Assembly: GCF_021869535.1 (NCBI RefSeq) | Contig: NW_026262582.1 | Location: 45,570,001-45,634,000, forward strand | DNA: 64,000 bases | Origin: Mytilus californianus | Lineage: Eukaryota | Direction of reading: 5' to 3' | Shown here: positions 1 to 64,000 of the stretch, in pieces | Layout of the letters: each line of letters starts with the position of its first letter | Position numbering within the stretch: position 1 is the stretch's first letter | Position numbers and translations under genes: made by a program | The notes under the pieces: generated by a model | What the model was told of the DNA's origin: nothing | The model's database searches: none | The model's input: the letters and a program-made list of their open reading frames with translations, nothing else

Positions 1-67
1 GTATAAAAATCAGTTCCTTAATATTTCGGCCAAACAAGTGCATAGAATAAAATTCCTTTTCTTTTTT

Positions 68-424
68 ATGTCCACTCTGACCTCTGTATTGGCAAAAAAT
101 ATTCCACTGTTGGCAAATGGAAAATGTTCATACTAGATATATATACAACCTCTTGATTAAGAATTTTCAAAGCATTAGAAAGAAATGTCTGCAAAATTTA
201 ACCCTAGACTCTATCTAAATAATAACTGACATATCTAGGTCTATCTATTAATGTCCACTCTGACCTCTGTATTGGCAAAGAACATTCCACTGTTGGCAAA
301 TGGAAAATGGTCATACTATATACTACCTCTGGATTAAGAATATTCAAAGCAAGAAATATTTGTCTGAAAAATTTATCCGTAGACTATCCAAATAATAACT
401 GACATAACTAGGTCTATCTATTAA
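68..424. repeat. Two-copy tandem duplication, ~183 bp unit
   Basis: atgtccactctgacctctgtattggcaaa... starts at 68 and again at 251, with high identity through ...ggtctatctattaat. Confidence 0.9.
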
Positions 425-634
425 TCAAAATCAGAAAATTTATATAAAATATTTAAATATTTTGTTCTAGTCACTGTCTTTTGATCATGGTGTTTCTATC
501 AAATTCCATTATTGTTTGACAAAGTTATTGATTGAACCTTAATTTCATTGATGGCACAGACAGAATGTAGGATCTTTATGTCTTGCATGATTTTCCTTGC
601 AGGTTTGACAATAATTTCATTGGTTAATAGTATA

Positions 635-760
635 CTATCTTATCTGACAGGATGTCCCCGTCTGCCCCTGAACTATTTTGATAAAGTTTTTGTAATTGGT
701 CATTTCTTCAGCCAGTTTTCCACCCAATGTCGGAATATTCAAATCAGTCTCCGGACAATT
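635..760 (-). pseudogene. Ankyrin-repeat gene, 3' exon remnant
   Basis: After a ctttgtagtag acceptor it translates NCPETDLNIPTLGGKLAEEMTNYKNFIKIVQGQTGTSCQIR*. The phase-0 start fits the exon at 1480-1694, and DLNIPT..GK.AEEM resembles a terminal ankyrin repeat. Confidence 0.55.
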
Positions 761-1261
761 CTACTACAAAGAATAATATGTATATAATGATTACACTAAA
801 ACTTTTGTTTTGACTGATGTTTTTTATTATTTTTTTTTTTATTATTTATCTTTTTTATTGATCAAATATGAGTTAATCCTGATTTGAACTAGACAGATAG
901 GCTGCTTTGGATTTTTAAATTGCTAGCTCCCAGGATCATAATAAGTAGGAATACACATTTCTGTATCAGTCACAGTGTGAACTCTGAGCCGACCAGTCTT
1001 TGCCTCTACTCCAAAATGACAAGTGCTTGTTGGAAAAGTAACAAATACCAATTCAAAAGCTGTTTGTTTGCATTAGACAAAGATCTGACCTGGAACTTCC
1101 TTTATTCATGGAGAATACACTACAACAAGATTGTTATGTGGTTCTTTTTAGATAAATTAATTTCAATGCATTAAAATCAATCAATTGATAATTATAAACT
1201 ATTTTAAATAACATCATATCATTTAAATAAGCGAAAGGTACATTCTCACATTGTTGAAATC

Positions 1262-1452
1262 AAATGTCATGTTGTCACCTTAGCAAATGTTAAGTTGTCA
1301 ACTTATTAAATGTCATGCTGTTACAATGTAACTTATCAAATGACATGTTGTCAACTTATCAAATGTCATGTTATCAACTTAGTAAATGTCATGCTGTCAA
1401 CTTGTCAATTGTCATGATGTCAACTTATCAAATGTCATGTTGTCAACTTATC
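1262..1452. repeat. Degenerate ~11/23-bp minisatellite (aaatgtcatgttgtcaacttatc)
   Basis: The motif is visibly reiterated about 8 times. Confidence 0.85.
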
Positions 1453-1479
1453 ATATACAAACAATATACATGTACTCAC

Positions 1480-1694
1480 AACAAGAATTTCTATACATTT
1501 CTTCCTTTCTTAGTGGCAGGCTAAATGTAAAGGGGTTAAACCTGAGCTGTTTTGAAGGTTGATAGTCGTATCATTGGGATCTATTTTTAGTAACAGCTCC
1601 ACAATTCTGAAGTTATCTCCCTTGAGTAGAGAAGTATGCAGTGTAATCGAACCATCCATGGAATTAACAGCACAAATATGATTGATGAATCCAT
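1480..1694 (-). pseudogene. Ankyrin-repeat gene exon with an in-frame stop
   Basis: Bounded by aacag| and |gtgagt. Translates GFINHICAVNSMDGSITLHTSLLKGDNFRIVELLLKIDPNDTTINLQNSSGLTPLHLACH*ERKKCIEILV, which contains the canonical G-x-TPLHLA ankyrin motif and a TAA at codon 61. Confidence 0.8.
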
Positions 1695-4600
1695 CTGTTA
1701 TTAAACAAAAATAACATAGTTTATTACATTTTGATTTGCATGGCAGGTGATATTAACCATATTGAGGCACACAGTCTCACTCCTTTCGGAGTTCAAGCGA
1801 TTTCCTCAGCATATGTTTTTTACCTTGATTTATATCTTCTCAACAGATTTATGAGATTTGAATATCAGTTAACTACTGTCATGACTGTTATCTCTAATTC
1901 ATTTCATCTGCATACTATTTATACAGGAAACTTTGAAACTAAGTATACATGAAATATGTTCTATATAAGAAAAGGCAAGTAAAATTCAGGAATGTTTGTT
2001 GCCAAAACATTGATCATTTCAATGAAACCTAGATACTTGTTAGGGAACATTAGTGTCTATAGGATTGAACAAACAAAGGGACAAAACAATTTATAGGTAC
2101 AGTGCTAGTTGCTTCTGTAAGTGGGGAATAACAATTATAGGGCGGACAGTGTTTTTCTTGTTTTGTTTTTACATAAATCAGGGCTTTGATCTATTACCTA
2201 AATGGACATTTTCATTCATAGACTTATCAAATTTTAAAACCTCAAAGAACTATAAATAAATCATGCAAACATTAATCATGTAACTGGTTTCTGCAGTTAA
2301 ATATACGAGGCAATGGCATTTTAAAACTCTGTGTACAATACCATGATAAATGGATAATCCTGATGGTCGACTAATATCTTAATAGTCTCAACTTTTCTGT
2401 TCTCTGTCACCTAAGATCTACAATTTTTCATGCAGAAAAGATTAGAAAAATGTAGCCATAGCAACTATTTAAAAGGAGCAGTGCAAAAGAAGACTTACCT
2501 TTTCAGAAGTAAAATAGTGGTAATTTCAAAGCAATTATTGTCAATGAAGTATCTTTTGAAAGATAATATCGAATTAATTACAAAAAAAGTTTGAAAACAT
2601 AAGTGAGCAATGATTTTATTTTGGCACATTGACCCTTGTTTCATAATATAAATTTCTTTGCTTTTTAGTTTGGAGGTTTTCAATTTACTTTTGTGTTAGA
2701 AAATGTATTTGGGGGAAAAATCAATACAATGATTGATTGATTAGTTATAGATGTTTAATGCCACTTTTAGCAACACTTCGCTATATCATAGCAGCAAGTT
2801 TTTATTGGTATTTTTTTAAAACAACATCCACAAATCCATATATAATATGAGCGTGGAAAGTATTGTCAGGAAACTTCTCGATTCATATAACAGGCAGCAA
2901 AGCAAAACCCACTTGACTTCAAATCTATATGCAAGCTCTATAAAAGAGATACTTTTTTATTTCATTTCTGAAGCGTTTCTCACAACTGAATGATAAGTAC
3001 AATGAGCTTCACCTAAAACCATTACAACAAATAAAATTAAAATATTTTATGTCATTAAACTACAAAGTTAACATTAATATATGTTTCATACAATATTTAA
3101 ATTCTATTTTAATTTTGTTTATCAATTCAGCATACCACCATTTTCTTACATTAGGAACTATTCTTCCTTCATAGATGAACATGAAACTTAATCGAAGTTA
3201 ATGATTGCAAAATATGAGACGTTATGTTGAAAGCTGTGTAATCCAGGCTTTTTCGGGGAACATATTTCTACTTTTGCAAACATTAAATAGAATGAAAATA
3301 TCTGCTTTGAAGTTTTACTTTACCTTCTTGACTATCAGTTCTCACAGAGTCAGCATCCAGAGCTCCAGAATCATTTTCCGAGTTGTCTTCTCTTGACAGA
3401 TAAATCCGTTTCAGCTATTTCTGATATGTTTGGGTTTTTTTTTCTCCTCTAGATCTTTGAATGATAGTCACTTTACTAGTTAAGGACACAATATCATCAT
3501 ATAAGAGTGATTTTAAGTTACACTAATTCTTGAAAATGACAAAACTGTAAAACAAAAACCTGACCGAAACAAGTTCCTATTCAACCAATTAATGTTTTTG
3601 AATATTTTTTTTTTTCCTCTAATAAATATGACCTTAAAATGGAACAAAAAAGAAAAAATACAAAATATATCACAAGAGTTTATAATCAACTGCAAAGGAT
3701 TGTTGGTAAACAGCAGACTGTAACAGAAAAAGAACTACAATCAACATAAGCAACTTTATATGGTGCCATTAGTGGAGTGTTACCTCTTGACCTCTATGAA
3801 TAAAACCTAAGTCAAAACAAGTCAGTTCTTTTTTTTTCAAAAATTGCAATTCACCACTTATATGAAGGTAAACTCGCCATAAACAAAGTTGTTCTTTTTC
3901 AGTTTTGTTTATGTTCTTTTTCTATCAAACTCATGACCAAATATGTTTGCCTCTGTCTGTGTGATAAGATTTCAATCCAAACACCTTCATATTCTGGAAC
4001 AGAAAATAGGTTTCCATTGGAATCCAGAAGAGCTGTTGTTGCTTCATGATAAAATAATCATTTGACAGGTTTTGAAAAAACCTGGAGAGAAAGAAGCAGA
4101 TTGTACAATAAAACATCTTTATTTGGAATTATCTTTAACATTTTGGGAGATTTTATTCTTTCTGGTAAATAATTAGTCATTAGCATTGAAATTGATATCA
4201 CACATTTGCAAAAGACACTTTATTGTGAAATATGCAAGACTATCATGCTAAACAGTTTTTTCATACACCGTTACAAGTCTGAATTTAAGAATACAGGGAT
4301 CTAATGATATTTGAAATTATCAGAAGCAATCAGCATATCAGTTTTTAATTCAGTCGGAATTCATAATCAACGTAAATTTTCAGTTTGAATTTAGTTATTT
4401 ATTGCTGAAAGAAGCATAATCCATTCTGTAGTAATTTGTAATTTTAAATCATGAAAATTAATTTCCAACTGTGCATGCCAAAAAATCCTTCTAAAAATTC
4501 AAAACAAAACAGGCATCAAATTTCATGTTAAATAGGCTGTAAAACTACTTACACATCGGTGTTTTTGTTGTGACTGTTTATATGACTTTGAGTTTGATTA

Positions 4601-4786
4601 AAATGACACCAACTTTCATGCCCTCAAAAACTTTCTAGAATATTTAATTACTGTACAAGGCTCTTTTTTTAAACAATCAATAATTAATCTAATTAGCACA
4701 AAAAACTAAATAATCACTTGAAAATAACCTAATGGTTAGAAAAATATCTACATCAAGACTCATAACAAATCATTGGTGGCCTTTAC

Positions 4787-5003
4787 CTTTTACTGCTTCT
4801 TACTGTAGCGCTGTTTTGTCCGAACCATTTAAAGCATTGATACTAAGCGTCCTTCTAGAACTCTCTGATGATCTCCCAACATCAACTCCACACTGAGGCT
4901 TTCAGGAATTGAACTGGAATTCCAAACATCTATACCACCTAGACTTGCAGCTAAATGCAAAACTGTATTTTCTGTAGCTAGATGGCGCTTTCTTAGATCA
5001 GCT
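4787..5003 (-). pseudogene. Ankyrin-repeat gene exon, frameshifted and with stops
   Basis: Bounded by atttcag| and |gtaaag. One frame gives ADLRKRHLATENTVLHLAASLGGIDV; another gives ...INALNGSDKTALQ*EAVK. Both are ankyrin-like. Confidence 0.65.
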
Positions 5004-6329
5004 CTGAAATAGCAAATTGGGATTTGTATTCAATTTTAGATCACTTCATACTAGTCTTCATTTAATGCTAGGTTAAATGACAATGCAAAATAAATGATTA
5101 AAAATTGTAAATTAAATCGTTCTAGACCAAATATTCCATAAAACAGAAGCTCAGTGATGAAAATTTCCATGTTAAGCGAGCATAATAAAATTTGAATTAT
5201 CTTTAAACAGGAAGTGACCATCTGACATATCTGAAAATTGCATACATGGTACAATTCAATAAAGTTTTTCATTTCATAATACATAATTGACACTACCTTG
5301 GTTTAAATCCAAGAATCGTGTACTCGTGACAACTTTGCATCAAACATATCATTTCGAAGACTTAGTTTATTTGTCATACGCCAGTGAAGTTAGGTACCAT
5401 ATTTTGTTTTGTGTTCAATTTTACACTATCCTATGTTTTATTGAGAATATTTCTTAAGGTGTACTTTTTTAACAGCATTTTTTGGACAGGTTTATTGTTC
5501 ATTTGCAGAACGATTAAACACAGGATCAGAATAGTAACAGCCATTTGTTACTTCGAATTATTGTCAGTTATTGTCAGAAAGACTATAATTACTGTTATCT
5601 TTTGAAAACATTTGTGACAGTGATGTTTTTTATTGACAATTACATTAACCATTGATATTGTTTCCAATCGTCCATCAGCTGCAATAGACTGGAACGTTTT
5701 ATTTTTGGCTCAGAGCAGTATTTAAAACAAAATAATGTACAAATGACATTAGTTTTAAAAATCAGTCCCAAGGCCTAAAGGATATTTCAAAAGTTTTAGT
5801 CATTTGAAATACTTTTTCAAATTTAAAACACGAACTTTCAGAAACGACCATGACATTGCACGTTAAATTTAAAACAAGCTGATTGCCAAAACTTAATTGT
5901 AATACATTAAACACGTTAAAGGAAGGTAACTGAATATTACTTAAAATTACAGGTATGTAACTGATTTGTGCAAATCTGGTTATATAACACGATGCTGAAC
6001 TGCCTTTGAAGTTAATCACATGAAAGCAGATCAGCATTTCATATTGCATTTTCAGCACTTGTTACCCAAGTCAGATTGATTGAATTTCTCTATTGATCTT
6101 GTATGATCATGTTCATTTCATACAGAACACTTGATTATCAGTTGTTATTTTACAAATACCGTCTATATTCTAGATTTGTTTTCTAATTTTTATAAACGCA
6201 CACATTCATATATAAAACAAATTTTATTCAGACCTATACGAAGATTAGTATAAGTAATAAGTTTTGCAACACATATTGTAGTTATGTACAAACACCTCGT
6301 CGAATTTGTGACTGTTCCTTCTTTTATAG

Positions 6330-6604
6330 GGAATTCGTTGGATTCAGTCACCCATAATAGTCAGCTTTTTTCAACGCTAGATAGAGACAGTTCGACTGGT
6401 GCTTGTCAAAAGCGATTTAAAGGTGCTTGGTGGTTAAAAAGCTGTCATCACTCTAATCTAAATATATTGTACTTACATGGTTCTCACAAAAGATTTGCAG
6501 ATGGTATTGAATGGTACCCCTGGAAAGGTTACAATTACTCCCTCAAGAAGACACAAATGATGATTCGACGCCGTCGTTATCATGATATTTTATTTCATAA
6601 CTGA
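6330..6604 (+). pseudogene. Fibrinogen-related protein (FReD/FBG domain) terminal exon, apparently orphan
   Basis: After a ttttatag acceptor it reads [83 protein letters not shown], matching the fibrinogen C-terminal motifs FST.DRD, GAWW..SC..SNLNG and W..WKG..YSLK. The conserved NLNG reads NLNI and the paralog's TAA reads TAT. No upstream exons were found. Confidence 0.85.
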
Positions 6605-6845
6605 TGATACTCATTGTTTATAGACTTAGAAACAAATGCTGTTTATGGTACATTGACGCATAAAACTACAGGCAGACATGTTTTCTCTCTTGTTAATATT
6701 ATAATTTTAAAATCATAAACATTTATATCTGTCTTTCTAAATTGTATTTCGCAATAACAAAATGCATTTACATTTTCTAGTACAATATCGAAGCATCTTG
6801 TAATTTCAATCGTTTCCACATCTCCTCGTGTCAGTTTTTTACATG

Positions 6846-7260
6846 TATTATTTAAAAGAGGGACGAAAGATACCAGAGGGACAGTCAAACTCATAGATCG
6901 AAAACAAACTGACAACGTCATGGCCAAAAATAAAAAGACAAACAGACAAATAATAATACAGATGACACAACATAGAAAACTAAAGACTAAGCAACACGAA
7001 CCCCACCAAAAACTGGGGGTGATCTCAGGTGCTCCGGAAGGGTAAGCAGATCCTGCTCCACATGTGGCACCCGTCGAGTTGCTTATGTTATTACAAATCC
7101 GGTAAATAGTCTAATTCGGTAAGTCACATTCGTGAAAAGGGAAGGATATTGTAGTTACGACATAAGGAACATATCCGATATCATCTGTGAAACGGTTATT
7201 CCATAACGGTCAACCAACTTGTGATGGCGTCCGTAAAATTTACGAAGGGATGACTTTAAC
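6846..7260 (-). mobile_element. 3' end of a Penelope-like (PLE) RT retroelement
   Basis: 7259-7155 translates LKSSLRKFYGRHHKLVDRYGITVSQMISDMFLMS*, the C-terminus following the YGVYISQLIRY-type RT. Related tails occur at ~43960, ~46590-46800 and ~55935-56120. Absent from unit B. Confidence 0.7.
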
Positions 7261-8559
7261 ACTTGTGACAAAAGCTGAAAAATAATATGCGCCTTTATTT
7301 TATGCATACTTTGATCTTTTCAATTGAATGTTCGTTTTATTTTAATTATTAATCTTTGTATTGATAACTGATATACGCAATACAATTTTTTGTTTTGTGT
7401 AAGCCGTTTAAAGTGAAACCATTTGTCTCATTTGTTTTACCTGTCACGACTGGTTCCGTCATGCATTTAATGAATAATTTGTTACCATTTGACACCAAAT
7501 TGTAGTTAAGTCATCTATTTTCAGACTTTATCAATTTATAATTTAAAACGTATAACAGGCGAGCAGGAATTGTACATGGTGGATTCATTAGTGTTTGTAA
7601 ATTGTTCATCAGAAGTTGAAGCAATGGGAGAATTCTCAAAACTTTCTTCGTTTCAACAAAGGTAAATACTCATACCGTATAGCGGGTTATTTTTGCGGGG
7701 TGTTTATTTTCGCTTATTTTAACGGATAAATGAAAACCGCTAAAATAAATGTATGCATACGTTCGGTACTTTCTATTAGTTTCAGTCGATATACACGCAA
7801 TTTTGAAATTATTAATTAACAACCGTTCTTTCTAATAGCTAAAGCGTTTTGTGATCGATCCATTTGGTTTTTTTTCCAATTGGCAGATCAATAATAGTAT
7901 CTGTTAATTTTTAGATCAAGTTACAGCAAATGGGCTATGTCACATATATTGGTATAGTTTTGCATACAACTCCGACTCGTTGAACTATATCTGAAAATCG
8001 AAAAAAATAATGCATTTATCTCTTTTATCATCTGAAATATTACTGATAAAATTTTTTAAAAACATTTGTATAGACAGCACATAAAATTGGCGAAAAACCT
8101 TCTTAAGTTTGATGGGTATAAAATACCCGATTAAATGATTTGGAGTGATTTAAGGGAAAAAACAAAAAGTTGTCTGGAGGTCTGGAAAACCAGACCTTCG
8201 CCGACAAAACTTTATTACAAAAAGTATTATTTTCTCCTTGGTTGGGTATTAAATTCCAAACCAATATTTAAACGAAATATACAAATCTTTTCGGGCATTT
8301 ATTTGGAATAATAAATTGAAACAAATAGAAAGGAACATTTGTAGTTAAGAGACTAAAACGGAATGGTTTGGTATGATTAACTTTGTAATAGTAGACAAAT
8401 GCAATGTTTATACAAAATTAATCACTCGGATGAAGAAACTTGGAATATTATAGGTAATTTTATACAAATGCCCATAACTCTTTTTCACAACTAAGGAAAG
8501 TATATTAACTCAATGAGAAAGAAGAAATACTGAAAACTAGACTTCAAACTTATTCATTC

Positions 8560-9000
8560 AGTGTATGTTGACTTTTTTTTGTTTAAATGTCTTTTTGACC
8601 GAGTTAAGCTATTTCAATTGATATTTTATAGTGTGTCTTTTTGTGCTGTAATGTTACACTACTGTCTCAGGTTAGGGTGAAGGTTGGCCCCTGTTAAAAC
8701 GTTTAAACCAGATGCATTTCAATGCACCTGTCCTAGGTCAAGAGCCTGTTGTTCAGTGGTTGTCGTTTGTTGATGTGGTTCATAGGTGTTTCTTGTTTCT
8801 CGTTTTTTATATAGATTAGACCGTTTGTTTTCCTGTTTGAATTGTTTTACACAAGTCGTTTTGGGACCCTTTATAGCTTGCTGTTTGGTGCGAGGCTCCG
8901 TGTTGTAGGCCGTACTTTGACCTATAATTGTTAACTTTTTATACATTGTGACTTGGATGGAGAGTTGTCTTATTGGCACTCATACCACATCCTCTTATTT
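8560..9000 (-). mobile_element. High-copy interspersed repeat (PLE terminal-repeat-like family; ...gatgtggtatgagtgccaatgagacaactctcc...)
   Basis: The same sequence recurs at ~10480-10860, 15210-15600, 24690-24940, 44760-44985 and 58495-58900, and it abuts the PLE RT fragments. Confidence 0.7.
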
Positions 9001-9189
9001 ATATTGCTTGTATCTCCGCTATTGAATGTAAAAGAAGCTCTCAATGTTTTAAATAGTTCACCATGAGTAAAATAGTAGAATTTTGAAACGAAACCTTTCA
9101 AAGACTGTAATCATATATATATAACCGACTAACGGTACAAGAAATTGCTTAGCCGATTATTCAAAAAATAAAAATGCTATATCTAAAAT

Positions 9190-9560
9190 GTACATAGGTA
9201 TACTTAAGGGTACCAACGTTTTATCGAGTAAGCAGGACAATTCGTTAATTAAATTCGACAACTTAGATCTAAAAACAATTTCAGGTGTTGAAATAACACC
9301 ACAACAAATAATAGATCAGAATGATATTCAAGGCAAACTTAATCAAAATACCATACCGAAGTGGAAACTGAGTTTGCTGTAAGTATTGACTGGAACTCGG
9401 TTTGGGGTATTTCAAGAAATCTAGTTGTGAAAAAACAAAATTGGTGAATTCCAATTGAAGTTCATACATAACAGTATTTACACGGAAATAGACTACATCG
9501 ATTTGAACATTCACTGGTTCAAGATAACTGTCATTTTTGCAAAACACATACTGTAAAACG
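9190..9560 (+). mobile_element. Degenerate L1/Tx1-type LINE ORF2 C-terminal remnant
   Basis: Frameshifted pieces PKW/ETEFAVSIDWNSVW, EFQLKFIHNSIYT and GNRLHRF...DNCHFCK resemble the C-terminal cysteine-rich region of L1/Tx1 ORF2. It is followed by a ~178-bp local tandem duplication (9493-9840). Confidence 0.5.
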
Positions 9561-10479
9561 ATCTTCCCATTAATAACAGATTAAAAAACTATTTACATTA
9601 ATATATACGAACTATGCTCAAACTTGGTATACATACGAATGACAAAAAAAATTATTTAAACGGAATCAAACCTACATCGATTTGAACATTCATTAGTTCA
9701 AGATAACTTTCATTTTTGTAAAAATCACCTTGAAACACAAACTGTAAAACGATCTTCCCATTAGTAACAGAATAAAAAACTATTTACATTAATATATACG
9801 AACTATTTTCAAACCTGGTATACATACGGACGACAAAAGATAATTAGGTATAATAAAGGTACCGATGTACAGGAATTTTGAATATTTATTTAAAAACATG
9901 GACAGTTTTCGAATAACAAGTTTTGAAATTGACTTTTATAACCTTCAGGACAATATGTACTAGACATATCGTATATATATACGGATAAAAATGGATTTTT
10001 TTTGTGCACTATTAAAAGATATAAAAATACGAAAAGACGTGGATGATTGCCAACTGACGTAGAAGTCAACACCCATAGGTCCCTATTCGACCTTCAACAA
10101 TGAGCAAAATCCATACCGCATAGTCAGATATGTCAGGCCTAGAAATGACAAATGTTAAACGGTTGAAACGAGAAAACTAACGGTCTGATTTATGTACAAA
10201 ACAATTAATGAAAGATAATATAATATACAGCAACAAACGACAACCACTGAAAATCAGGCTCCTGATATTGGATTCTTGTTTGAAATCTTTTACATTTAAC
10301 ATTTCGGGGCCTTTTTAAATGACTATTCGATATGTGTTTTGCTTATTGTTGAAGGCCGAACGATGACCTATAGTTAACCTCAATGTCATTTGGTCTGTGG
10401 TGGAGTGTTGTCTCATTGGCAATAATACCCCATGTTCTTTTATACACACAGAATGTTAGAGTGTTAAACATAGATATAA

Positions 10480-12460
10480 AAAGATGTGATATGAGTGCCA
10501 ATGAGACAACTCACCATCCAAGAAAACCATTATAGGTCAAAGTACGGCCTTCAACACGGAGCATTGGCTCACACCGAACAGAAAGCTATAAAGGGCCCCA
10601 AAAATGACTAGTGTAAAACCGTTCAAACAGGAAAACGACAACAACTGAACATCAGGTTCCTGACTAAGGACAGGTGCAAACAAATACAGTTGAGTTAAAC
10701 GTTTTAATAGGCGCCAACCTTCACCCTAACCTGAAACAATAGTGTAACATCACAACATAGAAAGACACACTATGAAATATCAATTGAAATGGCTTAACTC
10801 AATCAAAAGACATATTAACAAAAACAAGTGAACATACACTAAACGAATAAATTTGATCTATGACACAATGTCAATACAAAGTTGATAAAAAGGGGGTGAG
10901 ATGTAAAACAATATCAGAAAGATAACCATAACCTTGGACAAAATGCCGCCATATAAAATAACCTACACAGGTAACTAAAAATAATTTTGTTGTAAGGTAT
11001 ACATGGCTGAGTACGGAAATATTGTTTACAAAATAAATAATTTTGTTGTTCATAGTACGAGAACAGAAGTGAAAATTTATCGTCATACCAAACACTTATC
11101 AAAGGTGGTATATATTAATAATAGTGAGACGAAATATAACATTAACATGATTAAATAAGTAAACATTAAATAACAAACCTGCATTACAAATTGTATCAAC
11201 AGGTCAAATTAACACAAAAGTACGATTTGAGAGAACTCGCAGTTACTGAAAGCCAGTTAAAAGCCAAAAACAATTAATGATAAAAAATCATGAATCAGAG
11301 ACTAAAATCAACTGAAACACATCCCAGGGATTTAGTGTTTTAACGTCATGGACAGTCAAAGAAGACATGACTTGTGCAATGCCAAAATAAAAGTATCGAC
11401 AGGCAGTAGGATAGTTAGGAGTTAACCTTTTAATAAATATGTATAATGTTATATATAGATAAGTAATCTCTATATAGAAAATGAACGTGGATGTGTATTT
11501 ATACTTCCCAAAAACCGTTTGAAAAGAATACAAATTTAGTTATGTTTTAACTTGCTGATGACAAAGTCGATATTTGTGCCAATGTAAATATATTCAAAGA
11601 TCTAATTACAACATTGGTAAGATAACTTTTACTAATAAGTTTGTTTAAAGGTTCGATGAGTTTACACATAGTGATTTCCGCGCTTTTAGTACAATATTAC
11701 CGTAAAATTTAAGATGTGAAATACCGTTTTTATTAAGTTTTCTACAGGTGCAGCCAAATTTACTAATCAAATCTTTGTTTCTATGAAAGAATTTAGTAAA
11801 AGTTTTAAGTAATTTATGGTAACGAAATCCCTGACTAAATAATTTACCAGTGATGCATTGATTACGTTCGTTAAAATCTATGTTATCACTACAAACACGG
11901 GCATAACGAACGAGTTGGGATATAAACACCGTATGATGGAGCCAAAGGAACATTGCCGTCTAAAAAAGGAAAATTAACAATAGGGAATGAAAAATCGTCT
12001 CTTTTGTCGTAAATTTTAGTATGGAGTTTCCCTTTAGAAATTGAAATGTCTAAATCTAGAAAAGGACTGTGTTTGCTTGCACCAACCTCACCCCCTTTTA
12101 AACCTGAGACAGTAGTGTAACAGTACAACATTAAACAAACTATTAAAATCAGTTGAAAAGTGCTTAACTCATTAGATCGATACAGAGTAGATAAAACAAC
12201 TAGCGAGAAAAAAAAACACAGACCGGATTTGGCAAGGAATTTGTAAATCCGTCACACAAAAAAAAACCACAAAGTACAGATCTAAGAGGTCTCACAGTAC
12301 TTACAGCTAGTTCAAAGCCAAAAACCACTCATCGAAAATCATGTTTCTAAGTCAGTATAAAGTTTGAAATCAGTTATTTGTTAAACGTAGACAAATTGTT
12401 AATCACAACAAAAAGAGAAATGTAAACACAATGCCATGTTTCATGAGCGATTCATGAGTA
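10480..12460 (-). mobile_element. 5'-truncated Penelope-like retroelement (RT C-terminus at ~11645-12070 flanked by terminal-repeat-like sequence)
   Basis: PFLDLDISISKGKLHTKIYDKRDDFSFPIVNFPFLDGNVPLAPSYGVY, then a frameshift, then ISQLVRYARVCSDNIDFNERNQCITGKLFSQGFRYHKLLKTFTKFFHR. Confidence 0.8.
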
Positions 12461-12644
12461 ACCTTTGCATCTCAGGAAACTTATATTAATCCATTTTTAG
12501 TAATTTCCAATGAACCAACGAGGCACCCTTAAAAAGTATTAAAGCCAACACAGTTTAGTATGTTCATTCAAATTGTTTGTTCACTCGAGTGAAATCTGTA
12601 GCCAGAAAAAAAAAGGTTAAGCAACAAACAATCAATCAGTCAAT

Positions 12645-12920
12645 CGCTGTAGCGTGCTTGCCCTGAGTGAGGGAAGTTATGGGTTCGATCCCAGGCCAAG
12701 TAAAACCAAATACTTGAAAATTGGTATTTGTTACTTTTCTGCATAATACTAGACATTTAGCAGTAAGAGCCCAGACTGTTCAGCTCGGAGTCAGAACAAT
12801 GACTCATGTCTTCCTGTGGTCTGTTATCGTTTTATCTAGCATGTTAAAAATCTTGCTCAGGATGTCGGTATTGTAAAAACCAAGGTTCATATTCACATCA
12901 CCATCTAGTTTATGCCATGG
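12645..12920 (+). mobile_element. tRNA-derived SINE (RUDI-like by recollection), degenerate
   Basis: B-box ggttcgatccc followed by aaaccaaa..aaaattggtatttgttacttttctgc. Paralogous copy at ~34045-34320. Confidence 0.6.
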
Positions 12921-12997
12921 TTAAACATTTTCTAATTTTATATTTAATGCATTCTTGAAGTTATTTTATGTCTCGTTGTCTTAACTCGTCGTCGCCA

Positions 12998-13045
12998 TCA
13001 GCACTTATCAATAACAGCTATTGCGTCAACCTCTAACTGCGCTCC
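12998..13045 (-). CDS. RIDA: RidA-family gene copy A, last exon (GAQLEVDAIAVIDKC*)
   Basis: tttttcag acceptor, phase 0; contains the conserved Glu (Salmonella E120 equivalent); ends in TGA. Confidence 0.9.
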   Translation of the reverse strand, partial: GAQLEVDAIAVIDKC

Positions 13046-14131
13046 CTGAAAAAAAGTTGACAAATTTTATATTATTGATTAAATATGTAAAAGAAAAGAT
13101 ACTTAGACCTGACTAAAACATAAATTAAAACAACTTTTTCTTATTTCATTAGAAATACAGAACAAACGGTACACGTATTCATATTGTATGCCTTTTTCTT
13201 ATTCTCATACGTTACAAAATTGTTGACTACAAAATGGTTGAACAATATGACTAGCGTTGTAAGACCTAAATTGCAATATTTGGAAAAAGAATATCAAAAG
13301 TGCAAAATGAACAAATCATAACACAAAGACAAAAAGTAAAAACCATTGTACAGAAAACCTCAGATTGACCACCAACAAGCTTACAAACAAAGGGGCGCCC
13401 CGGAATGGTTGCCAATTGTCTGCGATAATGATTCGTTCCATAACAGATTGGTTGTCTTATTTTGTCAAAGCTTAGGGTGCTGCCAATCCATAAAGTATCG
13501 AGAATTGTAAGTTAAATCTACTTCCATGACAATATGATCGTATAAATAAGTAGTAAGCCTTCAGTTATCTATGTTTACTTAGGCCCATGTTTCCATCGAC
13601 ACCAATACCTTGGACATCTATCTATTTATTATTATGGCACTATAAGAAAATGTACCGAGGACTTCACCAATATATTACAAGTCAGATTCGGACAACATTG
13701 ACCATTGTCCGTTCAGAATCTAAAGGACAATGGTTGATTAAATTGGTCGTACTGCAAAATACAAATAACGTCACGTCATTAATTGAATTTCCATTGTTCA
13801 GGACGTATTGAACCAATCCCGACTTTTTCATGGTTTTGGTGTACACTTTTGAGAATAATACCCAGAATGCATTAGATTCTGAAACGGCAAGTTATTTATA
13901 GATTACCAATTGACATCGTAGTTTATGGCACATCATTATTTTGATTTTCAAAGACCGTGTTTAATAGAAACATGAACCCTTAACAAATTTTGATGTACTA
14001 AGATATGCAGTAAAGTAAAGGGCCTCATTTCAATCTTTTATACTTATTAGCCAACCATTTCGTTGATAAGTCGAAAAGTCATCAATCAACTACTTCAGCA
14101 TAACCTCAAAAATTAAGATACAATTACTTAC

Positions 14132-14187
14132 TTGTGATATTGCTACTACTTGACAAGATGATCTAGCAGGGAAATCCTTTGGAAAGT
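14132..14187 (-). CDS. RIDA: RidA copy A, 56-bp exon (YFPKDFPARSSCQVVAISQ)
   Basis: ttttcag|...|gtaagt; FPAR motif with the catalytic Arg (R105 equivalent). Confidence 0.92.
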
Positions 14188-15026
14188 CTGAAAATTATAC
14201 AATATTAAATAATACATACATAAGTAATTATCTTTAAATAAGTCACTACGACAACTCAAATCGTGACATACAACAGATCAACATACAAAAAAGAGGACAG
14301 TTTGTAATAAAATAGTTAAATAAAGATCCAAATGTGTTCAGTATTAAAATTAAAGTTTAAATTTCATCACTACGGGTAACATTACAATACTTGAGGTGGC
14401 AAGTATTGTATTTTCCGGGAACTAGGTTGCTCTTTTGTGTACTGAGGTCAATGTATCTGAACACTGTGATTTGACAAAAAAAATAGCATCTACTGAACAT
14501 TTTTCCCAAGCTGAGGAATAGATCATTTGTAGAAAAATATGAAATATTTTCACATACAGGTGAAAATGAGTTTTGAGAAATTTTTTTATTTTGTATTCAC
14601 TGCATGATAAAAAAAAACAACCACTTAGCACTATTGGCCTTTGGTTTGTAAAGAGAGCAGAAAAATAAACGATCATCATATATGTTCGAATTTATTTCTG
14701 AATATTATAGTGAAAGTACTTCTGTTGACTGTGTATGCAGGTTCTGGGTCAGTGTTACAAAGTGGTGAAAATACGAAAAAGGCTATCATTATCTCTATTA
14801 CTACGAAATTGAAAAGATTATAGTCGTATGGATTGAGTCCCGCGGATTGTTTCCTTTTGGTTGAAATATTTAAAATGTATAAATGAGTAATCCTTCTAAT
14901 CCAATCGTTATATTCCGCTAACTTCAATCACTCTATTACCGAGAAATGATAACGGATACAGGGTGCTGAATTGTTTGATTTAATTAATGAGTTACCTCTT
15001 ATTCATATTATAAACTTTACACTCAC

Positions 15027-15095
15027 ATTTCATATAGACTGCATTAAAGGCAGAATACTCTCTTAAATCTGTCAGAAAAACTGTTACTTTGACAA
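15027..15095 (-). CDS. RIDA: RidA copy A, 69-bp exon (VVKVTVFLTDLREYSAFNAVYMK)
   Basis: tgtttcag|...|gtgagt; VVK.TVFL.D...F..VY motif; phases are consistent with the neighbouring exons. Confidence 0.92.
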
Positions 15096-16506
15096 CTGAA
15101 ACATGGATAATACGGTTCTAATTTGTGTATATAATTGTTGTTTGTAACTTTCTTTCAATAGCAAAAGTATATTATCACATGTGTAATAATATGACATTCA
15201 TAAAATAGATATAGGAAGATGTGGTATGAGTGCCAATGAGACAACTCTCCATCCAAGTGACAATTTATAAAAGTAAACCATTATAGGTCAAGGTACGGCC
15301 TTCAACACGGAGCATTGGCTCACACCGAACAGCAAGCTATAAAGGGCCCCGAACAATTACTAGTGTAAAACCATTCAAACGGAAAAACCAACGGTCTTAT
15401 CTATAAAAAAAAACGAGAAACGGGAAACACGTATGAACTACATAAACAGACGACAACTACTGTAATCAGATTCCTGACTTAGGACAGGTGCAAACATTTG
15501 CAGCGGGATTAAAAGTTTTAATGGTACCAAACCTTCTCCCTTTTCTGAAACAATTTTATAACATCACAACATAGAAAAACACACTATAAAATATAATAGA
15601 ATAGAAATAACCCTCACATACATTAGAATACTTATATGTACATACAGAATATTTCACTATCGATAATAATATGCTGGTATGTCTAAAATAAGATTAGTTT
15701 GTTTACTCATAGGAAATACATACACTAATAATGATACACTAAGTGTCATACAATATTTCATAGTCACATTGTATGAAGGTCGGAAGGAGTGTCATCCCAA
15801 TTTCCCGTAAAAATCAACGCTGAATACCAAATTCCGGAAGATTTAATCATACATTCCCTAGTCTCGATACGTGTAAATCTCAAATTTCCGCAAAAGAATA
15901 AAAGCCCAATCCATACGTCCCCGAAAAGATCCTCCCGCCTCTCTTTGGTGACTTCAAATATTTCATGTTCACATTTCTATCATAGAAGAACTTACTGAGA
16001 CAACGGAACACATGAATATAATAATTTTTCAATCTTAATATTTAAATATAAGTTATATTTGATGATAATACATTATAACATATATAAAGATTGAGACTGA
16101 ACACGAATGCGGCCACTTACATTTGAAACAAAAACCATCTCAAAAGTGATGTTTTATGGCATATTTGATAGATTTTACATATTTTAGCTTGTATTTGAGC
16201 GTCTTTAAAGCCAAATCATTTCAAATCTTTTACACAAACATATTGAATCGACTGAAGAAGACACTTAAAAGTTAAAAAAATGTCAAAAATCGGTCATCGG
16301 ATGTAGTTCGAATCTTAGACCAAAACTAGCCCTTACCGGACCTTCTCCTTTGATTTGTTCTCATCCTTAATATCTAGTAATATTTGCCATTTGGTGTTGA
16401 GCAAGCAATAATAAACAATTCATCAATCTATCAAAATAATTGATGAATGTTACATGTGTTACGTATGCCAGAAACGGAGAATAATCTATTTTCAGTATAT
16501 TTTCAT

Positions 16507-16538
16507 TATTCTTATTCTTATTCTTATTCTTTTTTATA

Positions 16539-16576
<38 letters not shown>

Positions 16577-16592
16577 GATTATTATTATTAAT
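16507..16592. repeat. (ATT)n / (ATTCTT)n microsatellite in a RidA intron
   Basis: Direct reading. The equivalent position in unit B is the N gap at 37503-37701. Confidence 0.95.
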
Positions 16593-16612
16593 ATTACAAT
16601 GAATGAACTCAC

Positions 16613-16667
16613 CATCCTTTAAACTACCACCAGCAGCCTCTAATACAGCACGAAAATTCTTGAATAT
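16613..16667 (-). CDS. RIDA: RidA copy A, 55-bp exon (IFKNFRAVLEAAGGSLKD)
   Basis: ttctacag|...|gtgagt; N...(V/I)L.AAG.S..D motif. Confidence 0.92.
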
Positions 16668-17084
16668 CTGTAGAATGAAACTTTTGTAACTAATTACGCC
16701 GCATTTAGAAACGCTATGAAAATTTCAGTAGATGATAAGAGAAGAAAAAAATTGTATTGTGTTTTGGCTACTTCCTCTTAGCATTAGATTGACATATTTT
16801 CTATTGTCTGTATGTGTATTAGTAAGTGACAACTAAACGACTGATGTTTTGATCAGGTATCCAAGGGTTATACCATGTATACAGGGGTAATGCTCCAATA
16901 CTTCGTCTGAAATTTAACCCCATAACTCTGTTTACCTTTGCAAATAGGTTTTCTTTACTCTGTTTTCCGTTCTTGATTACACTAGCAGAATTCAAAGATT
17001 GATTCATAGTTGAAAGTCTTAAAGATAATGGTTTTACTACAAGAATCACTCAAACGTAACATTTCCAGTGATCCATGCATTACA

Positions 17085-17430
17085 ATGAGGACAAGATCAG
17101 ATAAATCCTGCAAGACGGACATGTACACCTAAAGATCACTCCATACACAAAATATTGTTGACCTATTGCTTATGGTACAAAATGTATATAAGAAACAGAT
17201 GTAATCAAGAAAAATTTACATTGCCAATAAAGAATGAAAAGGAGATTAAGGTCAGAAGATACAAGCCAGAGAGACACGTATAGCTTACAATCATGCCATG
17301 CACCAACTATAGTTTACCTATTGCTTAAAGTATCTCAGAAACTATTGATTACAGTGACTTAACCAGGAAAACGTAAAATTGACCAATGTACCTTGAAAAT
17401 AGGGTCAAGGTTAGATGAACCCTTCCAGAC
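17085..17430. mobile_element. Tandem-core repeat of the Helitron/Helentron-derived non-autonomous (HINE-like) type, in a RidA intron
   Basis: Two diverged ~160-bp units (…acaaaatattgttgacctattgctt… / …accaactatagtttacctattgctt…). Paralog at ~38100-38400. The family assignment is from memory. Confidence 0.4.
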
Positions 17431-17477
17431 AAAGTAGTTGTTGTATGGAATACATTTTCATAACGATTTGTGCTCAC

Positions 17478-17583
17478 CTGTTCAGTTTCAGGAATAAGAC
17501 CACCAGGAACCAGTTGAAGTGTGACAGGGTCTACTCCTAATTGTCCAGACATGTATAGAGTATTTCCCGCCAAAACAGCTTGA
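17478..17583 (-). CDS. RIDA: RidA copy A, 106-bp exon (SQAVLAGNTLYMSGQLGVDPVTLQLVPGGLIPETEQ)
   Basis: tttgaag|...|gtgagc; SQAV...LY.SGQ.G.DP....LV.GG signature. Confidence 0.95.
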
Positions 17584-17689
17584 CTTCAAAAATTAAAACA
17601 TAAGAATAAGTCATTAGAAGAAAACAACAAAAGTACATATGTGTTTCAGAGTCGTCCACATGTCCAGCATTCTGCGACTAATAATATAT

Positions 17690-17837
17690 ATGCGTAGCTA
17701 AAGTCTTCTGAAATAGAAATAAAAAAGAAATATATTTAACTCTGACTGTGTAATAACATTTGGAATTATACCACAAGGAAATAGTTGAACGAGGAATAGA
17801 TCCTGTCACACTTCAACTGGTTTCTGGTGGTATAATT
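17690..17837 (+). pseudogene. Inverted partial copy of the RidA 106-bp exon and its upstream intron
   Basis: 17793-17837 on the plus strand encodes GIDPVTLQLVSGGII, antisense to the real exon at 17490-17540. 17690-17715 matches the intron upstream of copy C at 59490-59516. Confidence 0.85.
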
Positions 17838-19466
17838 TTAAATGTAATGACACGGTCAGATTCAAATATATTTCGGTTTTCTTTTGGTTTTTTTGTTGTA
17901 CTTTTTTTTATTTCAGAAACCTTTATCTTAGCATATATATTATCTTCGGTGTTTTTGAAGGGACTTACATTTGATATATGGGCGGAGGGAGGAGGATTTT
18001 AACAATATCTACAATTAAACATTTATATTAACAGCGCTTTAGCCTATTTTATGTGTTTAAATGCTTTTTCATGCCTGTTCATATCTATCTATTTATTACA
18101 AGAATAAGAATAAGTTTTTATTAAAAGAAGGGTCAAGGCTCTCATTTGTAAAACATTTTGCAATACTCGGAGTACAAAATATGTGCTCAAAATACCAAAT
18201 CCAGTATTTTGATATTTCTGAGTCTGTGTACGATAACCGTGCTCGGATTTTTTATGACCACGAGGCCATGTTCCAGGTTGTTCTGACTTTCATTTGCGCT
18301 CATAATAAATTTTTCATTTTTGCCATACGATATAATGTTGCTTTTGTACATCGGGAAAAGTCGGGAAAAACAATCAGATTAATCTTTGATGGACATTCCT
18401 ATTGGTGTCACAGTGCATTTCAACTGTTATTTACAAATATTCTGTTACATGTGTAAGAACGGATTGTAGAATATGTTAAATATCTCCAAATTTAACATTT
18501 TAAAAGAAGGTCATATGTAAGTTAGTTGATTGTGTTTACAGAATAGAGGATTGGAGAAAATATAGAATGGAGGATACTGAGCCAAAGAAATCAAAAAGAG
18601 AGAACAATGGGCGGGATTTACAAAAAAAACAAAGGTCCAATCCAAAAGTTCCCAAAAAGTTCCTTCCGCCTCTCATAAGTGCCTTCAAATATTTTACATT
18701 CACATTTCTATTCCAAAAGAACTCTCACGTTGAAAACTGAACACATAAATGATACATATTACAACGCACTACACGAAAAACAGATATGACAGACAGAAAC
18801 CTACGACAACCACTGAATTATCGCTCCCAACTTGGAAAGGATATATAAAAAAAAATTGGGCATGGTTCAACATGTTTGTGATTGTTAAAAATATCCCCTT
18901 CATCAGATCTACTCGAAGTACAAAAATTAACTGAAATCAAGACAAAAAACACAGTGTATCGATCAGAGGTCTTGTAGTTACTGCGAGATAGTTCGTAAAC
19001 AACTTATACATATATCACGTTCTGCCAGACTAGAGTTTCAATCAGTAAACATCCGACAGATTTAGTGCAAAGACTTCAGTCTATGATGTTTACGTTCAGA
19101 CGTTCATTTAAGAACATACTAATCTAGAAAGAACACATGTTCAATTAAGAAATCAATATATGATTGATTGATAAATTTTGAATTGTGTTCAGAGGCAAAT
19201 ATGTTCATGCATATTCAGAACAAAACCACATTAACACCAATTTTGCAAGGTGATTTGAGAGTTTCGACTGCATTTTTATTTTCAAAGCTGCTCCTAGCGG
19301 CAATTGTACGACAATATTATTCTCCCAACCATCTTCCACAAACTAGTTTTCTTTATTTATCGTGACTATTTTTTCTTTTTTTTTTATTTTGACAGATTTC
19401 TTGGATTATGTTTTTAATTGTTTGTTACTTTGTGGTATAATCATTAAGTTTTGAGTAATACATTAC

Positions 19467-19558
19467 CTGAAAGGTAAAGGGATTATTGGAGCTTTGTCTG
19501 TTTCAATTATTTTTTTCGTAACTGGGTTACAGTATGGTTTGTGTCTCGAACACGGTGG
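19467..19558 (-). CDS. RIDA: RidA copy A, 92-bp exon (PPCSRHKPYCNPVTKKIIETDKAPIIPLPFS)
   Basis: Strong acceptor ttcttcgttttgtttcag and donor ag|gtaatg. The phase-2 end joins the 106-bp exon. KKIIETDKAP corresponds to the RidA N-terminal K.I.T..AP motif. There is no ATG, so an upstream exon is required. Confidence 0.85.
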
Positions 19559-20683
19559 CTGAAACAAAACGAAGAAGCGACATAGGTACACATATTAATA
19601 GATATTGCTACATTTTTTTTTTTATATGGAACACTATTACTGTATTTTTTTTATTTTGTCATTTTTATAGACTACCACATTTTGAAGTTGCCTTGGAGTT
19701 CGTTATTTTTGTCATACTTTTATATGGTAATGTTGTTTTTTTTTTTGAGGAACCACATAAAATGATATAATAAAAGTACATATTATCAAAAAGAAAAAGA
19801 AAACAACTATATTATATCGTACACAATCACATCCTTCGAGAGTAATGGGGTTCAATATTTGTGTAATTATATTTAATCAACTCGGATTTATTATTATGTT
19901 GTTGTAAGCGAATATATATGTCATTATATATTTAAAAGGAAAATGGGGATGCAAACGGATTATCAAACGGGCTTTAAAACGGTTTCTTCCTGATTGGCCA
20001 ACTTTTATCAAATTACAGGTAAAAAAGTAATGAAATTATGCGGAACAATTGGGAAGTATAAATATTGGACAATCGGCAATTTGTGTGATAGTCGTTTGTT
20101 AGTGAAGCATATATTTATAGATAATTGATCAATGTAACTTATTAGATTTGCAATAAACATGCAGAAAAATTGGTATTTACATGCTTTATTGTGTTGATTG
20201 ATATTTAGTTACACTACCTTTCAAATTAAGAAGAATAATAGCTGAACGCTTGTGTAACCCATCTCCAGCTAAGGGGTTAAATTAAAGGTCACATGAATAC
20301 AGATTCAATGAGTTTAAATTATCGACTTGCACGTCTATTATACATCAGCGATGTTTTTGAGACTTTTTTTTACAAATTTGGTCCAAACTGACGGCTTATA
20401 ACGAAATATTATTTTCAAATTCCACTTTTATTTATACTTGAAACAGAAAGGATCGCATATTTAATTTTGGTTTAAATCGTAGGTTAAGGTCCTTTTCGCT
20501 ACTTTTCAAATTATCAACAATTTAATTCAAAATCTTAGTATGTTTTAACTACACAGAAGATAAAATGGACTCCAATAAACACAAATTGTAAATTGAACAA
20601 ATAGACAATTAATTATTTTAGAAGAATCACAGATAAAATTGAAATAGCAGATGTGTTTAGAGAAATAAAAAGATATGATAATG

Positions 20684-20851
20684 CGATTTAAAGGTGGATG
20701 GTAGTATAAAGGCTGTCATCACTCCAACCTGAATGGGTTGTATCTCAATGGTTCCCACAAGTCACATTGCGATGGTGTTGAATGGTATCACTGGAAAGGT
20801 TACAATTATTCCCTCACGAAAACACAAATGATGATTCGACGTCGTCGTTAA
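20684..20851 (+). pseudogene. 5'-truncated fibrinogen-related exon with a nonsense codon
   Basis: [57 protein letters not shown] has become TAG in the GxWW motif. Confidence 0.88.
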
Positions 20852-22020
20852 CATGAAAGTATATGTCATTACTGATGATACTCGTTCTTTATAGACTTAG
20901 AAACAAATGCTGTTCATGGCACCTTGACGCATAAAATTACAGCCAGACATGTTTTCTCTCGTTCATATTATAATTTTAAAATTATAAACATTTATATCTG
21001 TCTTCATAAATTGTATTTTGCAATAAAAAAATGCATTTACTAGACCAGTATACAGTGCGTTATTTTTGCGGGGTGTTTATTTTTGCTTATTTTAACGGAT
21101 AAATGAAAATCGCAAATATAAATGCTCCAAAAAAATGTATGCATACGTTTGGTACTTTCTAATAGTTAAAGCTTTTTGTGATCGATCTATTTGATTTTCC
21201 GGTAGGCAGATCAATTATTGTATCTGTTAAATTTAAGCTAAAGTTTCAGTAAATGGGCTATGTCACAGATTTTGGTAAAAATTGCCTACCACTCTGACTC
21301 GTTCAACAATAACTTAAAATCGAAAAAATAATGCATTTATCTCTTTTATCATCTGAAATATTACTGATTAAATTCTATCAAAACATTTGAATAGAAAGCA
21401 CATAAAATCGGCAAAAAACTTTCTTAAATTTGTCTTTATTCATCAAATCTCTAATTTTTAATACATAGATTTTTCTTAAAAAACTGTATGTTGTTGATTC
21501 ATAGATTTCTGTTTAAATGATGTAAAATGATGATAGGATCACCGACTTTGTTTTTACGGTAAACATCATTCAAAGTAGTGTTCTATGTGAAAAAAAATTA
21601 CAACAAATCGTTGAAATAATTGTAACGTTATCGCGTTGCAGACCGTAACAGATTGATTATTGGACAAAAAACGAAGTCGGTAAACAGATGATTATCTTAT
21701 ATCATTAAAACGAAAATTTATGTATCAACAAAATAGTTTTGATCAGCATTGTCACAATTTTATTTTGAAAAATATTTTTTTTACAATCAACTATGAACTG
21801 CTTTTTGGATTATTTAATAAAGTAATTTTGCATATCGTGGATGTCTGTTTATACAAGTTTGGCTACTGGATCCTAATTATTGTCACGTTAACTCATTAGG
21901 TCTGACTGGCTTGCTCTTACAATTTTGTATTTGTAACGGAACTATAAACAACTGTCATTCAAGTGGGCTGTTAAGCTAGCTATTAACAATAATCAAAGAT
22001 ACCAAGTTGATAATATGGTA

Positions 22021-22062
22021 CGCCATACGCGCGTCTTGTCCACATGAAACTCATTAGTCGCA
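22021..22062 (-). ncRNA. Degenerate type I hammerhead-ribozyme-like motif
   Basis: CTAATGA-gtt(tcatgtg)gac-AAGAC-gcgc-GTA-tggcg. The hammerhead layout is present but the core is mutated. Confidence 0.35.
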
Positions 22063-22924
22063 CTCGAGTAAAAAACTGCGAAATTCTGACAAATTGTACT
22101 CAAAACGGCTAAGGCAATGTATTCATGGGGTAGAAAAAAACTCATGTTGTTTCGAATGATTAAACAATTAATTATATATAATAACGTTACAGTAAATTTA
22201 CAAAAGCCAAGTTTAACCCACTATTTTCGGAAACAGTCTGTACCAAATCAGGGGGATATGACAGTTGCTTTCCTATCGTTCTATTCGAAGGTTTTTCATG
22301 TTTAATGGACTTCCTTATTTTGGAATTAACCTTGGAGTTTGGTATTTGTGTTAATACATTTTATTCTATATAATAACGTAACTTTTGTTGTTTTTTTTTG
22401 TTGTTTTTTTGTTGTTGTTTTTTTAAGTAAGTTTTTGTTTGTGCTCTGTACCGATCGGTTGAATTAATATAAAAATAAGAAGATGTGGTATGATTTCCAA
22501 TAAGACAACTATCAAACAGATACCAAATGACAGAAAAGTTAACAACTATAGGTCACCGTATACATACGGCCTTTAACAATGAGCAAAACCCATTCCAAAT
22601 AGTCAGTCCAGTTCCATCTGATTTTTATACATTTTTGTTCTGTTTGGCTGATACACTGATGTTCCAGGTTAACTTGTAAAAATTTGCTAATACCTTACAA
22701 AAAACATGTTTTAGATTCATTCTTCACACTAAGTCTTTTAATTTATTAGTCTAGAGCACTCTGCCATATTCTAAATCAGGCATATCTTACATACTTTTAA
22801 CACCCGTTTGTCTAGTTTGACAATTGCTACTTAGGATTATTCATTACGATTAGTCTGTTTTGAATTTATTCGAACATATCCACAATTCCAATGACTTACC
22901 TGTGTTCAGGAACAATCTTAGAAT

Positions 22925-23660
22925 AAATAAAGGCAACAGTAGTATACCGCTGTTCGAAACTCATAAATCGATAGAGATAAAAACAAATCCGGGCTACAAA
23001 CTAAAACTGAGGGAAACGCATCAAATATAAGATGAGAACAACGACACAACAAAAACACTACATTAAAATGTAACACACACAGAAACGAACTATAATATAA
23101 CAATGGCCATTTTCCTGACTTGGTACAGGACATTTTAAGATAAAAATGGTGGGTTGAACCTGGTTTATTGGCATGCCAAACCTCCCGCTTTTATGGCAAC
23201 GTCAAACACAACACCAAAACGACAACATCACATGACAGGACCACAATACAAATAAATGGGAGAACATATAGGACAAAGAAACACACGAACAATAGCTAGC
23301 AGAATGTACTAGGCTTAAAATTCAATACGCCAGACGTACGTCTCGTCCACACAAGACCAACCAGTGACGCTCAGATAAAAAAAGTTTGAAAGCCAAAACA
23401 AGTACAAAGCTGAAGAGCACCAAAGACCAAAACTTCCAAAGAGTTGCGCCTAACACGGACAGGATTTTCTGCTTGGGACAAGAACATCCTTATTATTTAG
23501 AATAATTTATAATTTTGCAAACAGTAAATTTTATAAAATGACTATATAATAGATATACATGATAAAACCAAAGTGGGGACTAACTACAGAATAAAAACGG
23601 ATACATTACATAAAACAACTTAATCCAACATATAAAAATACACAGCCGAGTTGGCTAAAG
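22925..23660. mobile_element. Interspersed repeat (PLE terminal-repeat / retrozyme-like) containing a hammerhead-like fold
   Basis: Shares segments with 43260-43640 and 45000-45170, and contains the fold at 23327-23370. Confidence 0.5.
23327..23370 (-). ncRNA. Degenerate type I hammerhead-ribozyme-like motif
   Basis: gcgtca-CTGGTTG-gtc(ttgtgtg)gac-GAGAC-gtac-GTC-tggcgt. Stems I, II and III all pair and loop 3 is palindromic, but the core differs from CUGAUGA/GAAA. Confidence 0.5.
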
Positions 23661-24689
23661 CCTCAACGCACAAAATAGATGTACATGTTTCAATTACATT
23701 ATGGCATTAAATAATTTTATGTATGAAAGTACTTTATAATCGTCTTTATCTCAATGTTGTGTTTGTATATAATATATAAGTCCTCATTGAGCCTTTATTC
23801 AAGCGATATTTCCTAACATTTGCTTCAGATCACGGCGCGAAAATATTATTTTCAGTCGATATACACGCCATTTTGAAATTATTACTAAACAACCTTTAGT
23901 TATGGTTTGTTGCTTATTGGTGTGGCGAAGATTCTATCGGCTTAATTAAGTTCGAAAATTAGGAAAATGTCAGGAAGGGAGACAGAATTTACATGCGGAT
24001 TGTCTGACAGTATGGGTATTCGAGACCCATCACTTCTCCTATGTATTATGTGTGCTGTATCAATATCATATCATCATTAATTAGATATACTATATGAAAA
24101 TAGTAGCTTTGTTCACTGATGCGTGTACTCGATGCTGACCTATATCATGTATATTCAATTATTTGATATTAGTTTGTTAGAAGTTATTTGTTAAACTATC
24201 ACATTATGGAATTTAAAAAGTATGGTTCTCAAATGTCACTTAAAAAAACAGTTCAACAAAACAACCAACACACAAGTGATAACGTAGAAAAGTTTGATGG
24301 GTATGAAATACCCGATAATATGTTTTGGAGTGATAAAAGGAAAACCAGACCTTCGCCGGCAAAACTTCACTATAAAAAGTATTATTTTGTCCTTGATAGG
24401 GTATTAAATTCCAAACCAATATTTAAACGAAATATACAAATCTTTTGGGCATTTATTTGGAATAATAAAGTGAAACAAATAGAAAGGAACATGTATAGTT
24501 AAGAGACTAAAACGGAATGGATTGGCATGATTAACTTTGTAATAGTAGACAAATGCAATGTTTATACAAGATCATTCACTCGGATGAAGAAACTTGGAAT
24601 ATTATAGGTAATTTTATACAAATGCCCATAACTCTTTTTCACAACGAAGGAAAGTATATTCACTCAATGAGAAAGAAGAAATACTGAAA

Positions 24690-26560
24690 AGGGCCCAAAA
24701 ATGACTAGTGTAAAACCATTCAAATAGGAAAACCTATAAACCTAATCAACAAACGACAACAACTGAACATCAGGTTCCTGACTAAGGACAGGTGCAAACA
24801 AATGCAGTGGGTTTAAACGTTTTAATAGGTGCCAACCTTCCTTCACCTTAACCTGAAACAATAGTATAACATCACAAGATAGAACGACACACTATAAAGT
24901 ATCAATTGAAATGGCTTAACTCAATCAAAAGACATATGAACAAAAACAAGTGAACATACACTAAAAGAATAAATTTGATCTATGACACAATGTCAACATG
25001 GTCAATACAAAGTTGATAAAAAAGGGGGTGAGATGTAAAACAATATCAGAAAGATAACCAAAACCTTGGACAAAATGCCGCCATATAAAATAACGTACAC
25101 AGGTAACTAACAATAATTTTGTTGTAAGGTATACATGGCTAAGTACGGAAATATTGTTTACAAAATAAATAATTTTTTTGTTCATAGTACGAGAACAGAA
25201 GTGAAAATTTATCGTCATACCAAACACTTATCAAAGGTGGTATATATTAAAAATAGTGAGACGAAATATAACATTAACATTATTAAGTAAGTAAACATTA
25301 AATAACAAACCTGCATTACAAATTGTATCAACAGGTCAAATTAACACAAAAGTACGATTTGAGAGAACTCGCAGTTACTGAAGGCTAGTTAAAAGCCAAA
25401 CACAATTAATGATAAAAAATCATGCATCAGACTTTAAATCAACTGAAACACATCCCAGGGATTTAGTGTTTTAACGTCATGGACAGTCAAAGAAGACATG
25501 ACTTGCGCAATGCCAAAATAAAAGTATCGACAGGCAGTAGGATAGTTAGGAGTTTACCTTTTAATAAATATGTATAATGTTATACATAGATAAAGTAATC
25601 TCTATATAGAAAATGAACGTGGATGTTTATTTATACTTCCCAAAAAACCGTTTGAAAAGAATACAAATTTAGTTATGTTTTAATTTGCTGATGACAAAAT
25701 CGATATTTGTGCCAATGTAAATATATTCAAAGATCTATTTACAAAATTGGTAAGATAACCTTAACTAATAAGTTTGTTTAAAGGTTCGATGAGTTTACAC
25801 ATAGTGATTTCCGCGCTTTTAGTACAATATTACCGTAAAATTTAAGATGTGAAATTCCGTTTTCAATAAGTTTTCTACAGGTGCAGCCAAATTTACTAAT
25901 CAAATCTTTGTTTCTATGAAAGAATTTAGTAAAAGTTTTAAGTAATTTATGGTAACGAAATCCCTGACTTACCAGTGATGCATTGATTACGTTCGATTAA
26001 ATCTATGACATCACTACACACACGGGCATAACGAGCGAGTTGGGATATATAAACACCGTATGATGGAGCCAAAGGAACATCGCCGTCAAAAAAAGGAAAA
26101 TTAACAATAGGGAATGAAAAATCGTCTCTTTTGTCGTAACTTTTAGTATGGAGTCTCCCTTTAGAAATTGAAATGTCTAAATCTAGAAAAGGACTGTGTT
26201 TGCTTGCACCAAACCCACCCCCTTTTAAACCTGGGACAGTAGTGTAACATTAAACAAGCTATTAAAATCAGTTGAAAAGTGCTTAACTCATTAGATCGAT
26301 ACAGAGTAGATAAAACAACCAGCGAGAAAAAAAACACAGACCGGATTTGGCAGGGAATTTGTAAATCCCTCACACACAAACAAAAACACAAAGTACAGAT
26401 CTAAGAGGTCTCACAGTACTGGCAGCTAGTTCAAAGCCAAAAACCACTCATCGAAAATCATGTTTCTAAGACAGTATAAATTTTGAAATCAGTTATTTGT
26501 TAAACGTAGACAAATTGTTAATCACAACAAAAAGAGAAATTTTAAACACAATGCCATGCT
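24690..26560 (-). mobile_element. Unit-B copy of the truncated Penelope-like element (RT at ~25775-26198)
   Basis: Near-identical to 10590-12440. YGVYISQL is intact here, but there is an 8-bp deletion near 25968. Confidence 0.8.
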
Positions 26561-26605
26561 TGTGTAGGTGTATAAAAAGCAAACAAATCAAACTTATCAA
26601 AGCTA

Positions 26606-29600
26606 CAGATGGGTGCGGTCCTAACCTTGACAAAAGTTAACTTGGAGCAGACTTGTTGACTGCTTTCTAAGTTAACTTGAGAATTTTTAAGCAGACAAGC
26701 AAGTTAACTTCGTCGTTGGTAGACCAGACCTACGGTCTGCTTTTTTAGGACTGCTGCAGACCTATCGACAAGTCTGCTCCAGACCAGACCTGTGGACAAG
26801 TCTGCTTTTAACCAGTCCTGTGGACAGGTCTGCTTCTGACCAGACCTGTGGACAAGTCTGCTATTGACCAGACCTGTCTGCTTATGACAGATTATCGTGT
26901 TTAAGAGTTTTCATATCAGACTTGAGCTTTAATTAAAATATGTAAACAATATTCGCATTGTTTTTCCCCACAGAGCAAATTTCTTTACCCGCTAGACTCT
27001 ACTAGATATTATACAAAATTCTTTTTTTTTATTTGATATATTCTTATATACATAAACAAAAATGGCTATACAATAAAATAGAGCTATCATAAAGGAAATG
27101 AGAGTTGGTTTTTATATTAGAAGGCGGATAGAAAGGTTATCCAACGCATCGGAACAATATTCTTATATCATGGGATATCAACATCATTGTCGACGTTGCT
27201 TCGTTCCCCGTTTTTACCTGTCTCTTTCTAAATTTTACTTTATGCATTTATTCATGCATGGATATTTCATTGTTATTCAACTTGTTTGCATTGGATTTAC
27301 TATTCTATTTTCCGCAGAATATTCTAAAGATAATTGTACAGTGTCCGGATACATAGTACGGTGTGGTAAAACTATCAACAATCTCGTCAAATTCGTCAGA
27401 TTTGTCGAGAGATTCAAAATGTCTTTGCCGATTAATTGATATATGGGAAGTCCCAAAATTATACTCAATGTGCACTTGAATGAAATAGTTGCCACTTGAC
27501 GTTTAACTACAAACAAAATTAATCAACCGACATAATAGATTAACAGTACACTATTCCCAGAAGAGAACCTCATACTTTTTTATTAAAAAGTACAAATGAA
27601 TTCAGACATGTCAGTGTTGGTACTTGGATGATGCGGCCTAGTAGTTTTGTTTTACACACCATCCTGAATTACTATCTCTAGTGACTGTTCAATATTATGA
27701 ATACAGAGATGAAATGCTGACACTCTCAATTTATGCGGAAAAAATTTTGCATTAATTGTTTTCCAATATTATTGCTTACATTTGCGGTCCTACTAAAATG
27801 TGCACAGGAGCGCCAGGAGAAGACATAAAGGCGCTAGGAACAATACTATGCGGGTACATAGATTTACAAATTAATGTGCACATATGGTCAGTTTTGGTTG
27901 AAACGGTCAAATAATTTTGTTGTACAAGTCAGCATGAGGTATCAAAACTACTGAAATTTTGTTACGTATCAATATTTTGAATAAAAGGTGGACATGCTGG
28001 CACCCTAAATTGATGCCAACAAAAATTTGATGTTATTGTATTGCAATATTGCTGTCCATTGTACATGTTGTATTATACATTGAATCTAGACATAATAAAT
28101 ATGGCTGATTTACTATGCGGGTATATAGATTTACAAATTAAAGTGCACATATGGTCAGTTTTGGTCGATGCGGTCAAATAATTTTGTTGTACAAGTCAGC
28201 ATGAGGTATCAAAACTACTGAAATTTTGTTACGTATCAATATTTTGAATAAAAGGAGGACATGCTGGCACCATAAATTTATGCGAACAAAAATTTGTTGT
28301 TATTGTATTGCAATATTGCTGTCCATTGTATTATACATTGAATCCTGACATAAAAAATATGGCTGATTTTCTATGCGGGTATATAGATTTACAAATTAAA
28401 GTGCACATATGGTCAGTTTTGGTAGATGCAGTCAAATAATTTTGTTGTACAAGTCAGCATGAGGTATCAAAACTACTGAAATTTTGTTGCATATCAATAT
28501 TTTGAATAAAAGGAGGACAGGCTGGCACCCTATATTTATGCGAACAAAAATTTGTTGTTATTGTATTGCAATATTGCTGTCCATTGTATTATACATTGAA
28601 TCCTGACATAAAAAATATGGCTGATTTACTATGCCAGTATATAAATTTACAAATTAAAGTGCACATATGGTCAGTTTTGGTAGATGCAGTCAAATAATTT
28701 TGTTGTACAAGTCAGCATGAGGTATCAAAACTACTAAAATGTTGTTACATATCAATATTTTGAATAAAAGGAGGACATGCTGGTACCCTAAGTTGATGCG
28801 AACAAAAATTTGTTGTTATTGTATTGCAATATTGCTGTCCATTGTACATGTTGTATTATACATTGAATCCTGACATAAAAAATTTGGCTGATTTACTATG
28901 CGGGTATATAGATTTACAAATTAAAGTGCACATATGGTTAGTTTTGGTCGATGCGGTCAAATAATTGTGTTGTACATGTCAGCATGAGGTATCAAAACTA
29001 CTGAAATTTTGTTACGTATCAATATTTTGAATAAAAGGAGGACATGCTGGCACCCTAAGATTATGCGAACAAAAAATGTGTTGTTATTGTATTGCAATAT
29101 TGCTGTCCATTGTATTATACATTGAATCCTGACATAAAAAATATGGCTGATTTACTATGCGGGTATATAGATTTACAAATTAAAGTGCACATATGGTCAG
29201 TTTTGGTCGATGCGGTCAAATAATTTTGTTGTACAAGTCAGCATGAGGTATCAAAACTACTGAAATTTTGTTACGTATCAATATTTTGAATAAAAGGAGG
29301 ACATGCTGGCACCCTGAATTGATGCGAACAAAAATTTGCTATTATTGTATTGCAATATTGCTGTCCATTGTATTATACATTGAATCCTGACATAAAAAAT
29401 ATGGCCGATTTACTATGCGGGTATATAGATTTACAAATTTAAGTGCTCATATGGTCAGTTTTGGTCGATGCGGTCAAATAATTTTGTTGTACAAGTCAGC
29501 ATGAGGTATCAAAATTACTGAAATTTTGTTACGTATCAATATTTTGAATACAAGGAGGACATGCTGGCACTCAATATTTATGCGAACAAAAATTTGTTGT

Positions 29601-32600
29601 TATTGTATTGCAATATTGCTGTCCATTGTATTATACATTGAATCCTGACATAAAAAATATGGCTGATTTACTATGCGGGTATATAGATTTGCAAATTAAA
29701 GTGCACATATGGTCAGTTTTGGTAGATGCAGTCATATAATTTTGTTGTACAAGTCAGCATGAGGTATCAAAACTACTGAAATTTTGTTGCATATCAATAT
29801 TTTAAATAAAAGGAGGACATGCTGGCACCCTTAATTTATGCGAACAAAAATTTGTTGTTATTGTATTGCAATATTGCTGTCCATTGTATCATACATTGAA
29901 TCCTGACATACAAAATATTGTCGATTTACTATGCGGGTATATAGATTTACAAATTAAAGTGCACATATGGTCAGTTTTGGTAGATGCGGTCAAATAATTT
30001 TGTTGTACAAGTCAGCATGAAGTATCAAACTACTGAAATTTTGTTACGTATCAATATTTTGAATAAAAGGTGGACATGCTGGCACCATAAATTTATGCCA
30101 ACAAAAATTTGATGTTATTGTATTGCAATATTGCTGTCCATTGTACATGTTGTATTTATTATACATTGAATCCTGACATAAAAAAAATATGGCTGATTTA
30201 CTATGCGGGTATATAGATTTACAAATTAAAGTGCACATATGGTCAGTTTTGGTAGATGCAGTCAAATAATTTTGTTGTACAAGTCAGCATGAGGTAACAA
30301 AACTACTAAAATTTTGTTACATATCAATATTTTGAATAAAAGGAAGACATGCTGGCACCCTAAATTTATGCGAACAAAAATTTGTTGTTATTGTATTGCA
30401 ATATTGCTGTCCATTGTATAATACATTAAATCCTGACATAATAAATATGGCTGATTTACTATGCGGGTATATAGATTTACAAATTAAAGTGCACATATGG
30501 TCAGTTTTGGTCGATGCGGTCAAATAATTTTGTTGTACAAGTCAGCATGAGGTATCAAAACTACTGAAATTTTGTTACGTATCAATATTTTGAATAAAAG
30601 GAGGACATGCTGGCACCATAAATTTATGCGAACAAAAATTTGTTGTTATTGTATTGCAATATTGCTGTCCATTGTATTATACATTGAATCCTGACATAAA
30701 AAATATGGCTGATTTACTATGCGGGTATATAGATTTGCAAATTAAAGTGCACATATGGTCAGTTTTGGTAGATGCAGTCAAATAATTTTGTTGTACAAGT
30801 CAGCATGAGGTATCAAAACTACTGAAATTTTGTTGCATATTAATATTTTGAATAAAAGGAGGACATGCTGGCACCCTAAATTTATGCGAACAAAAATTTG
30901 TTGTTATTGTATTGCAATATTGCTGTCCATTGTATAATACATTAAATTCTGAAATAATAAATATGGCTGATTTACTATGAGGGTATATAGATTTACAAAT
31001 TTAAGTGCACATATGGTCAGTATTGGTCGATGCGGTCAAATAATTTTGTTGTACAAGTCAGCATGAAGTATCAAAACTACTGAAATTTTGTTACGTATCA
31101 ATATTTTGAATAAAAGGTGGACATGCTGGCACCTAAATTGATGCCAACAAAAATTTGTTGTTATTGTATTGCAATATTGCTGTCCATTGTATTATACATT
31201 GAATCCTGACATACAAAATATTGTCGATTTACTATGCGGGTATATAGATTTACAAATTAAAGTGCACATATGGTCAGTTTTGGTAGATGCGGTCAAATAA
31301 TTTTGTTGTACAAGTCAGCATGAGGTATCAAAACTACTGAAATTTTGTTACATATCAATATTTTGAATAAAAGGAGGACATGCTGGCACCCTAAATTTAT
31401 GCGAACAAAAATTTGTTGTTATTGTATTGCAATATTGCTGTCCATTGTATAATACATTAAATCCTGAAATAATAAATATGGCTGATTTACTATTCGGGTA
31501 TATAGATTTACAAATTTAAGTGCACATATGGTCAGTATTGGTCGATGTTGTCAAATAATTTTGTTGTACAAGTCAGCATGAAGTATCAAAACTACTGAAA
31601 TTTTGTTAGGTATCAATGTTTTGATTAAAAGGTGGACATGCTGGCACCTTAAATTTATGCGAACAAAAATTTGTTGTTATTGTATTGCAATATTGCTGTC
31701 CATTGTATTATACATTGAATCCTGACATAAAAAATATGGCTGATTTACTATGCGGGTATATAGATTTACACATTAAAGTGCACATATGGTCAGTTTTGGT
31801 CGATGCGGTCAAATAATTTTGTTGTACAAGTCAGCATGAGCATGATGAGGTATCAAAACTACTGAAATTTTGTTATATATCAATATTTTAAATAAAAGGA
31901 GGACATGCTGGCACCCTGAATTGATGCGAACAAAAATTTGTTGTTATTGTATTGCAATATTGCTGTCCATTGTATAATACATTAAATCCTGAAATAATAA
32001 ATATGGCTGATTTACTATGCGGGTATATAGATTTACAAATTTAAGTGCACATATGGTCAGTATTGGTCGATGCGGTCAAATAATTTTGTTGTACAAGTCA
32101 GCATGAAGTATCAAAACTACTGAAATTTTGTTACGTATCAATATTTTAAATAAAAGGAGGACATGCTGGCACCCTAAATTTATGCGAACAAAAATTTGTT
32201 GTTATTGTATTGCAATATTGCTGTCCATTGTATTATACATTGAATCCTGACATAAAAAATATGGCTGATTTACTATGAGGGTATATAGATTTACAAATGA
32301 AAGTGCACATATGGTCAGTTTTGGTCGATGCGGTCAAATAATTTTGTTGTACAAGTCAGCATGAAGTATCAAAACTACTGAAATTTTGTTACGTATCAAT
32401 ATTTCAAATAAAAGGAGGACATGCTGGCACCCTGAATTTATGCGAACAAAAATTTGTTGTTATTGTATTGCAATATTGCTGTCCATTGTATTATACATTG
32501 AATCCTGACATAAATAATATGGCTGATTTACTATGCCAGTATATAGATTTACAAATTAAAGTGCACATATGGTCAGTTTTGGTTGATGCGGTCAAATAAT

Positions 32601-33819
32601 TTTGTTGTACAAGTCAGCATGAGGTATCAAAACTACTGAAATTTTGTTACGTATCAATATTTTGAATAAAAGGAGGACATAATGGCAACCTAAATTTATT
32701 CGAAAAAAAAATTGTTGTTATTGTATTTCAATATTGCTGTCATTTGTATTACACATTGAACCCCGACATAAAAATGTGGCTGATTTAATATGTGGGTATA
32801 TAGATTTACAAATTAAAGTGCACATATGGTCTGTGTTGGTCGATGCGGTCAAATAATTTTGTTGTACAAGTCAGCATGAGGTATCAAAACTACTGAAATT
32901 TTGTTACGTATCAATATTTTGAATAAAAGGAGGACATGCTGGCACCCTAAATTCATGCGAACAAAAATTTTAGTCATGTGTGTAAATGATGCTTTCATTT
33001 TGTATAATAAATTCTATCCTGAAATTAAAATATTGCTGATTGTGGCTACATAGATCAAGGACGTTTAACTAACAAGGACGTATAACTAACATCTAATATA
33101 CGTCCTTTCATAAATATACATAATAAAGTGCAAATATGGTTGAATTTGATAGGTATTGGAATATATATATTCAATGCCCGTTATCATTGTAACCAAGATC
33201 GTTTTTTAATTTATAGATTGGCAGATCACAGATAAATTTGTGTTACAAGCAACGTTTTATGTGTACTTTATTTTCAAATATTTATATTTAATCCTGTTTA
33301 TAAAATAACGGAAGTACTAATTTTACTTTATTTTCGATGTTTATACTACGAAACAAATTAAGATATTGAAAAATATTATTATAAAATCGATGTAGAGCGG
33401 TCCTAGTTACAAGTTAACTTAGTGTTGAGCAGACCAGTCAAAAGTTAACTTGGGAACAGGTCTGGTTTCGATCGAATTTGTCAAAGCAAAAGTTAACTTA
33501 TGTTAACTTTGTGGCAGGACTGGTTTCGAAGTTAACTTATGTTAACTTTAGGGCAGGACTAGTTTCGAAGTTAACTTATGTTAACTTATGACAGGACTGG
33601 TTCGAAGTTAACTTATATCAATAGCGGACCTGTTTCCAAGTTAACTTTTTGGCAGACATAAAAACAGTCCTATGACCAAGTCCGCTTTTCAAGTTAACAA
33701 GATTATGGTCCTAGGACTGGTCAGAGCAGTCCTAAATCCGGTCACAGGTTAACTTTGACCAGTCCAAATGACTGGTTATCAAGTTAACTTGCTGTACAGG
33801 TTAGGACTGCACCTATCTG
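26606..33819. mobile_element. 7.2-kb non-autonomous TIR DNA transposon with TA target-site duplication (Tc1/mariner-type ends)
   Basis: TA|cagatgggtgcggtcctaacct (26606-26627) ... aggttaggactgcacctatctg|TA (33798-33819); the TIRs match at 20/22. Subterminal arrays are rich in the aagttaactt palindrome. No transposase ORF. Confidence 0.85.
27844..32970. repeat. Satellite array, ~19.7 units of 258 bp
   Basis: Unit starts at 27844, 28111, 28369, 28627, 28894, 29153, 29411, 29669, 29927, 30199, 30457, 30715, 30973, 31230, 31488, 31746, 32013, 32271, 32529 and 32786. Confidence 0.97.
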
Positions 33820-34044
33820 TATCAAGAAAAGAAGACCGATTCGTGAGTAACCTTTGCATCTCTAGGAAACTTATATTAATCCATTTTTAGTAACTTGTAA
33901 TAAACCAACGAGGCACCCTTAAAAAGTATTAAAGCCAACACAGTTTAGTATATTCATTCAAATTGTTTGTTCACTCGAGTGAAATCTGTAGCCAGAAAAA
34001 AAAAGAAAGGTTAAGCAACAAACAATCAATCAATCAGTCAAACG

Positions 34045-34320
34045 CTGTAGCGTGCTTGCCCTGAGTGAGGGAAGTTATGGGTTCGATCCCAGGCCAAGTA
34101 AAACCAAATATTTGAAAATTGGTATTTGTTACTTTTCTGCTTAATACTAGGCATCTGGCAGTAAGAGCCCAGACTGTTCGGCTCGGAGTCAGAACAATGG
34201 CTCATGTCTTCCTGTGGTCTGTTTTCGTGTTATCTAGCATGTTAAAAATCTGGCTCAGGATGCCGGTATTGTAAAAACCAGGGTTCATATTCATATCACC
34301 ATCTAGTTTATGCCATGATT
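34045..34320 (+). mobile_element. tRNA-derived SINE, unit-B copy
   Basis: Paralog of 12645-12920; B-box ggttcgatccc. Confidence 0.6.
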
Positions 34321-34395
34321 TAACATTTTCTAATTTTATATTTAATGCATTCTTGAAGTTATTTTATGTCTCGTTATCTCAACTCGTCGTCGCCA

Positions 34396-34443
34396 TCAGC
34401 ACTTATCAATAACAGCTATTGCGTCAACCTCTAACTGCGCTCC
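34396..34443 (-). CDS. RIDA: RidA copy B, last exon (GAQLEVDAIAVIDKC*)
   Basis: Identical to copy A; ttttcag acceptor. Confidence 0.9.
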   Translation of the reverse strand, partial: GAQLEVDAIAVIDKC

Positions 34444-35540
34444 CTGAAAAATAAGGTTGACAAACTTTTAAATTATTGATTAAATATATATATATAAAAA
34501 TAAAATACTAACACCTGTCTAAAACATAAATTAACACAACTTTTTCTTATTTCATTAGACATACAAAACAAGCGGTACATGTATGCATATTGTTTGCCGT
34601 TTTCTTATTTTCATTCGTTACAAAAATGGTTGATTAATATGACTACAGTTGTAAGACCTAAATTGCAATCTTTGGAAATAGAATATCAAAAGTGCAAAAT
34701 GAACAAATCATAACACAAAGACAAAAAGTAAAAACCATTGAACAGAAAACCTCAGATTGACCACCAACAAGCTTACAAACAAAGGGGCGCCCCAGAATGG
34801 TTGACAATTGTCTGAGATAATAATTCGTTCCATAACAGATTGGTTGTCTTATTTTGTCAAAGCCTAGGGTGCTGCTAATCCATAAAGTATCGAGAATTGT
34901 AAGTTAAATCTACATTCATGACAACATAATCGTATAAATAAGTAATATGCCTTCCATTATCTATGTTTACTTAGGCTCATGTTTCCATCGACACCAATAC
35001 CTTGCACATCTATCTATTTATTATTATAGCACTATAAGAAAATGTACAGAGGACTTCACCAATATATCACAAGTCAGATTCGGACAACATTGGTCATTGA
35101 CTGTTTCGGAATCTAAAGGACTTTGGTTGATTAAATTGATCATACTGCAAAATGCAAATAACGTCACGTCATTATTTGAATTGCCATTGTTCAGGACGTA
35201 TTGAATCAATCCCGACGTTTTCATGGTTTTGGTGTACACTTTTGAGAATATTACCCAGAATGCATTAGATTCTGAAACGGCGAGTTATTGATAGGTTACC
35301 AATTGACATTTTACTTAATGGCTCATCATGATTTTGTAACATTTCAAAGACCGTGGTTGATAGAAACAAGAACCCTTAACAAATTTTGATGTACTAAGAT
35401 ATGCAGTAAAGGACGTCGTTTCAATCTTTTATACTTATTAGCCAAATTGTTCACATGAAACACAATTTCGTTGATAAGTCGGAAAGTCATCAATCAACTA
35501 CTTCAGCAATAACCTAAAAAATTAAGATACAATTACTTAC

Positions 35541-35596
35541 TATTGATATTGCTACTACTTGACAAGATGATCTAGCAGGGAAATTCTTTGGAAAGT
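35541..35596 (-). CDS. RIDA: RidA copy B, 56-bp exon (YFPKNFPARSSCQVVAISI)
   Basis: ttttcag|...|gtaagt; catalytic Arg present. Confidence 0.92.
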
Positions 35597-36428
35597 CTGA
35601 AAATTATACAATATTATAAAATACATACATAAGTAATAATCTTTAAATAAGTCACTACGACAACTCAAATCGTGACATATAACAAATCAACATACAAAAA
35701 AGAGGACAGTTTGTAATAAAATAGTTAAATAAAGACCCAAATGAGTTCAGTATTAAAATGAAAGTTTAAATTTCATTACTACGGGTAAAAATTACAATAC
35801 TTGAGGTGGCAAGGCATTCTTTATTTTCCGGGAACTAGGTTGCTCTTTTGTGTACTGAGATCAATGTATCAAAACACTGTGATTTGACAAAAAAAATAGC
35901 AACATTGTTTCCCAAGCTGAGGAATGAATCATTTGTAGAAAAATATGAAATAGTTTCCCATACAGGTGAAAATGAATTTTGGAGAATTTTTCTTTTTATT
36001 TTGTATTCACTGCATGATAAAAAAACAACCTAAAAGCACTATTGGCCTTTGGTTTGTAAAGAGAGCAGAAAAATAAACGATTATCATATCAAATTTGTTT
36101 CTGAATATTATAGTTAAAGTACTTCTGTTGACTGTGTATGCAGGTTCTGGGTCAGTGTTAGAACGTGGAGAAAATACTAAAAAGGCTATCATTATCTCTA
36201 TGACCACCGAATTGAAAAGATTATAGTCGTATGGATTGATCCCGCGGATTGTTTCCTCTTGGTTGAAATATTAAAAATGTATAAATGAGTAACCCGTATA
36301 ATCCAATCAGTATATTCCGCTAACTTCGATCACTCTTTTACCGAGAAATGATAATGGATACAGGGTGCTGAATTGTTCGAGTTAACTAATGAGTTACCTC
36401 ATATTCAAATTATAAACTTTACACTCAC

Positions 36429-36497
36429 ATTTCATATAGACTGCATTAAACGCAGAATACTCTCTTAAATCTGTCAGAAAAACTGTTACTTTGACAA
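36429..36497 (-). CDS. RIDA: RidA copy B, 69-bp exon (VVKVTVFLTDLREYSAFNAVYMK)
   Basis: tgtttcag|...|gtgagt. Confidence 0.92.
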
Positions 36498-37502
36498 CTG
36501 AAACATAGATAATACGGTTCTGATTTATGTATATAATTGTTGATTGTAATTTTCTTTCAATAGCAAAAGTATATTATCACATGTGTATTAATAAGACATT
36601 CATAAAAGAATTGAATTCACCCTCACATACATTGGAATACTTGCATGTACATACAGAATAATTCACTATCGATAATAATATGCTGGTATGTCTTAAATAA
36701 GATTAGTTTGTTTACTTATAGGAAATACATACACTAATAATGATACACTAAGTGTCAAACAATATTTCATAGTCACATTGTATGAAGGTCGGAGGGAGTG
36801 TCATCCCAATTTCCCGTAAAAATCAACGTTGAATACCAAATTCCGGAAGATTTAATCATACATTCCTTAGTCTCGATACGTGTATATCTTAAATTTCCAC
36901 AAAAGAATCCAAACGTCCCCGAAAAGGTCCTCCCGCTTCTCTTTAGTGCCTTCAAATATTTCATATTCATATTTCTATACTAGAAGAACTTACTAAGACA
37001 ACGGAAAACATGAATATAATAATTTTTCAATCTTAGTATTTAAATATATGTTGTATTTGATGATAATACATAACATATATAAAGGTGGAGACTAAACACG
37101 AATGCGGCCACTTACATTTTAGACAAAAACCATCTCAAAAGTGATGTTTTATGGCATATTTGATAGATTTTTTTCATATTTTTGCTTGCATTTGAGCGTC
37201 TTTAAATCCAAATCAGTTCAAATCTTTTACACAAACTAATTGAATCGACTGAAGTAGACACTGAAGTGTTTAAAAAATGTCAAAAATCTTTCATCGGATG
37301 TACTTCGAATCTTAGATCAAAACTAGCCCTTACCGGACCTTCTCCATTGATTTGTTCTCATCCTTAATGTCTATTAATATTTGCCACTGGGTGTTAAACA
37401 AGCAACAATAAGCAATTCATCAATCTATCCAAATAATTGATAAATATTACGTATGCCAGAAACGGAGTATAATTGATTTTTCAGTATATTTTCATTATTC
37501 TT

Positions 37503-37701
37503 NNNNNNNNNNNNNNNNNNNNNNNNNNNNNNNNNNNNNNNNNNNNNNNNNNNNNNNNNNNNNNNNNNNNNNNNNNNNNNNNNNNNNNNNNNNNNNNNNN
37601 NNNNNNNNNNNNNNNNNNNNNNNNNNNNNNNNNNNNNNNNNNNNNNNNNNNNNNNNNNNNNNNNNNNNNNNNNNNNNNNNNNNNNNNNNNNNNNNNNNNN
37701 N
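37503..37701. other. Assembly gap (N run)
   Basis: N characters; coincides with the (ATT)n microsatellite position in unit A. Confidence 1.
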
Positions 37702-37702
37702 C

Positions 37703-37757
37703 CATCCTTTAAACTACCACCAGCAGCCTCTAATATAGCACGAAAATTCTTGAATAT
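37703..37757 (-). CDS. RIDA: RidA copy B, 55-bp exon (IFKNFRAILEAAGGSLKD)
   Basis: Acceptor ttctacag. The donor runs into the gap and only its G is visible. Confidence 0.88.
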
Positions 37758-38449
37758 CTGTAGAATGAAACTTTTGTAACTAATTACGCCGCATTTAGAA
37801 ACGCTATGAAAATTTCAGTAGATGATAAAAGATGAAAACAATTGTATTGTGTTTTGGCTACTTCCTTTTAGCATAAGATTGAACTATTTTCTATTGTCTG
37901 TATGTGTATTAGTATGTGACAACTTTACGACTGACGTTTTGATCAGGTATCCAAGAGTTATACCATGTATACAGTGCTAATGCTCCAATACTTCGTCTGA
38001 AATTTAACCCCAAAACTCTGTTTACCTTTGCAAATATGTTTTCTTTACTCTGTTTTCCGTTCTTGATAACACTAGCAGAATTCAATGATTAATTCACACC
38101 TAACGATCACTCCATACACAAAATATTGTTGACCTATTGCTTATGGTAGAAAATGTATATAAGAAACAGATGTAATCAAGAAAACTTTACATTGCCAATA
38201 AAGAATTAAAAAGGAGATTAAGGTCAGAAGATACAAGCCAGACAGAAATGTACAGCTTACAATCATTCCATGCACCAACTATAGTTTACCTATTGCTTAA
38301 AGTATCTCGGAAACCATTGATTAAAGTGACTTAACCAGGAAAACTTAAAATTGACCAATAAACCTTGTAAATAGGGTCATGGTTAGATGAACCCTTCCAG
38401 ACAAAGTAGTTGTTGTATGGAATACATTTTCATAACGATTTGTGCTCAC

Positions 38450-38555
38450 CTGTTCAGTTTCAGGAATAAGACCACCTGGAACCAGTTGAAGTGTGACAGG
38501 GTCTACTCCTAATTGTCCAGACATGTATAGAGTATTTCCCGCCAAAACAGCTTGA
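38450..38555 (-). CDS. RIDA: RidA copy B, 106-bp exon (SQAVLAGNTLYMSGQLGVDPVTLQLVPGGLIPETEQ)
   Basis: tttgaag|...|gtgagc; one synonymous difference from copy A. Confidence 0.95.
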
Positions 38556-38659
38556 CTTCAAAAATTAAAACATTGAAATAAGTCATGAAAAGAAAACAAC
38601 AAAAGTACATATGTGTTTCAGAGTTGTCCACATGTCCAGCATTCTGCGACTAATAATAT

Positions 38660-38802
38660 ATATGTTTAGCTAAAGTCTTCTGAAATAGAAATAAAAAAAT
38701 ATATATCTAACTCTGACTGTGTAATAATATTTGGAATTATAGGAAATAGTTGAACGAGGTATAGAACCTGTCACACTTCAACTGGTTTCTGGTGGTATTA
38801 TT
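38660..38802 (+). pseudogene. Inverted partial copy of the RidA 106-bp exon, unit B
   Basis: 38758-38802 on the plus strand encodes GIEPVTLQLVSGGII. Confidence 0.85.
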
Positions 38803-40514
38803 TGAAATGTAATAACACGGTCAGATTCAAATATATTTCTGTTTTTTTTGTTTTTTTTTTTTATTTCAGAAAACTTTATCTTAGTATATATATTATATTT
38901 GGTATTTTTGAAGGGACTAACATTTAATATCTGGGCGGAGGCATGAGGATTTTAACAATATCTACAATTAAATATTTATATTAACAGCGCTTTAGCCTAT
39001 TTAATGTGTTTTAATACTCTTTCATGGCTGTTCATATCTATCTATTTATTCCAAGAATAAGAATGAGTTTTTATTCAAAGAAGGGTTAAGGCTCTCATTT
39101 GTAAAACATTTTGCAATACTCGGAGTACAAAATATGTGCTCAAAACACCAAAACCAGTATTTTGATATTTCTGAGTCTGTGTACGATAACCGTGCGGTTT
39201 TTTTATGACCACAAGGCCATGTTCCAGGTTGTTCTGACTTTCATTTGCGCTCATAATAAATTTTTCTATTTTTGCCAATTCAGGCGAACAAAGATAAGAT
39301 GACACTGCATACGATATAATGTAGCTTTTGCACATCGAGAAAAGTCGGGAAAACAATCAGATTAATCTTCGTTGAACATTCCTATTGGTGTCACAGTGCA
39401 TTTCAACTGTTATTTACAAATATTCTATTAGGACGGATTGTAGAATATGTTAAATATCTCCAAAATTAACATTTTATAAGAAGGTCATATGTGAGTTAGT
39501 GGATTGAGTTTACAGAATAGAGGATTGTGGAAAATAAAGAATGGAGGATATCATGGATTTTGAGCCATAGAAATCAAAAAGAGAGAACAATGGGCGGAAT
39601 TTACAAAACAAAAATAAAGGTCCAATCCAAAAGTTCCCAAAAAGTTCCTTCCGCCTCTCACAAGTGCTTTCAAATATTTTACATTCACCTTTCTATTCCA
39701 GAAGAACTGTCACGTTGAAAAGTGAACACATAAATGATACATATGACACGAAAAACAGATATGACAGACATAAACCTACGACAACCACTAAATTGTCGCT
39801 CCCAATTTGGGAAGGATATATAAAAAAAAAAAATGGGCATGGTTCAACATGTTTGTGATTGCTGAAAAAAACTAAAAAAATCCCCTTCTGAATGAGAACA
39901 TGCAAACAAACATTAAAAAATCAGTCGGAAATGACTTGAACCATCAGATCTGCTCGAAGTACAAAAAACAACTGAAATCAAGACAAAAAACACAGAGTAT
40001 CGATCAGAGTTCTTGTAGTTACTGCTAGATAGTTTGTAAACAAATTATACATCTATCACGTTCTGCCAGACTAGAGTTTCAATCATTAAACATCCAACAG
40101 ATTTAGTGCAAAGACTTCAGAAACAATCTATGATGTTTACGATCAGACACTCATTTAAGAACATACTAATCTAGAATGAACACATGTTTAATAAAGGAAT
40201 CAATAGATGATTGATTGATAAATTTTTAGTTGTGTTCAGAGGCAAATATGTTCATGCATATTCAGAACAAAACCACATTAACACCAATTTTGCAAGGTGA
40301 TTTGAGAGTTTCGACTGCATTTTTATTTTCAAAGCTGCTCCTAGCGGCAATTGTACGACAATATTATTCTCCCAACCATCTTCCTCAAACTAGTTTTCTT
40401 TATTTATCGTGACTATTTTTTCTTTTTTTTTTATTTTTGACAGATTTCTTGGATTATGTTTTTATTTGTTTGTTACTTTGTGGTATAATCATTTAGTTTT
40501 GAGTAATACATTAC

Positions 40515-40606
40515 CTGAAAGGTAAAGGGATTATTGGAGCTTTGTCTGTTTCAATTATTTTTTTCGTAACTGGTTTACAGTATGGTTTGTGTCTCGAACA
40601 CGGTGT
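40515..40606 (-). CDS. RIDA: RidA copy B, 92-bp exon (TPCSRHKPYCKPVTKKIIETDKAPIIPLPFS)
   Basis: ttcgttttgtttcag|...ag|gtaatg; frame is open and phase-compatible. Confidence 0.85.
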
Positions 40607-42615
40607 CTGAAACAAAACGAAGAAGCGACATAAGTACACATATTAATAGATATTGCTACATTTTTTTTTATATGGAACACTATTACTGTATTTTTTTTTT
40701 ATTTTGTCATTTTTATAGACTACCACTTTTTGAAATTGCCTTGGAGTTCGTTATTTTTGTCATACTTTTATATGGTAATGTTTTTGATGTGGAACCACAT
40801 AAAATGATATAATAAAAGTACATATTATCAAAAAGAAAAAGAAAACAACTATATTATATCGTACAAAATCACTACCTTAGACAGTAATGGGGTTCAATAT
40901 TTGTGTAATTATATTTAATCAACTCGGATTTATTATTATGTTGTTGTAAGCGAATATATATGTCATAATATATCTAAAAGGAAAATGGGGATGCAAATGG
41001 AATATCAAAAGGGCTTTTAAACAGTTTCTTCCTGATTGGCCAACTTTTATCAAATTACAGGTAAAAAAGGAATGAAATTGTGCGGGACAATCGGGAAGAT
41101 GTTAATGGGACAATTGGGAAGTATAAATATTGGACAATCGGCAACTTGTGTGATAGTCATTTATTAGTGTAGCATATATTTATAGATAATTAATCAATGT
41201 AACTTATTAGAATTGAAATAAACATGCAGAAAAGTTGGTATTTACATACTTTATTTTGTTGATTGATATTTAGTTAAACTACCTTTCAAATTAAGAAGAA
41301 TAATAGCTGAAAGCATGTGTAACCCATCTCCAGCTAAGGGGTTAAATTAAAGGTCACATGAATACAGATTCAATGAGTTTAAATTATCGACTTGCAAGTA
41401 AATAATACATCAGCGATGTTTTTGTGACTATTTTTATAAATTTGGTCCAAACTGACGGCTTATAACGAAATATTATTTTCAAATTCCACTTTCATTTATA
41501 CTTGAAACAAAAAGAACCGCATATTTAATTTTGATTTGAATCGTAGCTTTAAGCCCTTAAATTTTCGCTACTTTTGAAATTATGAACAATTTAATTCAAA
41601 ATCTTAGTATGTTTTAACTTCACAGAAGATAAAATGGACTCCAATAACATAAATTGTAAATTGAACAAAAAGACAATTGAATATTTTAGAAGAATCACAG
41701 ATAAAATTGGAATAATAGATGTGTTTAGAGAAATAAAAAGATATAAGAATAATTTCACATGTTACAATATTTCGAAGACTTGTTATTAAATTGGCAGGTT
41801 TTAGGCTAATTATAAATATATTCATGAAACAAAGAAATAAAACATATTCCACATACAAAATCTGATCATAAAATTGTTTTCAAGTAAACTTTCAATTCAA
41901 GCGACACGAATGGGGAAAGATTGTTTGGAAAAAAGATTGATAAGAAAATCCTTCAATAAAAAAATCATCAACATAAAATCAAATGATTTGCAGCCATGTC
42001 AATTGTAAAGATATATGGTCTGACATGAACAATATAAAATGCAATTATCTCACAGGACAGACATCCGTTCATCTTTTCCAGTAAAATTAGATATGTTATA
42101 AATGTTCAAAGCACACTGGTGACATTACTAGGACACATATACATTCTTCTTAAGAGAGAATATAGATTCAGTCATTGTCCTCTAATAATTTAAATCATGT
42201 TAATTCAAATTATAAGATAAAAGAATTCTTATGCATTTGTAGCTTTGTGATTGCATTTTTTTTCAAATCAGTCTCAAATTCTCTTCAGTTTGAGTACTCA
42301 TGAATACGTAAAGAAGAAAAACAAGGTCGTGCATGCTTTCAAAATTTAAATTCAAACATATAAAGAAATATTCTAATGCAATTATTTTGTATCAATGGTT
42401 TTGATTGGATGACAATAAGCGTTAAATTCTCTATCTCCCTGTCTGTAACTAAGGAAGCCGACATTTTGAATTCTGGAATGTATTGACACGTAATTTCTCC
42501 AATAATACGCAAAAACAAAACTCGCATTTGCACCTAGAAATCTTCTTTTTATCAAATTTTATTACATTTTGAGGCGGATAAGAAGCCAGAAAACGCCCGG
42601 TGTTTACGTTTGACA

Positions 42616-42638
42616 CCGGAAGCATACCTATGACGTCA
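42616..42638. promoter_or_regulatory. Adjacent ETS (CCGGAAG) and CRE (TGACGTCA) consensus sites in a CpG-richer patch
   Basis: CCGGAAG at 42616-42622 and TGACGTCA at 42631-42638. Function is unproven. Confidence 0.3.
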
Positions 42639-42750
42639 CCTAGTTTAGGCGCCAAAGAAGATAACATGATTTCGCGGAATTTTCGTTCAATGAAAATTTT
42701 ACAATGAAATAATGACTAAAATTTCATGATTTGTTTATTTTGCATTAGAA

Positions 42751-42864
42751 AAGAGATAACTGTATTGTATTTGAAGCTTTGCCGATGTTCATCGGTAGTT
42801 TTACTGTCGCAAATATCCGTTTACCTGTCTCCGCAAAGGTTCAAATACAATACAGTTATCTCTT
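42751..42864. mobile_element. 114-bp miniature inverted-repeat element
   Basis: 32-bp arms at 42751-42782 and 42833-42864, with one mismatch. Confidence 0.75.
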
Positions 42865-43700
42865 AGTTCTCTGGGTTGTGGTAGTCTCTTTTCAACTTGC
42901 TATTTGTTTTATAAATAACCTTAAATTATAAATACTTATTTTGCATAGGAATATCCCTGTAAAATGTTGCATCTTGCACAATAAATCATTGATAACGTAA
43001 TCAATTGTATTTGCAACTGGTTTGGTTAAGTGAATTTGAATATATCACGAGCCAGGTGATGTTTAGATAACAAAGTTTTTTGTTTAAAAAAACTAAATAC
43101 TTGATAGATAATTAAAACTCGCAAGTTGATCACAGACGACCAAAACATGCTAAAAAAAACAATATAGAACGTTTCTCAGAGAGCTATAAGTATACGGCAA
43201 ACCGAATTACCAACAAAAAATAACTATGTTTCACCTCATCAGTCTTTGTTTCAATACTCAAGGCAACAAAAAGAAAAATAACGGAAATACAGAACTCCAA
43301 GGAAAATTCAAAACAAAAAGTCCCTTATCAAATGGCAAAATCAAAAGCTAAAACACATCGAACGAATGGAAAACAACTGTCATATTCCTGACTTGGTACA
43401 GGCATTTTCTTATGTAGAAAATGGTGGATTTAACCTGGTTTTATAGCTAGCTAAACCTCTCACTTGTATGACAGTCGCATAAAATTCCATTATGTTGACA
43501 ACAATGTGTGAACAAAACAAACAGACATTAAAGGTAAAAATGTCAAAAATAGGGGTACAGCAGTCAATATTGTGTTATAATCTTAATCGCTATAAAAACA
43601 AACAAATATGTCAACAAAGAAAAACAAAATGGCATATAGACAAAGCACATAAGAAAAAATGAAAGACTACATAACTTGCGTTATTTTTAGTTTTTATATT

Positions 43701-44619
43701 TGTAGGACTCAAATCTATGATGGGTTCCAGATCTATGGCAAATATGAAACAATCGCCATACATATCCAAGATCTATGGCAGGTTTTTTTTGTCATCTCTA
43801 AATCTATGGAAGATTTTGAAAATTTGAAACACCTAATGCGTTGTTCGTATACCGACTTTAACATGTTTAACTTACTACCAGCTTTTTTCGTTTCCTTTCG
43901 ACACTACAACGGGTGCCGCATACAGTGGTTTTTGTTTTCCTTATACTGACTTGACACGGTTGTACGGGCTTACTTTTCTGGAGCACCTGATCTTACTTCT
44001 CGTTTTTTTTTTAAATTCGCATTGTTCATGCTTTGATTTTTGTTGTTTTCGGTGTTTGTGTTTTGTGTGTGTTTCCCCTCCTTGTTTTCTTGTCCTTGTT
44101 TGTGTTTCTGGTGTTGCTTTGTTCATCGATTGTACAAATTTTTACTGTAATTTCGGTTTGCGTTTTTGCTTTTCTTCCATAACTTTAGTTATGCTATGCT
44201 CGTTTCCTGTTTTCTTTTATCCCTATGGTACTCCTGAAATTTCTTAACATAATTTACAGCATTTTTTAACTATATTACAGCGACTACCTGTTCTATTGTA
44301 GCAAGTTATCGTTTTTAGAATTTGGAAACTAAAACAACAAAAAAATAACTATTTACATCATTTTCAGCTCTATTTATGTCAAAAACCTACTGAAAGTAAG
44401 ATTTCCTGAGAAAGCCACTTGTTTAAGGCAAGTCATTGGTCAGATATGTATTGACTTGTCCTCCATTTGCAGAAAATCTGCCATAGATTTGGGACTAGAA
44501 AATCTGCCGTAGATAAGGACTTAATATCTGCAAAACATTTTGAATGGCATGAGTTCATCTTTACTATAGATTTGGAATCTGTCCTAAATTTGGATCCCAT
44601 CATGGATGCGAGTCCTACA
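43701..44619. mobile_element. ~920-bp TIR element (MITE-like) with aaatctatggca subterminal repeats and nested repeat fragments
   Basis: tgtaggactcaaatctatgatgggttccagatcta at the left end versus the reverse complement of the right end tgtaggactcgcatccatgatgggatccaaattta (29/35). Confidence 0.6.
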
Positions 44620-45310
44620 TATATATAATAAGCAAAACATTTGTCTTTAACCAGTCACCTACTGGTCTATTTGAATCATAGTTGTATACTTCACTGCATC
44701 ATAAGTGATTTGATATTGGCATATCATTCTGTTATTTTCAATATTACAATGTATGCTTTATAAGTGTTTCTTGTTTCTCGTTTTTTACATGTTTTATATA
44801 AATTAAACCGTTGGTTTTCTTGTTTGAATTGTTTTACACTTGTCATTTTGAGGCACTTTATAGCTTGCTGTTCGGTGTGAGCCAAGGCTCCGTGTTGAAG
44901 GCCGTACTTTGACATATAATTGTAAACTTTTTATACATTGTGACTTGGATAGAGAGTTGTCTCATTGGCACTTATACCATACTTATACTTATACTTTCTA
45001 TGTATGTTGGCGTTTGTTTTTGTTGCACTTCGGTGTTCCTATTCTTCCTTTGTTTTTCTCTTATAGTTGATGTGTTTCTCTCGATTTTGGTTTGTAACCC
45101 GGATTTGTTTTTTTCTAAATCTATTTATGACTTTTGAACACTGGTATACTACTGTTGCCTTTATATACCACATCTTCTTATTTATATTTATAACTCAGTT
45201 TGGAAAAATTAAAGTTTAAGCATTTCCAATTCAATTTCTGAATATGCATGCAACATTCACCACTCGACTTAAAGTAAGCAACAATCAATTAATCAATTAT
45301 GTACACTTAC

Positions 45311-45334
45311 CTTTCTTCTTCTGGTCTGGTTAGG
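45311..45334 (-). other. Candidate 24-bp micro-exon
   Basis: Near-consensus sites ttctcctttgtgcttttcag|cctaaccagaccagaagaagaaag|gtaagt. The parent gene is unknown. Confidence 0.4.
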
Positions 45335-48300
45335 CTGAAAAGCACAAAGGAGAAGCAAAACTACTAGAACATGCCTCATTGTTCAAGTTTAATAACTATT
45401 CGGACAACTTCTTAAAACTTTACTGACATCATAACTGGTGTACAGTATGACAACTTATTCGACAATTGACATGACTAATATGTTCATTTGGATGTGACAT
45501 GATTTTTAAATGAATTTGTTATATGAAAAAGCTATTAACAATTTACGAACTTGAGGAAGAAACAAATGTTAATTTAAGGGAAGACGTTTCATTTTGACAA
45601 TTTAAAATTGATATTAGCTACACGAATTAATAAATGTAAAATAGTATGGTCACATCATGGTGTAGAATCTATTTTGGAACGGTGTCCGATTAATAGGCAT
45701 GTAATATTCAAAATCAATTGAAGAAACGTTTATGATAATATCATAGGTACCTTTTTGGAACCCCTGTACAGTTATAACTTCACACATATGTTTTATTTGA
45801 AAGTGCAAAAGGTAACTTATAAATTTAACCATTTTAATACGACGTTTCTAGAACAAACTTAATGTAGTACAAATGTACTTAGTACTATTTTGAAACCACG
45901 TAGATATTACAATTTTACAACTAAATCATGCACTGTACAATATTTAAGATTTTTTTTATATTTTCCATGTAAGCCTTAAGCTAAGGTTTTGGTATTTGAC
46001 AGGATGAATAAACTCATCATATGCATTGTTTACTTTTCTATGCAAAAAAGCTAGTATATATTTATAATAAGATATCGTATTTGTTTTCATATTTTCTGGG
46101 ATAAAACGAAAGATTAATCAACTGAATTGATCCCAGATGATACCTGGGGCAAAGGAAATAGTCATACGCTTTTAATCTAAAGGGTACTAATTCTCCGCAA
46201 AACTGTGCGGGTGCATAAGTAGGCAGCCAAGTCCTGTCAGCTGTGATGAGTTGTCCAGGGGGCGTGTCATGCACTCTGTGCATTAATCAAACATTAAAAC
46301 ACCTCTTTGAGAGAGCTTTAACGTGGACGGCCTGTATAAAAGACAAATGTCGCTGCTATTAAACATATCCTCATATTCGAGTATCAATCCAAATGCTTGC
46401 CATTGATCAAACATTTCCGACTTGACCACTTTGCAGACCCTCACGTATTGCATACGTAGTTAATCTCTACTTGTTCTCATACTGAATATACATGGATAGC
46501 TTGTCGCAGAACGGTAGATCAACAATAATCAATCAACAACTGAACCGACAGAACATATCGCCAAATGTAGAAGACAGCTTATATTCTACGTTATAAAAGA
46601 AAAGACAAAAGATATCAAAGGAACATTTAAATTCACAAGTCTGAAACAAACTGACAAAGTCATGGCAAAACACGAAAAAGACCATAAGACTAACAACGAT
46701 ATACAATACACAACATACAAAACTAAAGACTGAATAACACGAACCCTACGCAAAGTCAGTGATGATCTCAAGTGCTCCGGAAGGGTAGGCAGATCCCGTT
46801 TATATAGAGTATCGAACAATGGCAATCAATGAAGAAATCAAATGTGCACGGATGAATGATCAAAAATACCAATGAAGAAACATGCAATAAGGAATTGCCG
46901 TCAAAGCTCTTTTGTTTTTCAATTAATACCATGGTGTCATTAAATTTAATTACACATAGAAATGAGAATGGAAACGGGGAATGTGTCAAAGTTTTAACAA
47001 CCCGACCAAAGAGCAGAAAACAGCCCAAGGCCACCATAACTGACATCATAAGCGAGGTTTGAATTTCGGCTAAGTCTGTTTTTACCAAGCTTAATGTTGA
47101 AATAAGAAAACAAAATCGTGAAAAAGCGTGTCACCTTTTTTATTAATTATTTGAAGGCAATATTTTTCAACGTGGCTGCCTAATTATACATCTCGCGAAG
47201 TCTTTAAACCCTTAAGATGGAGAAACTGAGACACATTCCTAAACCACGGTGTGTCTTCTGGGATCAGTTCAGTTGTTCAGTTGTTGAGTCCGTCACTTTA
47301 TCTCAGACAATATGATAAAAAATGCGCTTAATAATTTTGTATATCATATATGCCAGCTATTGGCATAGAAAAGTAAAAAGCGATTTTTTTATTGATTGTT
47401 TATGCATTCTGTCAAATACGAGACCCTTAGGTGTAAACTTACGTAGAGATAAAAAGAAAATCCGAAATATTGTACAGTTCAAGATTGTCATTATTTGGTT
47501 TTACAAATTTAATATCTACATGTGTTACATATACTTGTAGTATTAAGCAACATATGGACACATTTTGTCCATTTGAGGAATGACAACAAAAATTTAAGAT
47601 TCTCAATGTTTGATTGAGAGAAGAGACGAGACGTTATGTATAAACTCCGCCATTAGTTAAGCACCACTCATGTTTTAAATAATAGGAAATTTTCAAATCC
47701 AAACAACTTTTTTGAATAACAGTCAATCGTGTTGACACTGGTAGAATTAAATGACACTTTGTGTAATACAAAAAATATTAAAAAAAAAGTGTTTTTATGC
47801 TTTCTGCTTTCAGTTTTCCGTAAAGAAACAACAAGTTAAAATTACAATAAAAAGTTTGGTTATCATTTTCATTAATTTCAAATGATGATACAATTTTCAA
47901 CCTCTCGTAAAACAATCAAGTATTCTTTATCGGATCATTAAGGTTAATAATGTTAATATTGTGTATAGCTTCTGGGCATCCGTTGTAGATTTAAAAATTG
48001 TCTGTTCATTCCTTACCCCAGTCGTCGTAGCTTATAACGTGGAAATATCTTTGCTCTGCATTCCACAGCGACCCTCAATTCTGGTATTGTTGCATATGTT
48101 GGTTGTTTCTGGTTCAGTTTGCGGTCGTTACGGTCATACATGTTTACATGGTTCATTTGGGTTCATATCAGTTGCCATGACCGGCTCTCGAAAAGTGTCA
48201 ATTGATTCCGAAGTCAAGTGTGCGTCAACAACTCGTGCACGATCAGGTCTTGCATTGTCATCTTGACTGGTCTTTCAGATAACACTTGATTTTCAAAATG

Positions 48301-50983
48301 AGGCGATACAATGGTGTTCAGGTTGTCATCCCGGAATCTCTGTCTATTAAGATGCCGTCAATAACATGCATTTCAAGCTTACAGTCATGGTAAAAACACC
48401 GCCGCCACCAAAAAATGTTGTACCAGGAATATTATTGTTCCGATATAAGCTGTGTTTTCCCCCAAAACACGTGTTCTGCTCAAAAACTGTAAAGCAAAAA
48501 ACTCATAAGACAGATTTTTAAAATCTGTTTTTGAACAATTATAATTTGGAAAATAAGTCAGAAAATCAGATAAAAAGATACAACACTATAACAATGTTTT
48601 CCTCCGAGAATCCGGTGTCCAATTAGATGAATATGCTTATCATAATTAAATGAGAAGTGTGGAATGGTATACACATGATACTGTTATTGACTGGGTTTGA
48701 TGTCAACAGCTGTTTTGTTTGATCCCAAAACTGATCTGTTGTCCGAAGCGGTTCGTTCTGAGGGTCAAACCACGGCTGTTGACCGCAAATGCAGTCTATA
48801 ACAATTTTGGTATATAACCACCCTATATGCAGTTTTATTTGTCATTCCGTTACATATTTTTGCCGTAAAAGAGGCTCAAATTATAAAAAAAATGCTTTGA
48901 AAATTAATACAGCTGACCAAAAATCTATACCATTTTCAATTAGTACAGAAACAGACAGTTTACTTAAATAATATGAGTTCTTCAAATTCATTTTAAACTA
49001 AAAAAAATTACCACCAGAAAGGTACGTAAAAATCCTTTTAACTTTTGTTTAGTTACGATGGGCTTTTTAATAGAAATCTTGATGATATTTCTGATTTTCG
49101 TCTAAGTACTTAACCTATGCTCATGTAATTCATTTATAAAAAAAAACACGGGAAGAATAAATCCGACCTTAAACAGTTGTTACAAAACCTGGATGCTGCA
49201 AAAGGAGAACTCGTCATAAGTGGTAGTTCGTCGTTTGTAATTTAAATATTACGGAAAAAAACAATAGTACGTGTTCGCTGAATAAACTATTACTTAATAA
49301 AAATAAAGGGCAATCTTATTGAAAAGAGATTCCAACAGGTATAATAAACTTGTTTTCTTGCTTACAAAAATGTAATGTCGAAAGACATTTGGGACGACGG
49401 AAAAGCTTGATCGATCATTTGTGCATTTGCTCCCTCAGGACCCGATGTTTGAAAGTCTTTGATCCATTACTAAATTATACTAAGTCCAATATTAAGTTAT
49501 ATCTAGAAACGTCGAATGCAAATGATTTAATTGAAAACTTTCCTTTGTACTTTGAAATGAAAAACCTTAGCGATGTTAGGGGACATTTATTTGATATTCT
49601 GTCAGGGAAAGGGTTAGGAGTATTTTTTAGAATTCACTTTTCATTTGCATCTGTTGCAACGCATGCTCATTCATTTCTGCAGAAAATCAATTTGCACTTT
49701 TGTACACGATAAAATGCTGTATTTTGTGTTGCACAATATTTATTTTCATCCAAGATAATGCGAGATTATTTAAATTCATCACTACAATACAAGGATATTC
49801 ATTTTGAAACCCCCCCCCCCCCCCCACCCCCTCCCACCCCCAGCAGAAAATCAAGTGGTTCTCCCCTGATAAAGGGGATACAGAAGGCTAACTTGAAGAT
49901 TATTTCTGAAACTTTTTTTAAATCGATTTGAAACATCACATGGTTATATATTAGACTTTTTTTCTAAATTAGATTCTAAATGCTTTAAACATGATATGTC
50001 AAAACAGATTTTCGTCAAAATGAAACGTCTTTCTCTGAATTGACTTTTTTTTTGTTAATTTTTAAATTGTTAATAGCTTTGTACTTGATACAATAATATA
50101 ACGAATTCTTTGGGGGATAACTTGTTAATCAAAATATGATATATAATGTTACATCTGTTGGTGATTTAAAGTTGTCGAATTAGTTGTTAAACACTAGCAA
50201 TGAGGTCTGTGCTAGTAGTGTTGATTATCGCTTCCGCAAGTCAGGCAAGTAATCCTTACCTCAGCAGAAGAAGTAAGGTAAGTATTTTTAGAAGCTGTAA
50301 TTGACTGATTGATTGATTGTTACTTGCTTAAACTCCAATAGCAAATATTTCATGCATATTCTTTAAACTTTAACTTTGACTAACTGTAATAAAAAGCGTA
50401 TTGAAAATAACAGATACATTATGTCGATATCAAATCATCTTATAACGCAGTAAAGTCTACAACAATGATTAAATTATGTATACCATCCAATTGTCCAGTA
50501 AATTACAAAATATTTTATTATTTACGGACTGCTTTTAAACAAGTACTATCTTTAACAATATATCTGACGCATTCAGATGTGAGCATAGAGTTTGAAATAA
50601 ACCATGGATCTTTCATTTCTTTATCAGGTTTTTTTATCATAGCTAAAACATTGAACACAATTTGACGGCTAAAGCATAACGGTCCTGAACTTTGAGTGTA
50701 TGCGCTTTTCTCAAGGGGAATCAAAATATACACTGGTACTTAGTTAGGTATATATAGGTATAGATAAAGAAGTTAATATACAGAAACATAAGATATTATT
50801 AGATAACAGTCTGTAATGCATAACAAGCTTTTTAGAACCATGAAGAAATGTCAAATATAAATATATGTCAAGCACAACTTTAACAATTAGAGATACAATC
50901 TACTTAGTATTTCTGCGTGTATATCGAGGACGGGACGCCAAAGGGAAGTTATCTATATAATACAGCTTTTAACAAATAATTAA

Positions 50984-51586
50984 AGGAGTAGGGGCTATGA
51001 TTGCCAAAAATGGCCCCAGATTTACGAAATAACAAACATTTAAACTGATCATATTTTCATATGATTTTCATTAATTATAAAAACTAGAGTGAAGGATTTG
51101 AAAAACACTTTTTTTATCTAACAAAAAAGTTATATGATGTCACAATGGTGAGCGTAAATGACGTCATAATCAGGAAAATAAGCAAAAATAAAGAAACTGG
51201 GGTGGTTTTCCTTAATTTTGACCACCGCAACATGCTTACACCAATTTGAAATTGTAATATTTAGACAAGTTCATACATATTAAACCTCAGATAAAAATAC
51301 TTTTGGCGCAAGTTTGGTGCGATAGTTTATTTAATATTTTTTCATAGCCAAGCAGCGCAATAAAACGCAGAAATTTTACTATACAATGCAACCAATTCTT
51401 CTGTCAAAATTTAATCTATACATGCTTATGCCTTTATATATTTGACCTTTTCACTTATGAATTGGAAACATGAATTTCTATTATCATTTTTCGTAAGTAT
51501 ATTTATTTTTAATTTAAAAAGAAAACAATGAACTATACATAGTGTAAGGGAGTCAACGATGATTTGGAGAAAAAATTATATTCTCC
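50984..51586. mobile_element. TTAA-flanked non-autonomous DNA element (Kolobok/piggyBac-like ends)
   Basis: TTAA at 50980-50983 and 51587-51590, with short imperfect aggag/ctcc termini. A similar end lies at 16325-16352. Confidence 0.35.
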
Positions 51587-51899
51587 TTAACTAGAAGATA
51601 GACATATAATTTAACAAAATCTGAACATTTTTAATGTTTCTGCTTATCTCAATTCTTAATTCCAGAAAACAGTATAGAATATAATAAAAAAAAGACTTAA
51701 ACGATTTTATGCTAAATATTTAAATAAATCATGAGAAAATTGGGATTCATTTTTTATCACACCACTTGGTTTCATGCTTTTAAGTTCTGAAGTTTTTTCT
51801 TGTGAATAAATTGTCACTAAAGGAGTTGTATCAACAAGAATAATAGACAGATCGACAGACAGTGTGATTTCTATTCTTTTAATATGTTTATTATGCAAA

Positions 51900-53065
51900 C
51901 ATTACAACAGAGAAATACCTGGAGGGACCAACAAATCTGCAAAAAAATCATCTGAACCAAACAAAATTCGGACTTGATCTGTAAATTGTCATGGTTAAAC
52001 TGTATAACAATATCAAATCGGTATCTTCAAGCATAACAATAAAAAGTGCGGAAAACTGATTATTTGGGTGAATGTTCTAAGTCCGAGGACCATAACTCTG
52101 GAAAAAATCTTCCGAACCGAACAAAATTCAAAATGGATCTGTAATTTGTCATGGTAAAACTTCATGCCAAATATCAAATCAATGTCTTTAAGGTAGCACT
52201 CCACAATAAAAAAATAAAATTAAAATTGAACCACAAAATGTTTAATCATCTTCTATTCCTGCCTTTCTTATACATTAAGCCAACTGTTTGTGTCATATAT
52301 GTGCATATTTTATGTAATCAGTATCTTCCATAGATTTGATTTTCAAAACTTAAAATGGTGAAGTATAATTAATTTTTGTGTGTATCCATGGCAAGATTCT
52401 GCATTTATTTACCATAAAATATTGCAAAAAGGAGATAAAATGTCATATATCCCCCCAAAATTTGGTTCAAACTAGAATTTCAATCCCTTTGAGTGATACA
52501 TTTTGTAAAACAATTGACATTAATTTACCAAATGCGCAAATGAAAATTGGGTATCTTTCTCCTCATTTTTTCGTAAAATGTAATCACAAAGTTCGTGCGA
52601 CAAACGTCCGGTCCAATGTCTGGTATGGATATGAAAATACGGACTGTCAAACAGAAAACAGCCTATAATACATACATTACACAATCTTGTAAATAAACCA
52701 ACTGTGAAGGCTATATTGATCGTCAGCTACCAAAAATGAATTTTATTGTACACTAGCTTTCATATTTAAAAAATCCACAAGGGCCAAAATGCAAAACTAC
52801 ATACCTAACTCTGGAGTGCTACATAAGCATGACGAAAATAACTGCTGAAAACTGATTACTGGCGTGAATTTTCTAATTCCAAGTGTAAAAAAATTATTAG
52901 TCCAGTAAAAATACCAAACTTAGTCTGTAACTGGTCATGGTAAAACTATATACCAGATATCAAATCAGTATCTTCAAGCACGAAGTTTGGAAAATTGATT
53001 TATTAGACTGACGTACGAACGTAGTGCAAACCTTAAGTCCCTTTCAGCTTTGCCAGTAGGGAAAT
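51900..53065. mobile_element. Helitron/Helentron-type non-autonomous element with a tandem core and a 3' hairpin-like end
   Basis: Repeated cores (aacaaaattc…gatctgtaa.ttgtcatggt.aaact) at ~51960, ~52120 and ~52915. Ends in aagtccctttcagctttgccagtaggg. Confidence 0.45.
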
Positions 53066-56000
53066 AAAAATAAAGAGATGTGTACTTTAATATTAGCCAA
53101 GTTGCAAGATAGTTGGTTAAACTTAGCTTATAATCATTATAATCAAGTCATTCGTCATCCAGAAGTTCCCATTTCTGTTTCCTAATGGCCCTTTGAGCCA
53201 TAAACAATATATGTATCATCATTTGACATACATAGGCAACGGATTCGACAGATATAAAAATTAGAGAAAGAAACAGTATTCAACACAAAACATGTTTCTT
53301 TTACTAAATGTTCATAAAGATTCGGTAAGATAGAGGAGCACATGAAACATGTTGATAAAGAAAAAGGTCGAAAAAGAGAAAGTTCCTACATGGGAGTTGT
53401 CATGCCATAACTGTTAAATTTGAAATTACAAGAGTTTACACCTCAACATACAGCACTAAAGACAAAATCTGAAATGTCATCAGTACTGTATAACGAAAAG
53501 AATAAATAAGGTGTACACGTAAAATTCATGATACGAATGCAATAACCAGCAATTTCACTATAAGATTATTTTACACCACAGAGGAACTCTACAAGTGCAT
53601 TTCGTTACCACATATTTTTGAAGAATAACAGTTGTTTGTAGTATTCTTTTTTGATGATATTGAGCATTTTAATATCCTTGTTATTTTCCTTGGAGTTTGG
53701 TACTTTTTACATTGTGCATCTTAAATTATCTTTTTGATGCAACATATTAAAGTAAATTTTGTAAAATAGAAAACAAATTGCCCTTGCTATGGGCATAGTT
53801 TTGTTGCTAGAGAGAAATTACGACGATTTTGCCCGAAAATTTACATTACATCGTGTCACACTAACACAGTGTATAAATGTATAATTTACTGCATGTTAAA
53901 CAGGTTGGATCTTCAACATAAATAGATTAAAGCTGTATATTTAGCATATTATTATTGAGTTTATCGCAACCATTATACTGGTTGCTAAGCAACATAATAT
54001 ACAAGATAGACCCAAATTGCAACCATTTTCAGAAGGTCTGTGGTATAGTGTTACAACATGGCAAATTAAATGAAATTTGGGGGTGGGGCCAAAAAACCCT
54101 TATCACCCCTTGTCCTTTGCGATATATGTATGTGGACATTCTTTATTTCAAGTATAATATGTTGTACTCTTTGGGATCGTTATCGCCCTTTGAAATTTTA
54201 GACTGCACGTGTAAGTACACAAAGTCGATAAGATATATTTATAGCACTTGAGTTATTTATAGCTTAATTGACCAGCATTAGCTTCATCTGTAGATCTTAT
54301 GAATCTGTCGGTGATATTTACCTGCTCATGTATCAAAGTTTAACCTACAAAATCCAAACAATTTTACTGTTGTGATAATGACATCTTCTTTACTTGATGT
54401 TATTTTATTTATCTGGATAATTTAATTTTTAAGTTTGATTTTTTGTCCGTAATGTTTTCCTTTTATTGTAGCATATATTTTTTTTTCTATGTTTCTGTTC
54501 AAATCCGTAATTTCGTCCAATAAGAGTAAAGATTGGTGACATCATACATTCCATAACCATAGTTAAGCGTCCTTAATATCAAATTGCACACACCAAAACT
54601 ATTGTTTATATATTGTTTATTGTTGTAAATAACTCTTTATAAATTTGTTGCTGTTCAGGCTTGTGGTGGGGCAGTTTGCCTTATCTTTAGTTATCTGTGT
54701 AAATTAAATGTTATGTGGACAGTTGTTTACCTTTTTGACTTTTTCTCATGTTTTACAGGTTTTTTCAATTTAAAGATTTAATTACCCTCATGGTATTTAA
54801 CTTGTTTAAACACAAACATTTGTAATAAGAATATCACGTAGCTCACACAAAAGTTTTACCAGATTCATATAACCATTTGATTTACAATTGATTTAGAGAT
54901 AATTGATCTACACGTCTAAAAGAGGATTATATTTTTCTTTTTTTACAACAATAAATGTTAAACTGCGCTTTTAAAAATCCGTTTGCATGCCCACTTTCTC
55001 TTTAAAATCATATTAAACGATTTTCTGGTGATTATAATGTTAAAAAAATTTATGAACTTATGTATGTATATAAAAATTAAACTAAGTTCTATTTGCACGT
55101 TTGGTATTGATTACGAATATGGACAAAATATTTTATTCATTAATCGTTGAACGACAACTTATGCTATAACATACTTTTAGGGTTTTTGTTCCGAGTTTTT
55201 ATCGATTGTGACCTTGTTATAAAACAATCTAGCATGTAAAACATTAGCAAGAACCGATGTTTATTTGGTGTTTTTTTTTCTTACGCAGGATGTACATGTA
55301 GTATTGAATTTCTGTTTTTATCTTTTGATTCTGATAAATTATGAAAACAGCATGGGCGTTGGCGCTTGTCTGTTCTCTAATCGGATGAATATGTCATTGT
55401 GGATCTTCGAAAATAAAATTGAATATTTTGTGATGTACAAACAGTGATAGTTTTAGATATAGATATTTGAGGTTATAAAAAAATATCTTATAGAAATGGC
55501 ACAAATAATGTCTTTTTGATAAATAGATGTTTACTGCAATAGACAATATTTACTTTTGAAAAATTCGATTTTCAATGCATTATACTAGAACGCATCAATC
55601 CGTGCTGTATTGCTCGTGTTTTTTTTTATGGACTTAAATATTCAGACCAAACTAATTGATTTGTGCACGCCGGCTACATAACAATAGACTTGGTGTAATC
55701 TACGGACGTAAAATCTCACAGAGTTCAGATGCATAGATTAAGATAAACAGAATGAAGGTATTGAAATGGTTATTATCGTCACCAAATCTTAACTAGCTCG
55801 AGTGCAATAAACACATCTTCTATTGACACTTTTCAAGTTAAATTACAGATTTCGTATATTAATACAATGTTGATCAAGTGCAGAAAGATATGATTAAGAA
55901 TCGATATATGAATATCTATGGATACAAAATACAATAGTTGAAGATCACCCCCAGTTGTTGGTGGGATTCATGTTGCTCAGTCTTTAGTTTTTTATGTTGT

Positions 56001-56387
56001 GGTTTGTGTACTATTGTGTGTCTGTTTGTCTTTTTCATTTTTAGCTATGACGTTGTCAGTTTATTTTCGACTTATAAGTTTAAATGTCCCTTTGGTATCT
56101 TTCGCACCCCTTTTAAATAATGAGTGTCAAAACATTTTATAGCAAATTGTATTATTTGGCAAAAGATATGTTAAAGATTATCTTCATTCGGCGTCCATCC
56201 GTTATACGCGCCGAAACGGTTTGTGTCTCTAGCATGTCTAATTGTTTTTATCCTTGTATAGTTTTTATATTGTTTTGTTCAACATGTTCAAGGTCTTATG
56301 TGTTACATTTTATATATTTCATTTTCTCTTAATTTGACGGACAATTGTCTCCAGGTAAATTTTCAGTATAACTTTACAAGTTATCTA

Positions 56388-56391
<4 letters not shown>

Positions 56392-56430
<39 letters not shown>
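56392..56430. repeat. (TA)n(GT)n microsatellite
   Basis: Direct reading. Confidence 0.95.
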
Positions 56431-59400
56431 ATATTCATTATCTAGACATGAGCGCTTGCCCAATTGTCAGAATTGTCAGCATTTTACGTCAGAATTAGGG
56501 TGTTTAAATATAATCAAAAAGACATATATTTTTTTTTTTTTCTTAAGATATGCTCCAATCTGAAGGAGTCGGATATCTATTCGTTTCAAGATAGTACTTG
56601 TGTATATTACTTATGTTTTGAATTTTTTTGTTATTCATTAGTTTATTTGGTCACGTTTTTTCCAATAAATAGTTTGTATTTTTGCACATTTTTGACATAA
56701 ATTCGTTAGTCATTTAAAAGATGACATTGACTCCAGAATCGATTAAAACTAGATTTTCTTTCAGCGTGTGTTTGTCTTTTCTTTCATCACGGGTTTTCCC
56801 TTCACAGTTTTGCAGTGCTGTAGTCGATTTCATACGAAAAATCTCATAGTTAACTTAGGTTACCACATACGAAAAATCTTTCGGCGAATTAGAGGACGGG
56901 AAGACAATAATTCAATAACAGTTCATTTGTTGGATAAAACTCTGGATTTCCTTATAAAAGAAAGTCTTTGTACACGTGTTCAATAGTAAAACTTAACCAT
57001 ACAAGTATATTAAACATATAAAATTTGATGTATCATATGACTTTGAATACATAATTACAAAAATGCGCTAACTAATTATACTGGCCAGATTTTAAAAGGA
57101 AAGAATCATCTCCACTTAAGTCCTTTTTTGCTTACGTGACAAGGTAACAAACCCATGAATACATAAACCAAGAAATCAGTTCAAATACTTTAAAATATAG
57201 CAATAGATCAAAAAAGTTGCTTTAGGGAAGAGGTGTTGGGGTTTTGGACAGATTTTTCTCTTACATTGGTTGTTACGTGCGTCAATGCAAATAAAAATGC
57301 AGTCGAATTGCCGAATCCACGTTGCATTGCTATGATTAACTACATTTTGTCCAAAATATACATGACAATATTTGCCACTGAACGCAAGTAACAATTAATT
57401 AATCAATCGTCTTTAGATTCATATGTTCAATAGTTCTTCAATTCTAAATAAGCATGTTTTGTAGACACAAGTCTATAAAAATAGTCAGAACATAAACATC
57501 AAATACTGATCATGAAATGTATATACTAAATCCACTTGGTGTGTACTGATTAATGCTTTACTCTGGAAGAAATTGATTTATTTACAAACTGGTTATGAAC
57601 TAGCTAACAGTAACTGCGAGTTTTCTTAAATCGGTAATTTATGTCTTTTGTCATTGTATTTTTTTTTTGTGCCGTATGTCTGATAATCATGTACATGGAG
57701 ACATTTTAGGTCCCCAAAACATGCATAACCCCGTCACATTATATATGTGCCTGGCCTAAGTCAAGCGTCTTTAATTCAGTCGTTGTTGATTGCTGTCTGT
57801 CTTATTTAATTTTGCCGACTGGAAAGGGCTGTCAACAGGCATTTTATGAATAAAATGATGGGTTAAACCTGGATTTGATAGCTAACCAAACTCCCACTTC
57901 TATGCTAGCTGCAGATACTTCCATTATATTGCCAAAATAAAGTGAGCAGCATGGTCCCCCAAACATGCTTAGCCCCGTCACATTTTATATGTGTCTGGCC
58001 CAAGTCAAGAGCCTTTAATTCAATTGTCATTGTTTTCTTTCTGTCATATTTGTTTTTGCTGATTGTTTAATCATTGATCAGGTCGGTTTTTTTTTTCTTT
58101 TTCCGAATGGTTTTGTTTATTGTTGGAGGCCTTATGGTGAACAATTGTTGCTCACATACACAAATTCTATATCACTTTACCAATTATTAACTATTCCGTG
58201 AACTCAATATATACCCTTATACATTTCCTTTCTCTAAGTTTTTAATCTGACAGATAAACCTAGTTTTCTAATCTTGCCCCTTCTTATCACTGGGAGGTGT
58301 AAGTTTTATATCCCTAAGCATACGTGTATTTTATATTTTTTTTACAGAATTGACACAATTACGTAAAAAAGCCCAAAGAATAAAACAATAACACATGCAA
58401 ACACCGAAATAACGATGACGTTGCTTTGCTAATCTTGTCAGCGTAGCGTAACAGTGATGACGATACCACGGTTTCGGAATTTCAAAAAAACATGGTATTG
58501 TTAATATGTCTTTTTGATTGAGTTAAGCCATTTCAATTGATATTTTATAGTGTGTCTTTCTATGTTGTAATGTTGCACTACTATTTCAGGTTAGGGTGAA
58601 GATTGGCACCTGTTAAAATGTTTAAACCCGCTGCATTTGTTTACACCTGTCCTAAGTCAGGAACCTGTTGTTCAGTGGTTGTCGTTTGTTGATGTGGTTT
58701 TTAAGTGTTTCTCGTTTAACGTTTTTTATATAGATTAAACCGTTGGGTTTCCTCTTTGGGGTCTTTTATAGTTTGCTGTTCGGTGTGAGTCATTGCTCCA
58801 TGTTGAAGCCCGTACTTTGACCTATACTTGTTTACTTTTTACACATTGTGACTTGGATGGAGAGTTGTCTCATTGGCACTCATACCACATCTTTTTATTT
58901 CTAATAACGACATGTGTACATTGCCATGTCATTTTTACTAGTGCGACCTAGCATAGTATTTGTAACCAACTGTTGCAATGCACTGTGATTTCGTTATTTC
59001 AGCACTCCCAAAAAATCTTATTCTTCCAAAGAAGAACGTCTACTTTCAAATTACTTATAGAAATGTATATCCAAAATCAATTTGATTATTTTACTCGATT
59101 TTTCCGGGTGTGGAAGAGATACACACATCTAATTGTATGAAATGAGATCTTAACTATATTGTTTTTAATAAGATGGTTTGTTCAAATTAGCGTAAATGCA
59201 AGTATGCTAAAAGTAAGGACAGTAATATGATAATATGGACCACGTGAAAATAGACCTAGCCTTCGTACTTAAAAAACAATTTCTTATTCTGGTATATATA
59301 GTTATCTCTGATCATCCAGGAAAGAACATTTAAACATAGAAACATTTTGACAAGGGCCATGGCATTAGCAAAAGGGCTGTCAATATAAAAAAATGTAGAA

Positions 59401-59576
59401 TAATTGATATTGCGAAAATTCTGCATACAACCTCTCCCCAACCATAGAAAATCAAATGGTTCCCGTAAAAAACTGAACAAAAAATAATCTATATGTTCAG
59501 CTGAAGTCTTCTGAAAGACAAAAACGTATTTTTGTAATGTTCTTCTTATGACTTTTTTGATGTTTTAATGTTTCAG

Positions 59577-59682
59577 TCAAGCAGTTTTGGCGGGAACTAC
59601 TCTATACCTGTCTGGACAACTGGGAATAGAACCTGTCACACTTAGACTGGTTCCTGGTAGCATAATTCCTGAAACAGAACAT
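59577..59682 (+). CDS. RIDA: RidA copy C (inverted paralog), 106-bp exon (SQAVLAGTTLYLSGQLGIEPVTLRLVPGSIIPETEH)
   Basis: tgtttcag|...|gtaaga; same size and phase as in copies A and B. Confidence 0.9.
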
Positions 59683-59912
59683 GTAAGATGATGACTGCTT
59701 CCTCTCTTATCGAACTTAGTAGAAAAAAATTGCAAAAAGATATTTTCACCGAACTATGGTCTCCTGTTAGTGTCAATGAAACAAAACTAGACTAAAAAAA
59801 TTCAAGTAGCCAAAAAACAATATAGTTTTTTTTTTCATATCTTTTTAAATACTAACATTTTCATAGCATTTTTAAATGATGCGCAACTTGTTGCATATTT
59901 TTCATTCCATAG

Positions 59913-59967
59913 ATATTCAAGAATATTCGTGCCGTATTAGAGGCTACTGGGGGTAGTTTAAAGGATG
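59913..59967 (+). CDS. RIDA: RidA copy C, 55-bp exon (IFKNIRAVLEATGGSLKD)
   Basis: ttccatag|...|gtaagt. Confidence 0.9.
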
Positions 59968-60388
59968 GTAAGTTTATTCATTGTTGAAATAGTAATAATG
60001 ATAATAATAGTATTTTTAAGCTAATGCATGTAATGGGATAGGTTGGTGAATTTTAATCGCTGCTCGCTTAACATCCAAATTACTTGAAAGATATCTAGGA
60101 CGAAACAAATGAAATTCATTTGATAAAATAGGCAGGTTTATAATAGACACTATTCTACTTATGTCAGGAGTATGACAGGTGTTTTCCATTTGGTCGATGT
60201 GTTTAAGCTTTTGATTTTATCATTTGATAAAGGACTTTCCGTTTCGAATTTTCCTTGGAGTTCGGTATTTTTGTTATTTCACCTTTTTGCTACATTAATA
60301 AACATATGATAATATATTTTTGTTTCTGAAAAAAAAATACATACAACGATTATATGCATAAACTAGAACCGTATTGTTTATGTTTCAG

Positions 60389-60457
60389 TTGTCAAAGTAA
60401 CAGTTTTCCTGACAAATTTAAAAGAGTATTCTGCCTTTAATGCAGTATGTATGAAAT
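60389..60457 (+). CDS. RIDA: RidA copy C, 69-bp exon (VVKVTVFLTNLKEYSAFNAVCMK)
   Basis: tgtttcag|...|gtaagt. Confidence 0.9.
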
Positions 60458-61451
60458 GTAAGTGTAAAGTTTATGACAAGAGGTAACCCGTTCATGGACT
60501 CGAATAATCCAGTGCCTTCTATCCAATATCGTTTCTCGTTAAAAGAGTGATCATAGTGAGCGGAATATAACAACTGAATATTCGATATATTCATTAATCA
60601 AATTAAAATATACAACCAAGAGGAATCAATCCGCGGGAACCAATCCAAACGAATATAACCTAAGGCAATGTAATATTGCCTGCAGTGAAACAAACTTAAG
60701 ATTCATTTCAATACCGAACACATTTGGATCTTTATTTGAAAACATGTATAAATACTTGATTTTGGATCATTCTGATATTCCAACTCATCCATGACGAACA
60801 TCCCAGTAATTCAAAATTCCATCAACCCTTCATTCTTGTAATACAATGATTGATTTTTGTGATATTAAATGCACATACTTTGTATCAGAAGTAAGATTTA
60901 GTAGCACAACCCCATACAAAATATTGTAGTAGGATTAGCAGCACAACCCCATACCAAATTGTATCTTGCACACTTTCAACAAAAAAGCTCGCCATGAGTC
61001 TAGAAATAAAATTGCAAATAGATTTAACGGAAACCAACCATGATATGCCATGAACTATTGAATTCCGAAATAATTATCAAGATCAAGAATCATTTAGATA
61101 AATCTAAGGACAACCACTAACTTTGAAAAGAAAATGGGATGTTGCAGAGTTAAAATAATCATAATTATCTGAGAACTTATCCCTTCGATGGTCTTTTTGC
61201 GAGGGCCTTGATTATCATTTCTGTTGTTTATGTTTTTGTTTTGTATTTTTTATTGAATTCTCTTTTCATAATATTGTGTACTTTTTTCTCTATTCTTTTT
61301 ATTTTTATCCCATTATTCTCTATTCTGTGAACCCAATTCAGACCCTTTTTTATATGTAAATTATGTTCGATGTCACACTTTGAGTTATCAAAGTGACATT
61401 TTCAAAGATCATTACTTATGTATGTATTTCATAATATTGTATAGTTTTCAG

Positions 61452-61507
61452 TCTTTCCAAAAGATTTCCCTGCTCGATCATCTTGTCAAGTAGTAGCCAT
61501 ATCACAA
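61452..61507 (+). CDS. RIDA: RidA copy C, 56-bp exon (FFPKDFPARSSCQVVAISQ)
   Basis: gttttcag|...|gtaagc; catalytic Arg retained. Confidence 0.9.
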
Positions 61508-62442
61508 GTAAGCTATTGTATCTTAATATTTGAGGTTATTGAGAAAGTATATGATCGATGGATTTCCGTTTAATCAACGGAATTGTACTTCTCGTGAACA
61601 CTGTGGATGATAAGTAGAAAAGATTGAAATGACATCCTTCACTGCATATCTTTGTTCATTACAAGTTGTTAAGGGTTCTAGTTTCTATCAATCATGGTCT
61701 TTGAAATATCGTATGTTTATGTCACACAAAAAAATGTTTTGCAATAAACTACAATGCCAATTTGTTATCTATCAATGATTCACCGTTTCAGAATCTAAGC
61801 ATCCCGAGTATCATTCCCAAAAGTAAACGACAAAACGTCGGAATTGGTTAAAAGCGTCCTACACAATGGAAATTCAACCGTGACGTTATTTTCATTTTTG
61901 AGAACGAACAATTAAATTGACCATAGTCATTCAATTCTGAAACGGTCAATAGTCAATTATGTTTGAATCTGACTTGTCATATATTGATGAAGTTCTCTGT
62001 ACATTATCTTATACTGTCATAATAATAAATAGATATATGTACAATGAATTGGTATCGATTGCAACATGAGCCTGGGTAAACTCAGATAGCCGAATTAATA
62101 TTACTTCATGTACTTATTTATACAATCATATCGTCCTGAATGTAGATTATACTTACATGTATCGATAACTTATGGATTGACAGCGTCTTAGCCTTGGACA
62201 AATAAAAACGCCCAATCTGTTGTGGAACAAAGTATTATATCAGACAAGTGTCTACTATTGCTGGGCGTCCCTGTTTTGATTAATTATGTTCAAAATGAAG
62301 TTTTCTGAACAGTTGTTTTTACTTTTTGTCTTTGTGCTATGATCTGTCCCTTTTCAACTTTGATACTTTTTCCTAAAATTTAATTTAGGTCTTTTTTTAT
62401 ATATCGAATCAATAACTTTCATGTTTGTTCAATTAATTTCAG

Positions 62443-62463
62443 GGCGCTCAGCTGAGAAAGTGA
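62443..62463 (+). pseudogene. RIDA: RidA copy C, disrupted last exon (GAQLRK*)
   Basis: aatttcag|ggc gct cag ctg aga aag tga. It matches GAQL, then loses the frame before the conserved Glu. It lies 46 bp from an assembly gap. Confidence 0.55.
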
Positions 62464-62509
62464 GATATAACTTCAAGAATGATATAAGTACAATTATTAA
62501 TTAATGTTG

Positions 62510-62818
62510 NNNNNNNNNNNNNNNNNNNNNNNNNNNNNNNNNNNNNNNNNNNNNNNNNNNNNNNNNNNNNNNNNNNNNNNNNNNNNNNNNNNNNNNNNNN
62601 NNNNNNNNNNNNNNNNNNNNNNNNNNNNNNNNNNNNNNNNNNNNNNNNNNNNNNNNNNNNNNNNNNNNNNNNNNNNNNNNNNNNNNNNNNNNNNNNNNNN
62701 NNNNNNNNNNNNNNNNNNNNNNNNNNNNNNNNNNNNNNNNNNNNNNNNNNNNNNNNNNNNNNNNNNNNNNNNNNNNNNNNNNNNNNNNNNNNNNNNNNNN
62801 NNNNNNNNNNNNNNNNNN
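62510..62818. other. Assembly gap (N run)
   Basis: N characters. Confidence 1.
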
Positions 62819-63513
62819 AATCTAGATAATGTTGAACCAGGAGTATTGAACACTGTACGCAATATCCATTGGTTAAATCTCGTCAAAGCCGGACCAGCAA
62901 GATACATTTTTGTACTTCAAGAAAGTCACAAGACATTAATTTAAATCAGTGTAGCAGGTGTAGGTATATCGATTATTTAGCGATATTATATGGATATAAT
63001 TTACAAATATTTCTTTCGTGTCATACACATTTCGATATTGGTAGGCTTTTTTATACCAAGTGTTAAATATTGCCAGGCTACTTTAAAATCGACATAGCGC
63101 ATAGCAGGAACAAATCATTTTGATTTTATAAGGAAAACTCTTTGGTTTTAAGTGGAGCGGACATATAAAAGTCCATTATCATCGCAAGTCGTTTCAATGT
63201 ATGAAAGTTTGTGACGCCAGGTATCTGATACCAATGTTAATCGAATTCAGAGCGTCACATGCAAGGAAAGTGCAAAAGGGTAACTCTAAGGTACAGTTTT
63301 TATAAACACTGACTGTGGAATATATCATCATTTTAAAACTTGATGATTCCACAAATGTTAACATCCTATCGATTAGTTAACCGGAGAGGTGATCTATGAA
63401 ATAAGAAAAAAGTCAAAAGTCAGGAAAACTTAGACAGATAATGAAAGTAAAACTATGTGTATAGTTATCAAAGCTTTGAGGGATACAATTTTGTCCCGCT
63501 AACAATACTGGGC

Positions 63514-64000
63514 TATCCCATAGAACTTGAAATAAAGGGTACAATAGAAACAGTGTACCTCCTATATTGAGATGCATCTAGAAGTTGGCAATGAGAGTGA
63601 GTGGATAACAATACATTAAGACAAAAGAGAGGATTTCAGTTTCCGAATTTTCAACTTTCCATTTCTGTGAAGCAATTTTCCAACAGCGACTACATATAGA
63701 GTATATATCTCCCAGTTGATATGATATTCCAGAGTTTGTATTTCCTTTCATGATTTCCTTGATAGAGAGTTGCTGCTTATAAAGAAGCGATTGAACCAAG
63801 AGTTCCAAAATGATGAAGTTGAAATCATTACCAGTAGGTTGACTGTTATAGAATATCTGTTTGACAGCGGATAAATTTGATATGTCATCACAATCCCGTC
63901 CTCTTTTCCTCGAAAGTGACCTAGCAATTTGGAGTAATCACCGGGTTTGTTCTAACATAAGCTACACAAATGGTGCCACAAATAGAACAGGACTACCTAA
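63514..64000 (+). mobile_element. Heavily degenerate Penelope-like RT C-terminal fragment
   Basis: YPIELEIKGTIETV ... HLEVGNE ... DKREDFSFRIFNFPFL*SNFPTATTYRVYISQLI*YSRVCISFHDFLDRELLLIKKRLNQEFQ, with several stops. Confidence 0.75.

What the first reader, a model, noticed from the sequence alone, without database searches (positions are those of the whole stretch)
12998..19558. RidA paralogs with a novel Cys-containing N-terminal extension and a divergent substrate-pocket rim
Copies A and B assemble into open 141-aa frames (426 nt including the stop). They keep the catalytic Arg (R105 equivalent) and Glu (E120 equivalent). However, the widely conserved IGPYSQA reads PLPFSQA (Tyr17 to Phe) and VAALPKG reads VVAISQG/VVAISIG. 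Upstream of the usual RidA start region is an extra (P/T)PCSRHKPYC(N/K)PVT segment with two Cys, entered through a splice acceptor, so another coding exon must precede it. Canonical RidA is a ~130-aa protein starting just before K.I.T..AP. A two-Cys extension plus an extra exon suggests retargeting (secretory or organellar) and possibly a neofunctionalised, lineage-expanded RidA subfamily. That functional reading is inference.
Basis: partly seen in the sequence, partly recalled or inferred. Interest (0 to 1): 0.7.

Follow-up and report, generated by a model that had tools for sequence, protein, structure and literature searches.

The report
Mussel-only secreted RidA gene cluster
The window holds three tandem copies of a mussel-specific offshoot of the housekeeping enzyme RidA that has gained a secretion-signal exon and a cysteine-bearing N-terminal extension. 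The copy at the reported coordinates is an intact but "headless" duplicate that lacks that first exon.

Summary
On the minus strand, six exons (19467-19558 down to 12998-13045) with good AG/GT sites give a 426-nt, 141-aa open frame without an ATG. A second copy, B (34396-40606), is 98% identical in its exons. Both are RidA-type proteins: the catalytic Arg and the Glu are kept, Tyr17 is Phe, and the loop reads AISQ/AISI.

The predicted upstream exon exists for B at 45311-45379. It encodes a hydrophobic signal-peptide-like leader plus a basic RRRK linker, and ends in phase 0 on a GTAAGT donor. A third, decayed copy C lies on the plus strand (exon 1 at 50200-50277, exons 3-6 at 59577-61507, no exon 2).

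Copy A, the one reported, has no such exon. The A/B duplication breaks inside intron 1 (20682/41750).

Database relatives with the same leader and extension occur only in Mytilus (five species, several paralogues). Mytilus also keeps a separate canonical 140-aa RIDA, which is 51% identical to B. All five core intron positions and phases match a canonical bivalve RIDA gene, so the family arose by duplication of the animal gene plus gain of a 5' exon, not by transfer from bacteria.

Expression is not shown: one RNA-seq run gave no reads on exons 2-4 of A or B. Function is inferred to be an extracellular imine deaminase or binder. This is a new variant of a known kind and of moderate interest.

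The parts
19467..19558 (-). Copy A exon 2. It encodes the Cys extension (PPCSRHKPYCNPVT) followed by the start of the RidA core (KKIIETDKAPIIPLPF). It ends in phase 2.
   Evidence: Acceptor ttgtttcag and donor gtaatg. Aligns to residues 27-56 of P0002. The canonical exon 1/2 boundary has the same position and phase.
17478..17583 (-). Copy A exon 3 (SQAVLAGNTLYMSGQLGVDPVTLQLVPGGLIPETEQ).
   Evidence: PDB RidA hits at E 3e-8. PF01042 at E 1.7e-4.
16613..16667 (-). Copy A exon 4.
15027..15095 (-). Copy A exon 5.
   Evidence: PF01042 at E 2e-3.
14132..14187 (-). Copy A exon 6. It holds the catalytic Arg (FPARSSCQVVAISQ).
12998..13045 (-). Copy A exon 7 (GAQLEVDAIAVIDKC plus TGA). It holds the Glu120 equivalent and the conserved C-terminal Cys.
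8184..20682 (-). Duplication unit that holds copy A. Its upstream end (20682) lies in what is intron 1 of copy B, so exon 1 and the promoter were not copied.
   Evidence: blastn of A against B and alignment A1.
45311..45379 (-). Copy B exon 1. It runs from the ATG through 23 codons: a signal-peptide-like leader plus NQT and RRRK. Phase 0, GTAAGT donor.
   Evidence: tblastn with P0003, 83% identity, E 1e-9. Sequence. Hydropathy.
34396..40606 (-). Copy B exons 2-7 (40515-40606, 38450-38555, 37703-37757, 36429-36497, 35541-35596, 34396-34443). With exon 1 they give a 164-aa open frame. The donor of exon 4 abuts the N run 37503-37701.
50200..50277 (+). Copy C exon 1. It runs from the ATG through 26 codons (MRSVLVVLIIASASQA..SRRSK). 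Phase 0, GTAAGT donor.
   Evidence: tblastn with P0002, E 2.5e-4. Sequence.
59577..61507 (+). Copy C exons 3-6 (59577-59682, 59913-59967, 60389-60457, 61452-61507). Exon 2 is not detectable. Exon 7 is expected inside the N run 62510-62818.
   Evidence: The exons are identical to RefSeq XP_052080763.1 (P0007) over exons 3-6.
17792..17837 (+). Inverted 46-nt copy of part of exon 3 inside intron 2 of copy A. The counterpart in B is at 38757-38802.
26559..33833 (.). 7.2-kb insertion in the 3' flank of copy B, absent from the A unit.

Best explanation
The region is part of a tandem cluster of a RidA paralogue family found here only in Mytilus, derived from the ordinary animal RIDA gene.

Origin. 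After duplication, the ancestral first exon became an internal exon. Its former 5' flank now encodes a short extension, P-x-x-R-H-K/R-x-x-C-x-P/S-V, whose second Cys is invariant. A new 5' exon was added that encodes a hydrophobic secretion-type leader followed by a basic patch. The C-terminus was shortened and ends in a conserved Cys.

The three copies in the window:
- Copy B is the complete gene: 7 exons, 164 aa.
- Copy A, the reported coordinates, is a partial tandem duplicate of exons 2-7. Its breakpoint lies in intron 1, so on its own it has no start codon, no leader and no promoter. It is still intact. I lean slightly (about 55:45) towards it being a young, silent relic rather than a body spliced to B's first exon.
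- Copy C has lost exon 2 and is decaying.

Likely mechanism (inferred). The full-length product enters the secretory pathway and loses its leader. It may also be cut or glycosylated at the NQT/RRRK linker. It then folds as a RidA trimer, perhaps pinned by a disulfide between the extension Cys and the C-terminal Cys. With the carboxylate-binding Arg kept, it would bind or hydrolyse 2-imino/enamine acids outside the cell.

Shown: gene structures, homology, intron identity, the leader exon, and restriction to Mytilus among the proteins returned by the searches.
Inferred: secretion, the disulfide, enzymatic activity, and expression.
For: - Gene models and open frames.
- Leader exons. The best 10-residue Kyte-Doolittle mean is 3.2-3.6, against 0.9 for the canonical N-terminus, and 3-4 basic residues sit at the exon end.
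- Relatives with leader plus extension occur only in M. galloprovincialis, M. coruscus, M. trossulus, M. edulis and M. californianus. The next hits are bacterial (54% identity) and canonical bivalve RIDA (45-47%).
- A separate canonical Mytilus RIDA exists: XP_052103868.1 and orthologues. B is 51% identical to it, while Mytilus and Ostrea canonical RIDAs are 74% identical.
- All five core introns of the Sinanodonta canonical RIDA gene (L001) have the same positions and phases (2,0,1,1,0) as in copies A and B.
- In the tree the secreted clade has 99/99 support and the canonical animal clade 99/96.
- P0002 and P0089 pass the TIGR00004 RidA cut-off (132 and 134 bits against 106) and PF01042.
- The AlphaFold model of P0002 has core pLDDT 93-99 and TM 0.93-0.95 to goat and human RidA.
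- The duplication breakpoint is placed. No exon 1 lies upstream of A.
- The M. trossulus orthologue has all 7 exons.
- A versus C gives dN/dS 0.31.
Against: - No transcript evidence. The RNA-seq run X5 (10.3 M reads read) put no read on exons 2-4 of A. Reads from B would also have laid there, because the exons are 98-99% identical. The tool warns that a lack of depth is no finding.
- No spliced Logan-derived protein of this clade appeared, whereas the canonical gene has many.
- A and B themselves are not in the protein collection.
- SignalP or an equivalent could not be run.
- The extension has only moderate or low model confidence (pLDDT 53-77).
- The protein tree does not place the clade inside molluscan RIDA. 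It rejects a sister relation to Mytilus canonical RIDA (AU p 0.004), so the age of the duplication is unclear.
- For copy A, exon-limited conservation (8/426 against 121/1622 in the flanks) argues against a long-dead relic.
Confidence: 0.75

Rival explanations
1. Copy A is functional. Its exons 2-7 are spliced to an upstream first exon outside its own duplication unit. The most plausible source is exon 1 of copy B (45311-45379), by read-through and long-range splicing, so that B and A act as two alternative bodies of one transcription unit. A new, unrecognised first exon is the other possibility.
For: - All six exons, splice sites and the frame are intact.
- Divergence from B is 1.9% in exons against 5.2-7.7% in introns and 7.5% in the 150-nt flanks. 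This gives P about 0.002 under a model in which A has been neutral since the duplication.
- In M. edulis and M. trossulus the orthologous gene has RefSeq isoforms with two alternative signal-peptide first exons several kb apart, so long-range choice of 5' exon occurs in this family.
- A is on the same strand as B and downstream of it.
Against: - The splice would span 25.8 kb, passing B's stop and 3' end and a 7.2-kb transposon/satellite.
- No reads were seen.
- The A-B changes are 6 non-synonymous to 2 synonymous, giving omega 0.9.
- dS is itself low (2 changes over 98 synonymous sites), which fits recent conversion or a poor neutral yardstick as well as selection.
- No candidate first exon with a good donor and phase 0 lies in 19559-26600.
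Confidence: 0.35
2. The N-terminal exon is not a secretion signal. It would be a mitochondrial or other leader, or an artefact of gene prediction, and the proteins would stay intracellular.
For: - No signal-peptide predictor or experiment was available.
- RidAs with organelle leaders are known in plants and yeast (my own knowledge).
- No proteomic or transcript data were found.
Against: - The leader has one or two basic residues, then an uninterrupted run of 11-15 uncharged, mostly Leu/Val/Ile residues, then small residues (VCA, SQA). This is the classic n-h-c layout, not an amphipathic Arg-rich presequence.
- It is conserved in frame and phase in B, in C and in models made by different pipelines for five species.
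- Extra conserved Cys residues fit an oxidising compartment.
Confidence: 0.08
3. The family was acquired from bacteria. Its closest non-Mytilus relatives are bacterial exported (lipoprotein-type) RidAs.
For: - After Mytilus, the best hits are metagenomic or bacterial RidAs at 54-57% identity, some with leaders (P0094, P0097). Canonical bivalve RIDA scores 45-47%.
- The tree leaves the clade in a polytomy with bacterial groups.
Against: - Five of five intron positions and phases are identical to a canonical bivalve RIDA gene.
- Exon 3 matches mammalian RidA best among solved structures.
- Joining the clade to all animal RIDAs costs only 0.34 lnL (AU p 0.31).
- The stem branch is long (0.37), so long-branch attraction is expected.
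Confidence: 0.02
4. These are simply the organism's ordinary RIDA orthologues, and the extension and motif variants are typical of bivalves.
For: None was found beyond general RidA homology.
Against: Mytilus has a separate canonical 140-aa RIDA on another chromosome-scale record. Oysters, scallops, clams, unionids and gastropods have the canonical form without leader or extension.
Confidence: 0.01

Closest known systems
Canonical animal RIDA / UK114 / hp14.5 (2-iminobutanoate/2-iminopropanoate deaminase), e.g. Mytilus californianus XP_052103868.1, goat 1nq3, human 1oni
   Same: - RidA fold: model TM 0.93-0.95, rmsd 1.3-1.5 A.
- Catalytic Arg and the Glu are kept.
- All five core intron positions and phases are identical.
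- Orthologues pass the TIGR00004 and PF01042 cut-offs.
   Different: - Only 46-51% identity, whereas canonical genes are 62-74% identical across phyla.
- Has an extra 5' exon with a hydrophobic leader and basic linker, and a 14-residue Cys extension.
- GPY is replaced by LPF, and AALPKG by VAISQG or VAAPLG.
- The C-terminus is short and ends in Cys.
- Multi-copy and tandem, where metazoans typically have one RIDA (bioRxiv 10.64898/2026.06.05.730449).
Predicted, uncharacterised Mytilus proteins: VDI59496.1/VDI59497.1 (M. galloprovincialis), XP_063412433.1/434.1 (M. trossulus), XP_071148919.1/920.1 (M. edulis), CAC5365450.1 (M. coruscus), XP_052080229.1 and XP_052080763.1 (M. californianus)
   Same: Same family. 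B is 80-85% identical to the first group. Copy C equals XP_052080763.1 over exons 3-6. Leader, linker, extension and C-terminal Cys are the same.
   Different: - A and B are not in the protein collection.
- A and B carry AISQ/AISI where the closest orthologues have AAPL.
- Database names (deaminase-like, rutC family protein, hypothetical) say nothing of secretion.
Organelle-targeted RidAs (plant chloroplast RidA, yeast Mmf1); from my own knowledge, not tested here
   Same: A RidA core re-addressed by an N-terminal targeting extension.
   Different: The destination is an organelle rather than the secretory pathway. Those proteins have no Cys extension and no added C-terminal Cys.
Ixodes RidA with hydrophobic N-terminal leader (XP_042142633.1, V5IBI0_IXORI)
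   Same: An animal RidA-family protein with a signal-peptide-like N-terminus.
   Different: 35% identity to B, a very long branch, no Cys extension, and probably an independent origin.
Salmon RidA-1/RidA-2 paralogues (PMC7311433; 6tcc, 6tcd)
   Same: Duplicated animal RidA genes with diverged properties.
   Different: They arose by whole-genome duplication, both lack a leader, and both are canonical in length.
Bacterial exported RidA-like proteins with lipoprotein-type leaders (P0094, P0097)
   Same: RidA core behind an export leader, 48-55% identity.
   Different: Prokaryotic and intron-less. They are not the source of the mussel genes.

Membership tests
Rid superfamily (Pfam PF01042, YjgF/YER057c/UK114) | Significant match to the family profile | tested here: met
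   Single exons give sub-threshold but specific matches: exon 3 22 bits, exon 5 18 bits, copy C exon 3 23 bits. The orthologue P0002 scores 112.5 bits against a cut-off of 27.3. The joined window model was not handed to the tool.
RidA subfamily (TIGR00004) | Score above the curated subfamily cut-off (106.25 bits) | tested here: met
   P0002 scores 132 and P0089 134.4 bits. The more divergent paralogue P0091 scores 99.5, just below the cut-off. This was tested on orthologues 78-81% identical to B, not on the window model itself.
RidA subfamily | Invariant carboxylate-binding Arg (Arg105 E. coli / Arg107 human), needed for imine hydrolysis (PMC4433059) | tested here: met
   FPAR is present in exon 6 of A, B and C and in all relatives. 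It is an invariant column in alignment A2.
RidA subfamily | Tyr17 and Glu120 equivalents | tested here: inconclusive
   Glu is kept (LEVD). Tyr is Phe in A and B and in most paralogues, and Ile in P0091. Alanine replacements of these residues had little effect in Salmonella RidA (PMC4433059), so the change is not disqualifying.
RidA subfamily | Chorismate-mutase-like fold of the monomer | tested here: met
   AlphaFold model of P0002: core pLDDT 93-99. Foldseek top hits are goat, human and rat RidA with TM 0.93-0.95.
RidA subfamily | Homotrimer with active sites at subunit interfaces; imine/enamine deaminase activity | not testable with these tools
   Needs expression, size-exclusion chromatography or a crystal structure, and LAAO- or IlvA-coupled assays.
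Animal RIDA gene lineage | Shared intron positions and phases with canonical metazoan RIDA | tested here: met
   Five of five introns agree, with phases 2,0,1,1,0, when compared with Sinanodonta woodiana RIDA in L001.
Canonical RIDA orthologue of the species | Groups with canonical bivalve RIDA; ~135-140 aa starting MAG(I/V)VRK; single copy | tested here: not met
   A separate canonical gene exists (P0333). The secreted clade is a distinct 99/99 group, and a sister relation to Mytilus canonical RIDA is rejected (AU p 0.004).
Classical secretory proteins | Cleavable N-terminal signal peptide (n-h-c regions) | tested here: inconclusive
   The sequence layout and hydropathy fit, and the model shows a helix over residues 3-15. 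No SignalP run and no localisation data.

The most novel reading that the evidence does not exclude
Mussels have turned the intracellular metabolite-repair enzyme RidA into a family of extracellular, disulfide-stabilised imine/enamine deaminases or imino-acid binders. These would work in haemolymph, mucus or a secretory gland, for example on the 2-imino acids released by secreted amino-acid oxidases, the reaction used in vitro to assay RidA (PMC5979572, PMC7311433). In addition, the locus may run as one transcription unit with alternative leaders and alternative bodies, in which B's exon 1 is spliced either to B's exons 2-7 or to A's.
Probability: 0.15. Interest if true: 0.7.

Novelty: new variant of a known kind. 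Interest (0 to 1): 0.5.

Why it matters
RidA is regarded as a housekeeping, intracellular damage-control enzyme, and animals are said to have a single copy. A genus-restricted, tandemly expanded, fast-evolving clade that has gained a secretion leader and extra cysteines would show the fold being recruited outside the cell. It would also give a tractable case of re-addressing a protein by gaining a 5' exon. It raises a testable question: which reactive imines or enamines matter in mussel extracellular fluids or glands?

For annotation, the work shows three things:
- The copy at the reported coordinates is a headless duplicate.
- B is a complete gene missing from the protein sets searched.
- C is decaying.

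Tried and rejected
- Exon 1 inside the duplicated 1.1 kb upstream of A's exon 2. No ATG-to-GT exon ending in phase 0 exists there. Two alternative acceptors inside exon 2 (near 19523 and 19498), combined with a phase-1 mini-exon, remain purely hypothetical. They are disfavoured because the extension is conserved at protein level across paralogues.
- An internal promoter with an alternative first exon homologous to the MKVLK mini-exon of the RefSeq model of copy C (window 55752). The regions do not align.
- Exon 2 in copy C. It was not found with five different exon-2 peptides or by blastn.
- Exon 1 for copy A. It was not found with tblastn or with short-word blastn over 19559-34395.
- Reads. 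The one RNA run gave nothing on the exons. The "RNA?" contig runs X1 and X2 proved to be genomic DNA, because a contig crosses exon 3 and both introns.
- Multi-repeat RidA proteins (P0008-P0013). They come from short metagenome contigs, not from mussels.
- ORFs of 113-131 aa in the window (18061-18456, 27098-27439, 49350-49712). They have no Pfam match.
- Literature searches for RidA in Mytilus or bivalves found nothing relevant.
- The look-up of encoding contigs found no gene on record for P0002.

Full report
**1. What is in the sequence**

The window is AT-rich (about 31% G+C) and is eukaryotic. On the minus strand between 12998 and 19558 lie six short open segments. Each is bounded by a pyrimidine-rich AG acceptor and a GT donor: 19467-19558, 17478-17583, 16613-16667, 15027-15095, 14132-14187 and 12998-13045.

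A second copy, B, has the same structure at 34396-40606 and differs at 8 nt and 5 residues. tblastn with the model also found a third, more divergent copy, C, on the plus strand, with exons 3-6 at 59577-61507.

- PLPFSQA and FPAR.
- LEVD.
- VVAISQG in A and VVAISIG in B.
- The extension (P/T)PCSRHKPYC(N/K)PVT.

The frame has no ATG upstream of the internal Met of LYMSGQ. An in-frame stop lies just upstream of the acceptor. A preceding coding exon is therefore required.

**2. It is a RidA**

- Exon 3 alone hits goat, rat and human RidA structures at E about 3e-8 and Pfam PF01042 at E 1.7e-4.
- Exon 5 hits PF01042 at E 2e-3.
- A phmmer scan of exon 3 against 1.84 billion representatives returned full-length relatives.
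- The best of them, P0002 (167 aa), passes PF01042 at 112 bits and the RidA-subfamily model TIGR00004 at 132 bits against a cut-off of 106.
- Its AlphaFold model has a RidA core at pLDDT 93-99 and superposes on goat and human RidA with TM 0.93-0.95.
- The Arg needed for imine hydrolysis is invariant.
- Tyr17 is Phe. According to PMC4433059, alanine at the Tyr17 and Glu120 positions hardly affects Salmonella RidA, so I give that change little weight.

**3. The missing exon is a secretion-type leader**

P0002 and P0003 begin with a hydrophobic leader and a basic patch (MRSVLVVLFLVCSVCA..TRKRL and MKYVLVVLLLVCAF..KRRK). This is joined directly to the same Cys extension. tblastn of these N-termini on the window found two matching exons.
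- One is on the minus strand at 45311-45379, 4.7 kb upstream of B's exon 2. It is 83% identical to P0003 (E 1e-9), begins with ATG, and ends after 23 codons in phase 0 on AAG|GTAAGT.
- The other is on the plus strand at 50200-50277, upstream of C. It has 26 codons, phase 0 and the same donor.

With exon 1, B is a 164-aa open frame. The leaders have one or two basic residues and then 11-15 uncharged, mostly aliphatic residues. Their best 10-residue hydropathy is 3.2-3.6, against 0.9 for the canonical N-terminus. Small residues follow (VCA or SQA), and 3-4 Lys/Arg sit at the exon end. This is the classic signal-peptide layout. I could not run SignalP, so secretion remains an inference.

**4. Copy A has no such exon**

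Homology between A and B runs from A's 3' flank up to 20682 in A and 41750 in B, and stops there, inside what is intron 1 of B. The duplicated units are 8184-20682 and 24339-41750. The A unit carries a 2.1-kb insertion.

Between A's exon 2 and B's 3' end (19559-34395) neither tblastn nor short-word blastn finds a leader exon. No ATG exon with a reasonable donor ending in phase 0 is present either. A is therefore a headless partial duplicate.

It is nevertheless intact. It differs from B by 1.9% in exons, against 5.2-7.7% in introns and 7.5% in the 150 nt flanking the exons. If introns are the neutral yardstick, that is unlikely for a copy that has drifted since the duplication (P about 0.002). 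On the other hand, the eight changes split 6 non-synonymous to 2 synonymous (omega 0.9), and synonymous divergence is itself low. I cannot separate selection from recent conversion or recent death, and I put the odds near even.

**5. Copy C is decaying**

C has its own leader exon and intact exons 3-6. Over these it matches RefSeq XP_052080763.1 of M. californianus exactly. The mini-exon MKVLK of that model is at window 55752. No exon 2 can be found. Exon 1 (phase 0) cannot be joined in frame to exon 3, which needs two bases from the preceding exon. Exon 7 would fall in the N run 62510-62818, which I left alone. A versus C gives dS 0.23 and dN/dS 0.31, so the family was under purifying selection for most of its history.

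**6. Where the family comes from and who has it**

A word-index search with P0002 lists relatives with leader and extension only from five Mytilus species, several per genome and on the same contigs or chromosomes. After them come bacterial RidAs (54-57%) and canonical unionid RIDA (45-47%).

Searches with canonical bivalve RIDAs show that Mytilus also has an ordinary 140-aa RIDA, on a different chromosome-scale record. These are XP_052103868.1 in M. californianus and its orthologues in M. galloprovincialis and M. edulis. B is 51% identical to it, whereas Mytilus and oyster canonical proteins are 74% identical and Mytilus and mammal 62%.

The bacterial look-alikes prompted an origin test. In the canonical RIDA gene of Sinanodonta woodiana (L001), all five introns sit at the same codon positions and phases (2,0,1,1,0) as in A and B. 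The family is therefore a duplicate of the animal gene. What was exon 1 in the ancestor is now internal exon 2, and the leader exon is an addition.

In maximum-likelihood trees the secreted clade is monophyletic (99/99) on a long stem, and the canonical animal clade is 99/96. Joining the two costs almost nothing (AU p 0.31). Placing the secreted clade as sister of Mytilus canonical RIDA is rejected (p 0.004). That could mean an older duplication or a long-branch effect, and I leave the age open.

Within the clade there are at least three paralogue lineages. RefSeq isoforms X1 and X2 of M. edulis and M. trossulus join two alternative leader exons to the same body. In the M. trossulus locus L002 both leader exons and all seven exons are present.

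**7. Conserved features of the extension**

Across paralogues the extension reads P-x-x-R-H-(K/R)-x-x-C-x-(P/S)-V. The first Cys varies (C, W or Y), and the second is invariant. So is the C-terminal Cys wherever the C-terminus is intact. A disulfide between them is a reasonable guess for a secreted protein, but I could not measure distances. The extension has only pLDDT 53-77 in the monomer model.

**8. Expression**

The only true RNA-seq run offered (X5, raw reads) was laid on 16600-22599. Of 10.3 million records read, none lay on exons 2, 3 or 4. The few reads laid belong to repeats. A and B exons differ by 1-2 bases, so B transcripts would have been caught too. The tool warns that missing depth is no finding, and only about 6% of one run of unknown tissue was read.

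Runs X1 and X2 are genomic: a contig crosses exon 3 and both introns. One X6 contig carries exon 2 with a TAA at codon 24 and stops matching exactly at the acceptor. It could be a spliced E1-E2 transcript of another, broken copy, or another paralogue. I could not look further.

No Logan-derived full-length protein of the clade turned up, while the canonical gene has many. So expression is probably low or restricted.

**9. Verdict**

- The function (an extracellular RidA) and the expression are inferred.
- The proteins exist in databases as unnamed predictions, and I found no paper on them.
- I rate it a new variant of a known kind, of moderate interest.

**10. Limits and rules observed**

- The joined (spliced) models of A and B were built only inside scripts, for local alignment, dN/dS and trees. 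They were not handed to any search or folding tool. Database orthologues were used instead.
- N runs were neither filled nor looked up.

Noticed in passing
window 17792-17837 (A) and 38757-38802 (B): A 46-nt inverted copy of part of exon 3 sits in intron 2 about 250 nt upstream of exon 3. It is 87-89% complementary to the exon, present in A and B and absent from C. It could pair with the exon in the pre-mRNA.
   Followed up: partly
window 19310-19557 (run X6, record 17): A 275-nt public contig of the same species label covers exon 2 and the following intron with 8 differences. These include CCA to TAA at codon 24 and the B-type Lys at codon 11. Its first 27 letters stop matching exactly at the splice acceptor. 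It is either a partly spliced transcript of a broken copy or another paralogue.
   Followed up: no
window 19924-19997 (A), the equivalent in B, and 54958-55013 (C): A CCAAT box and a TATA-like block in intron 1, about 370-440 nt upstream of exon 2, are conserved between A and B and 80% matched in C. This may be an intronic regulatory element.
   Followed up: partly
window 26559-33833 and 8537-10632: There are insertions relative to the other duplication unit: 7.2 kb in B's 3' flank (the TIR/satellite element of note s1-347464) and 2.1 kb in the A unit.
   Followed up: partly
window 16520-16590; N run 37503-37701: An (ATT)n microsatellite lies next to the donor of A's exon 4. At the same place in B the assembly has an N run that abuts the exon-4 donor.
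   Followed up: no
L002 5246-5320 and 10001-10069 (M. trossulus): Two alternative signal-peptide first exons lie upstream of one RidA body, matching RefSeq isoforms X1 and X2. Fragments of another copy (exon-2-like and exon-3-like pieces on the other strand) lie between them.
   Followed up: partly
P0024/P0326 (Ixodes scapularis, I. ricinus, I. persulcatus): Ticks have a RidA-family protein with a hydrophobic N-terminal leader. It is apparently an independent case of an exported animal RidA.
   Followed up: no
window 55752-55768: The mini-exon MKVLK used by the RefSeq model of copy C (XP_052080763.1) is present in the window. This supports the genome being Mytilus californianus or a very close relative.
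   Followed up: partly
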